Positions 1 to 64,000 of a DNA stretch of 64,000 bases are shown one piece after another. The notes under the pieces are model-generated. The model was not told where the DNA came from. It ran no database searches and saw nothing but the letters and a program-made list of their open reading frames with translations. The DNA lies in NCBI GenBank assembly GCA_033809515.1, contig JAPXLN010000007.1, positions 9,348 through 73,347 of the forward strand, given 5' to 3'. This DNA is from Bacillota bacterium. Its GTDB lineage: Bacteria > Bacillota > Sulfobacillia > Fermentithermobacillales > Fermentithermobacillaceae. Within the stretch, counting starts at the first letter, position 1. Every line of letters starts with the position of its first letter. The translations under genes and the position numbers were made by a program.

Positions 1-2
1 CT

Positions 3-626
3 TACAATGAACCGACCGTATGGTGGGAATTTGTTGTCGAGACTGCCGAGTTGGCAAGAGAGGCCGGCCTCAAGAACGTCCTGGTGACTAACGGGTATAT
101 TTCCCAGGAAGCTCTCAGGGAGGGTCTTCCCCTTATTGATGCTATGAACATTGACGTCAAATCGTGGGACGAAAGTTTCTATAGGAAGGTGGCAGGGGGG
201 CACCTGGAGCCTGTTCGCAGAACCGTAGAAACAGCCTTTGATCACGCCTGGATCGAAGTGACTTACCTTGTCGTACCCGGGCTAAACGACAGTGAAGAGG
301 AGATCGAGGCCCTGTCTTGCTGGCTGAGGGATATGAGTCCGGCTATCCCCCTTCATCTTTCAAGGTATTTTCCTGCGTTCCGTATGGACCGGCCTCCGAC
401 GCCCTTGGCTACCCTTGAGAGGCTCCGGCTTGTAGCTCGCAGGCATCTTCATTATGTGTACATAGGGAATGCATGGAAGAAGGGCTATGCGGATACTGTC
501 TGTCCTGAGTGTAAGGAGGTGCTTATTCAAAGAGGCGCACTTGAGATCGAGTCGTCCAGTCTTGTTGAGGGCGCCTGCCCCAGGTGTAAGCGGGCCCTGG
601 AGCTTGGGGGCCGGGTATGGGTTTGA
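3..626 (+). CDS. amrS: AmmeMemoRadiSam system radical SAM enzyme (PFL-activase-like), 5'-truncated by the window edge
   Basis: Frame 3 is open from the window start: YNEPTVWWEF...LVTNGY...DAMNIDVK...HLSRYFP, with a C-terminal CPEC...CPRC. This is typical of the family. Confidence 0.85.
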   Translation, partial: YNEPTVWWEFVVETAELAREAGLKNVLVTNGYISQEALREGLPLIDAMNIDVKSWDESFYRKVAGGHLEPVRRTVETAFDHAWIEVTYLVVPGLNDSEEEIEALSCWLRDMSPAIPLHLSRYFPAFRMDRPPTPLATLERLRLVARRHLHYVYIGNAWKKGYADTVCPECKEVLIQRGALEIESSSLVEGACPRCKRALELGGRVWV

Positions 627-686
627 CGGCAAAAGAAGAATTCGAAGAGATTATTGAACCCAGTACCGGGAAGGAGACGTTCACAA

Positions 687-2009
687 ATGGCAAAGACCAG
701 AGTGCTCATAATGGGTGCAGCGGGAAGGGATTTCCACAACTTTAACGTTGTTTACAGGGATAACCCGGCTTTTGAAGTGGTGGCGTTTACCGCTACCCAG
801 ATTCCTGACATAGAAGGCAGGGTGTACCCGCCAAAGCTGGCCGGCTCACTGTACCCTGAGGGAATACCGATATTCGCCGAAGCTGATCTTGTTAACCTCA
901 TAAAGGAGAAGAAAGTGGACCAGGTTATATTCGCCTACAGCGACATTAACTATGTGGACCTGGGCCACAAAGCTTCAACAGTAGTTGCAGCCGGAGCGGA
1001 CTTCGTTCTGCTGGGGTACAATTCAACCATCCTGAAGTCGTCTAAGCCGGTCATTTCTGTCTGCGCTGTTCGCACAGGTGTGGGCAAGAGCCAGACAACA
1101 AGGTCTGTGGCTGAGATCTTGAAGGCAGCGGGCAAGAAAGTGGCGGCAATTCGCCATCCTATGCCATACGGTAACCTTGAAGAACAGATTTGGCAGAGGT
1201 TCGCAGACTACTCAGACCTGGATGCCCACAAATGTACCATCGAAGAGAGAGAAGAGTATGAGCCTCATATTGACAGAGGTATCATTGTCTACGCAGGTGT
1301 GGACTACGGCGAGATATTGAAGCGCGCCGAGAAGGAAGCTGACGTTGTGCTTTGGGACGGCGGGAACAACGACCTTCCGTTCTATCATTCGGATTGCCAC
1401 ATTGTGCTCGTAGATCCTCACAGGCCCGGCCACGAAATGCTTTATCATCCGGGCGAGGCGAATCTGAGGATGGCCGACATAGTCGTCATCAACAAGATAG
1501 ATACAGCTAATCGTGACGACATTGAGGCAGTTAGGGATAATGTAAGAAAAGCGTGTCCAAACGCCATTGTGGTCGACGCGTGTTCGCCTGTTTTCCTCGA
1601 CGAAGGGGCTCAGTTGACAGGCAAGAAAGTGCTGGTAGTTGAAGATGGACCCACCTTGACCCACGGCGAAATGGGTTACGGTGCCGGGGTACTGGCGGCA
1701 AGAAAATGGGGAGCGTCTGAGCTTGTTGATCCGAGACCCTATGCCACAGGGAGCATTGCCAAGACATTTGAGCGCTACCCCCACATAGGACCGGTTCTTC
1801 CGGCCATGGGATACTCTGACAGACAGATCCGGGAACTGGAGGAGACAATCGCCAGGGTTCCTTGCGATATGGTAGTAGTCGGGACTCCTATTGACCTGCG
1901 GCGGGTGCTCAAGATAGAGCAGACCGCCGTCCGGGTGGGGTACGAGCTTCAGGTAATCGGAGAGCCTAGCCTTGAAGAAGCTATAAAGGCTGTAGGCGGC
2001 ATCATATAG
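687..2009 (+). CDS. P-loop enzyme of the cyclic 2,3-diphosphoglycerate synthetase-like family; probable arginine synthetase (ArcE-like)
   Basis: N-terminal MGAAGRDFHNFN, P-loop AVRTGVGKSQT, CTIEEREEYE, WDGGNND and EDGPTLTHG motifs. SD AAGGAG at 671-676 favours ATG 687. Confidence 0.7.
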   Translation: MAKTRVLIMGAAGRDFHNFNVVYRDNPAFEVVAFTATQIPDIEGRVYPPKLAGSLYPEGIPIFAEADLVNLIKEKKVDQVIFAYSDINYVDLGHKASTVVAAGADFVLLGYNSTILKSSKPVISVCAVRTGVGKSQTTRSVAEILKAAGKKVAAIRHPMPYGNLEEQIWQRFADYSDLDAHKCTIEEREEYEPHIDRGIIVYAGVDYGEILKRAEKEADVVLWDGGNNDLPFYHSDCHIVLVDPHRPGHEMLYHPGEANLRMADIVVINKIDTANRDDIEAVRDNVRKACPNAIVVDACSPVFLDEGAQLTGKKVLVVEDGPTLTHGEMGYGAGVLAARKWGASELVDPRPYATGSIAKTFERYPHIGPVLPAMGYSDRQIRELEETIARVPCDMVVVGTPIDLRRVLKIEQTAVRVGYELQVIGEPSLEEAIKAVGGII

Positions 2010-2030
2010 CTCTGCTTAAGGGCACAATCC

Positions 2031-2073
2031 AGGGAAGCGGCTCACCGGAAGGCGGGCCGCTTCGCCCTTCTCT
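2031..2073 (+). terminator. Putative intrinsic terminator
   Basis: Stem GAAGCGGCTC (2034-2043) / GGGCCGCTTC (2054-2063), followed by a pyrimidine-rich tail. Confidence 0.6.
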
Positions 2074-2170
2074 GTGCTCTCTCTGCGAATAGCCCGGCGC
2101 GACCAGCGTAAGACTACTCGATGGCAGGCAGATCAGCCTGCCGAAACAAAAAGAGGGGGCACCTGAACAC

Positions 2171-4159
2171 ATGGACAATGCCCAGACCCTTTACATAGTC
2201 ACTTTCGCGGTCTATTTGATTTTCTTCCTTCTCTTCGCCAGATTCTTTGTCTGGAAGAGTTACAGCGACAAGAAGTATTGGAACAGAAGGCTCTGCCTGC
2301 AAAGCTCAACCCTTAGAGAAACTGCGTCAAGGTTGGGCAAGAACCTTCCCTTCATAAGTATTCTGGTTCCTGCAAGAAACGAATCCTTGGTGATTGAGAA
2401 CACTATCAGCCACCTTTTGTCTCTGAATTATCCGAAGGACTCCTTTGAGGTACTGGTGGTTACAGACGAGAAAGAAACAATTGCCTCACAGCAAGAACGG
2501 GAGGCGATTGCCGGCGTGGCAAGCATAGTTATGGCCGGCCGAGGGGATCTCAGCTGCCTTGAACCGGAGCAAGAGCGAATGGCACGTTCAGTCATAGTAT
2601 CATGCTTATCAGACTTTGCCCTTCGTGAGTATCTTTCCAAAGGCTTTCGCAAGGACTACCTTATCGGTGTGCCTGAACTCTGCTCTCTGCCTGCCCTGGA
2701 GAGACGCCTTGCAGTTAGAGACATATCCCTGGCAATAATAGGTTCCCGGGGGGCGCCGTCTGCAAAGGCGCTCAGGGGCATTGTCAGGAGAACCTGTCCG
2801 TGGTTATCGCCGGTTGACATGGAAAGGGTTTATCCGGCTTGTCTGGCAGTTGCAGTTCCGGTTATTGCAGTCTACGCTAATCTGTGTGAGAATTCGAGCC
2901 CAAGGGTCCTCAGGAAAACCATTGAGCACGTGGCCCTTGCAAATCACGATCTTACCAAGGATATTATCGGTCGCATGACTGGTTTTGTAGCCGGGAAGGT
3001 TGTTTCTTCTGTCCAAGAAGCGCATGTGGCAGGACAACTGGAAAAGGACATCCGCCGAGCTCTTGAGGAGATGTACCCGACTACACAGGAAGTTGTAGAT
3101 TACGCGAGCTCAAGGAGAAGCCAGGACTTGCCGGCTCTTAAGCACATAGTGGTTCCCTTTGACTTTGATGGAAAACTGGGCGGCAAGAGGACCGGAGTGA
3201 GTGTTCAGTCAACTAAGGGGAGGGCTCTCAATTGGGGGCTGAAGTTCCTCGATTCACGGGCGGAAGTATGCGGGTTCTATGACGCGGAAAGCCGTCCTCA
3301 TAGGGATGTTCTCCTGTATGCAGGTTACCGCCGGTTGATGGATCCGGTCAACTCAAGGGTGCTTCAAGGCCCGGTGTTTCAGGTTCGCAACTTCTATCAG
3401 ATGACCCCTTTCTGCAGGATCGCATCGTTGTACCAGGCCATTGCCCATGATTGGTACCTTCCGTGGTTGTTTCAGAGTCTTCCGTTTGTGGGAGGCACCA
3501 ACGTCTTTGTGGAGCGAAACCTTCTCTATGAAGTAGGCGGATGGGATTGCCGGGTTCTTACCGAGGATCTGGAATTCGGCACCCGGGCATACCTGATGCA
3601 AGGGGCCTGGCCTGAGTACTTGCCGTATTCGTCTTCTGAGCAAACACCCCCCAGTTTCGGAGCTTTCTTCCGTCAGCGTCTGCGATGGGGTACAGGACAC
3701 TTGCAGGTCGTGGACAAGGTTGGCTGCTCCAACATTGGAGAGCCGGAGAAGACCCGCTTGCTCAAGCGCAGGTTGATTATTAAGGGGCAGGTGGAGTGGG
3801 TGGGGTATCAGATCGCCACTCTTGTGCCGCCCTGTGCCATGCTGCTGCATTACAATAACTCCATCGACCCTACAGTGATCCCGCCTGCCGGGCGCTGGAT
3901 GCTTAGCGGGTTTTCCGTAGTCTACCTTGGTTTTACTTTGTACGCGTTCCGCCGGTACAGCCCCTACCTTGACAACTCGGCAAGGCCGGAAGGAAAGGGG
4001 GCACGGCTGTTGGTATATCTCGGTCTGCTGATTTTGCCTCTGGCAGCGTTCATATTTCCTTTTCCCTATACTACAGCTCTAGTTTTGAAGATCATGGGCA
4101 AAGAACCGAAGACCTGGGTCAAGACACCAAGGACTGAGGAGACTCGTACGGCAAGTTAG
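2171..4159 (+). CDS. Membrane-bound processive family 2 glycosyltransferase (cellulose-synthase-like) with a large internal insertion
   Basis: N-terminal TM segment; ILVPARNE, TKGRALN, YDAES, TED and QRLRW motifs; C-terminal TM helices. Confidence 0.85.
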   Translation: MDNAQTLYIVTFAVYLIFFLLFARFFVWKSYSDKKYWNRRLCLQSSTLRETASRLGKNLPFISILVPARNESLVIENTISHLLSLNYPKDSFEVLVVTDEKETIASQQEREAIAGVASIVMAGRGDLSCLEPEQERMARSVIVSCLSDFALREYLSKGFRKDYLIGVPELCSLPALERRLAVRDISLAIIGSRGAPSAKALRGIVRRTCPWLSPVDMERVYPACLAVAVPVIAVYANLCENSSPRVLRKTIEHVALANHDLTKDIIGRMTGFVAGKVVSSVQEAHVAGQLEKDIRRALEEMYPTTQEVVDYASSRRSQDLPALKHIVVPFDFDGKLGGKRTGVSVQSTKGRALNWGLKFLDSRAEVCGFYDAESRPHRDVLLYAGYRRLMDPVNSRVLQGPVFQVRNFYQMTPFCRIASLYQAIAHDWYLPWLFQSLPFVGGTNVFVERNLLYEVGGWDCRVLTEDLEFGTRAYLMQGAWPEYLPYSSSEQTPPSFGAFFRQRLRWGTGHLQVVDKVGCSNIGEPEKTRLLKRRLIIKGQVEWVGYQIATLVPPCAMLLHYNNSIDPTVIPPAGRWMLSGFSVVYLGFTLYAFRRYSPYLDNSARPEGKGARLLVYLGLLILPLAAFIFPFPYTTALVLKIMGKEPKTWVKTPRTEETRTAS

Positions 4160-4302
4160 GCCACCGGCTGAGTGCAGTTACGGAACGAGAAGAGACCTGT
4201 CGCAGTTTTGCTGTTACCGCCATTTGGGGATTTCTGGACTTGTCCTGTGCTGTCAGGTAAAATACTTCTGGTTGCATTCGTAGATGGGGAGGCTTGTATT
4301 AG

Positions 4303-4575
4303 GTGAACTGGCAGATAGTCATGTCTACGTTCGTAGCAGTGTTTCTTGCAGAACTTGGAGACAAGACGCAGTTGTCCACCATGATGCTGGCTTCCTCGAA
4401 GAAGGCGCCATGGAGCGTATTTCTGGGGTCTGCCTCAGCTCTTGTTCTCTCTTCGCTTATCGGAGTATTGGTAGGTGATACCCTTTACCGGATTGTCCCT
4501 GCAGGCGTTGTGAAAATCGCGGCCGGGACAGGGTTTGTGGTAATAGGTGCCCTGATACTGTTAGGTCGCCTGTGA
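4303..4575 (+). CDS. TMEM165/GDT1 (UPF0016) family Mn2+/Ca2+ transporter, half-size
   Basis: ELGDKTQL signature and three hydrophobic segments in 90 aa. Confidence 0.9.
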   Translation: MNWQIVMSTFVAVFLAELGDKTQLSTMMLASSKKAPWSVFLGSASALVLSSLIGVLVGDTLYRIVPAGVVKIAAGTGFVVIGALILLGRL

Positions 4576-4594
4576 TATAATGGACTCTGTAAGT

Positions 4595-4671
<77 letters not shown>

Positions 4672-4737
4672 TCTGCATCCAAAGGTCAAACCAATATTGT
4701 CAGCATGTGCAACCCAAAAGCGGCAGTGAAAAACGAG

Positions 4738-4770
4738 CTCGATCTGGCATTATCACTCGATCTGGCATTA
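4738..4770 (+). repeat. Tandem 15-bp direct repeat CTCGATCTGGCATTA x2 (18-bp period)
   Basis: Exact copies at 4738-4752 and 4756-4770, just upstream of the NYN gene SD. Confidence 0.9.
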
Positions 4771-4786
4771 ACGATGGAGGACAAAC

Positions 4787-5413
4787 ATGAAAGCTCAAAT
4801 CGGAATGGTTCATACCCCTACAAGGCTAGCGGTTTTTGTAGACGGGTGGAACTTCAAGTATGCCACTTATGATTCATTCGGCATTAACGTGGATTTTGTG
4901 CGCCTTCTAAACCTTCTTAGCAAAGACAGCATCCTGATACGGGCATATTACTATACCGGCGAGTGGACCACAGACAGCATCGAGCAGTTTGTTAAGCTGT
5001 CGTCGCCGTCTGACCCTGAGGCTGTCAGAGAGGAACTGGACGGCCAGCGAAGACGGTCTCAGTCATTTCTACGCTTTCTGAACCGCAACGGTTACATGGT
5101 CGTTCGTAAGCCGCTAAAGGTCTTTGCCGGCGGGGCCATAAAAGCTGACCTCGACCTGGAACTGGCCATTGACATGCTGTCGCTTGTGGACAGGTGCGAC
5201 AAATATGTTCTGTGTTCAGGCGACGGTGATTTTGTTCCCCTTGTTCGAGCTGTTGCTCAACGGGGCGTAAGGATCCAGGTGTTGTCTACGCAGCACTCTG
5301 ACGCTTACGCCCGCTGTAACTTCAAGGCAGCCGACGAGCTGGTGGACGCAGCCGATGAGTTTCTGGAGCTTTACGACTTGCTTCCGCACATAACCCGGAT
5401 AGGTCAGAAGTAG
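4787..5413 (+). CDS. NYN domain (LabA/DUF88, PIN-like) putative RNase
   Basis: VFVDGWN, KADLDLELAIDML and SGDGDFVPLV acidic motifs; GGAGG SD. Confidence 0.9.
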   Translation: MKAQIGMVHTPTRLAVFVDGWNFKYATYDSFGINVDFVRLLNLLSKDSILIRAYYYTGEWTTDSIEQFVKLSSPSDPEAVREELDGQRRRSQSFLRFLNRNGYMVVRKPLKVFAGGAIKADLDLELAIDMLSLVDRCDKYVLCSGDGDFVPLVRAVAQRGVRIQVLSTQHSDAYARCNFKAADELVDAADEFLELYDLLPHITRIGQK

Positions 5414-5733
5414 GTCTTGGCCCCGGCCAGGTTGCCGCCTAGAATCTGATCGCGCACTATGTCGGACACGTGAACAGGAAAAACAGGCTCTGTGGCTCCG
5501 GATATTATCTCGAACAGTCTGAAACCAAGCTCGGGCCGGAGATAAGTGAGCTCAACACTGCATCCTGTTTTCTTCCGGTCGCCGTTGCCGTCGCCTTCAA
5601 CCAGGGACACGCGGATGAGATGCTCTGAGCCTTGAACTCCCACATGCTCTCGGAGTTCGTATGTAACAGTGAACTCCCTGCCTTCATTTTCGTACTTTCT
5701 GGAGCTTTTTTTGATAAGATTGCTTTCGGCCAT
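5404..5733 (-). CDS. Small hypothetical protein, DUF6514-like
   Basis: C-terminal PVFPVHVSDIVRD resembles this clostridial family; SD GAGAGG precedes ATG 5733. Confidence 0.5.
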   Translation of the reverse strand: MAESNLIKKSSRKYENEGREFTVTYELREHVGVQGSEHLIRVSLVEGDGNGDRKKTGCSVELTYLRPELGFRLFEIISGATEPVFPVHVSDIVRDQILGGNLAGAKTYF

Positions 5734-6046
5734 GCAAAGATCCCTCTCTTTTTGTGACAGTGCAAAAGCACCTTTCTTAGAGGACCCTGTGGATACCCTT
5801 GTGGACAACATGGAATCGTTCGACCGATGACGACAGGATAGGCTTACTGGTAAAGCTCATGTTTCCGGGAGTTTTTAACAGGAGGCAGTTAGATCCTGGT
5901 GTAGGACAGAAACCTGTAGTCGAACCAAGTAGATTAACCATGTAAAAATCCAGGCGGTATTGACTGCCAAAGCGTTTTCATGGAAGACTACCTTATCGGA
6001 GGCGCTCTCTGCAGTCTAGCCTGTAAGGATGAGGACAGAAGGAGGT

Positions 6047-6754
6047 ATGTCCATCGTGAGAAAAGCACGGTTACTCCTGGCTGTTGTATGGGTAGCTATG
6101 GTTTTGGCATTGACCGGTTGTGGGCCGAGGGTTTATAACAACGGAACCTATAAGGGCGTATCCCAAGCCGATGACCATGGGTATGCCATAGCTGAGGTGG
6201 TTGTCGAAAAGGATCGGATCGTATCAGCCAAGCTCACAGAGATAACAGAGCTGGGAGTTCCCAAAGATTACGCTGCTTACCCCTACGCACCTGCCCGGGA
6301 AGCTAACGCGGAGATGTCCAAACGGTTCGCCGGCAGGAAGGATGCCAACGCCGACACCTATGCCGGCGCAACTTCTTCATCAAGCAAGTATAAGGAAGCT
6401 GTGGCGTTCGCCCTTGAAAAGGCCAGGAAATCCCCTGAGATAAAGACTGCGTACTTCGAGGGCACTTTCTTTGGAAAGTCAAAAGAAGGGCCACAGGGGT
6501 ACGGAATAGCCTGGGTTGCCATCAAGGCAGACAAGATTGTGCAAGTCCGTCTCGAGGATGTGACAAGCCAGGGGGAACTGAAAGACTGGCTGACCTATGA
6601 GTATGCAAAGGCCCTCGAGGCCAAGCATGAGATGGAGAAACGCTTCACGGAGAGAAACAGCGCTATGGTTGACGCTTACACCGGTGCAACCCGGAGCTCG
6701 ACCTCATGGATAGAAGCTGTGGCAGATGCCCTTGCCAACGCAAAGATAAGATAA
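6047..6754 (+). CDS. Lipoprotein with two tandem FMN-binding (flavinylation) domains
   Basis: Lipobox LTGC; internal duplication ending in DTYAGATSSS and DAYTGATRSS; GGAGG SD. Confidence 0.85.
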   Translation: MSIVRKARLLLAVVWVAMVLALTGCGPRVYNNGTYKGVSQADDHGYAIAEVVVEKDRIVSAKLTEITELGVPKDYAAYPYAPAREANAEMSKRFAGRKDANADTYAGATSSSSKYKEAVAFALEKARKSPEIKTAYFEGTFFGKSKEGPQGYGIAWVAIKADKIVQVRLEDVTSQGELKDWLTYEYAKALEAKHEMEKRFTERNSAMVDAYTGATRSSTSWIEAVADALANAKIR

Positions 6755-6770
6755 CTTGGGTGTGTTATAA

Positions 6771-7001
<231 letters not shown>

Positions 7002-7109
7002 GAGTGCCGGGCACGCCGGTCTTCAACTCAGAAAACGTCATGTATGCCGTGCCAGGTTAACGGAATAAACGTCCTAGACCTGGCATTTGGCGCTAAGGAG
7101 GAATGAACA

Positions 7110-8114
7110 GTGAGCGAGGCTGACAGAATTCACAGTGAGGCCGTAGTCATCGATGGGCATTGCGATACGCTTCTGAGTGTCACAGGACGCCAGGTTTACC
7201 CGGGTTCGAGAACGCGGGATTTCTTCGTTAGAAACGATACAGGTCATATAGACCTTCCACGGCTGAAGGAAGGCGGTATGACATGCCAGGTTATGGCGGT
7301 TTACATAGAGCCTCAACACAAGCCGGCTCGATCTGCCAAGAGGGCAATGGAGATTCTGGACGGGTTCTATGGCCTGCTTGAGGAGTCCGGCGATTTCAGA
7401 ATCGCCACAACTGCCGCTGACATTGAGAAAGCTAAAGAGGAGGGAGCTGTTTCTGCCCTCTTGAGCATTGAAGGCGGTGAAGCGCTTGAGGGCAGTCTGT
7501 CTCTCTTGAGAGGTTTCTACCGGCTGGGGATACGGGCCATTGGGTTGACCTGGAACCAGCGAAACGATATTGCTGACGGTGTTGGGGAAAAGTCAGCTAA
7601 GTCAGGCCTTACTGACTTTGGGGTGTCCCTGGTCAAGGAAATGGAGCGCCTTGGGATGCTGGTTGACGTATCCCACCTTGCAGACTCAAGTTTCTGGGCA
7701 GTAGATGCTGTTGCTGAGCGTCCTTACATCGCCTCCCATTCTAACGCCAGGGCCCTTTGCCAGAGCCGGAGGAACCTCACGGATGAGCAGCTGGAAGCCC
7801 TGGCCAAAAAAGGCGGTGTAGTGGGCATGAACTTCCTGCCTGGCTTTGTGGACAATGACCCCAATCAGTGTTCTCTGGCGCGTATGTGTGACCACATCGA
7901 TCACATAAGGAGAGTCGCAGGAATTGATCACGTAGGGCTGGGATCCGACTTTGACGGTTACGGGGTAGCTCCTGGGGCGCCTGTAGTCATGAAGGATGTC
8001 AGCGAAATGCCTCTTCTTACGGCAGAGCTTTTATCCAGAGGGTACACGGAAGAGGAAATCAAGAAGGTACTAGGGGGCAACTGGCTCAGGGTCTACAGGG
8101 AGGTCCTGGGTTAA
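7110..8114 (+). CDS. Membrane dipeptidase (peptidase M19)
   Basis: IDGHCD, SIEGG, LTWN, DVSH, SHSN and GSDFDG motifs. Confidence 0.95.
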   Translation: MSEADRIHSEAVVIDGHCDTLLSVTGRQVYPGSRTRDFFVRNDTGHIDLPRLKEGGMTCQVMAVYIEPQHKPARSAKRAMEILDGFYGLLEESGDFRIATTAADIEKAKEEGAVSALLSIEGGEALEGSLSLLRGFYRLGIRAIGLTWNQRNDIADGVGEKSAKSGLTDFGVSLVKEMERLGMLVDVSHLADSSFWAVDAVAERPYIASHSNARALCQSRRNLTDEQLEALAKKGGVVGMNFLPGFVDNDPNQCSLARMCDHIDHIRRVAGIDHVGLGSDFDGYGVAPGAPVVMKDVSEMPLLTAELLSRGYTEEEIKKVLGGNWLRVYREVLG

Positions 8115-8127
8115 TTTCCTTACGCTG

Positions 8128-8168
8128 AAGCATCCCCGGCTGGGCTACCATGACCGGGGGTGCTTTTT
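8128..8168 (+). terminator. Intrinsic terminator
   Basis: Stem AAGCATCCCCGG / CCGGGGGTGCTT followed by a T run. Confidence 0.85.
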
Positions 8169-8229
8169 GCTTCCAGAAAACGCCTTTGCCAAATAGGGGC
8201 CGCAAAGCGATTATTGTTATAAAGCGCGT

Positions 8230-9951
8230 TTGATTGACAGGTTTGGGAAACCGGAAGGCAGGGTTGTCATGTCATTTCCGCCAAGAGCTCTCAGAAGAAA
8301 GCCCGGGCGGTCCCCTGGTTGGGTTCTGCCGGTTCTCGTGTTTGTCCTATCCGGACTCTCTCTGGCTATCTTCTGGCCTTCCTTTCAGGAACTCCCTGTT
8401 CCTCCTGAGTCCCGCCCGTATTTGGTGTACAGAGGAGACAGGCATGACTTTCCGGTTGTTGTGGAAAGGGGCGAAGCCTACGTGCCTTTCTCGTTCATTA
8501 AGGAAGTAATAGACCCGAATGCTTTTTACGACAAAGATGGCGTAGTTGTAGTGACCACCGCGAACCAGGTCGTTAAGATGAAAACAGGCTCTCTCACCGG
8601 GTATGTCAACCGCCATCCTGTTGAACTTAAGTTTCCTGTTGTTTTGGAGGGCAAGGAGCCGTACATACCCGGGAGCACATTGGAGATTCTGTATCCTGTC
8701 TCAGTTTCACTGAAAGAAGAAGCAGGTGTCTTTCGTGTCAGACAGCTGGATGAGGACAGGGTAGTAGCTCCGGTGGTATCCCGGGCTTTTGTTAGAGTGC
8801 GCTCAACTATGCTTTCTGAGAGAGCTGGAAGGGTAGAAGCAGGAGACGAGGTGGAGATATTTGAGACAGCCGGCCGGTGGGCCAGGATTGAGACATGGTC
8901 GGGAGTTGCCGGGTGGCTGCCGGTCTCATGTCTGGGAGAAAAGGAGACCAGAAGGGCAGAGGGAAGACCGTCAGGGGAGTACGTACCTACACCCTTTGAC
9001 GGCAGAAAAGTAGTCTTAGTTTGGGAACAGGTGGAACGGCGAACTCCGGACCCTTCGGGCATAGGGCCCATGGAAGGTCTCAATGTGGTGTCGCCTACCT
9101 GGTTCCGGTTGGGGGAAAAGCCGGGAGAGGTGGAGAACTACGCTGACAGCCGTTACGTGGCCTGGGCTCATTCACAGGGGTATCAAGTATGGGCCTTGTT
9201 CTCAAACTCATTTGAGCTTGAAAGGACTCGGGCAGTTCTCAGGAGTTCAGATTTTCGGGACAAGGTCATTTCTCAGATCTTGATCTACGCAGAAGTCTAC
9301 TCTCTTGACGGAATAAACATTGACTTTGAGAATGTGTACAAAGACGACGCCCCCTATCTTACGCAGTTTGTCAGGGAGCTTACCCCTCTCTTGCACGAAC
9401 AAGGTCTTACAGTATCAATGGACGTGACTGTTAAGTCCCAGAGTCCTACATGGTCTTTGTGCTACGAAAGAAAGCGCCTTTCGGAGGTTCTGGACTACAT
9501 TATGTTGATGGCCTACGATCAGTACGGAGCCACGTCAAAAGTAGCAGGTCCTGTGTCGGCCATTCCCTGGACTGAATGGACTATCGAAAAGACCCTCGAA
9601 GAGGTCCCCAAAGAAAAACTGGTGCTGGGAATCCCATTTTACACCCGGCTCTGGAAGGAAACCAAGGAAGGCGCCAGCGTTACCGTGAGCCAGAAAGCCA
9701 TGGGAATGGAAAGTGCCGAGCAATGGTTTCTTTCAGAGAAAGTCACTCCCGTCCTTCAAACCGAGACAGGTCTTAGGTATGCAGAGAAGACTTCCGGCTC
9801 GGTGACCTATAGGATGTGGCTCGAGGATGAGGACTCAGTAAGGAGAAGGCTTGACCTGGCCAGAGCCTATGACCTTGCAGGTGTTGCCGCCTGGAGGCGC
9901 GGGTTTGAGCGGAAAAGCGTTTGGAACGTCATTAGCGATTACCCCAAATGA
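8230..9951 (+). CDS. Membrane-anchored GH18 (YaaH/YdhD-like) with copper-amine-oxidase-N-like and SH3-like domains
   Basis: N-terminal TM; VSPTWF, LDGINIDFE, MAYDQ, GIPFYTRLW and AAWRRGFE motifs. Confidence 0.88.
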   Translation: MIDRFGKPEGRVVMSFPPRALRRKPGRSPGWVLPVLVFVLSGLSLAIFWPSFQELPVPPESRPYLVYRGDRHDFPVVVERGEAYVPFSFIKEVIDPNAFYDKDGVVVVTTANQVVKMKTGSLTGYVNRHPVELKFPVVLEGKEPYIPGSTLEILYPVSVSLKEEAGVFRVRQLDEDRVVAPVVSRAFVRVRSTMLSERAGRVEAGDEVEIFETAGRWARIETWSGVAGWLPVSCLGEKETRRAEGRPSGEYVPTPFDGRKVVLVWEQVERRTPDPSGIGPMEGLNVVSPTWFRLGEKPGEVENYADSRYVAWAHSQGYQVWALFSNSFELERTRAVLRSSDFRDKVISQILIYAEVYSLDGINIDFENVYKDDAPYLTQFVRELTPLLHEQGLTVSMDVTVKSQSPTWSLCYERKRLSEVLDYIMLMAYDQYGATSKVAGPVSAIPWTEWTIEKTLEEVPKEKLVLGIPFYTRLWKETKEGASVTVSQKAMGMESAEQWFLSEKVTPVLQTETGLRYAEKTSGSVTYRMWLEDEDSVRRRLDLARAYDLAGVAAWRRGFERKSVWNVISDYPK

Positions 9952-10066
9952 TCCCTTGACAGAAGAGGGTTTTTATGGCTCTGCGTAGAACCGCCTCCAA
10001 GGACTATGCTGTGGTTCGGGTCTAATGCCCTCGAGCTAGGCGCACCGTAGTTAGGCTGCAACAGCC

Positions 10067-10094
10067 TCGACAAGTTTGGCAATCATGGTAAAAT
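10067..10094 (+). promoter_or_regulatory. Possible sigma-A promoter of the S-layer gene
   Basis: TCGACA-16-TAAAAT with an extended -10 TG; a strong AAGGAGGTGA SD lies downstream. Confidence 0.45.
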
Positions 10095-10136
10095 TGACTA
10101 AACAGCTTTGATTTTGGCGAAGAAGGAGGTGAAAAT

Positions 10137-11861
10137 ATGACCATTCGAAAACATCGTGGATTTCTTAGAAACGTAAGCTTGGCGCTATTGCTCGCTGTTT
10201 TACTTATGCTCAACCCGTTTGGATCCCAGCTAAGCGCACAAGCGCAAGGCTCCGTCGAAGTGGTTGATCCTGCACAGGCAATAAAGGAAGGTACCCAAGT
10301 TAAGATTCCCCTGACGATACAACCGATAACTGCTTTTGAACGCGGTACCATCCAGGCCGTCCTGTACTTTGTGAAACTCGACGGCACCATTGAAGAACGA
10401 ACAAAGACTTTTGAGTTCGTTTATGCGGACGTGTATATGACTCCTTACGTCTATAACGTTGTTTACACGTTGCCTGTGGGTTTTGGGGAGTACGGAGTCG
10501 CGCTCCAGAGCGGAAAAGCGACAGCTGTCGGGACTGCAGTTTACCTTGCGGCCTACATAAAGGAAACTCCCGCGGAGCCGTCAGAACCACCGGTAACGCC
10601 TGTGATTCCGGGGCCGGCACCTGTAACCGGGACTGAGACAGGGTGGCAGTCATATGACTTTGAGAATGACAGGGCCAACTGCTATGTGGTCCCTGATAAG
10701 GTTCAAGCTGCATATGAAGCGGCGCCTGAAAGCGGCGCAGTCATCATGAGATTGTTGCCCGTGCCCGGGACGACCGTCTTCCCCAGCAAGGCGGTTGCCA
10801 ACATACCCCTGGCTGTGTTAGAAATGGGAGGGTTTGCACCGGTACCGTCCGTTCTGGAATTGGGGTCTTGTGATCTGTTAGTTTCACCTCAGGTTATGAG
10901 CGCTCTGGCTGCTCGGGTAACAGCGGATGCCGGTCCTCTGGGCACCCTCCAAATTCGCGTACATGCTTCTATGGACCAGGAGGCCATGGACCTGCTGGGT
11001 TCCATGCCCGAAGAGGATCTTCAGCGTATGACGCTGGCGTCGGATGTTATATCCGTGAGCTTCGTTGCCGTGGATCCAGCCGGTAAGGAGTCTTCCATAA
11101 GGGTGGATGAGGCTGCTTTGTTTTTGCGTTTTGATCCGGACAAGGTTGGAAACCCGGAGCATGTGAACCTGTACAAGCTCGGTTCCGTTATCTTTGTCAG
11201 TGGCAAGGTAGTGGGAGACAAGGTGGTCGCCACTATTCCTGAGTTTGTGAGCGGGAGGTTCATAGCTCTTGAGCACTCCAGGGCTTTTGACGACGTCGTC
11301 GAGGGTTACTGGGGCAAGAAAGACATAGAACTCATGGCGTCCAAGTACGTGATCAAGGGCATGACAAAGACGTCCTTTGAGCCGGAGACTCCGATTACGC
11401 GTGCAGAGTTTGTGACTATGGTGGTTAGGAGCCTGGGGTTGGGTGAACAGAAGCCCGAGAAGCCCACGTTCAGCGATGTGCGTGTCTCCGATTGGCACTA
11501 TGGCTACGTTGAAGCTGCGTACAAAGCAGGGCTTGCCAAGGGTGACGAAGGCAAGGGCGGACGGTTTAGGCCTGACGATACCATATCGCGGGAGGAAATG
11601 GCTGCTCTTATGATAAGGGCTATGCAGGTCTTCGGTAAGGCTGCAAGGGAACTCAGCCAAGAGGAGGTTGCCCGGATTCTGGAGAGTTTCGATGACGGCG
11701 CTGATATCAGCCAATGGGCAAGACATGAGGCTGCTCAGGCTGTCAGTCAGGAGCTGATCAAAGGCCGTGGCGCAGGAACCTTCGCGCCCCGGGCTACCGG
11801 AAAAAGAGCTGAGGCCGCCACTTTGATGAGCCGTTGGATGAAGCATGTTGGAATTCTGTAG
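10137..11861 (+). CDS. S-layer homology (SLH) domain surface protein
   Basis: Signal peptide ending AQA; Pro-rich linker; three C-terminal SLH repeats (FEPETPITRAEF, FRPDDTISREEM, FAPRATGKRAEA). Confidence 0.9.
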   Translation: MTIRKHRGFLRNVSLALLLAVLLMLNPFGSQLSAQAQGSVEVVDPAQAIKEGTQVKIPLTIQPITAFERGTIQAVLYFVKLDGTIEERTKTFEFVYADVYMTPYVYNVVYTLPVGFGEYGVALQSGKATAVGTAVYLAAYIKETPAEPSEPPVTPVIPGPAPVTGTETGWQSYDFENDRANCYVVPDKVQAAYEAAPESGAVIMRLLPVPGTTVFPSKAVANIPLAVLEMGGFAPVPSVLELGSCDLLVSPQVMSALAARVTADAGPLGTLQIRVHASMDQEAMDLLGSMPEEDLQRMTLASDVISVSFVAVDPAGKESSIRVDEAALFLRFDPDKVGNPEHVNLYKLGSVIFVSGKVVGDKVVATIPEFVSGRFIALEHSRAFDDVVEGYWGKKDIELMASKYVIKGMTKTSFEPETPITRAEFVTMVVRSLGLGEQKPEKPTFSDVRVSDWHYGYVEAAYKAGLAKGDEGKGGRFRPDDTISREEMAALMIRAMQVFGKAARELSQEEVARILESFDDGADISQWARHEAAQAVSQELIKGRGAGTFAPRATGKRAEAATLMSRWMKHVGIL

Positions 11862-11872
11862 GTAGAATGACT

Positions 11873-11903
11873 TTCGGGGGGGATGTTGCTCATCCCTCCC
11901 GAA
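11873..11903 (+). terminator. Strong hairpin after the S-layer gene, with no U-tract
   Basis: 13-bp stem TTCGGGGGGGATG / CATCCCTCCCGAA. Confidence 0.6.
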
Positions 11904-11976
11904 TGGTTGGTGCTCACAGGCAGCATTGCCTTAATCGGGCCATAACTAAGGTCCAAATGAACCTGGAGGTTATGGA

Positions 11977-14361
11977 TTGGTTGACTTGGCATCTTCCGGG
12001 AAGTCTCGGTCTGGCAGACAGTCATGTGCAGCCATTTTTCCTAATTTCAGACTCAGACACGTTATCTATCCCGGACTGATACTCCTGGTGTTTCTCGCCC
12101 CGTTGTTGCGAGGGCTCTTTTTTCAGACGGACGCTCTTCCTTACCAGATAGCTGCAGGCCTAGCTCTCTTTGTCGGCGCTTGTGACGTGTTAATGCAAGG
12201 GGAGTTGGCCATTGAAGGAGCTCTGCCACATGGGTTCCTGTGGATGGTTGCTGCTTACGGTATATCCTGTTTTGGGGCTGCGTCTGTTTCCGGCGCCATA
12301 AGGGGTTTTCTGCGACAGATTCTCTATTTCGCCATCTTTTGGTTGTCGTGGTATGTTTCCCGCAGCAAGAGGGTACGGAAGGCAGTGCTGGTCACAGTAG
12401 TCCTCAGCGGTTCAGTCGTTGCGGCTATTGGGATTATTGCCGCCACCGGCATTCAGGTCTTCCCGGGGGCAGTGCTCGGCGGCAGAATCATGTCTACGCT
12501 CCAGTATCCTAATGCCCTGGCAGCTTACATGATGCTCACATCGGTATTAGGGCTTACTCTACTTGTCCTTGAGGAAAGACCGCTGCTGAGGGTATCATAT
12601 GCAGTATCAGTGTTCGGACAGCTTCTGGTGTTTCTGGCGTCGTATTCCCGGGGAGGGTGGGTGATTTATCCCCTGGCCCTTTGTGCCATGATGGTTGGAT
12701 TGCCCCGGGAGCACAAACTGAAATTCCTTTTTTCTGTGTGTACCGCATTGACTTCCGTACTCCTGATCGTAGGGCAGTTCTCATTAGCTGCAGGCGGAGA
12801 CGAATGGCGCACCGCACTGAAATGGGTTGTACTCGGCGCAGTCATATCTTTAGCAGCAGAAATAGCTTATTGCATGTACAAGAAGGTCTACCGGAGCGTG
12901 ATATCGACGTCAGTCCGTAAGGCGCTGACATGGGCGGTGCTTAGCTACGGAATCATCACGTTCTTAACCTACTCCGCAATACTCATCTCCCAATATGGGA
13001 CAAAGGTGGCCGACTTGCTGCCTCCTGCAGTCATCCGGCGATTCTCCACTATTAGCTTTGAGGACAGGAGTTTCCTGGCTCGCACCCTTGCTACGCGCGA
13101 TGCTTTGGCCGTTTTTACCAGGCGTCCGCTTTTCGGAGGCGGCGCCGGTGCTTGGAACGCCTGGTACCATCAGTTTCAGTCGGTCCTGTACTGGACGACG
13201 GAGGTTCACAATCATTTTGCCCAAGTGCTTGTTGAGACCGGCCTTTTTGGCTTCTGCGGTTACATGTATCTGTGGGGCGCTTTGGTGTACCGGGTCTTTC
13301 GCTTCTTGCGCAAGGAGACCTCCTGCGCTGAAAAAGCTCTGGCGTGGGGCCTCTTGGTATCCTGTGTGACCATGGGAGCTCACAGCTCAGTGGACTTCGA
13401 GCTTTCGCTGCCCGGTATTGCCTGCCAGTTATGGGCGGTTTTTGGCGTAACGTGGGCCACCGTGGGCGGGGACCGGACTAAGGCTTCCTCGGGCAAAGGC
13501 ATATCCGGAATGCGGAGGCGTTTTGGCGTTGCATCTGCATGTTTGGTCGCAGGTCTTGCGCTTTGTCTTATCATCCCTTCGTACAGTTTGCACAAAGCAG
13601 CCTGGTATGGCAGACTTGGTGCAATGGCCCTTGTGCGTGATGACTACTATCTTGCCACTGAGCTCTATGGCAGAGCCAGAAAGTATGACAGATTTACTTC
13701 TACTTACGCCTTTGATATGGGACAGGCATACGCAGCTCAGGCAGTCCTTGGCGGGGGTCCGGGTCTCAAGGAGAAGGCCTTGTCCCAACTGGAAATAGCT
13801 CGTTCGCTGGGTCCCTGCAACATAACCCAAGGCATTAGGGAAGTTGAGGTTCTTATAGCTCTCGGAGAAGCTCGAAGAGCCTGGGAAGCTTCTTGCAGCC
13901 TTGTACGGCTGTTACCGCTGGACATAGGAACTTGGGAGACGTTAGCCCGGACCGGTGTGGTCTACAGCTTATCGAGTATGAAGAAAGGGACTGCAGAGGG
14001 TAACGAGGAAGTAGACCTCGACAATGTCGTGGCGTGTCTTGTCGAAATGACAAAGATTCCGGAAGAACTGTCGAAAATCAAAGACAGGGTCAGCGGCGTA
14101 GATAATCACAGGTGGGGCCCTGAGCGCCTTGACCTTACCCCGGGGCTGAAGAAATACATAGGGCAAGCTCACTATCTGCTGGGCGAGCTCGACAAGGCAG
14201 TTTTCCATCTAACCGAGGCAGCTAACGACCGGTTTCACCGTGACGAAAGTTCGGCTTGGCTGCTGGCGTCCCAGATACTGACAGGGGAGAAACAGCCTGC
14301 CCCGGCCCTTGACGAGCAGGTTCAGCGAATTCTTACATATTACAAGCTTGTCGACAGATGA
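11977..14361 (+). CDS. O-antigen ligase (WaaL/Wzy_C)-like membrane protein with a C-terminal TPR-like region; possible oligosaccharyltransferase
   Basis: Many TM segments; STLQYPNALAAY, SYSRGGW, PLFGGGAGAW and VHNHFAQVLVETG motifs. Confidence 0.85.
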   Translation: MVDLASSGKSRSGRQSCAAIFPNFRLRHVIYPGLILLVFLAPLLRGLFFQTDALPYQIAAGLALFVGACDVLMQGELAIEGALPHGFLWMVAAYGISCFGAASVSGAIRGFLRQILYFAIFWLSWYVSRSKRVRKAVLVTVVLSGSVVAAIGIIAATGIQVFPGAVLGGRIMSTLQYPNALAAYMMLTSVLGLTLLVLEERPLLRVSYAVSVFGQLLVFLASYSRGGWVIYPLALCAMMVGLPREHKLKFLFSVCTALTSVLLIVGQFSLAAGGDEWRTALKWVVLGAVISLAAEIAYCMYKKVYRSVISTSVRKALTWAVLSYGIITFLTYSAILISQYGTKVADLLPPAVIRRFSTISFEDRSFLARTLATRDALAVFTRRPLFGGGAGAWNAWYHQFQSVLYWTTEVHNHFAQVLVETGLFGFCGYMYLWGALVYRVFRFLRKETSCAEKALAWGLLVSCVTMGAHSSVDFELSLPGIACQLWAVFGVTWATVGGDRTKASSGKGISGMRRRFGVASACLVAGLALCLIIPSYSLHKAAWYGRLGAMALVRDDYYLATELYGRARKYDRFTSTYAFDMGQAYAAQAVLGGGPGLKEKALSQLEIARSLGPCNITQGIREVEVLIALGEARRAWEASCSLVRLLPLDIGTWETLARTGVVYSLSSMKKGTAEGNEEVDLDNVVACLVEMTKIPEELSKIKDRVSGVDNHRWGPERLDLTPGLKKYIGQAHYLLGELDKAVFHLTEAANDRFHRDESSAWLLASQILTGEKQPAPALDEQVQRILTYYKLVDR

Positions 14362-14411
14362 TCTCGGCCTAAGAGTGCGTTCGGCAAGCTAACCAGTGGA
14401 GGGTCGAGGAA

Positions 14412-15674
14412 TTGGAGCCTGAAGATATCGATCTCAGACACTATTTGGAGATACTCTGGAAGTGGAAATGGGTAATTGCGCTGCTTACAGGGATTGCCCT
14501 GCTTACCAGCGCTGTCTTTAGCTTCTTCGTAATGCCGGCTGTCTACGAGACTAAGGTCACTCTGATGGTGAGCAACGCAGCCCAGAACCAGCAGTCCATC
14601 CGCCCTTCGGATACGTCTGTGGTGGACACCGTTTCGCGAATCCCGTCTATGACGTTGAACACATACTTGAGCCAGATTACCAGCCCTTACTTTCTCCGAA
14701 GGGTCATAGACAAAATGGGCCTGAAAGATATGACTCCAGCGGCTCTTGCCGCACAGGTTAATCCGCAGGCCATAAAAGACACCAATCTCATAGAGGTTCG
14801 TCTGGAGAACACCGATAGGGTTTTGTCAGCTTCCATTGCCAATACCATCGCATCTGAATTTGTCCAGTTTGTCTCAGAGACCAACCAAGAACGAATGACC
14901 AAATCCCTTGCTTTTCTTTCCGAGCAAAGAGACCTCCTTAAGGAAGAACAAGCTGTGGCCTATGAGACCCTGGCTGCCGTACAGGCCAGGCCTAACAGCG
15001 TGACGGTCCTTACCCGGGAGATAGCTGCTTACAGCCAGTCCCTTGCCAGGTTCAGAGAGCAGCTGGTCAGTGAGCAAGTAGAGCGAAGCACCCTTGAAGC
15101 AGCTCTTGTGCAGATTGAGAAGACTCTGGCTGCGATTCCGCCGGTGCTGCCTGCAGCTCCCGGTGAGCATGCATCTTCCGTTTCCAATCCTGAATACGAG
15201 GAAATGCTCAAACGGAAACAGGAGAAAGATCTCCTGGCGGCCCAGTCGGTTGCCCGGATTGAGGGCCTCAAGAAGGAGGTTTCTGCGCTGGAGAGTTCCT
15301 TGTCAGGTATGGAAGCACAACTCAATGAGGTCAGGAACGAGGAAGAGCGGGCCCGGTCTCACCTTTCGAGGATTGAAACTACCTTGAGTCTCCTTGACAC
15401 AAAAATGGTGGAGGCTCAAATGGCGCAGTCTTTGAATCTCGGAGAAACGACCATAGCTGTAGTTTCACCTGCATTGGAGCCTTCATCTCCCATAAAGCCG
15501 CGCAGAATGCTGAACATGGCCGTTGCGGCTGTCCTTGGAGGATTCCTGTCGGTGCTCTTGGTCTTCATCCTTGAGTACCTGGACAATACCATAAAGACAC
15601 GTGAAGACGTGGCTCGGCACCTTAACCTGGGTACCCTGGGGGCCATACCGGTCTTCGACGATACGGACAGGTAA
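14412..15674 (+). CDS. Polysaccharide co-polymerase / chain-length regulator (Wzz/GumC-like)
   Basis: IDLRHYLEILWKWKW N-terminus, long coiled coil, PSSPIKPRR and a C-terminal TM followed by YLDNTIKT. Confidence 0.9.
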   Translation: MEPEDIDLRHYLEILWKWKWVIALLTGIALLTSAVFSFFVMPAVYETKVTLMVSNAAQNQQSIRPSDTSVVDTVSRIPSMTLNTYLSQITSPYFLRRVIDKMGLKDMTPAALAAQVNPQAIKDTNLIEVRLENTDRVLSASIANTIASEFVQFVSETNQERMTKSLAFLSEQRDLLKEEQAVAYETLAAVQARPNSVTVLTREIAAYSQSLARFREQLVSEQVERSTLEAALVQIEKTLAAIPPVLPAAPGEHASSVSNPEYEEMLKRKQEKDLLAAQSVARIEGLKKEVSALESSLSGMEAQLNEVRNEEERARSHLSRIETTLSLLDTKMVEAQMAQSLNLGETTIAVVSPALEPSSPIKPRRMLNMAVAAVLGGFLSVLLVFILEYLDNTIKTREDVARHLNLGTLGAIPVFDDTDR

Positions 15675-15709
15675 GCAACAGGTACAGCACGGGAACGGAC
15701 AGACCGGAG

Positions 15710-16393
15710 GTGTTCAATGTGTCTAAATACGCTAATCCTAAGTCAGCAGTCGCTGAAGCGTTTCGGACTGTACGTACCAGTCTGAACTACGCTGCGGATA
15801 GGAGAACAACCAGAGTCTTGCTGGTGACCAGTCCTGGTCCTGATGATGGCAAGACCCTGGTCGCCGTCAATATTGCAGCTTCCTATGCACAGTCCGGAGA
15901 GAGTGTTCTTCTGGTGGACGGTGATCTTAGAAAACCCGCATGTCACCGGGAGCTTGCTCTGAGCAACCGGTCAGGGTTGACCAATGTTCTGGTGGATTCG
16001 GTAGCTCTTTCCGACGTAGTCCAGGATACTTCCGAACAAGGGTTGCATGTGCTCACCAGCGGTCCTACTCCGCCTAACCCGGCTGAGCTGCTGGACTCAG
16101 CGGCAATGGGCAGGTTGCTGGACACAGCTCGGAAAGAATACGACCATGTGGTGGTAGACTCCCCTCCAACTCTGGTTGTAGCTGATGCGTCCATCCTTGC
16201 CTCTAAGGTAGACGGGATTATCCTGGTCTTGGTCTCGGGAGCAACCCGCATAGACATGGCGCAGGAAACAAAGAACACGCTGGAGAGCGCAAGAGGCAGG
16301 ATTCTGGGTGTAGTTCTGAACAAGGTCAAGTATGAAAGCAGGTCTTACAGGTACCGTTACTATCATTACGGCGAATCCGGCGAAACTGAGTGA
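15710..16393 (+). CDS. BY-kinase (CpsD/CapB) protein-tyrosine kinase
   Basis: AEAFRTVRT, Walker A SPGPDDGKT, LLVDGDLR, VVVDSPP and a C-terminal Tyr cluster YESRSYRYRYYHY. Confidence 0.93.
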   Translation: MFNVSKYANPKSAVAEAFRTVRTSLNYAADRRTTRVLLVTSPGPDDGKTLVAVNIAASYAQSGESVLLVDGDLRKPACHRELALSNRSGLTNVLVDSVALSDVVQDTSEQGLHVLTSGPTPPNPAELLDSAAMGRLLDTARKEYDHVVVDSPPTLVVADASILASKVDGIILVLVSGATRIDMAQETKNTLESARGRILGVVLNKVKYESRSYRYRYYHYGESGETE

Positions 16394-17145
16394 TTGCACG
16401 AAAGAGTCTGATAGGGTACAGTGACATCCACTGTCATATACTTCCGTTCCTAGACGATGGCGCCAGGTCCTGGGAGGAGGCAGTTGAGATGGCCAGGATC
16501 TCCAAGGAAAGCGGGGCCGAACGCATATTTGCAACCCCGCACTACATTGGAGAGACCTGCATGCCTGATGCCGCAAAGATCCGTCAAACGGTAGCAGAGT
16601 TTCGCCGGCACCTTCAGGCAGCAAAAGTGGATCTGGAGATCCTTCCCGGTTGCGAAGTCCATATCTCTCCGTCTCTTGCCGGGGATTTTGCAGCCGGCAG
16701 GATCCAGTCGTTGGGGATGAGTCGCTTTGTCCTGGTTGAACTGCCGTTTTTGGGGCTTCCTGAGGGCACAGTGGACATTCTTTTTGAGCTAAGGCTTGAG
16801 GGCGCCGGCGTGATCATCGCTCACCCTGAAAGGAATGCAGATCTCCGGCGAGACTTGAGGTTGTGCCTGGAGCTTGCGGAATCAGGAATCTATCTCCAGC
16901 TGAACTTAGGAAGTCTTCTTGGGGTCTACGGCAGGGATGCGCGTTTATTCGCCGAGAAGATGGTTCGCTATGACCTGGTTCACTTTATCGGAACAGATGG
17001 ACACAGGGGTGCACCTGGTTCTGCTCGAGGGTGTGACGCACGTCAGGGGCTGACCAGGTTGGTGAAGTTGTCGGGGAAAAAGAGCAGGATTTTACAGACC
17101 ATTGAGGAACGAGTGGATTCTTTGATTATAGAAGGTTCGGCTTAA
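16390..17145 (+). CDS. PHP-family protein-tyrosine phosphatase (CpsB/CapC)
   Basis: DIHCHILP, DDGA, ATPH, PGCEV, AHPERN and GTDGH motifs. Confidence 0.93.
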   Translation: MIARKSLIGYSDIHCHILPFLDDGARSWEEAVEMARISKESGAERIFATPHYIGETCMPDAAKIRQTVAEFRRHLQAAKVDLEILPGCEVHISPSLAGDFAAGRIQSLGMSRFVLVELPFLGLPEGTVDILFELRLEGAGVIIAHPERNADLRRDLRLCLELAESGIYLQLNLGSLLGVYGRDARLFAEKMVRYDLVHFIGTDGHRGAPGSARGCDARQGLTRLVKLSGKKSRILQTIEERVDSLIIEGSA

Positions 17146-17191
17146 CGTCTTCCTGCGCCGTTACGATTATTAACGGCGAGGGGGGATTGTC

Positions 17192-17707
17192 TTGGAGTCA
17201 GGCGACAGAGTTTCTGCAGGTGGCAGGCAGCCCGGAAGAGAAAGACAAATAGTTGTGTTCTCGCTCAACAGTGAAGACTACGGAGTTGACATAGAGAAGA
17301 TCAGGGAAATCATCCCTATGCAGACCATAGTTTCGGTCCCCCGCGCTCCTCAGTTTGTTGAGGGTATCATCAATCTACGCGGCAGAGTCATCCCTGTTCT
17401 TGACCTCCGGAGGCATTTCGGGTTTGAGAAAAAGCCTCCAGGGCCTGCGCAGCGCATTGTCATTGTCGAGGCTGACCAGGAATGCACGGGTGTAGTGGTG
17501 GATTCCGTCTCTTCGGTCATTCAGGTACCCCGGGAAGCTATCGAAGATCCGTCTGAGGTCATCATTGGTTCTGATGTTGGGTACATCCAGGGAGTCGCTA
17601 AGGTTGACAATGACCTTATTGTGCTTCTTGACTTAGCTGCAATAATAACAGAGGCCCAGAAGAAAACCCTCAAAGAAGCAGACGTTGCATCTGCCGTGGT
17701 ACGGTGA
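17192..17707 (+). CDS. cheW: Chemotaxis coupling protein CheW
   Basis: VPRAPQFVEGIINLRGRVIPVLDL and GVVVDSV. Confidence 0.95.
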   Translation: MESGDRVSAGGRQPGRERQIVVFSLNSEDYGVDIEKIREIIPMQTIVSVPRAPQFVEGIINLRGRVIPVLDLRRHFGFEKKPPGPAQRIVIVEADQECTGVVVDSVSSVIQVPREAIEDPSEVIIGSDVGYIQGVAKVDNDLIVLLDLAAIITEAQKKTLKEADVASAVVR

Positions 17708-17713
17708 GAGGTC

Positions 17714-19633
17714 ATGGACTACACTGCCTGCTCCGGTCTTGATCCGGACGATCTGAAGGTTTTCCTTGTTGAGGTCAGTGAACTCCTTGATTGTGTAGAG
17801 GAGAATCTGGTGGCCCTGGAAAGGTCGCCTGCAGATGATGCTCTGATAAGTGAGCTCTTCAGAGCTATGCACACAATCAAAGGCAATGCAGCTACTCTCG
17901 GGCTTGAGGACGCCGTGAAAGTAACTCATATGATGGAAAGCGTTCTAGACGAAATCAGATCCGGAGCTCGTAAAGTTACGCCAGAGATAGTAGATACCAT
18001 GTTTGCTGCCTTGGATTGGTTAGGGGAGTGGAAAAACGCCCTTGCATCAGGTGGCCATGGGCCGTTCGTCTCAGGGCATGCTGTACACCAGCTCCAAAAT
18101 GCGAGCCAGGCTGAAGAAGGCAGCCTTCCCGACTTCCTGAGTCAGGCCATAAGCCCGTCGCAGGGCGACGGCATTAGCATGCATGTTATGACCGTGAGGT
18201 TTCGGTCCGATGCTCCGCTCTTGTCTGCCAGGTGCTTCCAGGCAATTGCCCTGATAGGAGAGGTAGTTGATGTCTTGGGTTCAGCTCCCTCGGTTGACGA
18301 AATCGAATTTGGCCGGGTTCATGATACGCTGGAAATCTACGTCAATGCAGGTGAGGATCTCGTCGAAGCAGCTGAAGTAGCCAGAACCGTTCAGGACGTG
18401 ACCGGAGTTTCCATTGAGAGGTACTTGCCAATGGCCTGCGACTCAGGAAAGAGAAGTCGCTCTGCTTTGGGCAGGACCGTCCGGGTGGATGTGAGCCTTC
18501 TGGACTTTCTAATGGACATGGTGGGTGAGCTTGTCATAGATAGGACGCGGTTGACCCAAATAGCTTCCGGGCTTCTCGCGAATGGAGATACATTAGGTCT
18601 CGGCAGCGAGATACGCTCTCTTGCAGCGCATCTTCAGAGGACATCTGCGGAATTGCAGGAAGGGATAATGCAGGCAAGGCTCTTGCCCCTCAGAAGCATT
18701 TTCTCGAAGTTTCCCAGGATGATGAGGGACCTGGCTCAAAAATGCGGCAAGGAGATCCGCTTCGAAGTGACCGGAGAGACTACGGAGCTGGACAGAACTG
18801 TACTAGAGGCCATAGATGACCCGCTTATTCACATTCTCAGAAATGCCGTTGACCATGGCATTGAACACCCTGATGAGCGGGTGGCTAAAGGCAAGGCCAG
18901 GTCCGGGAAGGTGATTCTCTCGGCCTGGCACGAGGAAAACCAGGCAGTCATCATGGTTTCTGATGACGGTGCAGGGCTTGACCCCGAAAGACTCAGGCGG
19001 GCCGCAGTTGCCAGAGGTTTTCTTACCGGGGAGGCTGCCTCCAATCTCTCTCACCAGGAGGTTCTGAACTTGCTGTTTGCTCCGGGGTTCTCAACGGCTC
19101 CGGCAGCTTCGGATGTATCAGGCAGGGGTGTAGGTTTGGACGTGGTTCGTGCCAACCTGGAAAGCGTCAATGGCAAGATTGAGATTTCAGGGAAGCCGGG
19201 CCTGGGCACTGAAGTGAAACTAAGACTACCGTTGACCCTTGCGATCATGCGGGCCCTTTTTGTTCGCTGCAGCCAATCGGTGTACGCTGTGCCTACTTCA
19301 TCAGTGGAGGAAGTGTTCTCCCTGAGGGATTTTGCCGTGCACACCATCAAAGGCAAGCCGGCAGTGAATTTTAGGGGTCGGGTTATACCTCTTATCTCCC
19401 TGGAAGGCGCCTTGTACGGGTCAATTCGGGACATGTCTGAGCACAGGTATGCTCTTCTTACAACCACCGCTAACCGATCTTTGGCCATAGGGGTTGATGA
19501 ATTGGTAGGCGAAGAAGAGATCGTTGTAAAAAGCATGGGAAGTCTGTTGTCTAGGATCAAGGGAGTCTCCGGAGCGACCATACTTGCTCAAGGAGATCCT
19601 GCAGTTATCCTTGACGTGCAAAGGCTCATCTAA
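17714..19633 (+). CDS. cheA: Chemotaxis histidine kinase CheA
   Basis: Hpt FRAMHTIKG, P2 region, HILRNAVDHGIE, DDGAG, GFST, SGRGVGLDVV and a C-terminal CheW-like domain. Confidence 0.96.
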   Translation: MDYTACSGLDPDDLKVFLVEVSELLDCVEENLVALERSPADDALISELFRAMHTIKGNAATLGLEDAVKVTHMMESVLDEIRSGARKVTPEIVDTMFAALDWLGEWKNALASGGHGPFVSGHAVHQLQNASQAEEGSLPDFLSQAISPSQGDGISMHVMTVRFRSDAPLLSARCFQAIALIGEVVDVLGSAPSVDEIEFGRVHDTLEIYVNAGEDLVEAAEVARTVQDVTGVSIERYLPMACDSGKRSRSALGRTVRVDVSLLDFLMDMVGELVIDRTRLTQIASGLLANGDTLGLGSEIRSLAAHLQRTSAELQEGIMQARLLPLRSIFSKFPRMMRDLAQKCGKEIRFEVTGETTELDRTVLEAIDDPLIHILRNAVDHGIEHPDERVAKGKARSGKVILSAWHEENQAVIMVSDDGAGLDPERLRRAAVARGFLTGEAASNLSHQEVLNLLFAPGFSTAPAASDVSGRGVGLDVVRANLESVNGKIEISGKPGLGTEVKLRLPLTLAIMRALFVRCSQSVYAVPTSSVEEVFSLRDFAVHTIKGKPAVNFRGRVIPLISLEGALYGSIRDMSEHRYALLTTTANRSLAIGVDELVGEEEIVVKSMGSLLSRIKGVSGATILAQGDPAVILDVQRLI

Positions 19634-19694
19634 GCAACCGGCACACCTGAAGCACAGGAGACAAAGCACGTCAAGCATACGAGGAGTGGTAGCA

Positions 19695-20054
19695 TTGCCC
19701 AAAGTGTTGGTCGTGGATGATGCCCTATTCATGCGGACCAAGTCGTCCAGGCTTCTCAATGAGGCAGGCTATGAAGTAGTGGAAGCCTCAAACGGGGCTG
19801 AGGCGGTTGATAAGTACTCCCTCGAAGAACCTGATGTAGTTCTCATGGACGTCACCATGCCCCTTATGAGCGGCATAGAAGCTCTTAAGGCCATTAAGGG
19901 GCTGGATCCGGACGCCCGAGTCATCATGGTTACAGCTTTGGGGCAAAGAAACATGGTCCTCGAGTCTATAAGAGCAGGTGCCCGGGATTTCGTAGTAAAG
20001 CCCTATCAGCCTGAGCAGCTTTTGGAAGCGGTCAAAAAGCAATGCAGGGCATAG
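19695..20054 (+). CDS. cheY: Response regulator CheY
   Basis: VVDD, LMDVTMP, MVTA and FVVKP; TTG start after SD GAGGAG. Confidence 0.92.
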   Translation: MPKVLVVDDALFMRTKSSRLLNEAGYEVVEASNGAEAVDKYSLEEPDVVLMDVTMPLMSGIEALKAIKGLDPDARVIMVTALGQRNMVLESIRAGARDFVVKPYQPEQLLEAVKKQCRA

Positions 20055-21145
20055 CGTCAGAATCCACAGGAAAGGTCGCCCCGGTTCAGGTTCTCATAGC
20101 TGATGATTCGGCGCTCATGAGACATATGCTCAGAAAGGTCCTGACCGGTCACCCACTCATAAGAGTCATAGGCGAAGCTCGGGATGGTCGTGAAGCTGTG
20201 GAGAAGGCAGTCAGACTAAAGCCTGACGTACTGGTGTTGGACATTGAAATGCCTGAGCTTGATGGGATTTCGGCCCTCAGACAGATCATGGCAGAAAGTC
20301 CGCTGCCCGTGATCATGTTTTCCTGCCGGACCAAGAGAGGAGAAGGCGTTACCATGGAAGCTCTTAGCCTTGGGGCTGTGGATTTCGTGCCCAAGCCTGA
20401 ACTGAGAGTTAATGTGGACTCAGTTGCGGGCGAGCTGTGCAACAGGATAATGACGGCCGCCAAGGCCAGGCCGCGCCCTGCAGGGAGCAGCCGGGCCGCC
20501 GTGCACGCCAAGGGCCAGGTCTCAGCCAGGGGGTTAAATGCCACGACCCTTGCAGTCATCGGGTCGTCAGCCGGCGGACCCCAAGCCCTGGAGAACATAC
20601 TTCCTGCTCTTCCCGGCGATTTCACAGGCTCGGTGTTGGTGTGCCAGCATATGCCTTCTGGGTTTACAGCTTCCTTGGCTCGCAGGCTTGATTCCTTGTG
20701 TGTACTGGACGTGCGCGAAGCTCGTCACGGTGACAGGATTCTTCAGGGTACGGTCCTCATCGCCCCGGGAGGTTATCATCTGCGCATAAGAGGTGACCGC
20801 CGTGGGAACGGAGGTCACGTGGTAGGTCTTGACCCCGCGGACCCGGTGCACGGTGTCAGACCATCAGTGGATGTAACTCTGACTGAAGCGGGGCCTCTTT
20901 TTCGAGAGAAGCTCCTCGTCGTCATACTAACCGGCATGGGCATTGACGGCGTCCGGGGGGCCTGGGAGGCACGTAGCCATGGAGCCACTGTGCTGTGCCA
21001 GGACCGTGATACTTCGGTGGTATGGGGAATGCCCGGGGCGTGCGTGGAAGCAGGAGTATATGATCGGATCTTGCCCCTGGAATCCATTAGCAGGTTCATG
21101 GAGGGCTTCTCAGCCTCTTTGACAGAAGGGGGGCAGCTTACGTGA
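20042..21145 (+). CDS. cheB: Chemotaxis methylesterase CheB
   Basis: N-terminal receiver domain; GSSAGGP, QHM, RPSVD and LTGMGIDG. Confidence 0.95.
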   Translation: MQGIASESTGKVAPVQVLIADDSALMRHMLRKVLTGHPLIRVIGEARDGREAVEKAVRLKPDVLVLDIEMPELDGISALRQIMAESPLPVIMFSCRTKRGEGVTMEALSLGAVDFVPKPELRVNVDSVAGELCNRIMTAAKARPRPAGSSRAAVHAKGQVSARGLNATTLAVIGSSAGGPQALENILPALPGDFTGSVLVCQHMPSGFTASLARRLDSLCVLDVREARHGDRILQGTVLIAPGGYHLRIRGDRRGNGGHVVGLDPADPVHGVRPSVDVTLTEAGPLFREKLLVVILTGMGIDGVRGAWEARSHGATVLCQDRDTSVVWGMPGACVEAGVYDRILPLESISRFMEGFSASLTEGGQLT

Positions 21146-21960
21146 AGCTGCAAACACCGGCCAGGGATGACATAAGGACCTACGGGCCTAGCTACGTCTA
21201 TTTCTGCAGGAAAGTCAAGAACGTGTTGGGCATTGACCTTGCCGGCTATAAAGGACAGCAGATGCATCGAAGGCTGGATAGCTTGCGGATCAAACTGGAA
21301 ATGAGCGACTTCTACGCCCTTGCCAGGGCTTTGGAGAAAGACCGGGCTATTGCCTCGGAGGTGCTTGGTTTTGTCACAATCAATGTATCTGAGTTCTTCC
21401 GGAACCCTAGGCAGTGGGCGACTCTGCGAGAGAGAGTCCTTCCTGAAGTCTGCGTAAAACCCTACGGGGCTCTGAGGGCGTGGAGCGCAGGGTCTTCTGC
21501 AGGGCAAGAAGCATACTCGTTGGCCATATGTCTAGACCTGATGCTTCCGGGGCGTTTCAGCGTCCTTGCTACTGATATTGACCTGGTCTGTCTGGCTAGG
21601 GGCAAAGAGGGCCTGTACAGCAGACAGGAGGTCGACGGCGTTCCCGGGGGTGTTCTGTCTGAGTACTTCTCCCAGGAGGGACAGTCCTATCGGGTTAAGG
21701 ATCGCCTGAGACGAAATGTGATGTTTGGTAAGCACGACCTTCTTGGTTATAACTATCCGTCCGGGTTTCACCTGATCTTGTGTAGGAATGTTCTAATATA
21801 CTTTACAGGGGCGAGCAGGCACACTGTGGTCGAGAACCTGGTGGGCGCCATGAATAAAGGTGGGGTTCTGTTTACCGGCTCCACTGAAGCTCTGTTCGGA
21901 CCCCAAGACTACGGACTTACGCAGATCTATCCTTTTTTCTACCGGAAAACCATGCAGTGA
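21142..21960 (+). CDS. cheR: Chemotaxis methyltransferase CheR
   Basis: TINVSEFFRN, WSAGSSAGQEAYSL and ILCRNVLIYF. Confidence 0.95.
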   Translation: MKLQTPARDDIRTYGPSYVYFCRKVKNVLGIDLAGYKGQQMHRRLDSLRIKLEMSDFYALARALEKDRAIASEVLGFVTINVSEFFRNPRQWATLRERVLPEVCVKPYGALRAWSAGSSAGQEAYSLAICLDLMLPGRFSVLATDIDLVCLARGKEGLYSRQEVDGVPGGVLSEYFSQEGQSYRVKDRLRRNVMFGKHDLLGYNYPSGFHLILCRNVLIYFTGASRHTVVENLVGAMNKGGVLFTGSTEALFGPQDYGLTQIYPFFYRKTMQ

Positions 21961-21998
21961 CTTTGAAGAAACACCAGAACAATAAAGGGCGTGAGATC

Positions 21999-22472
21999 AT
22001 GTTCAAGGCAAGTCTGGTCAACCCCTTTCTGGAATCAGCCTACGCCTTTGTTCAAAACGAGCTTAGCATTGAGGTCAACCGGGGTCAGCTCAGATTGGAG
22101 CAGTTCAAAGCTACTTCAGGAGAGATCAACGTAGCTGTAGGCGTAACCGGAGACGCTGAAGGCATTGTTATCTACAGCATGTCGGAGAAGACTGCCAAAG
22201 GAGTAGCCGCGGAGATGATAGGTTCTCCGGTTCCTGTCTTCGACTCTCTGGCGGAGTCTGCCATAGGAGAGATGGGTAACATCATCACCGGTCAGGCAGC
22301 ATCAGGCCTAGAGCGCCAAGGGTATAGGTGCAGGTTAGCTCCTCCGACTATAATAACGGGAAGGGGAGTCATGATATCCACCCTCGATATTCAGAGGCTG
22401 GTAATTCCCCTGGAGCTTCCCCTGGGCCATGTGGAGATCTCTGTAGCTCTCAGGTACTATCCCAGAAGGTGA
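21999..22472 (+). CDS. cheX: CheY-P phosphatase CheX
   Basis: LVNPFLESA, GVTGDAEG and ESAIGEMGNIITG (ExxN motif). The ORF track starts at 21957; ATG 21999 is preferred. Confidence 0.9.
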   Translation: MFKASLVNPFLESAYAFVQNELSIEVNRGQLRLEQFKATSGEINVAVGVTGDAEGIVIYSMSEKTAKGVAAEMIGSPVPVFDSLAESAIGEMGNIITGQAASGLERQGYRCRLAPPTIITGRGVMISTLDIQRLVIPLELPLGHVEISVALRYYPRR

Positions 22473-22588
22473 GGGATAATGGGAGAATCTGCGTAGAACA
22501 AAAGGAGGTGAAACCTCGTCTAAAGTCGAAACAAGGCATGTTGCAGACCCAGGCGAATGCAGTGGGCCGCCGAAGATAGGAGAGCCAT

Positions 22589-23818
22589 ATGATGCCGGAG
22601 ACTTCAGGGAACGGTAGCACCCAGCCAAGCTTAGGCCGCGCTGAAAAGAGGGTGCAAAGAAGAAAGAGAGAAGCTATGATTGCTGGTGCATGTACTGTGT
22701 TCCTGGTAGCAGTTTCTGTGGTTGTAGCTACATTCTACGGGCTCATCCCAATCAATAACGGTGGATCCCATGGGCGTGACCCCGGGCTTGGGTCGTTGGT
22801 TCCCGAGGAAGACCCATGCGTTACGGCAATGGCTCCCCTTGAGCGCGCCCTACAGGTAAGGGGGGTTTACCTTACCATGGATACTGCCGGGACGCCTTCG
22901 AGAATGGGTTCCATTATACGGTTTGTCCGAAATAGTCCTGGGCTTAACGGCCTGGTTATAGACCTTAAGGATAATTCAGGAAAGGTGCCGTGCAAACCGC
23001 CTGATAACATAATCTCTCCGGCTGCCGGATATGGGCACTTTCCCGGCATAGTGTCAGCCTTGAAGCAGGAAGGATACTTCACCATAGCCCGGATAGTTGC
23101 GTTCCAGGATCCGTATATGGCGCAAGCTGTTCCTGAGCAGGCCATAAGGCGTTCTGATGGAAGTCTGTGGAGAGACCGTGACGGCAGGCTGTGGCTTAAT
23201 CCTTACGACAAAAGAAACTGGGAATACATGAAGGGTCTAGCTCTGTGGGCTTTGGATATGGGTTTTGATGAAATTCAGTTGGACTATGTCCGGTTTCCTG
23301 ACAGCGCTCGAAACCTGGAGACATCGGGAGTGATCATGCCCGGATGGGATGACTTTGAAAGCCGCGGAGAAGCTATAGTGGCCTTTTTGGAGTACATGGG
23401 GCAAGCTGTGGAAGGTAAGGCATACTTGAGCGCTGACATATTCGGTTTTACTACCATTGCCACAGATGACATGGGGATTGGGCAGAAGCTGGAGGACGTA
23501 GCTTCTGCTGTGGATTTCATCTGTCCAATGGTGTATCCTTCACACTACTACAACGCCGGCATATACGGCTTTGAGGTTCCTGAGGCCCATCCCTATGAAG
23601 TCGTTCGCATGGCAATGGAAGAAGCTAAAGAGCGCACTTCAGGCCTGAAGGCACAGATCCGGCCCTGGTTGCAGGATTTCTCCTATCGCATCAAATACGG
23701 TCCGGACGAGGTTCAGGGCCAGATTCAAGCTACCTTTGAAAGCGGCCTGAATACCTTTATCCTGTGGAATCCCGCCAATGTCTACACCAAAGGGGTTACC
23801 TACGCGCCACCCCAGTGA
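22589..23818 (+). CDS. Membrane-anchored putative glycoside hydrolase (DUF4015-like)
   Basis: N-terminal TM; VRGVYLT, IARIVAFQD, GFDEIQLDYVRFP, PMVYPSH and RPWLQDF. Confidence 0.8.
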   Translation: MMPETSGNGSTQPSLGRAEKRVQRRKREAMIAGACTVFLVAVSVVVATFYGLIPINNGGSHGRDPGLGSLVPEEDPCVTAMAPLERALQVRGVYLTMDTAGTPSRMGSIIRFVRNSPGLNGLVIDLKDNSGKVPCKPPDNIISPAAGYGHFPGIVSALKQEGYFTIARIVAFQDPYMAQAVPEQAIRRSDGSLWRDRDGRLWLNPYDKRNWEYMKGLALWALDMGFDEIQLDYVRFPDSARNLETSGVIMPGWDDFESRGEAIVAFLEYMGQAVEGKAYLSADIFGFTTIATDDMGIGQKLEDVASAVDFICPMVYPSHYYNAGIYGFEVPEAHPYEVVRMAMEEAKERTSGLKAQIRPWLQDFSYRIKYGPDEVQGQIQATFESGLNTFILWNPANVYTKGVTYAPPQ

Positions 23819-23822
23819 CAGC

Positions 23823-25349
<1,527 letters not shown>

Positions 25350-25443
25350 CATCGAAATTGTTGGTGGATTTACCTTCAGGGGTATTGCAGGTAGAATTTC
25401 GGCAGAGAAGGTAGGTGAATGGAGCGTGTTAGGAGTCAGAGCT

Positions 25444-26727
25444 GTGTACCGTAAGATCAAGAAGTCTTGTCTTGACCGTAAGGTTCATCCTGTCAGGCGG
25501 ATTGATAAGGTGGCGCCTCCGCCGGGAAAGAGGGTGGTGGCAATAACCTTTGATGACGGTCCCTGCGCAGGACCCGCACATCCGTCTCAAGAGCAGGTGA
25601 CTACCATGATTCTCCATGCTTTGAGAGAGTTTGGAGCCAGAGGCACCTTTGACGTTATAGGTACAACGGCCCTTAAGTACCCTGATGAACGGGGAAAGGC
25701 AGGGGGTCCTTACTGGAATGGAGTGTATTTCGACCACTACCCGGCATTTGGCGAAGACTCTCTGGCAGGTGTTGTTAACCAGAGGGATCTGGCCAAGAAG
25801 ATGGTAGACCAGGGCCACGAGCTCTCTAACCATGGGTTTACTCACATGGCTTTTGGACCGTGCCGGTATCCCTACGCACGTAGGCGGTACCTTCCCGGGT
25901 TTCAGGCGGTTCTTGCGGATCTTGCTGCCCTCCACGACACTGTTCGGGATGTAACCGGTTTCTCTATGAGGCTAGCCAGGCCACCCCATTACATAGACAG
26001 AATACAAGGTGGATTTGATGCATACGATGCCTACCGGGTTATGGACTACCTCTATTTGGGAGCTGGGTTTGATGGCGGAGGCTGGAAACCTTCTACCGGT
26101 GATTTTGACCGTGATGTAGAGGAAATGGTAGCTCCCCTTAGGTCTGCTCTTGAGAAGGATCCTGACGCACTCAACGGGTCTATCATCTTCCACAAGGATG
26201 GCTATAACATGTCCAAAGAGGCGCCGGCCCCTTTTGGGCTCAGACTCCAGCTGGGAGTTCTCAAGAGGTACGACTACCAGGTTGTCACGGTTTCTGAGCT
26301 GTTGCAGTTGTCTGAGTTCACCGACATAGGTCCGGACCATCCTTGTTACCTTGCGGCCTCAGCTATGTCGAGGGCCGGGTTCCCTGTGGCTTTTGCAGGC
26401 AACTGCGTGAAGCCTGACGATCCGGTTACTCTGAAGGACTTTGCAGTGCTCTGTATTCCGCGCACAGGATTTCCCGCAGGATGGGAAACCATGCCTCATC
26501 TTGTTTTGACTGAGGGAGGGCACGCAAGGGCTGCTGTTTCGGGCAAGCTGCAGCCAGAGCACGTGCAGCGTGCCTGTATACGGTTTCTTCAGACAGCGCC
26601 CATTGGCGAGGAAGAGCGGATAAGAAGAACCTCTCTCATTTTGCAGCTCAGGGATTTGACTGCATCCGGGCCCATCACCCGGGGTAGGGCAATATCCTTT
26701 CTTAGTGCGACGTTTCTGGGGATCTGA
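25444..26727 (+). CDS. Polysaccharide deacetylase (CE4) with a C-terminal SLH-like repeat
   Basis: TFDDGP, NHGFTH, ARPPH and IIFH motifs. GTG 25444 follows SD AGGAG; the ORF track starts at 25339. Confidence 0.85.
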   Translation: MYRKIKKSCLDRKVHPVRRIDKVAPPPGKRVVAITFDDGPCAGPAHPSQEQVTTMILHALREFGARGTFDVIGTTALKYPDERGKAGGPYWNGVYFDHYPAFGEDSLAGVVNQRDLAKKMVDQGHELSNHGFTHMAFGPCRYPYARRRYLPGFQAVLADLAALHDTVRDVTGFSMRLARPPHYIDRIQGGFDAYDAYRVMDYLYLGAGFDGGGWKPSTGDFDRDVEEMVAPLRSALEKDPDALNGSIIFHKDGYNMSKEAPAPFGLRLQLGVLKRYDYQVVTVSELLQLSEFTDIGPDHPCYLAASAMSRAGFPVAFAGNCVKPDDPVTLKDFAVLCIPRTGFPAGWETMPHLVLTEGGHARAAVSGKLQPEHVQRACIRFLQTAPIGEEERIRRTSLILQLRDLTASGPITRGRAISFLSATFLGI

Positions 26728-27050
26728 CATTCATTCCAAACCGGAAAGGAGTAGGGAGGCATGCTGAGGACCCAGGCTGTTTCCGAATTGCGGGAAATGA
26801 CGGCGTAACTGACGTAGGCAATGTTACCTGGATTACCCCATGCATTCAGATAGGTTTTGCCATAACTGAAGCCAGAGGGCATTCCAGAGAAATGGCTCTT
26901 TCAACCGTTACGCCAAGAGGGATTCAGGGAGCTTTGACTGCTGCCAAGGTCCTAGCTCTTTGTGGGGCAGAACTGATTTGCGATCCCGGCATATTGCTGG
27001 AATGCAAAGAGCGCTTGCTAAAGAAGGGTCTGCAGGAGAACCCCGGATGA
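26706..27050 (+). pseudogene. C-terminal remnant of an M20 amidohydrolase (AbgB/Acy1L2-like)
   Basis: Open frame with no usable start, not in the ORF track: ...GVTDVGNVTWITPCIQIGFAITEARGHSREMALSTVTPRGIQGALTAAKVLALCGAELICDPGILLECKERL... It matches the GSTDxGNVS...HxREF...AAKALA...DPELL C-terminus of this family. Confidence 0.72.
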
Positions 27051-27060
27051 CGACGAATAT
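27032..27060 (+). promoter_or_regulatory. Sigma-H-type promoter upstream of the GlmL-like/ABC operon
   Basis: GCAGGAGAA-11-GACGAATAT versus the consensus RnAGGAWWW-11/12-RnnGAATww. A TGTCGAA (Spo0A-box-like) sequence follows at 27078-27084. Confidence 0.5.
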
Positions 27061-27107
27061 GATGAGGATAGTTTGTATGTCGAAAGATTGTGTTGTTTGG
27101 GGGGTTC

Positions 27108-27830
27108 ATGTTGGACAGTCCTATCCTACGAACCGTTAACTTAAGGAAGTCTTTTTTCCTGGGCCGTACTATATACGCTGTTAATGACGTCAACCTTGCG
27201 GTCGATAAGGGCGAATTTGTGGTTTTGATGGGCCCTTCAGGAAGCGGCAAGAGCACCCTGCTTTCGCTTTTGGGCGGACTGGACAGACCCGACAGCGGCG
27301 ATGTCATCCTGGACGGACAAAGGTACGGAACTCTGTCTGAAAGCGGACTTGCCAGGATTCGCCGGCACAGAGTCGGGTTTGTCTTTCAGTTTTTCAACCT
27401 TATTGCTCACCTTACTGCCCTGGAAAACGTCATGCTTCCCATGCGTTTTGGCAAGCAGGGCAAAAGGGCCATGGAAGAGCGGGCCAGCTACCTTCTTGAG
27501 TCAGTGGGCCTGGCTGATAGGATGAACCATAAACCTTTGGAGCTCTCGGGCGGGGAGCAACAGAGGGTAGCCATTGCCCGGGCTCTAGCCAACGACCCGA
27601 GTGTAGTACTTGCCGACGAACCTACAGGCAACCTGGATTCCGCTACGTCTCAGGAGATCGGTGACATATTTCGCCGGCTTAATGAGGAAAACGGCCAGAC
27701 CTTCATAGTAGTATCCCATGATCCCCTAATCAAGACATGGTCCCATCGAGTCGTGGAGATGCTTGACGGTGAGATTGTGAGTTCCGCATTGGGTGGCAGA
27801 ACCAGAAGCACCAGATTGCCTGCTGGATAG
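27108..27830 (+). CDS. ABC transporter ATP-binding protein (MacB/LolD type)
   Basis: [37 protein letters not shown] and VSHD. Confidence 0.95.
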
Positions 27831-27844
27831 TGGAGGTGGAGTGA

Positions 27845-29578
27845 TTGCCCAAGGATGTTTTGCACGTGGATTTGGGTAGCGTAGTATCCAGAGCGAGCCT
27901 TCTGGAGGTTGTTTCAGATCGTCCGGTACTCAAGGAATCGGGGATCTGTCTGGTCCCCCAAGACCGGCAGGATGGGGAGTCTTTGAGACTGGAGACAATC
28001 CTTGGCGGAATCGAGGACAGGCTGAAAGCTCAGGGGAAGGCGTTTTCACCCGACAAGGTATTGGTGACTTTGAGCGCCCGGGGTGAGCCCCGAGCTGTCT
28101 GCGCCGGGGTTGTCAGGGGAATATCGGGTGAGTCGGCCAAACGCGCAGCTCTGTGTGCAGGAGCTACTGTGACCGATGTTCTTGCAGTCGATGACGGGAG
28201 GCACGATTCTGAAAGAGTATCGGATCTGCGCCGCCAGGACGTGACAATGGCCCTTTTTGCAGGTGGAGTTGATGAGAACATCCTGGGGTCAGGAAGGCAT
28301 CAGCTGTTCAGCATGGCAAGGATTCTAGCTCAGGGACTCCCCAGAAGGCGGGGCGGTTCTCGCAAGATTCCCCTGGTATATGCAGCTTCCCTGGAGGGGC
28401 GTGAGGAAGTTCAGAGAATTCTCGGGGAAGAAACAGATATTTTCTGGGCCGATAACGTAAGAGCTACGTTGGAAGAAGAGCGTCTTGACTCAGCCAGACA
28501 AGCTATGGTTGATATTTTCGCCGACCATGTGAGGCATGCTCCCGAATTTGGGGAGCTGGGCAAGCTTGGTTCGCCGGCGGTTCTTCCCAGCGGTCATGCC
28601 CTTGGTTGTGCCCTTGAAGCTATGTATGAAAACTGCGGCCAGAACCTTCTGGGTTTCTCGCTGGACGGTGACGTTGTACAGGTATTCTCGAACATAGACG
28701 GAGTATTCACCCGTACAGTGACGGGCATCGATAAGGTGGACCCCCGCAAGGCAGTAAGATGGCTTCCAGGAAGCAGCCTTGTGCCTCATGCTTCCGACGC
28801 AGTCAGCAATTTCAAACTCCGCCCATGGATGGTGCCGTCTTCCTGGGATGAGCTTGCTCTGTTCCTTGCCCTTTGGAAAGAAGCTATCAGAGAAGCTGTA
28901 GAGGAGCATAAGAAAAGCGCCGTGGAGCTTCGAGGTATCCCCAGGAAGAGGGAGATCTCTGAGGCGTTCCAGGTAAAGGTGTCAGGAGGTGACACCCTCA
29001 TCAAGGCCCAGAGAATTAGAGCAGTGGTCCTCTCAGGCTACGTTTCAGACATGCTTTCAGACAGCGCTCTTCTCTCGGTTGCCCTGGATGGTGTTCCCCT
29101 CAGCGGGTTTACCAGGTATTACAGGGATGCAGGAAACCTTCTGACATTTGCAGGATCTGTAAGCGGCCAGGAGTTTGTTGACCTGGAGACCTGTATGCGT
29201 CCTCTTGCTTTTGTGGCCAGTCCGGGCCCTCATGAGCAAAAGGTAAGAAGCAAGTGGGCTATTCTTCGAAAAGGCACCGAGACTGAAACTCTGCCTGTGA
29301 AGCCTGGCGAGATCGTACAGGCTTCCCTGGATGATTTCGGGGAAGCAAGCATCGTTTTGCAGCCGTCTCGAGGCGAGGATCTTGGTGAGGGAGAAGGCAG
29401 GCACGTAGAGACCCGGGTGGAACCCGGGTTTCCCGGATTGTACCTGGATTGCAGGCCCCGCCCGGCCGTCAGCGCAGCAGAGAAGGCCGGTATGGGCGCC
29501 GTACAGAAATGGTACAGGAATCTTGGGGTATTTCCAGAGAGAATCCTCTCTGACTGGTCGAGGGGGGAAGACCGGTGA
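27845..29578 (+). CDS. Glutamate mutase L (GlmL/MutL)-like ASKHA-fold protein, degenerate paralog
   Basis: Colinear with 36537..38339 (AALCAGATVTDVLAVDDGR vs AALGAGAIVGDVIALDDSR; LEELRGIPRKRE-like vs LKGIRPKRE), but the phosphate loops are degenerate. Confidence 0.75.
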   Translation: MPKDVLHVDLGSVVSRASLLEVVSDRPVLKESGICLVPQDRQDGESLRLETILGGIEDRLKAQGKAFSPDKVLVTLSARGEPRAVCAGVVRGISGESAKRAALCAGATVTDVLAVDDGRHDSERVSDLRRQDVTMALFAGGVDENILGSGRHQLFSMARILAQGLPRRRGGSRKIPLVYAASLEGREEVQRILGEETDIFWADNVRATLEEERLDSARQAMVDIFADHVRHAPEFGELGKLGSPAVLPSGHALGCALEAMYENCGQNLLGFSLDGDVVQVFSNIDGVFTRTVTGIDKVDPRKAVRWLPGSSLVPHASDAVSNFKLRPWMVPSSWDELALFLALWKEAIREAVEEHKKSAVELRGIPRKREISEAFQVKVSGGDTLIKAQRIRAVVLSGYVSDMLSDSALLSVALDGVPLSGFTRYYRDAGNLLTFAGSVSGQEFVDLETCMRPLAFVASPGPHEQKVRSKWAILRKGTETETLPVKPGEIVQASLDDFGEASIVLQPSRGEDLGEGEGRHVETRVEPGFPGLYLDCRPRPAVSAAEKAGMGAVQKWYRNLGVFPERILSDWSRGEDR

Positions 29579-30780
29579 GTCTGAGTTTACTTTGGGATCC
29601 AAAGGTAAGAAGAGGCCTTCGCTTTACCCGGTTGAGACCGTTCCTGGCCACAGGTGAGCTGAGCGTCTCTCCCGGCCAGGAGGTTTCCTGGGATACTGCT
29701 TTGGGGTCTTTCTCACCCAGTCAAAGGCTGAGGAGTGTTAGAGTAGAAGCTTCTGATGAGTCAATCACTGCTACTGTCCTTGTGGAAGAAGGCAAACAGG
29801 TCAAGCGCGGTGAGGTTCTTGCCTACTACTCCTACCTTTTCGGACTGGGGTACACTGAGTACATCTCGCCCTGCGATGGGGAGGTAGTAAGCGTCAGCCA
29901 GCGGTTAGGCCTTATCTCCATAAAGGAGGCTCCTGTGTCCCTGATTAGCCATCTCCCGGGCCGGGTTAAGACGGCCGAGGAAGCCTGGGGGGCCTGGGTG
30001 GAGTCAGAGGGCGACTTGCTGGAAGGGGCGGTAGGCGCCGGGCACGGCAGGTCCGGCATTCTGAACATCAAAGTTCAAGAACCCGGCAAGTCATTGCCAG
30101 GGTCCGCCATCAAGCCTGAGGATGCAGGAACAGTCGTGGTAACCGGTGGCGCAGCCACTCAGGACCTACTGGAAGCTTGTCTTCGCTACAGGGTGGCGGG
30201 GCTCATTGCGGGGGGAGTGAGTTACCGGGTCTTTCAATGGTACAGTGAGCTTGTAGAAACCCTTGACTGGGATGAATTTCTGGCTAGGTACTGGGCCAGG
30301 GATGCAAAAAGACCTGATACAGCTCCTTCTCCTATTGAGATCGTCCCTACCCTGGTTGTTACGGAAGGGTACGGTGAAGTGCCCATAGGCCAGGATGCTT
30401 TTGGGATGCTATCTGAGCATGCAAACCGTTCCGTTTTTGTGGACGGTGCCGGAAAACCTGGCAGATCCGGGTACGGTACGCCGAGACCCTGTGTCTTCAT
30501 TCCGGTGGAGGGGAAGACTGAGGACTCAGAAAGGGCAGCTATTCCAAGATCCCTAGCAGTTGACTGGGTGCAGGGCCAACCCAGAATTCCCGGAAGGGTT
30601 GCTCCCGGTGAGGCGGTTACCGTAATCGACATGTCCGGAAAAAGACAACCAGGTGTTCTGGTTGAATCTACTCCCCGGGAGATGGTCTTGGACAATGGAG
30701 TAGAGGCCTATTGCGTTAGAGTGCAAATGCCCGGCGGAGCTTTAAGGACTGTTCCTGTCTTCAACCTGATTTTGGAGTAG
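29575..30780 (+). CDS. Uncharacterised GlmL-partner protein with a barrel-sandwich-hybrid-like segment, paralog 1
   Basis: VEEGKQVKRGEVLA...SPCDGEVVSVS, TEGYGEVPI and a C-terminal KOW/SH3-like end; paralogous to 38347..39723. Confidence 0.65.
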   Translation: MSLSLLWDPKVRRGLRFTRLRPFLATGELSVSPGQEVSWDTALGSFSPSQRLRSVRVEASDESITATVLVEEGKQVKRGEVLAYYSYLFGLGYTEYISPCDGEVVSVSQRLGLISIKEAPVSLISHLPGRVKTAEEAWGAWVESEGDLLEGAVGAGHGRSGILNIKVQEPGKSLPGSAIKPEDAGTVVVTGGAATQDLLEACLRYRVAGLIAGGVSYRVFQWYSELVETLDWDEFLARYWARDAKRPDTAPSPIEIVPTLVVTEGYGEVPIGQDAFGMLSEHANRSVFVDGAGKPGRSGYGTPRPCVFIPVEGKTEDSERAAIPRSLAVDWVQGQPRIPGRVAPGEAVTVIDMSGKRQPGVLVESTPREMVLDNGVEAYCVRVQMPGGALRTVPVFNLILE

Positions 30781-30853
30781 TGTTAATGTACAGTGGCCCA
30801 GTGAGAGTCATGACGCGCCGGGAGGTCTGGTTGGGCAGGAGCGGTTTGGTCAC

Positions 30854-32866
30854 ATGAGGTCCAGCGACATATTTCGACTTAACGTGAAGGAACTTATGGC
30901 CAGTCAAGGTCTCAAAGTCAAGGACCTGGCTGATATGGTAGGCCTGAGTGCCTCATATTTGTCCTTGATTCTGTCAGGGGACCGGGGCAATCTAAGTGAC
31001 CTTCATAAGGATGCCGTGGCCCTTGCCCTGGGCACCACCGTATCGAGACTATATGCGCCTCCGGATGATGCGTTGTTTGGCACGGCGGAGAGACCTGCTG
31101 ACTATGGAAGACCTGCCCGGTTTGAAGAGAAGTCTCCGGGAGACGCCCTGTCTGAGACGGCCAGGTTCGATGGGAGAACGGTTGCCGCGACTCCCCTGCA
31201 AGGACGACCCAGAGATATCCGGGCCTTGGAGGATTTCCTCAACGTCCTGAACATCAGAGATCCTTACCTGCTCAAGGCGATTTACCGGGAACTCAATTAT
31301 CTGTCGGACAGGGAGGTGGCAAAGCTAGGGCAGGTACTTCTCAATGCCCTGGTCTCTTGGCAAGAGCAAGCAGGTGAAAGACAGCTCAAAGACGAGGGAA
31401 GAGGGGAAGGACCTCCGCCGAAGCTTCTGCCCCCGGAACCGGATCACCGCATAGTCCTCGGCCTTGTAGCTTTTCTTGTTCCCATACTGGGTCAGGTCTC
31501 GCCGGAGCTCTTGGAGGCTGCAACTTCCTGGTCACGTTCTCACGTCTATCAGGTTCTCGGAGGTTTGTTTTCTCTGGGACTTTTGCAGCCGGTGGAAACA
31601 TCAGCAGGCATGCTGCTTGATTTGCCGGACCGGAGCCGAACTCAAATGCTTAGAAACCTTATCTCAGGAGACCTGAGGAAAAACGCCGGCTTAGCTGTGG
31701 CGCGATCTTTGGCGCGAGCTTTCGAGGGCGGTACCCCCGGCCCCACCGAAGGACAGATCGGGGAGCTGTACCTTGAAGGCGGGGACCTCAATGCGGCAAG
31801 GCAGTGGTTAGGACGGGCGGCTGAATCGGCGTTTTCTGACCGTGCGTGGCATTTGACCAGGGGTTACCTGAGGCTTGTATTGTCTCTGGATACGGTTCTG
31901 AAAAGCGCTCCTGACAAGCGAACCATGGCGAACCAGATGATGGTCACAACCTGTCTGAACCTGGGGGATCTCGATCTTGCCCTGGCCTATCAGAAAGCAA
32001 ATATCGTATATTGGGAGAACGCTGATAATCGCGCTGACCTTGTTAGAGGATTGTCCATGCTAAGTCTGATTCTGGCCAGGAAGGGTCAGTGGGCCGCGGC
32101 TCTTGAGGAACTTGAGCGCGCCTTGAAGTTATCACAGGCAGGTTCCTCGCAAGAGGCGCGTCTAATGCTCAGTATTGCCGGCATCCACCTGCAAACCGGA
32201 TGGCTTCAACATGCCAAAGAAGAGTTTGACAGGGTGTTGGATTTTTCGGCCAGCTCCCAGGACTCGGGTATGATGGCGCAGGCATTGCTGGGTCTGGGGA
32301 GGGTTTATCTGGCCAGAGGTGATGCAGCCAGAGCTCGGACGTTCTTTAACAGAGGTCTGGCGTTGACGGAAAAAAGAGAGCTCGTGATAGAGGCCCAGAC
32401 CAGGCTTGAACTGGGCAAAGTACACTTTCTGAACGGACAGCACGGCCAATCGCGGTTTGAGCTGGAGAAGGCCCGCGGAGTACTGGAGAAAATCGGCGAC
32501 TCAGCGCTGGAGCACATGGTCAACGTTTGGCTTGCTAGGTGCCTGGCACGGTCAGACGTAAGAGCTGAGTGTGAAAAAGCACGATATTTGGCTGAAACTG
32601 CTTACGCCTATTTTGAGACGGTCCTTGACAAAGAAGGGACGGTGTTCTCCCTTCTGGCTCGTGCTGAGGTTGAGTCTGCGTTAGGGTCACACAGTGAAAC
32701 TTTTGCCCTATTTGGCGATGCCGTCAGAGTGGCAAGGGAATCAGGCAACCCGGCCCTGGAAAGTCACGCTGCAGGAGCGTTTGCTCTGTGGCTCCAGCGA
32801 GAAGGGGATGAGCTAGCTCCTGTCATGTTTGAGAGAAGCCGCTGGATTCAGGCGAAACTCCATTAG
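30854..32866 (+). CDS. XRE-family HTH plus TPR-repeat transcriptional regulator
   Basis: N-terminal LKVKDLADMVGLSASYLSLILSG HTH; central wHTH-like segment; TPR-like helical repeats in the C-terminal half. Confidence 0.8.
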   Translation: MRSSDIFRLNVKELMASQGLKVKDLADMVGLSASYLSLILSGDRGNLSDLHKDAVALALGTTVSRLYAPPDDALFGTAERPADYGRPARFEEKSPGDALSETARFDGRTVAATPLQGRPRDIRALEDFLNVLNIRDPYLLKAIYRELNYLSDREVAKLGQVLLNALVSWQEQAGERQLKDEGRGEGPPPKLLPPEPDHRIVLGLVAFLVPILGQVSPELLEAATSWSRSHVYQVLGGLFSLGLLQPVETSAGMLLDLPDRSRTQMLRNLISGDLRKNAGLAVARSLARAFEGGTPGPTEGQIGELYLEGGDLNAARQWLGRAAESAFSDRAWHLTRGYLRLVLSLDTVLKSAPDKRTMANQMMVTTCLNLGDLDLALAYQKANIVYWENADNRADLVRGLSMLSLILARKGQWAAALEELERALKLSQAGSSQEARLMLSIAGIHLQTGWLQHAKEEFDRVLDFSASSQDSGMMAQALLGLGRVYLARGDAARARTFFNRGLALTEKRELVIEAQTRLELGKVHFLNGQHGQSRFELEKARGVLEKIGDSALEHMVNVWLARCLARSDVRAECEKARYLAETAYAYFETVLDKEGTVFSLLARAEVESALGSHSETFALFGDAVRVARESGNPALESHAAGAFALWLQREGDELAPVMFERSRWIQAKLH

Positions 32867-33158
32867 AAGCTGTGCAACACTCTTCTTGTTTCCGCAAGTT
32901 GTTAGACAATTTACCTCCGGTCGTCAAGGGCGGTACAGCCTTTACGCTGGGAACCCCTAAGGGACTTGCTGCATGCGAAAGCAAACTGAGAGATGCGATT
33001 TTGCAGGGGACCTTTCGACCGGGTCGTGACATTGCTGTCAGAAAGCAAAATCAGGCAAGGGAAAGGCTCGTTGGTCATATGGTGTTGATGGGAGCAAGGA
33101 AATGCAGGAGTTAGGGCATAGGACAAAGAAACTTGTGAACTTGAGGGGGTGACCTGGA

Positions 33159-34610
33159 GTGGACTTCATTCGTTTGGCCGTAAGAGAAATCAAAAGAAAC
33201 TCAACCAGGACACTGATGGCATCTATGTCTATGGCCCTTGCAGCTATGATTTTGGTGCTGTCCAGGGTCATTCCCCAGGGGCATCCTGCCGGAACACTCC
33301 AGCCCGAGAGGAGCTTTGTCGGAGGCGATATTCTGATTTTCACGGCCCAGGCGCCTCTGGATGTCGCCTCAAGCGATGGTCTCATCTGGCGATGGTGGAC
33401 CGGCAGCGACTGGCAATCTCACGCCCTTTACTTTTTTCCGCACCTAGAGAATTCAGGATACCTGACGCCGGAAGGCCATCCGGGATGGCGCGCTCTGCTC
33501 TCCGGTGAACTGGTTGAGAGGGTCAAGAGTCTCCCTAATGTGGAGGCCGTTGAAGTCTACCGGAGCTTTCCATGTATCGTGCATGTAGACGGCCAGGAGA
33601 TTCCTGCTTTTCTGAGGGGAAGAGTTCCGGGCGAAGAGGGATATCCGTTGGACGCAATTCTTGCCGGTGGACGTGCTCTTAACGCTCAGGATAAGGAAGG
33701 ATTCGAGGCGCTTGTTCCTGCCCAGGGTCCTCTGAAGACAACAATTGAGGCAGGCAACACGTTCAGACTGGAATGCCCTGCTCTCAGGGTACGACCTCTT
33801 GCAGACTCCTATGGTTCAACCGGGTATGATGTAGATGTTTTTTGGGACTTGCCTTCTTTTGTTCAGCTTACAGCAGTAGGAAGCTACCAGGTGCCCGTAG
33901 GTGAAGAAGACGTTGATGTGCAGTCCGGTTCAGAAGGTGGAGCTCACCGTGTGACCAGCACTGTGTTCTGGCAGCGTCCGGAGATAATTGTGGATGACGT
34001 CACCTTCGCAGATATCCTTGGCAGCTCTTTGGCAGCTGCCGATTCCGAGTTTACGGAGCTTCCGGCGTATCAGATTGCCGTAAAGGTAAGTCAGATGTCT
34101 TTGGTGAAGCGAACGGTGGCCCAGATAAGAGACGTCCTTGGAGCTGGTTTTGCAGTCTACTCCATGCCGGACCTTGTAGCCTTACGAGCCAGGAGCTCGG
34201 ATCTTGCGCTTGTTTCCAGGGATTTTCGGGACGTATTGGTGGTGCTAACCTTTGGACTTTCGGCCACCATCGTTTCGGGTACCGTCTATATTCTTCTCAC
34301 TCAGCAGAGAAGGAAGATTGGACTTCTGAGGGTAATCGGCGCAACCCGAAAAAACGTTCTATCATACGCACTGTGGATAGTTGGATATGTAGTGCTGACA
34401 GGTTCTGCCATAGGATTCGGGGCAGGTAAGCTAATGTCACTGCTGGCATTGATCAGTTCTGACGCCACGTTCTCGCAATGGCTTGCACAAGCTTTTCGCG
34501 ACTTCCTGGATACTTTCGGCCTGGCTGTATCTCTGGCAGCGTTGTTCGGAACCATCACAGGGGTGTGGGCGTCAAGGATTCCCTGCGCGGAGGTGTTGAA
34601 ACGTGAATGA
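33159..34610 (+). CDS. ABC transporter permease (FtsX/MacB-like)
   Basis: N-terminal TM, large extracytoplasmic domain, and QQRRKIGLLRVIGATRKNV followed by three TMs. Confidence 0.85.
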   Translation: MDFIRLAVREIKRNSTRTLMASMSMALAAMILVLSRVIPQGHPAGTLQPERSFVGGDILIFTAQAPLDVASSDGLIWRWWTGSDWQSHALYFFPHLENSGYLTPEGHPGWRALLSGELVERVKSLPNVEAVEVYRSFPCIVHVDGQEIPAFLRGRVPGEEGYPLDAILAGGRALNAQDKEGFEALVPAQGPLKTTIEAGNTFRLECPALRVRPLADSYGSTGYDVDVFWDLPSFVQLTAVGSYQVPVGEEDVDVQSGSEGGAHRVTSTVFWQRPEIIVDDVTFADILGSSLAAADSEFTELPAYQIAVKVSQMSLVKRTVAQIRDVLGAGFAVYSMPDLVALRARSSDLALVSRDFRDVLVVLTFGLSATIVSGTVYILLTQQRRKIGLLRVIGATRKNVLSYALWIVGYVVLTGSAIGFGAGKLMSLLALISSDATFSQWLAQAFRDFLDTFGLAVSLAALFGTITGVWASRIPCAEVLKRE

Positions 34611-35316
34611 CTGGACGGGACCTATTGTGAAATGCGCCGAGCTGACCAGGTTCTACCCGGTGGGTGAAGGGTTTTTCGCTCTAAAGAACGTTCATCTTGA
34701 GATAAGCCAGGGGGAGTTTGTAGTCATCATGGGCCCTTCTGGCTCAGGGAAAAGCACGCTGCTGAACATACTCGGAGGGATAGACCGGCCTACTCACGGT
34801 GAAGTCATTCTCCAGGGCCGAAAATACTCCCGGATGTCCGAAGACGATCTTGCCATGATGAGGCGTCGTGAGATCGGTATGGTATTTCAGTTTTTCAACC
34901 TACTGCCTGAGCTAAATGCACGGGAGAACGTAGGTCTTCCTATGAGACTTGCAGGCTATGGAGGCAGGGAGATAGAGGACCGTGTCTCCTACCTGTTGGA
35001 AGCTGTGAAACTTACTGACAGAGAAGGACACTTTCCGTCGGAGCTGTCAGGCGGGGAACAGCAAAGGGTGGCAATAGCAAGAGCTCTTGCCTGCAGACCT
35101 GCGGTCATCCTTGCCGATGAGCCCACAGGCAACCTGGATACCGCTAACGGAAGAGAGATTATGGAGCTATTCTCAGCTTTTAACAAGGCGGAAGGTCAGA
35201 CTTTCGTAGTCGTTACCCATGAACCTGCTTTCAGGGAATACGCCGACACGGTGATTGGCCTGGTAGACGGCGAAGTCAAAGAGAGGGAATCAAGCTATGA
35301 AGGCAAGGGACGGTAA
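34603..35316 (+). CDS. ABC transporter ATP-binding protein (MacB/LolD type)
   Basis: [28 protein letters not shown] and VTHE. Confidence 0.95.
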   Translation: MNDWTGPIVKCAELTRFYPVGEGFFALKNVHLEISQGEFVVIMGPSGSGKSTLLNILGGIDRPTHGEVILQGRKYSRMSEDDLAMMRRREIGMVFQFFNLLPELNARENVGLPMRLAGYGGREIEDRVSYLLEAVKLTDREGHFPSELSGGEQQRVAIARALACRPAVILADEPTGNLDTANGREIMELFSAFNKAEGQTFVVVTHEPAFREYADTVIGLVDGEVKERESSYEGKGR

Positions 35317-36523
35317 CAGCAAAGGCAACCCGGGCCTCTTGAAGGTCTTCATAGGAATGGTTTTCCGCGGAATGCGGCAAAGACCCCTGGTAGCTCTATT
35401 CATCAGCCTCTCGGTTGCTCTTACGGTGGCGGTTTCAATCGTGGCTACTTCAGCGGTCAACATAGGAGCTCATAACCTGGGAAAAAGGGCTCTTGACCCG
35501 GGGTTCCCGTTCCATGGGTTGGTTGTTTTTTGGAATAGCCATGATCTTGACTCTTTCCAGGCAAAAAAAGACATTTGGAAGGAATCTGTGACCGTGTATG
35601 AGTTCCCCGTGGTCAAGGGCCAATCACAGTGCGGGGCATTGGTTATAGCCGGCATTGACGGCAGTTTGCCCGAAGGTGTTATCCGGCTGGAAGGGGAAGT
35701 TGCATGGCCTGGCCATGTCATTGAGGTTCGCCTGAAGGGGCCGGGAGCCAAACCCCTTATATGCACCTGGAAGGTGGCTGCCGTGGATTTAGGCCAGGGC
35801 AGGCCCGGCCATGAGATGCCTGCGGATGGGACCGGGGACATGGTCATTTCCCAAATAGGCATTCCCGGGTGGGGGGTAGTTAACCCGGAGAGTCTCAGGC
35901 ATTTTTGCGAGGATGGGACTGAACTTGCAGCAGGAGCCGGCATGGGAGTCTTGTTTGCGGGTGCAATCAGCCCTACGGAAGCAGGGACCGGGAAGCTTTT
36001 GAGGGATATCGAGTATCTGAGATATGAGTTTCCCGGTTGTACTGTGATTACAGGAGACAGCGGCAGGAGGATGCTGGAGAAAGCCGCCAGAACAGCTCTT
36101 GCGCCATGGCAGGTTTGTTCGTTTCTGGTTCTTCTGGCAGCGTCTGTAGGCGTGTCGTGTGTTCTTACGGCTTCTTTTTTGGGGAGAAAGAGGGCTCTCG
36201 GTATCTTGAAAGTCCTCGGTGCCACGCACCGGGATTACACGCACTTGATGCTGGTTGAAGGCATGTGTTTGGGCGGTCCCGGTATTCTGTTGGGTTTTCC
36301 TCTTGGTTTTTGGGCCTCTCACCTGGGATTTGGCAGAGTCATGGCAGGTACCGGGGGGCTTTTGGTTGCTGCTGTGGTCGGCCTTCTGACTGTGTTGTTA
36401 GGTGTGTACCTTCCGCTGAGACTTGTGCGTAACGCTACATGCGACCAGCTTTTGAACAATAAGCCTGTCTACGCCATGTCCAATCCATCATGCGCTCAGT
36501 GCGGTCTTTGCGGCGGATTCTAA
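35297..36523 (+). CDS. ABC transporter permease (FtsX-like) with a Cys-rich C-terminal tail
   Basis: RKRALGILKVLGATHRD motif, TM helices, and tail CDQLL...SCAQCGLCGGF. Confidence 0.8.
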   Translation: MKARDGNSKGNPGLLKVFIGMVFRGMRQRPLVALFISLSVALTVAVSIVATSAVNIGAHNLGKRALDPGFPFHGLVVFWNSHDLDSFQAKKDIWKESVTVYEFPVVKGQSQCGALVIAGIDGSLPEGVIRLEGEVAWPGHVIEVRLKGPGAKPLICTWKVAAVDLGQGRPGHEMPADGTGDMVISQIGIPGWGVVNPESLRHFCEDGTELAAGAGMGVLFAGAISPTEAGTGKLLRDIEYLRYEFPGCTVITGDSGRRMLEKAARTALAPWQVCSFLVLLAASVGVSCVLTASFLGRKRALGILKVLGATHRDYTHLMLVEGMCLGGPGILLGFPLGFWASHLGFGRVMAGTGGLLVAAVVGLLTVLLGVYLPLRLVRNATCDQLLNNKPVYAMSNPSCAQCGLCGGF

Positions 36524-36536
36524 AGGAGGGAGTGCC

Positions 36537-38339
36537 TTGATAAAGCGCATTCTTGCTGCTGATGTGGGCAGCACCACAACGAAGACGGTTTTGTTTCAAC
36601 ACGATGGCAGGCAATGGGTCTTTACGGCCAAGACGACGGCGCCGACTACGGTGGAGGCCCCTGACCTGGATGTCATGATCGGTCTGCGTAAGGCGCTGTC
36701 GAGGCTTGAGGACAGGTCTGGGGTTAAGCTCTTGGACGGTGCCAGGCTTGTGACACCCGCCCGGGAGGATGAGGGAGTCGACGTGTTTGTGGCTACGTCC
36801 AGCGCAGGCGGGGGCCTTCAGATGCTTGTGACCGGCCTCATGAAGAACATCACAGCTGAATCGGCACACCGGGCTGCTTTGGGCGCCGGAGCTATCGTAG
36901 GCGATGTGATAGCCTTGGACGATTCGCGTACGGTCATCGAACGGCTTGAAGCTATTCGGAAGTTCCGCCCTGACATGATCCTGGTTACAGGCGGCACAGA
37001 CGGCGGAAACATCTCAGAGGTGGCCGAGATCGCTGAGTATGTTTCCATGGCAAATCCTGAACCGAGATTCGGGAAGGATTTTAAGCTTCCGGTTATCTTC
37101 GCAGGAAACGTAGAGGCAAGAGACCTGATCAATGAAGCGTTTCACGACATAATTGACCTTACCTTTGCCGACAATATCAGGCCAGTGCTGGAACGGGAGG
37201 TTCTTGATCCTGCCAGGGGAGAGATTCACAGGTTGTTCCTGGAGCATGTGATGATGCACGCTCCTGGCTATACGACACTGAAGTCCTGGACGGAAGGAAA
37301 GATAAAACCTACCCCCATAGCGGTTGGGGATTTGCTGTCATGCCTGGCCGAGGACCGTTCCCACAACGTTCTTGGCGTTGACGTTGGCGGCGCAACCACA
37401 GACGTATTCTCGGTAATAGAAGGGACGTTCTACCGCACTGTTTCTGCCAACCTTGGCATGTCATACAGCATGGCAAATGTTATGGGCGAAGCCCGGCCCG
37501 AAGCGGTGCTGCGTTGGGTGCCGTGGGATGTCAGCGAGGACGCCATAAGAAACTGGAATTTCAACAAGATGATACGGCCTACAACTCTCCCTCAGACTAT
37601 TGAAGAGCTAGTACTGGAGCAGGCGGTTGCCCGCGAAGCCCTTAGGCTTTCACTTGACCATCACCGTTCTCTGGTAAGGGGCCTCAAAGGGATAAGGCCC
37701 AAGAGAGAGTATTTTGATATCTTTGACCAAAAAGGAACAGGGGAGACTCTGGTCAATTTGCTGGATACAGGCACCATTGTAGGTTCAGGAGGAGCACTCT
37801 CCTACGCCCCAAGGAAGAACCAGGCAGCTATGATTCTTATGGACGCATTTTTGCCCGAAGGCGTTACGGATCTATACGTTGATAACCAGTTTATGCTTCC
37901 CCACCTTGGAGCTTTGCTCGAGTTCCACCGGGATGCAGCGTGGGAGCTTATGACGAGCCAAGCTCTTCTTCCGCTGGGCACTTGTATTGCCCCTGTGGGC
38001 GGGCTTCCTTCCAAAGGAACGCCACTAGCCCGGGTTCATGTAGGGGATGACGTTTACCAGGTAATAGCAGGCGACATCCATGTTATTCAGGTGAAAGGCG
38101 AAAATACAGAAATCACTGTAGTGCCCAGGAAAGATATGGATGTGGGCATGGGCCGCGGGGAGCCGGTTGAGTTCTTGGCCAGGTGCGCTCACGCAGGTCT
38201 GTTTCTTGACGGAAGAGGACGTCCATTGAGACTGCCCAGGGATAGCGCGGGCCACAGGGCAGCTCTTCGGGAATGGTACCGCGCTATGAGTTTGTATCCT
38301 GAGGAAGTGCTCAGTCTGGGTCAATGGGAAGGAAGGTGA
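36537..38339 (+). CDS. Glutamate mutase L (GlmL/MutL)-family ASKHA ATPase, intact paralog
   Basis: DVGSTTTK, TSSAGGGL, GGTDGG, DVGGATTDVFS, RTVSANLGMSYS and GSGGALS motifs. Confidence 0.88.
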   Translation: MIKRILAADVGSTTTKTVLFQHDGRQWVFTAKTTAPTTVEAPDLDVMIGLRKALSRLEDRSGVKLLDGARLVTPAREDEGVDVFVATSSAGGGLQMLVTGLMKNITAESAHRAALGAGAIVGDVIALDDSRTVIERLEAIRKFRPDMILVTGGTDGGNISEVAEIAEYVSMANPEPRFGKDFKLPVIFAGNVEARDLINEAFHDIIDLTFADNIRPVLEREVLDPARGEIHRLFLEHVMMHAPGYTTLKSWTEGKIKPTPIAVGDLLSCLAEDRSHNVLGVDVGGATTDVFSVIEGTFYRTVSANLGMSYSMANVMGEARPEAVLRWVPWDVSEDAIRNWNFNKMIRPTTLPQTIEELVLEQAVAREALRLSLDHHRSLVRGLKGIRPKREYFDIFDQKGTGETLVNLLDTGTIVGSGGALSYAPRKNQAAMILMDAFLPEGVTDLYVDNQFMLPHLGALLEFHRDAAWELMTSQALLPLGTCIAPVGGLPSKGTPLARVHVGDDVYQVIAGDIHVIQVKGENTEITVVPRKDMDVGMGRGEPVEFLARCAHAGLFLDGRGRPLRLPRDSAGHRAALREWYRAMSLYPEEVLSLGQWEGR

Positions 38340-38346
38340 ACTTGAG

Positions 38347-39723
38347 ATGGCCATTTCATCCGGACTAAAGATAGTTGAGTCAACTCGTCTCAGAAGGGTT
38401 TGCCGGCTGGTTGTGCCAGGAGAGGTTCTTGTGGCAAAAGGGGACTTGGTTGAACCTGATACGGTAGTCGCCAGGGCAGAGTTCATGCAGGGCACCCCCT
38501 ATGTGGTGGACCTTAACGCAGAGCTGAAGCAAGTTGTCACTCCCGAGTTTGTTGACTCTGTATTGTTAAAGAAGGTCGGAGACAAAGTCGAGGCCAAAGA
38601 GGTGATTGCCAAGCACCAGAAGCGTTTTTGGTCAGAGATCACTGAGGCCAGGTCGCCTTGTACAGGAACTATAGAGTATATCTCAAGGATTCAGGGACGG
38701 GTGATCATCAGGGAAGATCCCAGATCTGCCAAGCCCATGTCTATTGTGGCTGCAGCGAGCAAGCTTGGGGTTTGGCCTCGTCTCTTGCGAATGTACACTG
38801 AAGTCAAAGAAGGCGACCAGGTGTTCGAAGGTCAAGTCATCGCTGCTGCGCCCGGTGTGGGCACAGTAGACTATGTCTATGCTCCTATGGCAGGAGTGGT
38901 AGAACGCATCTGCACCCAGACAGGAACAGTGACTATCGTCAGGCCCATAAAGCCTACGCAGGTTGTAGCTCACATTCATGGGCGTGTAGAGGAGATCATT
39001 CCGGATGCAGGGTGCATAGTCGGAGCTACAGGCTCGTATATGGAAGGCGTGTTCGGCATAGGCGGAGAAAGACACGGCGTCCTGGTAACATCCTCAGACG
39101 GCCCGGGCAGCATTTTAGACGAAGCCGGGGTTCCCGAGAACACAGAGGGAAAGATCCTGGTTGCCGGCTCTCTTGTTTCACTGGGTGCCATTCAGAAGGC
39201 ACGGCAGCGAGGTGCCACAGGCATAGTCACCGGAGGGGTCAACAATCTCGATCTGGTTCAGATCTTGGGCAAGGAAATCTCTGTAGGCATGACCGGACTG
39301 GAGGACGGCGTAGATTTCACTGTTGTGGTTATGGAAGGCTTTGGGGAGATGCCCATGAACGAGAGGGCATGGAGCATACTAGCTTGTGCTGCCGGGCGCC
39401 TGGCCTTTGTAGATGGCACGACCCAGATTCGCGCAGGGGTCATCCGACCGGAGATAATGATAAGTGAGGGCGCAGAGCTTCTGACTGAGGCAGAGCTTCC
39501 TGCTACCGGCGAGGAACGTCTCTTCACTTCCGTGTCTTTGCAAGTTGGCCAAAGGGTCAGGTGTGTCAGAGCTCCTTACTTTGGTCAATGGGGTGTTGTA
39601 CATGAGATTCCCCCTGAGCTTCAGGCAGTGGAAAATGAGGGCCTGATGGAAGTGGCCAGGGTGCATCTTGACGATGGTCGTCTTGTGACGGTTGCAGAAG
39701 CTAATCTTGAGGTGTTTGAGTAG
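38347..39723 (+). CDS. Uncharacterised GlmL-partner protein with two barrel-sandwich-hybrid-like repeats, paralog 2
   Basis: KKVGDKVEAKEVIA...SPCTGTIEYI and VKEGDQVFEGQVIA...APMAGVVERI repeats; MEGFGEMPM; C-terminal KOW/SH3-like region. Confidence 0.7.
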   Translation: MAISSGLKIVESTRLRRVCRLVVPGEVLVAKGDLVEPDTVVARAEFMQGTPYVVDLNAELKQVVTPEFVDSVLLKKVGDKVEAKEVIAKHQKRFWSEITEARSPCTGTIEYISRIQGRVIIREDPRSAKPMSIVAAASKLGVWPRLLRMYTEVKEGDQVFEGQVIAAAPGVGTVDYVYAPMAGVVERICTQTGTVTIVRPIKPTQVVAHIHGRVEEIIPDAGCIVGATGSYMEGVFGIGGERHGVLVTSSDGPGSILDEAGVPENTEGKILVAGSLVSLGAIQKARQRGATGIVTGGVNNLDLVQILGKEISVGMTGLEDGVDFTVVVMEGFGEMPMNERAWSILACAAGRLAFVDGTTQIRAGVIRPEIMISEGAELLTEAELPATGEERLFTSVSLQVGQRVRCVRAPYFGQWGVVHEIPPELQAVENEGLMEVARVHLDDGRLVTVAEANLEVFE

Positions 39724-39779
39724 TGGGCTGAGTGCTCTGGAAAAGGGCGGACGGGCCCCGGTTTGCGGGGGAGAATGCT

Positions 39780-40040
39780 ATGCGCAGGTGGAGGAAACCT
39801 CCCATTTGGGAAACTGAAGAATGGGAAAAGATGACCTGGGAAGAGAAGATGGATCTTTGGAAGCGGCACCGGAAGCACAATCTCGTCCTTGGATTCATAT
39901 TCATCACGGTTTTCATGGGAAGTCTTTCCTGGTTTCTTTTCAAAGACTCTTTGAGTCAATCAAGGGCACGATTCCTGATTCCCATAATCATGATAGTCCT
40001 GGGGACTTGTCTGTATCTTGGTCAGAACCTGATGGACTAA
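39780..40040 (+). CDS. Small two-TM membrane protein
   Basis: Trp-rich charged N-terminus and two hydrophobic segments; G-rich SD; last gene before the hairpin at 40086. Confidence 0.6.
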   Translation: MRRWRKPPIWETEEWEKMTWEEKMDLWKRHRKHNLVLGFIFITVFMGSLSWFLFKDSLSQSRARFLIPIIMIVLGTCLYLGQNLMD

Positions 40041-40085
40041 CCCTGTGGTTGATTACGATTAGGCAATCCTGCCCGGATTCACATA

Positions 40086-40125
40086 GCAAAGAGGCGGTAG
40101 AGCTATACTCCTGCCGCCTCCTTGC
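40086..40125. terminator. Hairpin between convergent genes, likely a bidirectional terminator
   Basis: GCAAAGAGGCGGTAG / CTGCCGCCTCCTTGC inverted repeat. Confidence 0.7.
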
Positions 40126-40148
40126 ATTGCCGACCGGTGTATCTTGTG

Positions 40149-40349
40149 TTACGCCATATCAGGCGATTCAGGGATGATCAACGCAGCCACAAAGTAGAGT
40201 ATTACTCCCGGCACAAAGCCTGTTACTGCTGTAATCAAGGCGAAGCCAAGCCTTACCAGGGTCTCGTCCACAGAAAAAAACTCTGCCAGACCTCCACAAA
40301 CACCTGAGATCATCCGTTTTGCCCTTGAGCGATACAGTTTCTTCTCCAT
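40149..40349 (-). CDS. pspC: PspC domain protein
   Basis: KKLYRSRAKRMISGVCGGLAEFFSVDETLVRL...LYFVAALIIP. Confidence 0.92.
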   Translation of the reverse strand: MEKKLYRSRAKRMISGVCGGLAEFFSVDETLVRLGFALITAVTGFVPGVILYFVAALIIPESPDMA

Positions 40350-40485
40350 CAAATTCTCCCCCTGCGCAGCCTCTTCATCTATGGTTCCACCGTCAAAACC
40401 ATATTACGCATATTCCTTCTTCGTGTAACAGACTCCCTTACGGAAGTTTAATTGTATGACAATTTGGCATGTGTCAAAATCCTTA

Positions 40486-40514
40486 TTGCACAACAGCCCC
40501 CTTAATGATAAGTT
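40486..40514 (+). promoter_or_regulatory. Putative sigma-A promoter of the hpt-pur operon
   Basis: TTGCAC-17-TAAGTT with an extended -10 TG. Confidence 0.45.
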
Positions 40515-40575
40515 GAACTACAGGTAGACCGACTTGGGCCCGGCCCAAGGTCGTCGCCTGAAAAGAGGTGCCAAG

Positions 40576-41109
40576 ATGGACAGGTCAAGAGAGAAAATCA
40601 GCGTCTTAATAAGCCAGCAGGAGCTGCAAAAAAGAGTTAAGGAATTGGCCGATGAGATTTCTGCGGACTACGCCGGCCGTGACCTTCTGCTCATTGGAGT
40701 CCTGAAGGGGAGTTTTGTGTTTCTTGCCGATCTTATGCGTAACATGGATCATCACATCACCGTAGATTTCATGGGAACATCAAGCTACGGCGATTCAACT
40801 AAGTCGTCAGGCGAGGTCAGAATCACCAAAGACCTTGAAAAGAGCGTGGCCGGACGTCACGTTCTCCTGGTTGAAGACATAGTGGACTCGGGTCTTACGT
40901 TACGCTACCTTCTGGATACATTGCGCACAAGACAACCTGCGAGCCTCAAAGTGTGTGCGCTGCTGGATAAGCCGGCCCGGCGCTCTGTTCGAGTAAGCCT
41001 TGATTACTACGGGTTCATAATCCCCAATGCCTTTGTGGTAGGCTATGGTCTTGATTATGACGAGCGATTTCGGGGACTTCCATACGTTGGGGTGCTGGAA
41101 GAGTTTTAG
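40576..41109 (+). CDS. hpt: Hypoxanthine phosphoribosyltransferase
   Basis: GVLKGSF, SSYG, LLVEDIVDSGLTL and FVVGYGLDYDE. Confidence 0.97.
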   Translation: MDRSREKISVLISQQELQKRVKELADEISADYAGRDLLLIGVLKGSFVFLADLMRNMDHHITVDFMGTSSYGDSTKSSGEVRITKDLEKSVAGRHVLLVEDIVDSGLTLRYLLDTLRTRQPASLKVCALLDKPARRSVRVSLDYYGFIIPNAFVVGYGLDYDERFRGLPYVGVLEEF

Positions 41110-41120
41110 CAGGAGCGGAG

Positions 41121-41687
41121 GTGGAGGCGGTGACAGATGGCATGGAGCTAGAAGCTCCCCTGAAAAAGGACTCAAGTCCCAGGATCGGCGTGGTCCTCGG
41201 GAGCTTATCTGATCTTGACAAGGTCAAGGGTCTTTGGCAGGTTCTGGAGAGGTTTGCCGTTCCGTATGAAGTGACTGTAATCTCCGCCCACAGGACCCCT
41301 GATATTCTGAGGGAATACTGTGAGAGCGCGCCTTCTCGCGGAGTTCAGCTGATAGTTGGGTGCGCCGGCCTTTCTGCTGCTTTGCCGGGCGTAATAGCTT
41401 CATTGACTGATATTCCGGTTATCGGACTTCCGGTTGCATCGGGTCCTCTTAACGGGATTGATGCTCTTCTCTCTATAGCTCAGATGCCTCCAGGCGTGCC
41501 GGTGGCAACCACCGGGATTAACGGAGCAGCAAACGCAGGGCTTTTGGCCATGCGCATTCTGGCCGTGTCAGACCCGGATCTGAGGAGGCAGTTAGCTTCA
41601 TACAGAGAGCACATGGCCGGTGAGACCGTAAAACAGGCAGATTCGTTGCTCGAGCGCGGACTCCCAGGGTGGGAACGGGGAAGATAG
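41121..41687 (+). CDS. purE: N5-CAIR mutase PurE (exact start uncertain)
   Basis: GSLSD, SAHRTP, AGLSAALPG, PVIGLP and QMPPGVPVAT. Confidence 0.95.
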   Translation: MEAVTDGMELEAPLKKDSSPRIGVVLGSLSDLDKVKGLWQVLERFAVPYEVTVISAHRTPDILREYCESAPSRGVQLIVGCAGLSAALPGVIASLTDIPVIGLPVASGPLNGIDALLSIAQMPPGVPVATTGINGAANAGLLAMRILAVSDPDLRRQLASYREHMAGETVKQADSLLERGLPGWERGR

Positions 41688-41714
41688 TTTCTGAGAACTC
41701 TTGGAGATGATGCT

Positions 41715-43157
41715 GTGAAAGGACAGGAGTTTGGAGAAAAGTGCGGCGTGTTTGCAGTGATTGGGCACAATCACGCTGCAGAGCTGTGCCACTATGGTCT
41801 TTACGCTCTCCAGCACCGGGGACAGGAGTCGTCGGGGATAGCGGTTGTAAGAGGCAACCGGATTCAGACATATAAGGGAATGGGTCTTGTGGCGGAAGTG
41901 TTTTCGCCTGAAAAGATCCATGAGTTGAAGGGCGAGATTGCACTGGGTCACGTCCGGTATTCAACTGCAGGCGAGAGTTCCATAGAAAACGCCCAGCCTT
42001 TGACCGTGAAGACCAGACACGGTTTTCTTTCGGTTGCCCATAACGGAAACCTTACCAATGCACGAGAGCTTCGCGCCCGGCTCGAGGAGCGCGGTTCCAT
42101 ATTTCAGACAACGCTCGATACGGAAGTAATCCCTCATCTTCTTGCAGGGTCTTCTGCAGACAGCGTTGATCAAGCTTTCGTTGAAACCCTTGACCAAGTA
42201 CAAGGAGCATATTCACTTGCAGTGATGACGCCCGGCGGCGTCCTGGCGGCAAAGGATCCCTATGGGTTCAGGCCATTATGCCTTGGCAAGATGGAAGGGG
42301 CATGGATTGTATCTTCTGAGACATGCGGACTTGACTCGATAGGCGCAACCTTTGTTCGGGAGCTAGATCCAGGCGAAATCATCTGGATCCCCTGGCCAGG
42401 CGCTGAGGGGTCTGTAACGGGCAATGACGTATATGCAGCTGCCAGGGCCGGCTCAGCCTTAAGAGTCGTCAGGAAAGGCAGCTATGACAGGCAGGCACTG
42501 TGTGTTTTCGAGTTTATCTATTTCGCCAGGCCCGACTCAGATATTTACGGGCTCAACGTACATGCTGTCAGAAAAGCTCTAGGAAGAAAATTGGCCAGGA
42601 AAGCTCCATGCGATGCAGATCTCGTGACAGGGGTGCCAGATTCTTCCCTCTCTGCAGCCAGCGGCTTTGCAGAGGAGTCGGGCATTCCCTATGAAATGGG
42701 CCTGGTCAAGAACCGGTATATAGGTCGCACTTTCATTTCGCCGGATCAGTCAACCCGTGAGTTCGGTGTAAAGGTCAAGCTGAACCCTTTGCGAAGCCTT
42801 GTAGAGGGCAAGCGCGTAGTGCTGGTGGACGATTCCATAGTTCGCGGTACCACCTCTAGGTACATGGTAGGTCTTATGCGATCCGCAGGAGCCCGGGAGG
42901 TTCACGTAAGGATATCGTCGCCTCCTTACAGATTTCCGTGCTACTACGGCATAGACGCGTCCAAGGGACGGGAATTAGCTGCTTCAGCCATGAGTACAGA
43001 GGAGATCCGGCGCGCCATAGACGCTGACAGTCTCGTCTACCTGGATATACAGGATGTCAAAGACGTGCTTGGAACGAAGGTAAGTGGCCTGTGCTTTTCC
43101 TGCTTCAGCGGCACATACCCCGTTGACGCAGGTTCCTGCGGCATTCCGGAAGAATAG
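41715..43157 (+). CDS. purF: Amidophosphoribosyltransferase
   Basis: Propeptide then CGVF, LQHRGQES, GHVRYST, HNGN and VDDSIVRGTT. Confidence 0.97.
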   Translation: MKGQEFGEKCGVFAVIGHNHAAELCHYGLYALQHRGQESSGIAVVRGNRIQTYKGMGLVAEVFSPEKIHELKGEIALGHVRYSTAGESSIENAQPLTVKTRHGFLSVAHNGNLTNARELRARLEERGSIFQTTLDTEVIPHLLAGSSADSVDQAFVETLDQVQGAYSLAVMTPGGVLAAKDPYGFRPLCLGKMEGAWIVSSETCGLDSIGATFVRELDPGEIIWIPWPGAEGSVTGNDVYAAARAGSALRVVRKGSYDRQALCVFEFIYFARPDSDIYGLNVHAVRKALGRKLARKAPCDADLVTGVPDSSLSAASGFAEESGIPYEMGLVKNRYIGRTFISPDQSTREFGVKVKLNPLRSLVEGKRVVLVDDSIVRGTTSRYMVGLMRSAGAREVHVRISSPPYRFPCYYGIDASKGRELAASAMSTEEIRRAIDADSLVYLDIQDVKDVLGTKVSGLCFSCFSGTYPVDAGSCGIPEE

Positions 43158-43165
43158 CTGGTGTT

Positions 43166-44191
43166 TTGAGGGAGGGCAGGCGAATTTTGAGCGAGTACAA
43201 GAAGGCAGGCGTAGACATTGACGGTGCCCTTGATTCTGTTGAGAAGGTAAAGCGCATTGCAGCTTCAACCTATGGGCCCGGAGTGCTTTCCGGGGTCGGG
43301 GGTTTTTCCGGCCTTTTTCATCCCGGGGTCTTTTCTTTTGAAGATATGGTTCTTGCAGCCGGAGCCGACGGCGTAGGCACCAAGGTCAAAATATCTCAGG
43401 CCATGGGCAAGCACGACACAGTGGGCATAGACCTGGTGGCCATGAACGTTGACGACGTAGTTACTTCGGGGGCAAGGCCTCTGTTTTTCCTGGATTACAT
43501 TGCAGTAGGCAAGTTAGACAAAGGCGTAATAGAAGACCTTGTCAGCGGGGTGGCGGAAGGCTGTAAAATGGCAGGATGCGCCCTCTTAGGGGGCGAAACT
43601 GCCCAGATGTCGGATATCTACGCCGAAGGGGAATACGATTTGGCCGGCTTCTGCGTGGGGGCGGTGGAAAAGACCGGGATAATCGACGGAAGCAGGATAA
43701 ACGCCGGGGACATCCTGGTCGGATTAGCTTCGTCAGGGCTTCACTCTAACGGATATTCCCTGGCGAGAAAGGTTCTGCTTGCAGACGCAGGCTTTGGCCT
43801 GGACCAATACATGCCGGACCTTGGCAGGACCCTTGGGGAAGAGCTCCTTGAGCCTACACGGATATATGCTAAGAGTATGGTTGAGCTCATTGATCTAGTC
43901 GACGTGAAGGGCATAGCTCATGTAACCGGCGGGGGTCTCCTTGGGAACCTCTCCCGTATCCTTCCCCGGGGGCTGAAGGCTGTCTTGTCTTTGGACTGGC
44001 CTGTTCCCCCTGTGTTTGAGATTATCCGCAAGGCCGGGCGCATTTCTCGTCAGGAGATGCTCCGGGTGTTTAACATGGGCATAGGGATGGCCTTTGTCTT
44101 GGACCCGGATTTGGTGGGCCGCGCCATTGAGGTTCTGATGAACATGGGGATTGACCCCTACATAGCAGGCGAGGTTGTAAGAGATGACTGA
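43166..44191 (+). CDS. purM: AIR synthetase
   Basis: YKKAGVDI, DGVGTK, GGETA, SSGLHSNGYSL and AHVTGGG. Confidence 0.97.
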   Translation: MREGRRILSEYKKAGVDIDGALDSVEKVKRIAASTYGPGVLSGVGGFSGLFHPGVFSFEDMVLAAGADGVGTKVKISQAMGKHDTVGIDLVAMNVDDVVTSGARPLFFLDYIAVGKLDKGVIEDLVSGVAEGCKMAGCALLGGETAQMSDIYAEGEYDLAGFCVGAVEKTGIIDGSRINAGDILVGLASSGLHSNGYSLARKVLLADAGFGLDQYMPDLGRTLGEELLEPTRIYAKSMVELIDLVDVKGIAHVTGGGLLGNLSRILPRGLKAVLSLDWPVPPVFEIIRKAGRISRQEMLRVFNMGIGMAFVLDPDLVGRAIEVLMNMGIDPYIAGEVVRDD

Positions 44192-44828
44192 GGGAAAATT
44201 GCCTCTAGGGGTATTGGTATCGGGCAGGGGGACCAATCTTCAGGCCATACTGGATGGATGCCTGACCGGGGTCATTCCTGCTGACGTCAAGGTTGTCATC
44301 TCTAACAGAAGGAACGCTCTTGCATTGAAGCGCGCAACGTCTCGAGGGGTTCCAGTGGCCTACATAGGGCACAGGGAGTTCGGTCCGGGGCCTGAGGGGC
44401 GGGCCCGCTATGAAGAACGCCTGATTGAGGTCTTAAAGGGATATGGGGTCAACCTGGTGGTTCTGGCAGGGTATGATCGTCTTGTGGGACCCGGAATTCT
44501 GCAGGCGTTTCCTGGCCGGGTCATTAACATACATCCGGCGCTTCTTCCTTCTTTTCCCGGCCTTGAGGCCCAGAAGCAAGCGCTGGAGCACGGGGTCAAA
44601 GTTGCCGGGGCGACTGTGTTCTTTGTGGACCCAACCGTAGACGGCGGCCCGATTATCATCCAGGAAGCGGTGGCCGTTGAGGAAGACGACACTGTAGAGA
44701 CTTTGTCAAACAGGATACTTGAGGCAGAGCACCGCATCCTTCCTGAAGCTATTGGGTTGATAGCCCAGGGGCGCACCCGGATAGAAGGGCGCAGAGTCCG
44801 GATACTCGAAAAGAGGTCATCTACATGA
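44184..44828 (+). CDS. purN: GAR transformylase
   Basis: SGRGTNLQA, NIHPALLPSFPG and DGGPII. Confidence 0.96.
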   Translation: MTEGKLPLGVLVSGRGTNLQAILDGCLTGVIPADVKVVISNRRNALALKRATSRGVPVAYIGHREFGPGPEGRARYEERLIEVLKGYGVNLVVLAGYDRLVGPGILQAFPGRVINIHPALLPSFPGLEAQKQALEHGVKVAGATVFFVDPTVDGGPIIIQEAVAVEEDDTVETLSNRILEAEHRILPEAIGLIAQGRTRIEGRRVRILEKRSST

Positions 44829-46366
44829 AGAAAAGAGCTTTGGTCAGCGTATCTGACAAGACCAACCTTTCGGAATTTGCCCGGGAGCTGGCGAAGGTGG
44901 GCTGGGAGCTGGTTTCCACAGGGGGTACGGCCCGGTTCTTGAGAGAAAGCGGGGTAGACGTGGTTGATGTCAGCAGGGTTACCGGATTTCCGGAGATCCT
45001 GAGTGGACGAGTCAAGACCCTGCATCCGTCTGTTCACGGGGGCATCCTGGCCCGGCGGGATGATCCCGGGCATATGGAGGAGCTTTCCTCTTGCGGCATC
45101 AACCCTTTCGACATGGTAGTATGCAATCTCTACCCTTTTGTGGAGGCGGCGTTGAACCCTGAAGCTGGCTTGGATGAGATCATAGAGCAGATAGACATTG
45201 GCGGGCCTACCCTTCTTCGGGCGGCTGCCAAGAACTTCGCCTGGGTAGTGCCTGTTTCCAATCCAAGGAGGTACCCTGCTGTCATTGAGCAGCTGAAAAC
45301 TACAGGGGATGTAGACCGGGTTACCCGGCGTGACCTTGCAGTTGAGACCTTCTACCACACTGCTTCTTATGACGCGGCCATCGCTTCTTACCTTGGTACG
45401 TCTTTCAAGGGATGGCCCCTGGACTTTCCCCAGGAGCTCACTTTTGGATATCTCAAGGTTCTCAATTTGAGGTACGGCGAGAACCCTCACCAGAAGGCAG
45501 CGTTTTACGAGCCGGTCATTGACCGGGACGTTACTTCCCTGAGAAACGCCCAGATTCAGGGAAAGGATCTTTCCTATAACAACATTAACGATGCTCAAGG
45601 CGCCTTTAAAGCAGTATGGGATTTGCCCCAACCGGCCTGTGTTATTGTAAAACACGCAGCTCCCTGTGGCAGCGCCCTGGGTGCGTCGGCCCGGGAAGCT
45701 TTTGAGAAAGCATTTCAGGGTGACCCGGTTTCTGCCTTCGGAGGCGTTGTGGCGTTCAATTGCCCGGTTGATCGGGAATGCGCCGTAGCTATGAAGAAGG
45801 TATTCCTTGAGGTCGTGCTAGCTCCCTCATATGCACAAGAGGCTCTTGATGTTCTCAAAGCTAAGAAGGATCTGAGAGTGCTCAAGGTTTCGCCTTGCAG
45901 GACCCGCGAACCCTATACCGTCAAACCTGCCCTGGGCGGTCTCTTGGTCCAGGAAGAAGATGCGCTCTTGCCTGAACAAGAGAATTGGCAGGTGGTCTCT
46001 GAAAGGGCGCCGTCGGAACAGGAAATGGAAGACCTTAAGTTTGCCATGGCTGTCTGCAAGCATGTTAGGTCTAACGCGGTAGTTATGGCAAAAGACGGCG
46101 CGACAGTTGGCATAGGCGGTGGACAGCCTAATAGGGTAGACTGTGTCAGAGTAGCGGCGGCCAGGGGAAAAGAGAAAACGGCAGGTTCCTGTATGGCCTC
46201 TGACGCATTTTTCCCGTTTCCCGACGCTGTAGAGGAAGCTGCCAGGGCCGGCATAACCGCTATTGCCCATCCAGGCGGTTCCATAAGGGACAAGGAATCC
46301 CTGGAAGCAGCTAACGCTCACGGCATGGCAATGATAATTACAGGAAGCAGGCACTTCTTGCACTAG
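44825..46366 (+). CDS. purH: Bifunctional AICAR transformylase/IMP cyclohydrolase
   Basis: ALVSVSDK, GRVKTLHP, IDIGGP, LRYGENPHQ and SDAFFPF. Confidence 0.98.
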   Translation: MKKRALVSVSDKTNLSEFARELAKVGWELVSTGGTARFLRESGVDVVDVSRVTGFPEILSGRVKTLHPSVHGGILARRDDPGHMEELSSCGINPFDMVVCNLYPFVEAALNPEAGLDEIIEQIDIGGPTLLRAAAKNFAWVVPVSNPRRYPAVIEQLKTTGDVDRVTRRDLAVETFYHTASYDAAIASYLGTSFKGWPLDFPQELTFGYLKVLNLRYGENPHQKAAFYEPVIDRDVTSLRNAQIQGKDLSYNNINDAQGAFKAVWDLPQPACVIVKHAAPCGSALGASAREAFEKAFQGDPVSAFGGVVAFNCPVDRECAVAMKKVFLEVVLAPSYAQEALDVLKAKKDLRVLKVSPCRTREPYTVKPALGGLLVQEEDALLPEQENWQVVSERAPSEQEMEDLKFAMAVCKHVRSNAVVMAKDGATVGIGGGQPNRVDCVRVAAARGKEKTAGSCMASDAFFPFPDAVEEAARAGITAIAHPGGSIRDKESLEAANAHGMAMIITGSRHFLH

Positions 46367-46378
46367 AGGGGTGTAATC

Positions 46379-47695
46379 TTGAGGATTCTGGTGATAGGGT
46401 CGGGTGGAAGAGAGCATGCCCTGGCATGGGCGCTAAGCAGAAGCCCTTCCGCAGAAGAGGTTTTCGTAGCTCCGGGAAACCCGGGGACCCGTGCAATATC
46501 ATCCAATGTGCCTTTGGATTGGTCTGAGGCTGAAGGCGTGGTGCAGTTTTGTCTTAAGGAACGAGTGGATCTGGTAGCAGTGGGGCCTGAAAACCCTTTG
46601 GCTCAGGGAATAGGCGATGTATTGCGTAGGCACGGTATTGCAACCTTCGGCCCCGGGAAACATGGGGCAATGCTTGAGTCCAGTAAGAGCTATGCAAAGC
46701 GTTTTATGAAGAAGCATGGTATTCCCCATCCCCGGTTTGAGGTGTTTGACCACGCTGACAGCGCTTTGGAGTTTGTTCGGGAAAGCCGGGGACCTTGGGT
46801 TATCAAAGCAGATGGGCTGGCAATGGGAAAAGGTGTTAGCATCCTTGAGGACCGCGACCAGGCCCTTAAAATGATTCCTTGCATTATGGACGGTCAGGTT
46901 TACGGTGAGGCCGGAAAGAAGATCGTAATCGAGGAGTATCTTGAGGGCCGGGAAGTGAGCGCAATGGCTCTCACTGACGGCAAGACCCTCTTAATGCTTC
47001 CTCTGGCAGTTGACCACAAAAGGGTTGGCGATGGCGACTCCGGTCCCATGACCGGGGGGATGGGTGCTTTCTCTCCTGTGCCTTTTGTCAGTCCGGAGAC
47101 GGAGCAGAGAATAGCTCGGGATATTCTTGAAGCTACGTTGAAAGGCTTGATACGGGAGGAGATTGACTTCAGGGGCCTGATCTATGCAGGGCTTATGCTT
47201 ACTGACGATGGTCCCAAAGTGTTGGAGTACAATGTCAGGTTCGGCGATCCGGAGACTCAGTGTGTTCTTCCTCGTCTGAAAGGAGATCTGGCCAGCGTTC
47301 TCATGGATTGTGCCAGAGGGGACCTGGGGATTCGCCGTGAATCACCTATGGAGATCAGCTCCGGGGCATGCGTTACGGTTGTGCTAGCTTCCGGTGGCTA
47401 TCCGGGCGAGTACAAAAAGGGCCTGGAGATCCGGGGTCTCGACCGGGGTCTTGATAGGTCTGACCATGCATTTGAGAAAGATGACGTATGTGTGTTTCAC
47501 GCAGGCACCACAGAGGGTATGGCATCTGATGGTTCTGAGGGAGATCATCCTCTTTCCACAAACGGGGGCAGAGTTCTTGCTGTCAGCGCCGTGGCAGACA
47601 CTCTCGGCCAAGCCCGGGAAAAGGCGTACAGAGCCGCAAGAGGCATTACCTTCGAGGGCGTTTACTACCGCACTGACATAGCAGCCGGGGTGTGA
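46379..47695 (+). CDS. purD: Phosphoribosylamine-glycine ligase
   Basis: GSGGREHA, KADGLAMGKGV, GPMTGGMG, EYNVRFGDPE and GGRVL. Confidence 0.98.
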   Translation: MRILVIGSGGREHALAWALSRSPSAEEVFVAPGNPGTRAISSNVPLDWSEAEGVVQFCLKERVDLVAVGPENPLAQGIGDVLRRHGIATFGPGKHGAMLESSKSYAKRFMKKHGIPHPRFEVFDHADSALEFVRESRGPWVIKADGLAMGKGVSILEDRDQALKMIPCIMDGQVYGEAGKKIVIEEYLEGREVSAMALTDGKTLLMLPLAVDHKRVGDGDSGPMTGGMGAFSPVPFVSPETEQRIARDILEATLKGLIREEIDFRGLIYAGLMLTDDGPKVLEYNVRFGDPETQCVLPRLKGDLASVLMDCARGDLGIRRESPMEISSGACVTVVLASGGYPGEYKKGLEIRGLDRGLDRSDHAFEKDDVCVFHAGTTEGMASDGSEGDHPLSTNGGRVLAVSAVADTLGQAREKAYRAARGITFEGVYYRTDIAAGV

Positions 47696-47701
47696 ACGAA
47701 C

Positions 47702-48226
47702 ATGGAGTTCCGTGAAAGTGGACCGAAGCGGCAGGTAGATGCTTCAAGACTGTTGCCGAGGATAGCTCTTGTGGCCGCAGTCTATGTTCTTTTGACCGTG
47801 TTGCCCCCGTTCAACGCTCTTAGCTATGGTCCCCTGCAAGTACGGGTGGCAGAAGCCCTGTCGGTGCTCCCCTTTGTTTTTCCTTGGGCCGTCTGGGCCC
47901 TCTACTTAGGCTGTATCCTGGCGAACCTGGGGAGCCCCTTTTTTGTGTGGGACGTCACTTTGGGAGCCCTTGGTACGCTGGCTGCCGCTTTGCTGACCCG
48001 TAAGGTCAAGGCCAAGGCCCTGGCACCTTTGCCTCCAGTGATAGTCAACGCCCTGGTTGTTCCTACCTATATGGCGCCTCTTAGCGGTCTTCCTTACTGG
48101 TCAGCTGCGCTGTATGTGGCAGCGGGTGAGGTTGTTGCTTGTTACGGGTTGGGTTACCCTCTTCTGGTATGGCTTCTGAGGAACGAAGGCATCAGAAGCC
48201 TTTTGCAGGGCTCACCGAACGATTGA
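47702..48226 (+). CDS. queT: QueT-family membrane transporter
   Basis: SYGPLQVRVAEAL, GCILANLGSP and PPVIVNA. Confidence 0.85.
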   Translation: MEFRESGPKRQVDASRLLPRIALVAAVYVLLTVLPPFNALSYGPLQVRVAEALSVLPFVFPWAVWALYLGCILANLGSPFFVWDVTLGALGTLAAALLTRKVKAKALAPLPPVIVNALVVPTYMAPLSGLPYWSAALYVAAGEVVACYGLGYPLLVWLLRNEGIRSLLQGSPND

Positions 48227-48592
48227 GTCTACGCCGTTTCCGGCTCCCTCTATGGTGATTGTCATACGGTTAGGGATGCAGACAATGGTCTGGCCGGGTT
48301 TGGAGATCCAGCCTGTTCTTATGCATATGCGCTCCGGGCAGAAACCGGGCTCTTGAGGCGAAATCCTCACCTTTCCGGCCCCGTACTCAATGATGGCATG
48401 CCCGCCTGGAAGCCCTACTGTCCTGGCCGATATGTATGGTTCGTCTAGGGCTAACCGGGCCGATTCAGTCCCGTCTACTTTTACTACGGCTACGGTATTG
48501 CCTGTTGACAGTGGCATGTTCAGGAAGGTTGCCCACATACAGACGGCAAGGGTCAAACAGGCGATTATGATGGTAATGTCGCCTCTTTTCGT
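48212..48592 (-). CDS. NusG domain II-containing (Lin0431/DUF1312-like) membrane-anchored protein; start extended to an ACG codon
   Basis: CPERICIRTGWISKPGQTIVCIPNR signature. In-frame ACG-AAA-AGA-GGC-GAC (M-K-R-G-D) lies 7 nt after AAGGAGG; a TG-n-TATAAT is at 48612-48620. Confidence 0.8.
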   Translation of the reverse strand, partial: TKRGDITIIIACLTLAVCMWATFLNMPLSTGNTVAVVKVDGTESARLALDEPYISARTVGLPGGHAIIEYGAGKVRISPQEPGFCPERICIRTGWISKPGQTIVCIPNRMTITIEGAGNGVDSIVR

Positions 48593-48683
48593 AGCAATCC
48601 CTCCTTCAGATATTATATCAGGGTCGGCTATGTCGGACCTCCTCGAAAACTCGTCAAATGTGTGAGTTTGTGTCGGATTTTGG

Positions 48684-48712
48684 TTGACAAAAGTGTCTGT
48701 TATATATAAAAT
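48684..48712 (+). promoter_or_regulatory. Near-consensus sigma-A promoter of the DUF6754 operon
   Basis: TTGACA-17-TAAAAT in a locally AT-rich stretch. Confidence 0.75.
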
Positions 48713-48741
48713 ATATTTTTACCTCAAAACAGCCTCAGAAA

Positions 48742-48770
48742 GAAGGAATTCTTCAGAAGACAGAGAATAT
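48742..48770 (+). promoter_or_regulatory. Consensus sigma-H-type promoter of the DUF6754 operon
   Basis: GAAGGAATT-11-AGAGAATAT, a full match to RnAGGAWWW-11-RnnGAATww. Confidence 0.65.
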
Positions 48771-48912
48771 ACATCCACCGAAGGCACGGACCTTACAACC
48801 GGCAACAGAACTTGATCCCTATTTCTATCGCACATCTAATGCACTAATCCATCTCTTTAGCAATGCGGCTGGGGTACCGGCCTATCTCCTGCAAGGAAGG
48901 GGGTGAAGAAGC

Positions 48913-49749
48913 ATGTTGAACCTGTTATATCTGGCGGCAGCGGCGCCCAAGCCTCCTAAGTGGGGGTTTCTCATTCCCGTTGACAACAACGGTTTTGCTC
49001 TGCTGTGGTCGATAGTTCAGGGGATCCTGGTGTACTACCTTATTAACCAGGCCAGAGCCGGTAAGCCCGTTCTGGAGATCAGAAAGATCACAGGAATGGA
49101 TGCTTTTGACGAAGCAATCGGCCGGGCCACTGAAATGGGCAGGCCTGTCCATATCTGTGACTACTCTGAAGGCCTGGGAGACTACGATACGTTTGCCTAC
49201 TGGTCGTTCCTGGCTCACGTGGCCAAACTGTGCGCTTCGTATGACACCAGGATTATTGTTAGCGACTCAAGCTATCTTTGCAACGCGGTCCACCATGAAA
49301 TCGTGAAGCAGGCGTATCTTGAGGCCGGACGTCCGGACGCTTACAACCCGGATGATGTGAGATACATTTCGGGCACTCAGTTCGCGTGGACCATGGGTGT
49401 GGCGGGGATGATAGGCCGCGATAAGCCGGCAGCCCAGTTCCTTGTCGGCTACTTCTATGCCGAGTCTCTTATTCTGGCAGAGGCGGGCAACCTTGTAGGA
49501 GCAATCCAGATTGCCGCCACTTCCAGCACCGCCCAGCTACCGTTCTTCGTGGCTGCGTGCGATTATACCATGATTGGTGAGGAGCTCTATGCCGGCGCGG
49601 CATATCTCTCCAAGGAGCCTGTTATCACCGGTTCCGTTATTACACAGGACATAGGGCGCTTTGTTGTCTACGCCTTCGTGATCATCGGTGCGATTCTGGA
49701 GACTGTGGCGCCTAAGGCCAACTTTATTAAGACCATGCTTAAATTCTAG
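48913..49749 (+). CDS. DUF6754-like membrane protein
   Basis: N-terminal TM; IRKITGMDAFDEAIGRATEMGRPV; QLPFFVAACDYTMIGEELYA; C-terminal TM. The family name is recalled from memory. Confidence 0.75.
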   Translation: MLNLLYLAAAAPKPPKWGFLIPVDNNGFALLWSIVQGILVYYLINQARAGKPVLEIRKITGMDAFDEAIGRATEMGRPVHICDYSEGLGDYDTFAYWSFLAHVAKLCASYDTRIIVSDSSYLCNAVHHEIVKQAYLEAGRPDAYNPDDVRYISGTQFAWTMGVAGMIGRDKPAAQFLVGYFYAESLILAEAGNLVGAIQIAATSSTAQLPFFVAACDYTMIGEELYAGAAYLSKEPVITGSVITQDIGRFVVYAFVIIGAILETVAPKANFIKTMLKF

Positions 49750-49811
49750 TGCCGTTCCGGCCCTGTTTTCGAGAAGACCGGGGATAGCACTCAGGAAGGA
49801 GGTGTATTGGA

Positions 49812-50468
49812 TTGCGTAGAGAAGTCCCGTATGTCATCATGGTGATTTTCGCGGTGTTTCGGGCTATTTGCGAGACAGTGCACCAGGTGGACTTGTTCAA
49901 TATGCCGGGCACGAACATCAACATTCGGACCGCCACCAGTTATGCCTTGAGTTTCATGGGCGTGGCGGGCATGTTCCTGGGCGTGCTTAACGTCACCAGG
50001 GTTCAAGTCAACGCCATAAAGCGAAGGCGCGAAAACTGGGTATTCAACGTTTGGCTCTTGATCTGCCTGTACCTGTATGGAGCATACGGCCTCTGGAAGA
50101 GTAACACCGATGAAACGTACCGCTGGATATACAACTGCGTGTTTACTCCCCTTGATGCGAGCATGTTCTCGATCCTGGCATTCTTCATAGCTTCCGCAGC
50201 CTACAGGGCTTTCAGGGTTAGGAATCTGGAATCCATTCTTCTTATGGCTGTAGGCCTCATTGTCATGCTCGCCAACGTTCCCATAGGCGACATGATCTGG
50301 GGTCCTGACGCCTGGCTCGGAGGCCTTATGGGAGTCAAGAGCTGGATATTAAAGGTGCCTAACGCTGCTGCGGTGAGAGGCATTCAATTGGGCATATTCT
50401 TGGGCGCTATGGCGACTAACTGGAGGGTGTTCCTGGGCATTGAAAGGCGACACCTGGGCGTAGAGTAA
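49812..50468 (+). CDS. Uncharacterised multi-pass membrane protein
   Basis: About six hydrophobic segments; SMFSILAFFIASAAYRAFRVRN; VPNAAAVRGI. Confidence 0.8.
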   Translation: MRREVPYVIMVIFAVFRAICETVHQVDLFNMPGTNINIRTATSYALSFMGVAGMFLGVLNVTRVQVNAIKRRRENWVFNVWLLICLYLYGAYGLWKSNTDETYRWIYNCVFTPLDASMFSILAFFIASAAYRAFRVRNLESILLMAVGLIVMLANVPIGDMIWGPDAWLGGLMGVKSWILKVPNAAAVRGIQLGIFLGAMATNWRVFLGIERRHLGVE

Positions 50469-50522
50469 GATTTCGCTGCTCTGAAGAAACTTTGAGGATT
50501 TCTCCGAAGGGAGGGAAAACGC

Positions 50523-51365
50523 GTGAAATTTCTGGAGCGATTTGACCAGATAAACCCGAGAATTGTCTACCTCTTGATGGCGCTTGCTCTTGTCTTGCCT
50601 GTGCTGAAGCCAATCGGCATGCCCATTGAGGTTGATAACGAGTTGACCCGACCGGTATACGATTGGATTGAGAGCCTTAGTCCCGACGATATCGTGTTCT
50701 TTGATGCATCCTACGGCGGAGGGTCTGACGCTGAGCTTTCCCCCCAGCTTGAAGCGTGGCTCTATCACTGTTTCATGAAAGACGTCAAGGTTATAGGGGT
50801 GGCTCAGTGGGAGACAGGCGCTCAGCTGTCCAGCAACGTGTGCCAAAAGGTTGCCGCCAGGGCAACGGCTGCCGGGTACAATGCTGAGTATGGCACCGAC
50901 TGGTTCTTCGTAGGCTGGCGGAACATGGTATGGAGAGGCATGATCGACGATTTCTGGCTGACAGTAGGTAACCAGGATTTCTGGGGAAACCACCTGTCTA
51001 CGCTGCCGTTGGCAGCACGGGTACCCAAGTGGGACACGGAGCACACTAAGGGCCTGATTATCTTCAGCGCAGGGAGCCCGGGAATCCCCACTTACACCAC
51101 GTATTGGCCGGATCACGACATCTACGTTGGTGATGTTGCCGTGCAGGTTGCCGGAACGTCTAACTATCTGCGGTCCGGACAGGTCAAAGGGATCATCCCC
51201 GGCCTTCGCGGAGCGGCAGAGTATGAGAAGCTCACAGGACAACCGGGGCTTGGCACCAAACTTATGGACGCTCAGTCCGTCGGGCATGTGATTATCATAT
51301 TGCTGGTTATCCTTGGGAACATCTCGTTCTTTATGAAACAGAGTCAGAAGAAGGCTGCGGCCTGA
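50523..51365 (+). CDS. Uncharacterised membrane protein (TM - soluble alpha/beta domain - TM)
   Basis: AELSPQ...H; GLRGAAEYEKL...MDAQSVGH; SD GGAGG. Confidence 0.8.
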   Translation: MKFLERFDQINPRIVYLLMALALVLPVLKPIGMPIEVDNELTRPVYDWIESLSPDDIVFFDASYGGGSDAELSPQLEAWLYHCFMKDVKVIGVAQWETGAQLSSNVCQKVAARATAAGYNAEYGTDWFFVGWRNMVWRGMIDDFWLTVGNQDFWGNHLSTLPLAARVPKWDTEHTKGLIIFSAGSPGIPTYTTYWPDHDIYVGDVAVQVAGTSNYLRSGQVKGIIPGLRGAAEYEKLTGQPGLGTKLMDAQSVGHVIIILLVILGNISFFMKQSQKKAAA

Positions 51366-51397
51366 ATGACCGGTAAAGAGAAAGGAGGTGAAAATCC

Positions 51398-52006
51398 GTG
51401 GAATTAACGAGACCGCAGATCTGGATCGCAGCATTTCTGACGCTGGGAGTCTACTCGTACCTGGTAAAAGAAAACCCCTGGTACCGGTTAGCGGAGCACA
51501 CTTTCGTGGCTTTTTCGGTAGCTCACAGTGTGACTATGAGCTACCACCAGACGTTCAAAGTGTATAAGCAGGCGTATATAGTGGAAAACGGATGGTGGTG
51601 GTTCTGGCTGTTCTTTGCAGTGGGCCTTCTGTATTACACCCGGTACGGGCCTGCCAAGTACCAGTGGCTCTCACGCTATCCCATATCAATCTCCATTGGG
51701 TGGGGACTCGGCTCCTCTCTTGCCAGGGCAGCAAGGCCTTACCTGGTACAGATAGTGGATACTATGAGGCCGTGGGATAGCATCGAGAACTTCCTCTTCT
51801 TCATTATGTTTGTGGCAGTGTTAATGTACTTTTTCTTTACCATCGGCAGCAAGACGAAGGTTGTTCCTCTGGGCGGGAGAATCGGCAGGTGGATCATGAT
51901 GGTAGGTTTCGGAGCCAGCTTCGGAAATACCATCGGAGGACGAATTTCCTTGTTCCTGGCCAGGCTACAGTTCCTTCTTGTTGACTGGATGAAACTTAAG
52001 ATCTAG
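51398..52006 (+). CDS. Uncharacterised multi-pass membrane protein
   Basis: YSYLVKENPWYRLAEH...; YFFFT; GRWIMMVGFGASFGNTIGGRISL; strong SD AAGGAGGTGA. Confidence 0.8.
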   Translation: MELTRPQIWIAAFLTLGVYSYLVKENPWYRLAEHTFVAFSVAHSVTMSYHQTFKVYKQAYIVENGWWWFWLFFAVGLLYYTRYGPAKYQWLSRYPISISIGWGLGSSLARAARPYLVQIVDTMRPWDSIENFLFFIMFVAVLMYFFFTIGSKTKVVPLGGRIGRWIMMVGFGASFGNTIGGRISLFLARLQFLLVDWMKLKI

Positions 52007-52033
52007 AGTGTTCGCGAAGTTTAGCACATTCAA

Positions 52034-52066
52034 GAGCCCGGCACCTTCCAGCCGGGCTCCCTTGTT
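52034..52066. terminator. Terminator between convergent operons
   Basis: Perfect 9-bp stem GAGCCCGGC / GCCGGGCTC. Confidence 0.8.
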
Positions 52067-52068
52067 AT

Positions 52069-52704
52069 CTATATGATTCCGGTAAGGATCAGGGTGGACC
52101 ACGGTTCAAATCTCCCAAGGGCTTTCATGTTTCCCATCTCAACCCAAGCACCCATCATCTTGTCGGTTTCTCTTACGGCCAGCAAAGGTGAAGGAAGGTG
52201 AACCACTGATACGATGCCCAGGTGCACCTTGCCCACCGGGTTCTGATCGTCGTTGAGGAAGCCCAGTATAGCTATGGTAGGGTTGCCTGCAACAGAGACT
52301 TCCTCGCGGATCTCCCGGGCGGTGTTCATGCCTGCTATGGATTTTATGTCGGAAATACGTCTTCTGCCTGGCCATTGGATCTCCGGTACAGGGTTCATGT
52401 GTCCTCCTACCCCAATAGACAGGAGTCCCCGGAGCCTTGCTTCGCTTTGAGCATTGAGCCGTTTCATGACGAAGATTCGCTTGTCGGAAAGGAAGATTGT
52501 ATAAGAAACTAGCTGTTTGAGCGAAGGGTCATCCTCTACCCGGGATCTGGGCCTGAACGCTGATTTTCGGGCGAGAACCCTCCACATCTCAGGGGAATCT
52601 TTTCTGAGACCGCGCCATTGGCCTGCTGCCTCATAGAGGTCACGGGTAGGCACACAGAGCACCGGTTCATCAGGTTCATTGGGAAATAAGACGCCTTTGG
52701 ACAC
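52069..52704 (-). CDS. Predicted NUDIX-family phosphoesterase (COG4112-like)
   Basis: EDDPSLKQLVSY, SIGVGGHMNP, REIREEV and VGKVHLG. Confidence 0.8.
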   Translation of the reverse strand: MSKGVLFPNEPDEPVLCVPTRDLYEAAGQWRGLRKDSPEMWRVLARKSAFRPRSRVEDDPSLKQLVSYTIFLSDKRIFVMKRLNAQSEARLRGLLSIGVGGHMNPVPEIQWPGRRRISDIKSIAGMNTAREIREEVSVAGNPTIAILGFLNDDQNPVGKVHLGIVSVVHLPSPLLAVRETDKMMGAWVEMGNMKALGRFEPWSTLILTGII

Positions 52705-52711
52705 TTCCTGG

Positions 52712-53173
52712 TCAAACTCCCCTCTTGTCTATGACGTATTTAACAAGGTTCATATTGTTCAAAAGGAGCCGGTCACCGTGAGCAACCGTTAAGGTATAGT
52801 GCCCCAGGAGTTCCATAAGATCAACAAACGGCTCCGCGATCTCCCAGGGAATCCTCCATGCTGCGTAAAAGACGCATGTCAGGTGACGGGGGTCCGCAAA
52901 GGTCACGATTTGGCATAGGGCCTCTGTCTTGCCGGTCCTTACCAGGCCGACTTTGATATTGGTATCACCTGCATAGATGTCAGGCCCTGAAGGAAAAGGC
53001 TTAACTCCGTTTTGTACAGACATAAGCAGCCGGGCTGTGTTCTCAGCTTCACGGACTGAAGAGTAAGAAATAGCTACTACGGGTTCAGGCGAGTCTTCAG
53101 GGTTGAAGCTTACGCATCCGACTGTGATCTGCGGTTTGTTCATGCTCGAGCAGCTGGATCGTGTTTCTTTCAT
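52712..53173 (-). CDS. Hypothetical protein
   Basis: ORF in tandem with the NUDIX gene; GGAGG SD 9 nt before ATG 53173. Confidence 0.55.
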   Translation of the reverse strand: MKETRSSCSSMNKPQITVGCVSFNPEDSPEPVVAISYSSVREAENTARLLMSVQNGVKPFPSGPDIYAGDTNIKVGLVRTGKTEALCQIVTFADPRHLTCVFYAAWRIPWEIAEPFVDLMELLGHYTLTVAHGDRLLLNNMNLVKYVIDKRGV

Positions 53174-53278
53174 CCACGCAAGCCTCCTGTTTCTCCTGAT
53201 CCCGTGGGCCGAGATGCTCAGCCTTTCGAATACTATCATATCTTATCCGTCATCATAATAGGCTTTCTTTGAGACGAG

Positions 53279-53995
53279 GTGGTAGCCATGCCTTGGAGAG
53301 AATCATATAGGACCCGGGATGGCCGGGCAAGAAGCGCAAAAGAAGCGCAAGGGCTGCCCGGATGGGTTATTCAGCTGGTGGCCTCCTTGTTCATACTCGC
53401 TTTAGTCCTTGGCGCTGCAAGGAGCCCGACCGGGCCCGCCTCAAGCGTAGTTGAGTTTGCCAGGGGCGTGGTGGGAGAGGATCTTTCATATGAAGAGGTC
53501 ACACTGTGGGCGGGCGGTGCCGCTACGGCCGTGGGAAGGTTTTTCAACCTGGACCTGCGGGGTTTCTGGTCAGAAGCGGTTACAGGAAGACCTGCGGAGC
53601 CTTCCTGGCCTGTGTTAGGTCAAATCACCTCGACTTTCGGGTGGCGCTCCAGTCCTGATTCCGCAGGCATGTCTCTTCATCAGGGAATCGACATACAGGT
53701 GCTTTCAGGAACCAAAGTGACAGCCATTCTGCCCGGAGCCGTATCGTTGGTACGCGAGTCCCCGGCCTACGGTTTAGTAGTTGAGGTCAACCATGGAAAC
53801 GGATTGGTTTCCCGGTATGCACGTCTGAACTCGGCTTCGGTTACAGAAGGAAACCGGGTGAAAAAAGGTGAAGAGCTGGGCGTTGTAGGCAAAGGGGGCG
53901 ACAGTACACTATTACATCTCCATTTTGAGGTCGCAAAAGATGGTTTGGAGATCGATCCGTTAACGGTACTTCCGTCGGTTTCCAAGGGGCCCTAG
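53279..53995 (+). CDS. M23 peptidase (SpoIVFA-like position)
   Basis: N-terminal TM; ITSTFGWR, HQGID and HLHFEV. Confidence 0.85.
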   Translation: MVAMPWRESYRTRDGRARSAKEAQGLPGWVIQLVASLFILALVLGAARSPTGPASSVVEFARGVVGEDLSYEEVTLWAGGAATAVGRFFNLDLRGFWSEAVTGRPAEPSWPVLGQITSTFGWRSSPDSAGMSLHQGIDIQVLSGTKVTAILPGAVSLVRESPAYGLVVEVNHGNGLVSRYARLNSASVTEGNRVKKGEELGVVGKGGDSTLLHLHFEVAKDGLEIDPLTVLPSVSKGP

Positions 53996-54002
53996 CCAAT
54001 CT

Positions 54003-54917
54003 ATGGCGGCCATGTCCATACCCCTGTTCAAGCTGGGCCAAGCTGAGGTCCGTGTCCATGTGACTTTCCTTGCTGCAGGGATCATACTGGCGTCATCCGG
54101 GTTTGCTCTTCACCTGGCCATATTTGCGGGCAGTCTGATCTTCCACGAAATGGGCCACCTGGCCGGAGCTTTGTGGATGGGGGCCGAGATCACCAAAATC
54201 GAGGTTTGGCCTTTTGGGGCTGTAGCAAGGCTGGAACAGTCCTGGCAGCTGTCACCGGTTTCAGAGACGCTTGTAGCGCTTATGGGACCCTTGAATAGCG
54301 GGATTCTGGGCTCGCTGGCATCCCTGGCAGGCCAGGGTCTTGTCCGATTACACGGCAATGGAGTGAGTTTTCCTCTCCTCAACGCCTTGATAGGTTTCAA
54401 CATGGGCCTTTTTGTCCTCAACCTTATTCCATGTCTTCCTCTGGATGGGGGCAGAGTCCTGCGATCACAGTTGGCGTTGAAGTTGGGTTATAGAGAAGCT
54501 ACCTGCAAGGTAGCGTCTCTGGGTATGTGGGTTGGCATCTTTGTGACCGTGCTTGGCTTTGCAGGAATGGGTTACGGAGTTCCATGGTATCCGGCACTCA
54601 TACTTGGCCCTCTTATTGTCTGGAGCGCCGCAGAGGAAAGAATGTTCGCGGCAGCCGGCAATATTCTCGAGATACTGGCCCGAAGCGACCGGTTGAAACA
54701 GAGAAAGGTCATGCCTGTAGAAGAGATGCTTGTCTCTGCGGATGCAAGGGTAGGCCAAGTGGTGGCAGCTTTTCGGCCTTCACGGTATCATATGATACTG
54801 GTGGCAGGTAAGAACATGAAAGTACTCGGAAGATTGCCCGAGACCAAGGTTCTCGAAGCTTACTACAGGGGCCATACTAATCTCCGCATGAAGGACTTTT
54901 GCGATTCATTTCTCTGA
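54003..54917 (+). CDS. spoIVFB: M50 site-2 intramembrane protease, SpoIVFB-like, with a CBS-like C-terminus
   Basis: HEMGH and NLIPCLPLDGG motifs; conserved synteny upstream of TIGR03960-type and rng genes. Confidence 0.78.
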   Translation: MAAMSIPLFKLGQAEVRVHVTFLAAGIILASSGFALHLAIFAGSLIFHEMGHLAGALWMGAEITKIEVWPFGAVARLEQSWQLSPVSETLVALMGPLNSGILGSLASLAGQGLVRLHGNGVSFPLLNALIGFNMGLFVLNLIPCLPLDGGRVLRSQLALKLGYREATCKVASLGMWVGIFVTVLGFAGMGYGVPWYPALILGPLIVWSAAEERMFAAAGNILEILARSDRLKQRKVMPVEEMLVSADARVGQVVAAFRPSRYHMILVAGKNMKVLGRLPETKVLEAYYRGHTNLRMKDFCDSFL

Positions 54918-54980
54918 TTGTATGCACCGGGTTATAATGTAAGATAAGGGAATGATGCAGGCGTTTCATAGCCCGGCACT

Positions 54981-57611
54981 TTGGAGGAAAGGTTTAATGA
55001 GGTGTTAGAAGGAAAACACACGGTTTTAGCGTGGGATGATCTTAAGAGAGAGCTCGGTAAGGTCGAAAAACCTGCAAGGTATTCCGGCGGAGAGATAAAC
55101 GCTTTCAGAAAGAAGGCTCCGCCGGTAGATGTCCATTTCGCGCTCGCGTTTCCTGACGTATATGAAGTCGGCATGAGCCATCTTGGTTCGCATATACTCT
55201 ACTCAGTCTTGAATTCACGGGAGGATGTTTCGTGCGAAAGGACCTACGCTCCCTGGCCTGACATGGAGGGTTTACTAAGAGCCAAGGGATGGTCTTTGTT
55301 TACCCTTGAAAGCCGCCTTCCCCTTAATGCCTTTGATATCATTGGGTTTTCGCTTCAGTACGAACTAACTTACACAAACGTTCTGGCTATGTTGGACCTA
55401 GGACGAGTGCCCCTGAAGTCCTGCGACCGGAAGGAGAATCATCCTCTGGTCATAGCGGGAGGACCTTGTGCCCTCTCGGGGGAGCCCCTTGCTGAATTCA
55501 TTGATGCTTTCGTCCTCGGTGACGGTGAGGAAGTTGTTCTCGAGGTTGTAGACGCCTATAAGTCCTGGAGACGTTCAGGTGCAGGCAGAGACAGGCTGCT
55601 TCTGAATCTCTCCTCGGTACGCGGTGTCTATGTTCCGTCTCTTTACGAGCCAAAGTATGAACAAGGAGGAGTCGGTCCTCTCAAGGAGACTGCGCCTGTA
55701 ATCAGCGACGGACAAGCTCCTGCACCTGTAATCAAAAGGCGGGTTGTGAAGGACTTGGATAGGGCCTCTTATGTTGAGAATCCCCTTATTCCCCTGATTC
55801 CTCCCATACATGACAGGGCCGTAGTAGAGATCTTTCGTGGTTGTACTCAGGGCTGCAGGTTCTGCCAGGCAGGGATGATCTACAGGCCCGTAAGGGAACG
55901 GCCCCCTGGAGAGATCTGCAGCATGGCCCGGGATCTTCTTGGGCGTTCAGGGTACGGCGAGGTATCTTTGGTTTCTCTTTCATCTGCTGATTACAGCCGC
56001 ATCGAAGAGCTTCTTGCGTCCCTTCTCAAGGATAACCCATGCGGTGCCAGGGTCTCTCTGCCTTCGTTAAGGGTGGACTCGTTTTCTGTGGGGCTGGCTC
56101 AAATGCTGGGTTCGTCAACCAAGAGTGGTCTGACCCTGGCTCCGGAGGCCGGTTCTCAGCGGTTGAGAGACATTATCAACAAGAAGGTCACCCAAAAGGA
56201 CGTGTTGGATGCAGCTTCCGCAGCTTTTGAGGCCGGATACTCCCACATAAAGCTCTATTTTATGATAGGGCTTCCCGGGGAGACAGACGAAGACGTAGAG
56301 GCCATTGGGCACCTGGCATCTTTGGTAAGAAAGACCGGACGGGACCTGGGTAAGAAGCCTACGGTGGTTGTCTCGGTATCCGGTTTTGTGCCTAAGGCTC
56401 ACACTCCGTTTCAGTGGGAGGCATGTCTGTCTCAGGAGGAGCTCGAAAGACGCCAGCAGATTCTCAAGAGGACCTTGCGAGGCCCGGGCCTGGTGTTCCG
56501 TTACCATGATGCAGGCCTTACCTGGCTTGAGGCAGTGTTTGCCCGGGGTGACAGGAGGCTTGGCCAAGGGCTGGAAATTGCCTTTCGCAGCGGCAGAAGG
56601 TTTGATGCATGGCCCGAACATTTCGACCGGGCAGTGTGGGAGGGGATCTTCCGGCAGGCAGGCATAGATCCGGGTTTTTACGCTTTGAGGGAACGGGATA
56701 GCGATGAGGTGTTTCCCTGGGATCACCTTCAGTCTGGACTGAACAAGGCTTTCCTCTGGCAGGAGCGACAAAAAGCGCGCAGGGGAGAACGGACTGAGGA
56801 CTGCCGGCGGCATCCTTGCGAGGGGTGCGGGGTATGTGCAGGCCTTGAGGTACAGCCGTCCATAGTGCCGGAGGCTGTTGCAGATGTCGTATCTCTGTCA
56901 ACATGCATAGGATCCGGCAGTTTGCAACAGGACATACCCGAGGCTGAATCTTCGAAGATCCGGGTTATCTACAGAAAGGGCGACACGGTCAGATTCCTGA
57001 GTCACCTGGACGTAGCCAGAGTCATCCATATGTCTTTGAAGAGATCTTCCTGGCCCGTGCAGATGTCCAGGGGATTTTCGCCCAAGCCCAGGGTCTCTTT
57101 TTACTCACCGCTTCCAGTGGGAACAGCCGGACAGGAGGAGTACTTCGATGCTCTTCTGTCAGGGCGCCCTCTTCTCCCTGACCTTGTTCGTTCCTTGACC
57201 AAGGCAATGCCCGAAGGGTTTTCGGTTTCCGGAGCTTATGAGGTTCCTGTCAAAGCACCCTCATTGGATCAGACGATTAGAGGGTCTGTGTACTCCATTG
57301 AGCTCAGGGATGTTGACAAGACGCAGGTTGCAGAAGCTGTGCGCGCTTTCACGGAGGACGACAGCGTGTTGTTTGACGTGGACAGACAGAGTGGAACCAG
57401 GACTTTGGATCTGCGCAAGTTTGTCAGGGGTATCGGGGAACCGCAGAGTGTGTCCGGGAAGTCAGACTTTGTGACTATAGATATGGTTATTCAGCACTAT
57501 GACGGGAGAACCGTCAGGCCCGAATGGGTTTTAGCTGCCTTGACCCGGTACGGGTTATCATTGGATCCCAAGGAAGCTATTATTGACAGAAGGAAGATAT
57601 TGTTTGACTGA
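54981..57611 (+). CDS. Fused TIGR03960-type B12-binding radical SAM plus TIGR03936-type radical-SAM-linked protein
   Basis: VEKPARYSGGE, FPDVYEVGMSH, RGCTQGCRFC (CxxxCxxC), CxxCxxC near aa 610, then RFLSHLD...GFSPKPRVSF. Confidence 0.88.
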   Translation: MEERFNEVLEGKHTVLAWDDLKRELGKVEKPARYSGGEINAFRKKAPPVDVHFALAFPDVYEVGMSHLGSHILYSVLNSREDVSCERTYAPWPDMEGLLRAKGWSLFTLESRLPLNAFDIIGFSLQYELTYTNVLAMLDLGRVPLKSCDRKENHPLVIAGGPCALSGEPLAEFIDAFVLGDGEEVVLEVVDAYKSWRRSGAGRDRLLLNLSSVRGVYVPSLYEPKYEQGGVGPLKETAPVISDGQAPAPVIKRRVVKDLDRASYVENPLIPLIPPIHDRAVVEIFRGCTQGCRFCQAGMIYRPVRERPPGEICSMARDLLGRSGYGEVSLVSLSSADYSRIEELLASLLKDNPCGARVSLPSLRVDSFSVGLAQMLGSSTKSGLTLAPEAGSQRLRDIINKKVTQKDVLDAASAAFEAGYSHIKLYFMIGLPGETDEDVEAIGHLASLVRKTGRDLGKKPTVVVSVSGFVPKAHTPFQWEACLSQEELERRQQILKRTLRGPGLVFRYHDAGLTWLEAVFARGDRRLGQGLEIAFRSGRRFDAWPEHFDRAVWEGIFRQAGIDPGFYALRERDSDEVFPWDHLQSGLNKAFLWQERQKARRGERTEDCRRHPCEGCGVCAGLEVQPSIVPEAVADVVSLSTCIGSGSLQQDIPEAESSKIRVIYRKGDTVRFLSHLDVARVIHMSLKRSSWPVQMSRGFSPKPRVSFYSPLPVGTAGQEEYFDALLSGRPLLPDLVRSLTKAMPEGFSVSGAYEVPVKAPSLDQTIRGSVYSIELRDVDKTQVAEAVRAFTEDDSVLFDVDRQSGTRTLDLRKFVRGIGEPQSVSGKSDFVTIDMVIQHYDGRTVRPEWVLAALTRYGLSLDPKEAIIDRRKILFD

Positions 57612-57771
57612 GAAAACAACCGGTAAAGGAACCGGCACAGCAACTGACAGGGTGACTGAAGGCTTAGAGAAGCCAAAGGCAAGAAGGTCATCAAAGAAAC
57701 GATCTAGGAGAAGACACGGGAAGCAGACGACCCTTTCCAAACAAGCGAACTCAGGAGATGAAAGACCTCCC

Positions 57772-59502
57772 ATGAACAGGGAGATCCTTGTTAATGCCAC
57801 CAAGGATGAAACGAGAGTAGCTGTTGTGGAAGACGGTTCTGTAGTGGAGTTCTACACCGAGCGTCCCAGCAGCCAGAAGATTGCCGGCAGCATTTTCCTG
57901 GGGAAGGTTGTGAACGTCCTTCCAGGAATGCAGGCGGCTTTCATTGACGTGGGAGAGGAAAAGAACGCCTTTCTTTACGTTGATGATGCTCTTGCTCCTC
58001 CCAACCTTGAAGAGACAGAAAGCCTTTTGGTACCTAGAAAGAAAAGAAAGAAAGCAATAGCGGAACTGGTCAGGCCAGGGCAGGAGATCCTCGTTCAGGT
58101 CGTCAAAGAAGCGATTGGCACAAAAGGCGCCAGGGTCACAAGGCACGTGACTCTTCCCGGCAGGTACCTTGTATTGATGCCTACGGTAGATTATGTGGGC
58201 GTTTCAAGGCGTATTATCGCGGGTGAAGAGAGGCTTCGTCTGCGGAAGATAGCTCGATCAATCAAACCGGATAACGTAGGGCTTATCATACGGACGGTGG
58301 CAGAGCACAAGTCAGAGGACGAGATAAGAAACGACCTGGAGTTCCTGCTAAAGATCTGGAGCAATGTTCAGAAGAAGGCAGCGTCAGCAAAAGCTCCGGC
58401 GGCAGTTCACCGGGATCTGGGCCTGGTGTTCCGGGTGGTAAGGGACGAGCTGAACCAGGACACGTCCCGGATGATTGTTGACGATGTCTCCACCTACGGC
58501 AAGATCCTGGATCTTCTGGACGCCGTATCGCCGGAGATGAAAGACAGGGTTATATATTACCGTGATAAGGAGACCCCGCTGTTCGATATGTATGGGGTTG
58601 AGGTCGCCATTGACAAAGCTCTGCAGCGACAGGTGTGGCTTCGTTCGGGAGGTTACCTTGTTATTGATAGGACAGAGGCACTCACTGCTATCGATATCAA
58701 CACCGGAAGGTATGTGGGAGGAAAGAACCTCGCTGAGACGGTATTCAAGACAAACATGGAAGCTTGCGAGGAGATTGCCAGGCAGCTCCGGCTTCGCGAC
58801 CTGGGTGGCATAATAGTCGTAGATTTCATTGACATGGAAAACCCCGACCATCGCGCAAAGCTTGTACAAGAACTTGAGGATAGGTTGCGCAATGACCACA
58901 CGAAAACTGTAGTTATTGGCCTTACGGGGCTGGGATTGATTGAGCTGACGAGGAAGAAAGTCCGTCAGAGTATAGGCGATGTCATGACCCGGCCGTGTCC
59001 CTATTGTGGTGGAAGGGGAAATGTGCTGTCTGAGGAGAGCATGGCCGGGAAGGTAAGGCGTGAGATTAGGCGCATCCTGAGGAACTCCCAAAGCGAAGCT
59101 ATTCTTGTAGAGGTCCATCCGGGTGTTGCTTCATACCTGATAGGGCCCGGCGGAGTCAACCTGCGAGTATTAGAGAAAGAGACGGGCAAGAGCGTCTTCG
59201 TAAAGGGTTCCGAAGCTTTGCACCATGAAAGCATGAACGTGAAAGCTGTCGGAACCAAAGAGGACATTGCTATGAAGGCCCTTCCTGTTCAGCCAGGCGA
59301 CCATATTGAGGTTACCGTCGATGAAGCTCACACACAGTATCCCAAGGACGGAATAGCGCGGATTGAAGGATACGTCATTAACATTGAAGACGGGGGCTCA
59401 TTTGTAGGGCAGCGGGTTCTCGTTCAGATCACATCCTGTTTTCGGACCTACTCCAAAGCTAAGGTGATCCGGAGCGATCCGGAGAACCTGGGTGTTTCTT
59501 GA
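57772..59502 (+). CDS. Ribonuclease E/G family with a C-terminal TRAM domain (frame open upstream to 57583)
   Basis: S1 domain GMQAAFIDVG, TAIDINTG, LRDLGGIIVVDFIDM, CPYC and a TRAM-like end. Confidence 0.95.
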   Translation: MNREILVNATKDETRVAVVEDGSVVEFYTERPSSQKIAGSIFLGKVVNVLPGMQAAFIDVGEEKNAFLYVDDALAPPNLEETESLLVPRKKRKKAIAELVRPGQEILVQVVKEAIGTKGARVTRHVTLPGRYLVLMPTVDYVGVSRRIIAGEERLRLRKIARSIKPDNVGLIIRTVAEHKSEDEIRNDLEFLLKIWSNVQKKAASAKAPAAVHRDLGLVFRVVRDELNQDTSRMIVDDVSTYGKILDLLDAVSPEMKDRVIYYRDKETPLFDMYGVEVAIDKALQRQVWLRSGGYLVIDRTEALTAIDINTGRYVGGKNLAETVFKTNMEACEEIARQLRLRDLGGIIVVDFIDMENPDHRAKLVQELEDRLRNDHTKTVVIGLTGLGLIELTRKKVRQSIGDVMTRPCPYCGGRGNVLSEESMAGKVRREIRRILRNSQSEAILVEVHPGVASYLIGPGGVNLRVLEKETGKSVFVKGSEALHHESMNVKAVGTKEDIAMKALPVQPGDHIEVTVDEAHTQYPKDGIARIEGYVINIEDGGSFVGQRVLVQITSCFRTYSKAKVIRSDPENLGVS

Positions 59503-59528
59503 CATGTTTTCGGCAGCCGTGCTAGACT
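59499..59528 (+). promoter_or_regulatory. Sigma-A promoter of rplU-prp-rpmA
   Basis: TTGACA-18-TAGACT with an extended -10 TG. Confidence 0.6.
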
Positions 59529-59570
59529 GTAGCGGTATGTGCAGCAGCAAAGAAAGTGGGGGTTTCCGAG

Positions 59571-59906
59571 TTGTACGCAATAATCGAAACAGGCGGTAAG
59601 CAGTACAGGGTAGCCCCTGGACAGACTATCAGGATAGAGAAGATCCATGGAGAGCGTGGGGACAGCTGCGTGTTCTCCAAGGTCCTGGCGGTCTGTGACG
59701 ACGATCTCACACAGGTGGGAAACCCTTACGTCGAGGGATTCAAAGTCAAAGGGACTATTGCTCGCCAGGGGAAGGCCCGAAAAATCCTGGTGTTTAAGTA
59801 CAGGTCAAAAACCAATTACAGGCGTCGTTACGGCCACAGGCAGCATTTCACTGAGATTAGCATTGACTCCATAGAGAAAGATGCTGAAGGCCAGGTTACT
59901 GCGTAA
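59571..59906 (+). CDS. rplU: 50S ribosomal protein L21
   Basis: YAIIETGGKQYRV...GHRQHFTEISI. Confidence 0.97.
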   Translation: MYAIIETGGKQYRVAPGQTIRIEKIHGERGDSCVFSKVLAVCDDDLTQVGNPYVEGFKVKGTIARQGKARKILVFKYRSKTNYRRRYGHRQHFTEISIDSIEKDAEGQVTA

Positions 59907-60243
59907 CTGTATTGCCGCGCCCTCTGATGGGCCGGAGAAGGCTTGCAAGGAGCTTCTGGTTACAGGTTACGAGATCTGGGGGCACGCAGGGTTTGATGAA
60001 TACGGCAGGGATGTGGTGTGTGCGGGCGTTTCTGCCATCGCCCAAGCTGCTCTTTTGGGGCTGCGTGATTCGCTGGGCGAGAGGGTGACCTTTGAGAAAC
60101 GAAGCGGGTACTTGAGGGTCTGTGTTTCCCGGGAATACGCCGAAAAGCCTGGCCCCAGGGCAGTTTTCAGAGCCCTTGAGTTGGGGCTGGAATCTATTGC
60201 TCAGTCGTACCCGGGGGCGTTGGTGCTAGAGGAGTCCCGATGA
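59881..60243 (+). CDS. prp: Ribosomal-processing cysteine protease Prp (YsxB)
   Basis: GHAG...DVVCAGVSA catalytic His/Cys; located between rplU and rpmA. Confidence 0.92.
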
Positions 60244-60304
60244 TTCTATAGGTGCAAGGTGGCTCCAACCGGAGTTCCTGTCACCAGGGAAGGAGGGGAG
60301 CGGT

Positions 60305-60625
60305 ATGATGCTCATGGATTTGCAGCTTTTCGCACAAAAAAAGGGTATGGGAAGCTCAAGAAACGGTCGTGACTCCCGCTCCAAGAGACTTGGAGTAAAG
60401 AGCCACGACGGGCAGTTTGTGACTGCAGGGAGTATAATTGTTCGCCAGCGCGGCACCAAGGTCCACCCTGGTGAGAACGTTGGACTGGGGCGGGACCATA
60501 CGGTATTCTCTAAAGTCGATGGTTTCGTATCTTTTGAGCGCAGAGGGAAAAGCGGCAAGGTAGTCTCGGTTGTGGCAGATATGCCCGAGCTCGTTGCCGG
60601 TGCAGCTGCCGGCGACGAAGACTGA
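60305..60625 (+). CDS. rpmA: 50S ribosomal protein L27 with a Prp-cleaved N-terminal extension
   Basis: MDLQLFA|[14 protein letters not shown]...RQRGT. Confidence 0.98.
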
Positions 60626-60724
60626 CCCTGTTAGTTTGGGGATGTTTTCCGGCGAAGCAGCGGTTGGGTTTGTTGAGGAGGTGCCGGAAAAGGTGCCTCA
60701 GCAGATAAGCAGGGAAGGATAATG

Positions 60725-60749
60725 GCGGCGGAGAGATCCGCCGCTTTCT
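60725..60749 (+). terminator. Intrinsic terminator after rpmA
   Basis: GCGGCGGA-GAGA-TCCGCCGC-TTTCT. Confidence 0.7.
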
Positions 60750-60807
60750 GTGCTAGCGGCAGCTCCAAGCGAGTCCTGCAACATCATAGGCGATAGATGG
60801 GAGGGGC

Positions 60808-61830
60808 GTGAAGGCTATGAGCGCCCGGTTTATTGACAGGGTCAGAATCAGGGTAAAAGCAGGGGACGGGGGTCGGGGGTGCGTTGCATTTCGCCGGGAA
60901 AAGTTCGTGCCCAAAGGCGGACCAAGCGGTGGAGACGGAGGCCGTGGAGGAAGTGTGATCTTCCGGGTAGACACCGGCACCACCACTCTTTACGACTTCA
61001 GATACCGGCCTCATCTGAAAGCTCAGAACGGGCGTCCCGGCATGGGGGATAAGAGGGCGGGAAGAGCAGGCCAGGATCTGGTGGTCAAGGTTCCTCCAGG
61101 CACAGTAGTGCGCCATGCCGAAACAGGTGAGATAATGGCTGACCTTACATTTGACATGCCTGAAGCTGTTGTAGCTCAGGGCGGACAAGGCGGCCGCGGA
61201 AACGCTCGTTTTGCGTCCTCGACCAACAGAGCCCCTAGAAGATATGAAGAAGGCACACCAGGAGAAGAGTTTGTGCTGGAGCTTGAGCTCAAGTCCATTG
61301 CTGACGTAGGGCTGGTGGGATTCCCCAACGCCGGCAAGTCTACTCTCTTGCGGGCGGTTTCAAATGCAGAACCAGAAGTGGCACCCTATCCTTTCACAAC
61401 TCTTACGCCCCACCTTGGGGTGGTTGATATTGGCGAGACCCGGTTTGTGGTAGCAGATATTCCCGGCTTGATTGAAGGGGCCAGCGAGGGAAAAGGTCTG
61501 GGGCATGAATTCTTAAGACACATCGAGCGGACGTCAATTCTATTATATGTAGTAGATGCCCAGGGCTTTGATGGAGATCCCGCGGAGGACTTCGCGGCGC
61601 TCCGAAGGGAAGTGTTTGCTTACAGTCAGGGGATGAAACAGAAGCGAAGCCTTTTGGCGCTGAACAAGATCGATCTTCTTGAGCAGGAAGACATAGACTG
61701 TATAGCCCACGCTCTGGCCGAGGTTGCCGGAATTCCGGTCTATCCCATATCGGCCCGGAAGAGCGCAGGCATCTCTGAACTCCTGGAAGGAGTTCTGGGC
61801 GTTCTGACGGAAGCTCAGCCATCAAGGTGA
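60808..61830 (+). CDS. obgE: GTPase Obg (short form)
   Basis: GGDGGRGG Obg fold, GFPNAGKST, YPFTT, DIPG and NKID. Confidence 0.97.
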   Translation: MKAMSARFIDRVRIRVKAGDGGRGCVAFRREKFVPKGGPSGGDGGRGGSVIFRVDTGTTTLYDFRYRPHLKAQNGRPGMGDKRAGRAGQDLVVKVPPGTVVRHAETGEIMADLTFDMPEAVVAQGGQGGRGNARFASSTNRAPRRYEEGTPGEEFVLELELKSIADVGLVGFPNAGKSTLLRAVSNAEPEVAPYPFTTLTPHLGVVDIGETRFVVADIPGLIEGASEGKGLGHEFLRHIERTSILLYVVDAQGFDGDPAEDFAALRREVFAYSQGMKQKRSLLALNKIDLLEQEDIDCIAHALAEVAGIPVYPISARKSAGISELLEGVLGVLTEAQPSR

Positions 61831-61862
61831 TGAACGGTAAGGTGATGTACTACGGGGAAAAA

Positions 61863-61891
61863 GAAGGATTTCCGGAATTTGTAGAGAATGA
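61863..61891 (+). promoter_or_regulatory. Sigma-H-type promoter upstream of nadD
   Basis: GAAGGATTT-11-AGAGAATGA. Confidence 0.5.
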
Positions 61892-61945
61892 CGAATAGTG
61901 TTCAGTTTGGTTTGAGGTTGAAGTGTCGCTTGCGGTTCTCGTATC

Positions 61946-62623
61946 TTGGAGGCATTTTTGGTGACTGCCATTGGAATCATGGGCGGTACCTTTGATCCTG
62001 TTCATTTTGGGCATCTCAGGGCTGCTGAAGAAGTGCGACAGGGATTTGGACTTGAGAGGGTTATCTTCGTCCCCTCGGGTAGACCTCCCCATAAGCCCGC
62101 CGAAGAATTGACTTCTCCGGATCATCGCTATTTGATGACTCTTCTGGCAACCGCCGACCACCCCTATTTTGAGGTCTCTCGTCTTGAGATAGACAGGGAG
62201 GGACCATCATATACCCGGGATTCCCTCAGGGAATTCAGAAGAACACTGGGAAGCTCCGCATCGCTGTACTTCATAACAGGTCTTGATGCCATACTTTCAA
62301 TTCACTCCTGGAATGGCTATGAGGACCTTTTTGAGCTTGCCGACTTCATCGCTGTCAGCCGCCCGGGCTACAATGTGCGGGCTCTTCAGGCTATGCAAAG
62401 GACCCTGGGCGAGAAGTGCTTTTCTAAGATACACCAGTTTCCTGTGACTCTTATGGCCATTTCCTCACGGGATATCAGGCGCAGGGTACAGGAGGGTCGG
62501 TCTATTCGGTATCTAGTACCTGAGACTGTAATGAGATACATCGAAAAAGAGCGGCTTTACCTGCCTCGCTACGGTGAGGTGAAGAGGGTTCCCGGCAAGG
62601 GGCTGGGGGACCGTCTGAAATAG
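61946..62623 (+). CDS. nadD: Nicotinate-nucleotide adenylyltransferase
   Basis: GGTFDPVHFGH, PPHK, SYT and ISSRDIR. Confidence 0.96.
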   Translation: MEAFLVTAIGIMGGTFDPVHFGHLRAAEEVRQGFGLERVIFVPSGRPPHKPAEELTSPDHRYLMTLLATADHPYFEVSRLEIDREGPSYTRDSLREFRRTLGSSASLYFITGLDAILSIHSWNGYEDLFELADFIAVSRPGYNVRALQAMQRTLGEKCFSKIHQFPVTLMAISSRDIRRRVQEGRSIRYLVPETVMRYIEKERLYLPRYGEVKRVPGKGLGDRLK

Positions 62624-62729
62624 GGCGGTTACGGATCAGGCCGGCGCACAGGGTTCGCACGGCTTAGGGTAAGCAATTTTGAGCTACTTGCTAGACCGGG
62701 GGATAACGTGGCGAAGGGAGGTGGGCTGA

Positions 62730-62984
62730 GTGAAAACCTTGTATGTGGGAAATCTTCCGTGGAACACTACGGATGAGGAACTGTCGGAGGCCTTTAGCCA
62801 GTTTGTAACAGTCCGTGGTTGCCGGATTATTACTGACCGGGCAACCGGAAGGTCTCGGGGATTTGGATTTGTGGAAGTGGATGAAGCTGATGTAGAGAAG
62901 GCCATTGAGGCAGCTAACGGTCTTATGATTGGCGGCCGCCAGATAATAGTCAACGAAGCTCGTCCAAGGCAGCCGAAGTACTAA
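62730..62984 (+). CDS. RRM (RNP-1) RNA-binding protein
   Basis: RNP2 LYVGNL, RNP1 RGFGFVEV and a VNEARP end. Confidence 0.95.
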   Translation: MKTLYVGNLPWNTTDEELSEAFSQFVTVRGCRIITDRATGRSRGFGFVEVDEADVEKAIEAANGLMIGGRQIIVNEARPRQPKY

Positions 62985-63119
62985 GAACAGATTGTCATTT
63001 CATAATGGAGTTGCCTCCTTATCTCTTGTTTCATAATGATCTACGAGGGATCGGGAGGCACTTTGTTTGTTACGGACATGCCCTGGAACTCCTAGGAGGA
63101 AGAGACCGTCTAACTGACA

Positions 63120-63773
63120 GTGGACGGACATGCTCAGTTCTTAGATGATTTAGGGAGGTATTGCATCCGGGTGGGCGAGAAACTGCTGAATGTAGCCAGA
63201 GACTATGCCGGCAGGAGGTTGTCTCCGGATCGGTTTCAGCACAGTCTCGGAACGGAAAAGTGTGCCGTTGATCTTGCGGCTCGCTTTGGCGCTGACCCTG
63301 AAAAAGCAGCACTTGCAGGTATACTTCATGATATTGCCAGGGAGATTCCGGATGCTGAGCTTGTGCGCTTAGCCGCTAAGCACTGTATAATACTAAGACA
63401 AGAAGACAAAAAGAACCCAATTCTCCTGCATGGTCGGTTGGCCGCTGCTTTGGTCCGGCAGGAGCTCGGGATTACGGATCCGTGTGTTCTCGATGCCATT
63501 GCTTATCACATAAGCGGGCGAAGAGGTTGGACAAAGATTGAGCAGGTACTGTATCTGGCAGACAAGATCGAGCCTACCAGGGATTACCCCGGGGTGGAGT
63601 CTCTGAGAAAGCTGGTTGCCGCAGGCGATTTTGACCGTGCCCTATATATGAGTCTTAGAAATGGCCTTGAGTATGCTCGTGAGCAATCGCGGGCACTGGA
63701 TCCGGATATGGTGGTGGTGTTCAATGAAGTCTCGCAGGTCCTCGAGAAGGCAAAGCGAACACGAAATCGATGA
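63120..63773 (+). CDS. yqeK: YqeK-family HD hydrolase (Ap4A hydrolase)
   Basis: RFQHSLG, GILHDIA, LLHG, AYH and LADKIE. Confidence 0.9.
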   Translation: MDGHAQFLDDLGRYCIRVGEKLLNVARDYAGRRLSPDRFQHSLGTEKCAVDLAARFGADPEKAALAGILHDIAREIPDAELVRLAAKHCIILRQEDKKNPILLHGRLAAALVRQELGITDPCVLDAIAYHISGRRGWTKIEQVLYLADKIEPTRDYPGVESLRKLVAAGDFDRALYMSLRNGLEYAREQSRALDPDMVVVFNEVSQVLEKAKRTRNR

Positions 63774-63798
63774 TACCAGGGTGTTCCGGAAGTCGGAT

Positions 63799-64000
63799 GT
63801 GAGGAAGCCAAGAGCGCGATGGCAGAGGACTCTTGGAGTCGTCCTGGCAGCGTTACTACTTTTCGGTGCCGGGGCACTGGTGGGCTTCCTCAGATCCATT
63901 TCACAACCGCCTCATGGACTGATTCCGGAGGAAATGCTTGAAACATATCAAGGCCGTATCAACATCCTTGTCCTTGGGATTGACGGAGGGGTCAATGGCC
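63799..64000 (+). CDS. LCP (LytR-CpsA-Psr) family protein, 3'-truncated by the window edge
   Basis: MRKPRARWQR, then a TM helix, then RINILVLGID; usual position after yqeK. Confidence 0.8.
   Translation, partial: MRKPRARWQRTLGVVLAALLLFGAGALVGFLRSISQPPHGLIPEEMLETYQGRINILVLGIDGGVNG

Follow-up and report, generated by a model that had tools for sequence, protein, structure and literature searches.

GlmL/MutL (NF040745; PF13941), which assists the B12-dependent glutamate (methylaspartate) mutase as an accessory protein, is among the closest known relatives of the ATPases considered here, and its genuine locus is the operon glmS-glmL-glmE-mal. A first-pass annotation of the DNA described below took GlmL to be known only with glutamate mutase, which is too narrow, since relatives of GlmL are known beside ornithine aminomutase (NCBIfam NF040744). 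Other systems that bear on the comparison are the acetone and acetophenone carboxylases, multi-subunit ATP-dependent machines of which one includes a degenerate paralogous subunit; the reactivases DdrAB and PduGH, which are two-subunit ATPases; PilM and FtsA, which bind bitopic membrane proteins via short cytoplasmic tails; and the MacB-type (type VII, mechanotransmission) ABC systems MacAB, LolCDE, FtsEX and YknXYZ. To our knowledge, MacB-type ABC genes interleaved with genes for ASKHA proteins have not been described. Such an arrangement is present in the 64-kb window analysed here (the whole stretch of DNA under study). We read the region, with a probability of about 0.5, as an ancient ATPase-adaptor module, uncharacterised and with partners in the membrane, that has been elaborated in a lineage-specific way.

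The ten-gene operon and its two G/P pairs

The region 27108-40040 contains ten co-oriented, abutting genes on the plus strand, as first annotated, and a Pfam scan backs the assignments (PF13941 MutL, ABC_tran, FtsX, HTH_3 and TPR). Their products are MacB-type ABC ATPases, FtsX permeases and GlmL-like proteins (G1 and G2), two of each, together with the partners of the latter (P1 and P2), one HTH-TPR protein and one small protein with two transmembrane (TM) segments; the intergenic spacing is -20 to +14 nt except for 73 nt before and 292 nt after the HTH-TPR gene. ABC ATPase 1 (27108..27830; PF00005, 6.4e-35) is a MacB/LolD-type nucleotide-binding domain (NBD), whose best NCBIfam matches (LolD, MacB, FtsE) all fall under their cut-offs; its ORF opens with GTG at 27090, and ATG at 27108 is the likely start. 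It is followed by the divergent GlmL-like ASKHA protein G1 (27845..29578; PF13941, 127 bits) and by P1 (29575..30780; partner profile, 276 bits), a short-form partner paralogue with one N-terminal barrel-sandwich domain, whose start overlaps the G1 stop by 4 nt. The XRE-type HTH and TPR protein (30854..32866; HTH_3 2.8e-6, several TPR families) precedes FtsX/MacB-type permease a (33159..34610; PF02687), ABC ATPase 2 (34603..35316; PF00005, 6.7e-37), whose gene overlaps the permease genes on both sides, and FtsX/MacB-type permease b (35297..36523; PF02687). The two ABC ATPases share 55% identity and have intact Walker A, signature and Walker B motifs. Permease a has TM1, an extracytoplasmic stretch of ~320 aa and three C-terminal TM segments, and permease b is alike in topology; because the two permeases have barely any similarity in sequence, a heterodimeric transporter is likely.

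The second pair consists of G2 (36537..38339; PF13941, 1.2e-112, 377 bits), an ASKHA ATPase of the 600-aa "G" subfamily, and the partner or adaptor P2 (38347..39723). The small 2-TM protein after it (39732..40040; likely true start at Met ~39780) has two hydrophobic segments and is kept after P2 at 55% identity in L088, the closest relative, and at 39% in L089, so that the ORF is, by conservation, a real gene; it has no Pfam family and is not a member of the c2 family of small membrane proteins. The terminator proposed after it is upheld as to a strong GC-rich hairpin (40086..40125), which lies in the gap between this gene and a convergently oriented PspC gene (minus strand, 40149-40352), the segment 40036-40150 folding at -39.5 kcal/mol (z -3.0); the plus strand has no T-run there, and the terminator scan made no call. 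No riboswitch was found.

The proposed duplication of the GlmL-like gene and its partner as a unit is borne out by the identity of G1 to G2 (28% over the full length, E 2e-58) and of P1 to P2 (27%, E 9e-19). The two pairs are thus paralogous, as the description "twin" implied, but not equivalent. G2 retains the motifs DVGSTTTK, DVGGATTD and GSGGALS and is putatively ATPase-competent. All 36 members of the G1 clade (36 protein clusters, found in Bacillota MAGs only) lack these, having lost the phosphate-1 lysine, the GGGLQ motif, the phosphate-2 DxGGATTD motif, the ANLGMSYS loop and the adenosine motif, and the PF13941 match of G1 is limited to its N-terminal half. Because the ATP-binding motifs are gone in every member, G1 is probably a degenerate, non-catalytic pseudo-ATPase. 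The gene directly 5' of G1 is an ABC ATPase in every relative examined, the order ABC ATPase-G1-P1 being conserved down to 45% G1 identity, and L089 represents a simpler, single-module state without these three genes. The HTH-TPR gene is part of the operon, as annotated, but not an essential one: L085 (split), L087 and L088 have it, L001, L002 and L086 lack it, and on this distribution it is a dispensable accessory part and a putative regulator.

The G-P module and its membrane cassette

Homologues of G occur in ~25 phylum-level bacterial groups and two archaeal lineages, with ~50% identity across phyla, and the P family has 3734 representative homologues, every one unnamed. Of 69 loci, 57 contain P, which in 48 is encoded directly 3' of G, the two genes often abut or overlap, and one natural G-P fusion exists (P0309, 995 aa), all of which agrees with the proposal that the pair is a self-contained module. 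Judged from these sequences, G2-P2 is one copy of a widespread, unstudied two-protein ATPase module, and from gene order and the fusion we infer that G and P form a functional heteromer in the cytoplasm. The claim of a new system also holds in that neither literature on the components nor a relative with a solved structure was found.

Monomer AF2 models were obtained for G2 (pLDDT 87.5, pTM 0.89) and P2 (pLDDT 87.8). The G2 fold matches acetone/acetophenone carboxylase, Hsp70, PilM, FtsA and DdrA, with an extra C-terminal beta domain beyond the ASKHA core. P2 is predicted to combine a pair of barrel-sandwich hybrid domains with an alpha/beta (PA-like) domain and, at the C-terminus, a KOW-like barrel, with matches at the domain level only (RpoC2 SI3, Thermotoga maritima NusG domain II, the NqrA N-terminus, the ZNRF3 PA domain and Spt5 KOW). 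Neither P1 nor P2 has a TM segment, and BSH_YknX-type matches are faint.

That the GlmL-like genes are free of a mutase is supported: no B12-binding or mutase E domain is present in any large ORF of the window, and tblastn with genuine GlmS, GlmE and methylaspartase gave no match, either in the window or across the 1.5 Mb that surround 89 homologues. Against the three NCBIfam GlmL models, G2 scores 217, 205 and 162 bits (cut-offs 475, 600 and 204, respectively).

The recurrent membrane partner of the module is not the ABC set but a four-gene cassette on the plus strand at 48913-52006, whose products had been suspected of belonging with the module. These are the DUF6754 protein c3 (48913..49749; PF20539 4.6e-91, cassette profile 3.5e-100) and three membrane proteins of orphan families, the polytopic c4 (49812..50468; cassette profile 5.6e-54), c6 (50523..51365; 9e-66) and the polytopic c5 (51398..52006; 5.5e-44). 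In c3, two TM segments enclose a cytoplasmic domain of ~200 aa that is highly conserved and follows a K/R-rich stretch after TM1, the invariant motifs of the alignment being GRATEMG, AESL.LAE.G, GAIQ and QxPFF..CDY; c3 has no PDB relative except for an Fn3 domain carried by non-Bacillota members. A cytoplasmic DRR motif in c6 precedes the first of two TM segments, between which lies an extracytoplasmic domain of ~220 aa. For c4, c5 and c6, neither Pfam nor the PDB gave a relative, and c5 has no homology to c4.

All four cassette genes are present in 32 of the 50 loci with enough flank and none of the four in the other 18. The MacB-type ABC set is attached to the module in one Bacillota lineage only (the 36 protein clusters), the DUF6754 cassette being the partner that recurs across phyla. 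In L010 and L097 (Clostridia), twin G-P pairs come directly after the cassette, and ABC genes are absent. Other small membrane proteins, c2 and c11, also accompany G-P. Seen from c3, 61 of 71 copies are followed by the genes for c4, c6 and c5, with G/P as the sole other recurrent family. The linkage is strong seen from G and loose seen from the cassette, since of the 28 cassette loci whose upstream flank reaches 4 kb or more only 6 have G or P nearby, and the cassette is missing at the syntenic site in L088.

A proposed membrane-serving ATPase and its alternatives

The module is most likely a cytoplasmic ASKHA-ATPase/adaptor serving membrane complexes, to which we infer a physical coupling. 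The two lobes of G would close on ATP binding and hydrolysis, as they do in actin, Hsp70 and sugar kinases; P would relay the motion to c3, at its conserved cytoplasmic domain, and the c4/c5 membrane core with the outward-facing c6 domain would convert it into substrate transport or mechanical work on the envelope. The Bacillota lineage gained a second pair, G1/P1, whose G1 shed the catalytic motifs, and this pair came to stand invariably next to an upstream ABC ATPase gene, within the operon of a probably heterodimeric MacB-type transporter with two NBDs, two unlike FtsX permeases and at times an HTH-TPR regulator. Purely conjecturally, G1/P1 would be a non-catalytic scaffold or regulator joining the G2/P2 machine to the transporter, possibly through a G1-G2 heterodimer.

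The alternative that survives best, though improbable, is a soluble ATP-dependent enzyme of the hydantoinase, oxoprolinase or acetone carboxylase type, coupled metabolically to a cassette or ABC transporter that imports its substrate or exports its product. The top folds for the G2 model, the ATP-binding subunits of acetophenone and acetone carboxylases (E 8e-11 to 1e-8), would fit an enzyme as well as a motor, Hydantoinase_A narrowly misses its cut-off (22.5 vs 22.9 bits), and the ~50% cross-phylum identity of G is typical for enzymes. Also, the module lies within glycine-cleavage operons (gcvH, gcvP1, gcvP2, module, lplA) in 11 loci and in Bacillota adjoins genes for purine biosynthesis, which consumes glycine. 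However, a HyuB-type or carboxylase alpha/gamma partner is absent, P is made of adaptor-type domains whose invariant residues are mostly glycines, the membrane cassette is all-or-none across loci, and the long retention of a catalytically dead G1 better suits a structural role.

Somewhat less probable still is that the ABC set and the HTH-TPR gene are a MacB-type exporter or immunity system in their own right (for a peptide, for example) with an RRNPP-like regulator, inserted here and functionally unlinked. Its NBDs resemble those of bacteriocin, darobactin and DevA exporters, the HTH_3 and TPR domains are an RRNPP architecture with a weak AimR match, and the ABC genes are absent from L089 and from every other phylum. 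But ABC ATPase 1 lacks a dedicated permease, with G1 always at most ~15 nt downstream and found nowhere else, the genes interlock instead of forming adjacent blocks, and their stop and start codons overlap, the regulator is not followed by a conserved small peptide ORF, and a membrane-fusion protein is absent.

The analogy of the first-pass annotation to PilM, FtsA and MreB goes no further than the shared ASKHA fold, and the closest folds are the carboxylase subunits and Hsp70. An actin-like filament or scaffold that places the cassette and the ABC transporter, its polymerisation and not transport being governed by ATP, is a doubtful reading. PilM and FtsA are among the G2 folds (E ~1e-6, TM relative to target 0.40-0.45), and small membrane proteins (c2, c11 and the 2-TM protein) accompany G-P; the PilM and FtsA matches, however, are no better than those to Hsp70 or sugar kinase and weaker than those to the carboxylases, no amphipathic membrane-targeting helix or FtsZ-type partner is present, and we know of no polymerisation among GlmL or hydantoinase relatives. 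A GlmL/EutA/DdrA-type, Hsp70-like reactivase for an adenosylcobalamin or radical enzyme encoded elsewhere, with P as small subunit, would suit the PF13941 membership of G, the diol dehydratase reactivase alpha subunit among its folds (2d0o, E 4e-6) and the two-subunit make-up of known reactivases, but is very improbable, and a B12-mutase reactivase role is rejected, given the lack of mutase genes in the window and around the 89 homologues and of a B12-binding domain in the window, scores of G2 under all curated GlmL and Or-4 cut-offs, the extra C-terminal domain of G, conserved neighbours that are membrane proteins and a P unlike DdrB.

Comparison with known systems

GlmL shares with G the Pfam family and the ASKHA core with phosphate-1, phosphate-2 and adenosine motifs. 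It differs in its identity to G2 (26-32%, covering residues 1 to ~475), in its length (461 aa, against 600 aa for G with the extra domain) and in having no partner such as P; G does not reach the curated GlmL cut-offs and is not beside glmS/glmE in the loci searched. The carboxylase ATP-binding subunits (5svc_B and 5l9w_B, Hydantoinase A-type) are the best structural matches of G2, at low global TM-scores of ~0.3, but the G2 locus has no HyuB-like catalytic subunit, and its neighbours are genes for membrane proteins rather than for catabolism. PilM and FtsA are likewise cytoplasmic and adjoin small or bitopic membrane proteins, yet G resembles them in nothing more specific than the fold, and its surroundings contain neither pilus nor divisome genes.

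The transporter resembles MacB-type systems in its LolD/MacB/FtsE-type NBDs and in permeases with an FtsX domain, four TM segments and a large extracytoplasmic domain, and departs from them in meeting no family cut-off, in its two different NBDs and two unlike permeases, and in having no membrane-anchored fusion protein, P1 and P2 being without TM segments. P resembles the N-terminal part of NqrA and RnfC, peripheral subunits of the membrane complexes NQR and RNF, in starting with a barrel-sandwich hybrid domain and continuing with an alpha/beta one (RnfC_N and NQRA_N matches; NqrA fold probability 0.99) and, as with NqrA, in being soluble and encoded beside polytopic membrane subunits; however, only ~130 residues align, P has no Fe-S or flavin motifs, and NqrB-E and RnfA-G are unrelated to c3-c6.

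The gene cluster and its ABC transporter

All ten plus-strand open reading frames listed in the first-pass annotation were recovered at 27108-40040. The cluster opens with an ABC ATPase (start at 27090 or 27108, end at 27830; ABC_tran in Pfam), followed by the GlmL-like protein G1 (27845-29578, 577 aa, with PF13941 at 127 bits in its N-terminal half), its partner P1 (29575-30780, 401 aa), a 670-aa protein with HTH_3 and TPR domains in Pfam (30854-32866), FtsX permease a (33159-34610, Pfam FtsX), a second ABC ATPase (34603-35316, ABC_tran), FtsX permease b (35297-36523, Pfam FtsX), the second GlmL-like protein G2 (36537-38339, 600 aa, with PF13941 at 377 bits over its full length), its partner P2 (38347-39723, 458 aa) and a small protein with two transmembrane (TM) segments (39732-40040). 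These genes overlap or are separated by at most 14 nt, save on both flanks of the HTH-TPR gene, and G2 and P2 are 7 nt apart. IMP dehydrogenase and polysaccharide deacetylase genes lie 5' of the cluster, and PspC (minus strand) and a purine biosynthesis operon lie 3', with a GC-rich hairpin between the small two-TM gene and the convergent PspC gene. The PspC-domain gene (40149-40352, minus strand), converging on the cluster end, keeps its position in all Bacillota relatives examined, even those without the ABC genes. Further upstream, the window at 1-23800 contains envelope polysaccharide genes (GT2, Wzy-like, Wzz, CpsB and a tyrosine-kinase-like ATPase), an SLH-domain protein, a GH18 protein, a chemotaxis block (CheA, CheB, CheR, CheX) and a single tRNA (4595-4668). 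A riboswitch search of the window and seven related loci gave no matches.

The ABC part is of an ordinary kind. The two nucleotide-binding proteins share 55% identity, and the Walker A, signature and Walker B motifs are intact in each, while the permeases have the four TM segments and large TM1-TM2 extracytoplasmic loop of the MacB type. Permeases a and b show hardly any similarity to each other, which makes a heterodimeric transporter probable. The C-terminus of permease b is a cysteine-rich tail (...SNPSCAQCGLCGGF), unusual for FtsX-family permeases. A peptide-sensing regulator of the RRNPP type would combine HTH_3 and TPR domains with a cognate small peptide gene next to it. The HTH-TPR protein contains both domains, at a length (670 aa) much greater than that of typical members, and no conserved small peptide ORF occurs in the gap after its gene in the four relatives compared.

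GlmL-like proteins and glutamate mutase

The absence of mutase subunits proposed in the first-pass annotation was borne out, as no large ORF of the 64-kb window encodes a B12-binding or mutase E domain. The proposed independence of the GlmL-like genes from glutamate mutase extends to related loci. GlmS, GlmE and methylaspartase queries, with the genuine glmS-glmL-glmE-methylaspartase operon of Peptoclostridium acidaminophilum as positive control, gave no matches in the window and 89 loci with G homologues (1.5 Mb in total), and the control GlmL query matched 88 loci in the same search. Genuine GlmL has 461 aa, is 26-32% identical to G2, and aligns only with residues 1 to about 475-497 of the 600. 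Against NF040745 and the broader family TIGR01319, with curated cut-offs of 475 and 204 bits, G2 scores 217 and 162 bits and G1 scores 67 and 56 bits, and G2 stays below the curated threshold of each of the three NCBIfam models for the GlmL family. Both proteins exceed the 27-bit gathering threshold of PF13941 (MutL). Since mutase genes are absent nearby, GlmL is shorter and divergent, and the NCBIfam cut-offs are missed, the family of G1 and G2 (here G) is a separate PF13941 subfamily. In public annotation, thousands of genomes wrongly label G as "glutamate mutase L" or "methylaspartate mutase", names that are over-annotations.

The AlphaFold2 model of G2 (pLDDT 87.5, pTM 0.89) is an ASKHA ATPase with an additional C-terminal beta domain (residues 477-560) and helices. 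It has the two-lobed fold and the phosphate-1 (DxGxT), phosphate-2 (DxGG.T.D) and adenosine (GG) motifs that define these ATPases, and in G1 the motifs are degenerate, as they are in 36 of 36 members of its clade. Among solved structures, the ATP-binding subunits of the acetophenone and acetone carboxylases come nearest in fold, followed by Hsp70, PilM, FtsA, sugar kinases and diol dehydratase reactivase. This carboxylase-like fold favors the main rival explanation, in which G and its partner form a soluble ATP-dependent enzyme. When membership of the hydantoinase/oxoprolinase family was tested, Hydantoinase_A reached 22.5 bits on a 35-residue stretch of G2 against a cut-off of 22.9, and no HyuB-like partner gene is present. 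A reactivase or a cytoskeletal role, for which diol dehydratase reactivase, PilM and FtsA would be the structural precedents, is less likely.

For the partner family (P), Pfam gives only weak barrel-sandwich matches to P1 and P2 (Biotin_lipoyl, RnfC_N, NqrA_N). The P2 model (pLDDT 87.8) contains barrel-sandwich hybrid domains resembling RpoC2 SI3, domain II of Thermotoga maritima NusG and the NqrA N-terminus, together with a PA-like alpha/beta domain and a KOW barrel, and no full-length structural relative of the model was found. No TM segment was found in P, and the family alignment contains no invariant lysine able to carry lipoate or biotin.

The G-P pair and the DUF6754 membrane cassette

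G and P are a conserved pair, joined in one natural fusion. More than 8000 clusters match G2, and P comprises 3734 representatives at 50% clustering, none of them named. A locus scan using one genome per species gave matches in at least 572 species, and the 80 loci retained span about 25 phylum-level groups, including Nitrospirota, Planctomycetota, Latescibacterota, WOR-3, Zixibacteria, Poribacteria, Armatimonadota, Ignavibacteria and Marinimicrobia. Among the archaea, one Methanomethylicia is present in the retained loci, and P also occurs in Bathyarchaeia. Cultivable groups with relatives include Nitrospira, Chthonomonas, Capsulimonas and Ignavibacteriales. The identity of G in these loci to G2 is about 50%. 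P lies immediately 3' of G in 48 of the 69 loci with enough flank (57 of 69 when any position in the locus is counted), in agreement with the earlier proposal that GlmL-plus-partner is a self-standing module. In P0309, a predicted metagenomic protein of 995 aa, a G part (residues 9-604, with 47% identity to G2) and a P part (715-993) are naturally fused in frame. This is the single real fusion found; over-long G ORFs of fusion-like appearance in some high-GC loci were rejected as start-codon artefacts. In Ignavibacteria, Calditrichota and Zixibacteria, an orphan gene of about 260 aa (family c14) stands between G and P.

The G-P genes, with or without the membrane cassette described below, are located directly 3' of gcvH, gcvP1 and gcvP2 in loci from at least four phyla (L003, L008, L009, L013, L017, L036, L073, L076, L077, L081 and L084), with a lipoate-protein ligase gene after them in some (e.g., L009, L036 and L077). 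In Bacillota, the G-P genes adjoin the glycine-consuming purine operon. Such neighbors may hint at glycine or one-carbon metabolism, and the recurrent position inside glycine-cleavage operons and beside purine genes is the second argument for a soluble enzyme.

The window also carries a rigid cassette of four membrane-protein genes to which the pair is strongly linked. ORF clustering of the neighborhoods gave the recurrent order [c11]-[c2]-G-P-c3-c4-c6-c5, where c11 and c2 are further neighbor families. Where at least 6 kb of downstream sequence was available (50 loci), c3, c4, c6 and c5 are all present in 32 and all absent in 18. In the c3 protein (DUF6754), an outer signal peptide and Fn3 part, both lost in Bacillota, precede two TM segments that bracket a cytoplasmic domain of about 200 aa in which many polar residues are invariant. 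The c4 and c5 proteins are polytopic, and their interpretation as a homologous pair like NqrD/NqrE was rejected, the two being unrelated. In c6, two TM segments enclose an extracytoplasmic domain of about 220 aa, and a relaxed member-by-member Pfam scan of this protein gave only scattered chance matches. No Pfam family or PDB relative was found for c2, c4, c5, c6 or c11. Sequence searches of the PDB with G2, P2 and profiles of P, c3, c4, c5 and c6 found a full-length relative for none of them, with matches limited to the c3 Fn3 domain and, in P, the KOW and lipoyl-like domains. Five of the seven components that recur lack a Pfam family and another is a DUF; there is a solved relative for none of the seven. 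Module and cassette are about 50% identical between distant phyla, for example nitrite oxidizers, relatives of anammox bacteria, Planctomycetota and many candidate phyla.

In the window, the genes at 48913-52006, which the first-pass annotation had singled out, are c3, c4, c6 and c5 in canonical order (profile matches with E-values of 3.5e-100 to 5.5e-44). They lie 9 kb 3' of the cluster, past the purine operon and QueT, and are thus not adjacent to G2-P2. The system is defined here by a 600-aa G immediately followed by P, and by c3-c4-c6-c5 in this order in the same genome, and the window shows both marks; c2 and c11 were sought in the window, and neither was found. The cassette is bordered by a NusG_II gene (48212-48556, minus strand) and two orphan minus-strand genes (52069-53239). 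In the closest relative, L088, these flanking genes are adjacent (19470-21070), and because the cassette is missing from the same site there, the block has been either inserted in the window or deleted in L088. The region 3' of the cassette (53279-61830), with an M23 peptidase, an M50 peptidase, radical SAM/DUF2344, RNase G and Obg, resembles the spoIVFA-spoIVFB...obg region of Bacillus. There, mreBCD-minCD lie just upstream, a position held in the window by the cassette and the two orphan genes.

In a reverse survey, metagenome contigs were searched with c3, and c4, c6 and c5 follow it in 61 of the 71 copies with room. Tandem repeats of two or three cassettes occur in 13 loci, and the sole other recurrent family is G/P, nearby in 6 of 28 loci (about one fifth). 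As cassettes are often in tandem and G/P is near only about a fifth of them, a single G-P module may serve several cassette paralogues. Two or three tandem cassettes beside one G-P pair were also observed in L028, L039, L103, L115, L127, L135, L141, L152, L161 and L169, an arrangement that looks like arrays of substrate-specific transporter paralogues.

Twin modules, proposed function and known systems

The earlier claim that GlmL-plus-partner is duplicated as a unit holds for both genes, G1 and G2 being full-length paralogues (28% identity, E 2e-58), as are P1 and P2 (27% identity, E 9e-19). The twin arrangement is a derived, asymmetric one. Proteins of the G1 type fall into just 36 clusters, every one from Bacillota MAGs, and all 36 have lost the phosphate-1 lysine, GGGLQ, the phosphate-2 DxGGATTD, a conserved loop and the adenosine motif. 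Because the ATP motifs are lost in all of them, yet their own replacements at these motifs are conserved, G1 is a paralogue that has been kept for a long time and is probably non-catalytic. In a neighbor-joining tree, G1 is a long branch outside all G2-type sequences, a position that does not place its origin. G1-P1 is preceded directly by an ABC ATPase gene in every relative examined, making up a lineage-specific ABC-G1-P1 unit with a degenerate-motif G1, and the HTH-TPR gene is variable, kept by some relatives and missing from others. L086 has the ABC ATPase-G1-P1 trio alone (9272-12903), the permeases and G2-P2 being absent at the site; the remaining genes may be elsewhere in the genome, or the trio may act alone. 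The related Bacillota MAG L089 has the simpler order IMPDH, G, P, small two-TM gene, PspC and pur; given this conservation, the small two-TM protein belongs to G2-P2 and not to the ABC set. It gave no c2 match and was rejected as a c2 member. In the Clostridia loci L010 and L097, a cassette is followed by two intact G-P pairs, with the ABC genes absent.

Here it is proposed, with a probability of roughly one in three, that G-P and the DUF6754 cassette constitute an unrecognized, ancient class of ATP-driven membrane machine that would perform either primary transport or work on the envelope, with an actin/Hsp70-fold ATPase and not a P-loop one as its power source. The class is present in about 25 phylum-level bacterial groups and two archaeal lineages and absent from standard model organisms, and in this Bacillota lineage it would be physically merged with a MacB-type transporter via a pseudo-ATPase adaptor pair. 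G-P would be the cytoplasmic ATP-hydrolyzing module of the cassette complex, docked on the c3 cytoplasmic domain, and G1-P1 a non-catalytic scaffold bridging to the MacB-type transporter. The likeliest output of the system seems to be transport or envelope work, because of the tandem paralogue arrays, the outward Fn3 and c6 domains, and the neighbors in some diderm phyla, where the cassette is near genes for TonB-dependent receptors, ExbB and solute-binding proteins. An exporter operating independently of the G-P genes is a less likely explanation of the cluster. A role in anti-phage defense was rejected, since PADLOC models matched none of G1, G2, P1, P2, c3 and c6, giving merely generic ABC and HTH similarities, and no phage match was found for G2. 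If the membrane-machine reading is true, it would represent a new energizing principle for membrane complexes, and a large block of microbial dark matter would gain a function. With its dead ATPase paralogue beside an ABC ATPase, the twin version is a natural experiment that could reveal the coupling to membrane partners.

The whole G-P-cassette system matches no described system, and no relevant paper was found on the G subfamily (PF13941, TIGR01319, GlmL-like), DUF6754 or the cassette. MacAB and YknXYZ use a membrane-anchored periplasmic adaptor (HlyD/MFP), whereas the cluster has no HlyD gene, and P1 and P2 share with such adaptors only lipoyl-like barrel matches, having neither a TM segment nor a signal peptide. 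In genuine mutase operons, the GlmL gene is located between or beside glmS and glmE, neighbors that are missing from the window and the 89 G loci. GlmL itself, at about 460 aa, consists of the ASKHA core only, whereas G2, at 600 aa, adds a C-terminal beta domain to that core.

Follow-up and report, generated by a model that had tools for sequence, protein, structure and literature searches.

Gene organization of the locus

Four genes, herein named g1 to g4, lie on the forward strand of the window (the whole stretch of 64,000 nucleotides that was analysed) and form one operon (Table 1). An earlier note had placed a four-gene unit at 48913-52006, and open reading frames were found at exactly these coordinates. 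The strong Shine-Dalgarno sequences that it assigned to all four genes were also found, as GGAGG-type sequences 6-9 nt upstream of each start. The TTG start of g2 is backed by its Shine-Dalgarno sequence and by a conserved N-terminus, MRRxxP. The reading frames are kept in 73-80 of 80 related loci from many phyla, so g1 to g4 are real genes and not chance ORFs. A long antisense ORF (50349-51434, 361 aa) overlaps with g3, and relatives have it too (cluster c17). Since the g3 frame is kept across phyla and the AF2 model of g3 has a pLDDT of 93, this ORF was not taken for a gene.

Table 1 Features of the operon and of the ATPase and partner genes in the window.
Feature	Position	Strand	Description
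Second, divergent GlmL-like gene	27845-29578	+	577 aa; PF13941 E=1e-36, N-terminal half only
Second, divergent partner gene	29575-30780	+	401 aa; clusters with partner family; weak Biotin_lipoyl_2 match
MacB-type FtsX-ABC-FtsX genes	33159-36523	+	Directly 5' of canonical GlmL-like gene; possibly associated
GlmL-like ASKHA ATPase, canonical copy	36537-38339	+	600 aa; PF13941 E=1.2e-112
Partner, canonical	38347-39723	+	458 aa; barrel-sandwich hybrid domain(s), KOW/SH3-like C-terminus; no TM helix
Promoter-like site TTGACA-17-TAAAAT	48684-48712	+	11/12 consensus positions; only strong one 5' of g1
Leader	48713-48912	+	~200 nt; conserved block around 48742-48790
g1	48913-49749	+	278 aa, ATG start; DUF6754 protein
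g2	49812-50468	+	218 aa, TTG start; ~6 TM
g3	50523-51365	+	280 aa, GTG start; TM-Rossmann-like-TM
g4	51398-52006	+	202 aa, GTG start; ~6 TM
Terminator-like hairpin	52034-52059	+	9 bp, 8 G-C; -21 kcal/mol, z=-4.84

Dual promoters had been suggested for the operon. One strong site is present, but the promoter scan gave no convincing second site between it and the g1 ATG. The A/T-rich -10 region, TATATATAAAAT, is readable as overlapping -10 boxes. The leader is also present, although its length counted from the strong site is about 200 nt and not the 140-190 nt previously given. Its conserved block of ~50 nt (AAGAAGGA...GAAUAU...ACC.AAGGCACGG) is common to the close relatives L001-L004. RNAalifold gave no consensus structure. 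A riboswitch was rejected, as the leader had no Rfam match at the gathering score or at E<=1. The terminator proposed at 52034 was recovered as a stable hairpin, though its U-tail is weak; it sits between convergent genes.

Membrane proteins encoded by the cassette

All four products are membrane proteins. In g1 and g3 a single TM helix lies at either end; g2 and g4 carry about six each. g2, g3, and g4 have no Pfam or NCBIfam match above noise and therefore no ABC, MFS, ECF, or TRAP signature, in line with what was first read from the sequence. When the window proteins g1 to g4 and 38 homologues each of g2 and g4 were searched, no MFS, TRAP, or ECF match was obtained at E<=1; g1 to g4 also gave no ABC_tran or ABC permease match. 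One stray DUF3394 match appeared in this search (E=0.044, under its own cut-off). The ABC genes in the window lie outside the cassette, at 27090-27830 and 34603-35316. g2, g3, and g4 have no sequence match in the PDB, and the g2 and g4 profiles match nothing among PDB sequences.

By sequence, g1 is a full-length member of the DUF6754 family (PF20539; E=4.6e-91, 304.9 bits against a cut-off of 27, model positions 14-250, or 237 of 257), and it is the sole cassette subunit with a family. It consists of a short outside N-terminus, a TM helix, a cytoplasmic Rossmann-like alpha/beta domain, and a second TM helix (AF2 model, pLDDT 90.6). Identity across phyla is ~49%, with ~30 invariant residues. 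The homologue alignment contains no conserved His and no DxHxxG-type cobalamin motif. In most lineages the g1 homologues have a signal peptide, and a variable ectodomain precedes TM1. These ectodomains reach up to ~1000 aa, and fn3 domains and BamB-like beta-propellers are among their swappable modules. The g1 of the window and the minimal Bacillota form are essentially without an ectodomain. Cohesin-like and CBM-like ectodomains had been suspected by eye; the former gave sub-significant matches only (E=0.08-0.13), and the ectodomain suspected of being CBM-like gave no matches, so neither is claimed. No paper on DUF6754 was found in the literature search, and the Pfam family carries no assigned function. 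The search also returned no mention of g2 to g4 as operon partners of DUF6754, of the GlmL-like linkage, of the topology, or of the ectodomains.

The AF2 model of g3 shows a Rossmann-like alpha/beta domain between two TM helices, and this domain is predicted to face outside. g3 is the most divergent of the four subunits, and no Pfam domain was found among the 120 g3 homologues listed. Foldseek searches of the PDB with the g1 and g3 models gave no match at E<=1e-3; the best matches were generic Rossmann, SIS, or USP folds with a query-normalised TM-score of <=0.36. A structural match to a known transporter or enzyme, on which the earlier note had let its claim hinge, is thus absent for g1 and g3, the two subunits modelled.

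Although g1 and g3 share the order TM helix, alpha/beta domain, TM helix, paralogy between them is not claimed, and neither is paralogy between g2 and g4, because the profile-profile probabilities are below 7% in both cases. An internal 3+3 TM repeat in g4 is weak (E=0.005, probability 7%) and is likewise not claimed. Conserved charged residues occur in or beside predicted TM segments of g4 (E33, R182, R189), g2 (R132, R135), and g1 (D246). No conserved cysteine clusters were found in g2 or g4.

The GlmL-like ATPase and its partner

The window holds two GlmL-like genes, each followed by a partner gene. The canonical GlmL-like protein matches PF13941 over residues 5-474 and is 45-49% identical to cassette-adjacent copies in other phyla. 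Its phosphate-1, phosphate-2, and adenosine motifs (ATDCGSTTTKA, GVDIGGATTDV, and GSGGVLSHAP) show little or no variation among 21 sequences. On these motifs the protein is a member of the ASKHA (actin-fold) ATPase superfamily with intact nucleotide-binding sequences. The second GlmL-like copy and the second partner are 29% and 26% identical to their canonical counterparts.

The canonical protein was rejected as GlmL or as the GlmL-related Or-4, since it scores under all NCBIfam cut-offs (217 against 475 for GlmL, 205 against 600 for Or-4, and 162 against 204 for glmL_fam). It also has a conserved C-terminal extension of ~125 aa. A BcrAD-type Fe-S activator was rejected as well, as there is no conserved cysteine cluster. 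The neighbours of both copies in the window are ABC/FtsX genes, an HTH-TPR regulator, the partner, and purine genes; no B12-dependent mutase gene was found near either in the part of the window scanned, beyond base 22000. A literature search on PF13941, GlmL-like proteins, and TIGR01319 found nothing.

The partner has a glycine-rich, Rossmann-like middle region. The barrel-sandwich hybrid domain at its N-terminus scores 30.2 bits with RnfC_N, above the cut-off of 25.6, and 14 of 21 family members have this match; the match to NQRA_N is weak. The system therefore resembles Rnf/Nqr in this RnfC_N-type domain, in a peripheral cytoplasmic subunit, in two 6-TM subunits of ~200 aa, and in a subunit with an outward domain. 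Unlike Rnf/Nqr, it has no matches to the Rnf-Nqr membrane subunits, FMN_bind, or Fer4/Fe-S, and no NADH- or ferredoxin-binding domains; the partner was rejected as RnfC/NqrA, as only the barrel-sandwich domain matched. With biotinyl/lipoyl carriers it shares only the barrel-sandwich fold signature. The hairpin-tip residue (the lysine of MKM/DKA) varies between K, S, R, and Y across 21 partners by eye, and the carrier role was rejected. A membrane-fusion or periplasmic adaptor (HlyD, MacA, DevB) was also rejected, because neither partner in the window has a hydrophobic segment; the DevB-family matches (E=0.004-0.03) are far under the cut-off.

Distribution and genomic linkage

The cassette was surveyed in 80 related genome loci, 40 of them with full flanks, and linkage was scored within 10 kb. 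A reverse survey covered 80 partner-anchored metagenome loci, giving 160 loci in both surveys together. The order g1-g2-g3-g4 is collinear in nearly all 80 genome loci. g1 is present in 80/80, g2 in 78/80, g3 in 74/80, and g4 in 73/80, the missing cases being mostly at contig ends. The family comprises at least 2,400 sequence clusters in many mostly uncultivated phyla. The nearest named relatives of the window are Fermentithermobacillaceae and other Bacillota MAGs.

Homologues of these genes had been said to lie next to stand-alone GlmL-like and partner genes in diverse anaerobic bacteria and archaea. The surveys bear out the linkage; no archaeal members were among the 160 loci retrieved. In 28 of the 80 genome loci (16 of the 40 with full flanks) a GlmL-like gene and a partner gene are no more than 10 kb away from the cassette, and often they share one gene string with it. 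The chance proximity of two single-copy genes in a 3 Mb genome would be about 1%. About ten phyla are represented: Bacillota, Planctomycetota, Zixibacteriota, Ignavibacteria, Sumerlaeota, Coatesbacteria, Gemmatimonadota, Latescibacterota, Desulfuromonadaceae, and Vulcanimicrobiota. Among the partner-anchored loci, 23/80 contain cassette genes and 54/80 have a GlmL-like gene immediately 5' of the partner. Linked genes are on the same strand and tightly spaced (e.g. the partner and g1 in L034). The cassette and GlmL/partner genes are interleaved in L017, L026, and L028, and in L089 GlmL and the partner are fused in a single ORF. Symbiobacterium thermophilum, a species with cultured strains, has a complete linked locus in the MAG-derived L011.

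Locus L007, from a Bacillota MAG, reads FtsX-ABC-FtsX-GlmL-partner-c7-g1-g2-g3-g4-GlmL-partner-c6-GlmL-partner. It is the two loci of the window joined into one gene string. FtsX-ABC-FtsX genes upstream of GlmL/partner were seen only in the window and L007 and not in other phyla. The small proteins c6 and c7 are further components of the system in many lineages; c7 is a membrane protein with 2 TM helices and accompanies the GlmL module in many loci. tblastn and HMM searches found no homologue of either in the window.

A GlmL-like/partner pair within 10 kb is absent for ~60% of cassettes with full flanks, and no such pair was found in the loci from Cloacimonadota and Poribacteria. Partner genes sometimes occur singly, with neither GlmL nor the cassette nearby. 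The two loci in the window had been taken as the membrane and ATPase halves of one machine. Reading them as one system is reasonable, because the linkage holds in both directions and L007 joins them. An obligate pairing of two halves does not follow, since a GlmL-like gene within 10 kb is missing from ~60% of cassettes.

Up to three copies of the cassette stand in tandem, and the copy numbers of cassette and ATPase vary independently (3:1 or 1:3). Independent numbers are expected of a shared energising module, and they are also compatible with a looser pathway link. Identity to the window is ~48% for GlmL, 49% for g1, 35% for g2 and g4, and 30% for g3. Among tandem paralogues it is 52% for g1, 51% for g4, 44% for g2, and 40.5% for g3. 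Measured as sequence identity, conservation declines from inside to outside. The second GlmL-like/partner pair, c6 and c7, the tandem cassettes, and the variable g1 ectodomains elsewhere all go beyond the earlier note.

Neighbouring genes gave no hint of a substrate. The purine operon, QueT, and NusG_II context is confined to the closest relatives (4/80 loci), and the other recurrent neighbours are, by eye, lineage-specific housekeeping genes. The peptide or amino-acid importer and the secretion complex favoured at first find no backing here, as nothing in the evidence points to such a substrate or to secretion.

Proposed ATP-driven membrane machine and alternative explanations

Herein, we propose, with a probability of roughly 0.4, that g1 to g4 make up one four-subunit inner-membrane complex within a wider ATPase-energised system. 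The cassette, the GlmL-like ATPase, and the partner are probably an undescribed ATP-driven membrane machine, whose physical association we infer from gene order. Our best guess for its function is an ATP-driven transporter or mechanotransducer. The complex would contain about 16 TM helices, with the unrelated 6-TM proteins g2 and g4 as its core. g1 would supply the highly conserved cytoplasmic Rossmann-like domain and g3 the Rossmann-like domain predicted to face outward. The soluble part would be the actin-fold ATPase and the barrel-sandwich/KOW partner, joined by c6 and c7 in many lineages. The ATPase-partner pair may dock on the cytoplasmic domain of g1, and ATP-driven domain movements could pass through the g1 TM helices and the g2/g4 core to the outward g3 domain, and in other phyla also to the g1 ectodomain. 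Either a substrate would be moved across the membrane, or mechanical work would be done on something outside. Specificity would come from the variable outer parts, with the conserved inner parts as a common engine.

As a functional analogy only, this layout recalls binding-protein-dependent ABC importers and ECF transporters, which also have two polytopic proteins, a most divergent outward alpha/beta domain, and a conserved ATPase module. Several cassettes could draw on a single ATPase module, much as ECF S-components have one energising module in common. Unlike these systems, g1 to g4 carry no ABC_tran, EAA loop, BPD_transp, ECF-T/S, or SBP signatures, the ATPase is actin-fold and not P-loop, and the g3 domain is membrane-anchored at both ends with no significant structural match. 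To our knowledge, no ASKHA ATPase powers a bacterial membrane transporter, which counts against the proposed machine.

A rather unlikely alternative is that g1 to g4 are self-sufficient, e.g. an ion-coupled transporter or channel, and that the GlmL-like protein and its partner are cytoplasmic proteins of the same pathway, such as an ATP-dependent enzyme, and not a motor. The lack of adjacent GlmL/partner genes in most cassettes, the uncoupled copy numbers, and the conserved charged residues of g4, g2, and g1 are consistent with it. So is the finding that in WOR-3 and Stahlbacteria c6-GlmL-partner genes lie at separate loci, beside glycine-cleavage P-protein genes. However, linkage in about ten phyla, with interleaved gene orders included, argues for a closer tie, and a membrane protein of its own (c7) would be odd for a soluble metabolic enzyme. 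The most conserved part of g1 is its cytoplasmic domain, which has no recognisable enzyme fold and is better explained by docking or coupling.

It is less probable that the system is an envelope scaffold or mechanotransducer, in which bitopic and polytopic membrane proteins would connect the cytoplasmic actin-fold ATPase with ectodomains that hold periplasmic or extracellular partners or set them in motion. In other phyla the long ectodomains of g1 are modules that bind proteins or polymers, and in Bacillota the GlmL/partner genes follow MacB-type FtsX-ABC-FtsX genes. The layout is also elongasome-like: besides an ASKHA protein and polytopic membrane proteins, there is a bitopic protein whose domain is cytoplasmic and another protein whose domain faces outward. 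Like MreB-RodZ-MreC-MreD and FtsEX/MacB, the system would couple a cytoplasmic ATPase through membrane proteins to outside domains; no sequence or fold relation to these was detected. However, the window's cassette is fully conserved although its g1 is essentially without an ectodomain, the GlmL family is not known to polymerise, and no recurrent envelope-synthesis genes, those of the cell wall included, lie beside the system.

We consider it quite improbable that the system maintains a cofactor or enzyme, the GlmL-like protein acting as a chaperone or reactivase on the cytoplasmic domain of g1 and loading or releasing a ligand. GlmL, EutA, and DdrA are thought to act as ATP-dependent chaperones or reactivases. 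In the diol dehydratase reactivase, the ASKHA protein DdrA binds and swaps a Rossmann-like subunit in a cycle that depends on ATP. The likeness to these B12-enzyme accessory ATPases (GlmL/MutL, EutA, and DdrA) lies in the PF13941 match and the ASKHA phosphate and adenosine motifs, and the g1 domain is Rossmann-like with many invariant polar residues. Against this, the protein scores far under the curated GlmL and Or-4 cut-offs, the recurrent neighbours in the 160 loci include no mutase families, and g1 has neither a conserved His nor a DxHxxG-type motif for cobalamin. Unlike GlmL, the GlmL-like protein always comes with a barrel-sandwich/KOW partner and has a linkage to membrane proteins.

A receptor or signalling complex, in which variable ectodomains sense ligands and the conserved cytoplasmic domain relays, would fit the variable-outside, conserved-inside pattern and the OmpR-type response regulator and histidine kinase genes that often follow stand-alone partner genes, but it is highly improbable, as none of the six proteins has a recognisable signalling domain, four membrane subunits with ~16 TM helices are excessive for a sensor, and the minimal Bacillota form has no ectodomain.

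Significance for the protein family

Three of the four subunits are outside Pfam, and for this reason current annotation and metabolic reconstruction from MAGs miss the system. GlmL-like proteins of ~600 aa are widely named 'glutamate mutase L' or 'methylaspartate mutase' in databases and MAG annotations. This naming, despite the failed cut-offs and the absence of mutase neighbours, can cause the methylaspartate pathway of glutamate fermentation to be predicted wrongly. The system is directly testable because of the linked locus of Symbiobacterium thermophilum. The ATP-driven machine proposed here, if it is real, would give a function to a family of at least 2,400 sequence clusters. It is possible, though doubtful, that the cassette provides the membrane part of a primary active machine of a new class, built on an actin-fold ATPase and a barrel-sandwich partner and not on a P-loop, P-type, or rotary ATPase, in which interchangeable cassettes with outward-facing domains of their own share one energising module. 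If the linkage reflects a physical machine, the coupling of an actin-fold ATPase to a membrane complex would be a new energising principle.

Distribution and conservation of the cassette

The multi-component membrane system of the four-gene cassette g1-g4 is real, widely distributed and strongly conserved, and has no characterised relative, structures having been compared for the g1 and g3 models. The first gene, g1, encodes a full-length DUF6754 protein (E=4.6e-91). A word-index search gave at least 7,999 DUF6754 relatives among the 8,000 candidates listed. Searched exhaustively with a profile, a set of 1.84 billion cluster representatives yielded 2,432 relatives at E<=1e-3, of which 1,061 reached E<=1e-30. 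At least 595 loci on one-genome-per-species contigs encode a relative. When the best 80 of these loci were searched by tblastn with the window proteins, g1 was found in 80/80, g2 in 78/80, g3 in 74/80 and g4 in 73/80; the missing genes mostly fell at contig ends, and the order g1-g2-g3-g4 was nearly always kept.

The closest relatives of the window cassette are in Fermentithermobacillaceae (Bacillota), with 66-68% identity. The cassette also occurs in other Bacillota (including Symbiobacterium), Planctomycetota (including anammox lineages), Zixibacteriota, WOR-3, Cloacimonadota, Poribacteria, Ignavibacteria, Latescibacterota, Gemmatimonadota, Sumerlaeota and others. Tandem arrays of two or three entire cassettes occur in loci L032, L041, L045, L066, L067, L076, L078 and L124, and inverted duplicates are found in L006 and L017. 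In most loci the tandem paralogues are 34-57% identical; those of L067 reach 64-80%. An odd reading frame made of g2, g3 and g2 segments (L042, 1249-2595) is either a real fusion or an assembly artefact.

Operon organization

The four genes that the earlier note places at 48913-52006 were recovered as plus-strand reading frames at exactly those coordinates (see table). The genes are separated by 62, 54 and 32 nt, and a GGAGG-type ribosome-binding site precedes all four starts. The self-contained unit described in that note holds for the reading frames, the ribosome-binding sites, the leader and the closing hairpin, but not for its dual promoters: one strong promoter-like site was found, giving a leader of ~200 nt, and no second convincing promoter was seen upstream of g1. 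Public gene calls start g2 at the downstream ATG (49839, 209 aa) rather than at the TTG. Judged from the sequence, the longer form is more likely the true one, because the TTG has a strong ribosome-binding site and the resulting N-terminus, MRRxxP, is conserved across phyla.

Where the g1 leader begins, a block of ~50 nt, AAGAAGGAUUU...CGAAUAU...ACCAAGG.CACGG, is conserved in the window and four relatives; in the related loci L001-L004 it lies about 170-215 nt upstream of g1. It matches nothing in Rfam, and no consensus structure is predicted for it. It could serve as an operator, or it could be an RNA element that is not yet recognised. The antisense reading frame over g3, which recurs in relatives (cluster c17), most likely just reflects the conservation of the g3 frame and was rejected as a gene. 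Two convergent genes downstream of g4, without Pfam match, are conserved in the closest relatives only (L001, L003, L004). The purine, QueT and NusG_II context of the cassette is likewise shared with the closest relatives only, and the remaining recurrent neighbours were identified by eye as lineage-specific housekeeping genes.

Features of the system (window coordinates unless a related locus is named)
Feature	Position	Strand	Remarks
ABC ATPase gene	27090-27830		directly before the second GlmL-like/partner pair
Second, divergent GlmL-like	27845-29578		PF13941 on N-terminal half only
Second, divergent partner	29575-30780		pairs with GlmL-like 27845-29578
HTH (Cro/C1-type) + TPR regulator	30854-32866		670 aa
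MacB-type FtsX-ABC-FtsX	33159-36523		immediately 5' of canonical GlmL-like
GlmL-like	36537-38339		600 aa; PF13941 'MutL/GlmL'
Partner	38347-39723		458 aa; follows GlmL-like; ends 9.2 kb upstream of g1
QueT gene	47702-48226		3' end overlapped by NusG_II gene
NusG_II-domain protein	48212-48556	-	114 aa, stand-alone
Promoter-like site	48684-48712		TTGACA-17-TAAAAT, strong
Conserved leader block	48742-48790		~50 nt
g1	48913-49749	+	278 aa, ATG start
g2	49812-50468	+	218 aa, TTG start
g3	50523-51365	+	280 aa, GTG start
Antisense reading frame	50349-51434	-	361 aa, rejected
g4	51398-52006	+	202 aa, GTG start
Closing hairpin	52034-52059		9 bp, -21 kcal/mol, z=-4.8; between convergent genes
Two genes 3' of g4	52069-53239	-	211 and 175 aa
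c6/c7 examples	L045 4926-5795; L034 3864-4629; L165 9697-10041		

Structure and topology of the cassette proteins

In the AF2 model of g1 (pLDDT 90.6), a first TM helix (26-48) precedes a Rossmann-like alpha/beta domain of six strands (about 60-235), which is followed by a long TM helix (236-265). The conserved domain lies in the cytoplasm, since basic residues (RARAG..EIRK) follow TM1. About 30 g1 residues are invariant across phyla, and many of them are acidic (E67, E74, E137, E184, E190, D217, E223, E224 and D246); R71, Y110, Q156 and Q208 are also invariant. A Foldseek search of the model against PDB gave nothing at E<=1e-3, and the best hits were generic Rossmann, SIS or USP folds.

DUF6754 is C-terminal in a longer protein of 330-1272 aa in 135 of the best 150 of the 2,432 representatives, and the long form with a large variable N-terminal region accounts for most DUF6754 proteins outside Bacillota (P0379-P0522). 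A signal-peptide-like start was seen in all six long proteins examined. The variable regions contain BamB-like beta-propellers (9/63) or fn3 domains (3/63), and most are without Pfam match. Because the homologues carry such starts and N-terminal ectodomain regions, the N-terminus of TM1 is outside, and the window g1, which lacks an ectodomain, is a minimal form. Where cassettes are triple, two g1 copies have an Ig/fn3-like ectodomain of ~100 aa with the motif D.PND.GG.I.I.W, and the third is short. One DUF6754 ectodomain gave sub-significant matches only, all to cellulosomal cohesins.

The g3 model (pLDDT 93) likewise shows a Rossmann-like domain between two TM helices and has no significant match among PDB structures. 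This domain is predicted to face outside from charge distribution, since basic residues precede TM1 and follow TM2. g2 and g4 have about six TM segments each, and in profile comparison are unrelated to one another, to g1 and to g3. Identity to the window across phyla is ~49% for g1, ~48% for GlmL-like, ~35% for g2 and g4, and ~30% for g3; among tandem paralogues it is 52% for g1, 51% for g4, 44% for g2 and 40.5% for g3. Conservation drops from the inside to the outside of the membrane, the outer position of g3 being the charge-based prediction.

g2, g3 and g4 matched no Pfam or NCBIfam family. The same result was obtained for 38 g2 homologues and 38 g4 homologues, and a precomputed Pfam domain was present in 0/120 g3 homologues among the matches listed. 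Since no family was matched, the ABC, MFS, ECF and TRAP signatures that the earlier reading had found missing from the cassette are indeed absent from these scans. Sequence and profile searches of g1-g4, GlmL-like and partner against PDB sequences gave no significant match, except a local NusG match of the partner. The searched literature contained no mention of DUF6754, PF13941 or TIGR01319, nor of the phrases 'GlmL-like' or 'GlmL family'.

The actin-fold ATPase and its partner

The ASKHA motifs are preserved in the GlmL-like protein, which also carries a conserved extension at its C-terminus. It belongs to the PF13941/ASKHA superfamily, but it is set apart from GlmL proper by its genomic context and by scores far under the curated GlmL, Or-4 and glmL_fam cut-offs. 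Many MAG records label members of this ~600 aa clade (P0274-P0366) as 'glutamate mutase L' or 'methylaspartate mutase', although the clade has no mutase neighbours and scores under the curated cut-offs; this is probably systematic over-annotation.

The partner has no TM segment. Its N-terminus is a barrel-sandwich hybrid domain of the RnfC_N/Biotin_lipoyl type, in which, judged by eye, the position normally occupied by a modifiable lysine shows no conservation, and this domain is all that it has in common with RnfC and NqrA. A glycine-rich, Rossmann-like middle is followed by a KOW/SH3-like C-terminus whose profile matches Thermotoga NusG (E=5.6e-6). A stand-alone NusG_II-domain protein is encoded just upstream of the g1 promoter, and its pairing with QueT is common to the window and L001-L004.

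Two small proteins recur in the GlmL module of many phyla and are not present in the window; neither matched any family. c7 (~150 aa) has two TM helices and may contain a PH-like domain of the bacterial type, and c6 (~100-140 aa) carries the motif ERRDEL...PAI(L/F)FLES.KPL.FIGSQ...RENVERL.

Linkage of the cassette to the ATPase module

By chance, two single-copy genes in a genome of ~3 Mb are expected within 10 kb of each other in about 1% of cases. A GlmL-like or partner gene was found within 10 kb of the cassette in 28 of the 80 loci, and in 16 of the 40 with full 10 kb flanks; these loci cover about ten phyla. In the reverse search, 80 partner-anchored metagenome loci contained GlmL-like in 54, c6 in 30, cassette genes in 23 and c7 in 15. 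The canonical one-strand order is c7-c6-GlmL-partner-(g1-g2-g3-g4)n (for example L034, L045, L048, L102, L107, L146 and L159), and genes of the two modules are interleaved in L017, L026 and L028. In the Bacillota MAG locus L007, the order FtsX-ABC-FtsX-GlmL-partner-c7-g1-g2-g3-g4-GlmL-partner-c6-GlmL-partner represents the two loci of the window joined. The association of cassette and GlmL-like/partner genes proposed in the earlier note is confirmed as a gene neighbourhood by the counts in both directions and by L007. The conserved cassette is recurrently linked in operons to a soluble partner and to an actin-fold ATPase whose nucleotide-binding motifs are intact.

The modules multiply independently, with cassette to ATPase module ratios of 3:1 or 1:3. 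The window has two GlmL-like/partner pairs for one cassette, and the other Bacillota loci L007, L008, L011 and L012 have two or three pairs. In L089 (8081-11113), GlmL-like and partner are fused in one reading frame of 1,010 aa, a single case that could be an assembly error. The MacB-type genes 5' of the canonical GlmL-like were seen in the window and in L007 (2481-5844) and not in other phyla, which suggests a Bacillota-specific tie of GlmL/partner to a MacB-type ABC system. The HTH-TPR protein encoded between both GlmL-like/partner loci possibly regulates one or both of them.

No GlmL or partner was found within 10 kb of the cassette in Cloacimonadota, Poribacteria, WOR-3 or Stahlbacteria loci. 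In WOR-3 and Stahlbacteria the two modules are, at phylum level, unlinked rather than absent, because c6-GlmL-partner was found at separate loci. Some partner genes stand alone; in L090 (2140-4097) and six similar loci, lone partner genes without GlmL or cassette are often followed, by eye, by an OmpR-type response regulator and a histidine kinase. The main rival reading, in which the cassette acts alone and GlmL/partner are mere pathway neighbours, is considered rather unlikely.

Possible mode of action

In modular logic, the whole system is most like binding-protein-dependent or ECF-type transporters. It is no member of these families, because their defining domains are absent and the ATPase is of a different fold. 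No pointer to a peptide or amino-acid link was found among the cassette neighbours. We tentatively favour, with a probability of about 0.4, a model in which g1-g4 form one complex that is driven by the docked ATPase-partner for transport or external mechanical work.

An envelope scaffold or mechanotransducer is improbable, and a system of the chaperone or reactivase kind, with the Rossmann-like domain of g1 as its target, is more doubtful still. A receptor function is very unlikely.

In the favoured model of an ATPase-driven complex, g1-g4 would assemble together and the ATPase-partner pair would dock onto the cytoplasmic domain of g1. ATP-driven movements would then be relayed across the membrane to the outward-facing parts, and the outcome would be substrate transport or mechanical work beyond the membrane. 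The divergent outer parts may set the specificity, and the inner parts would be the shared engine.
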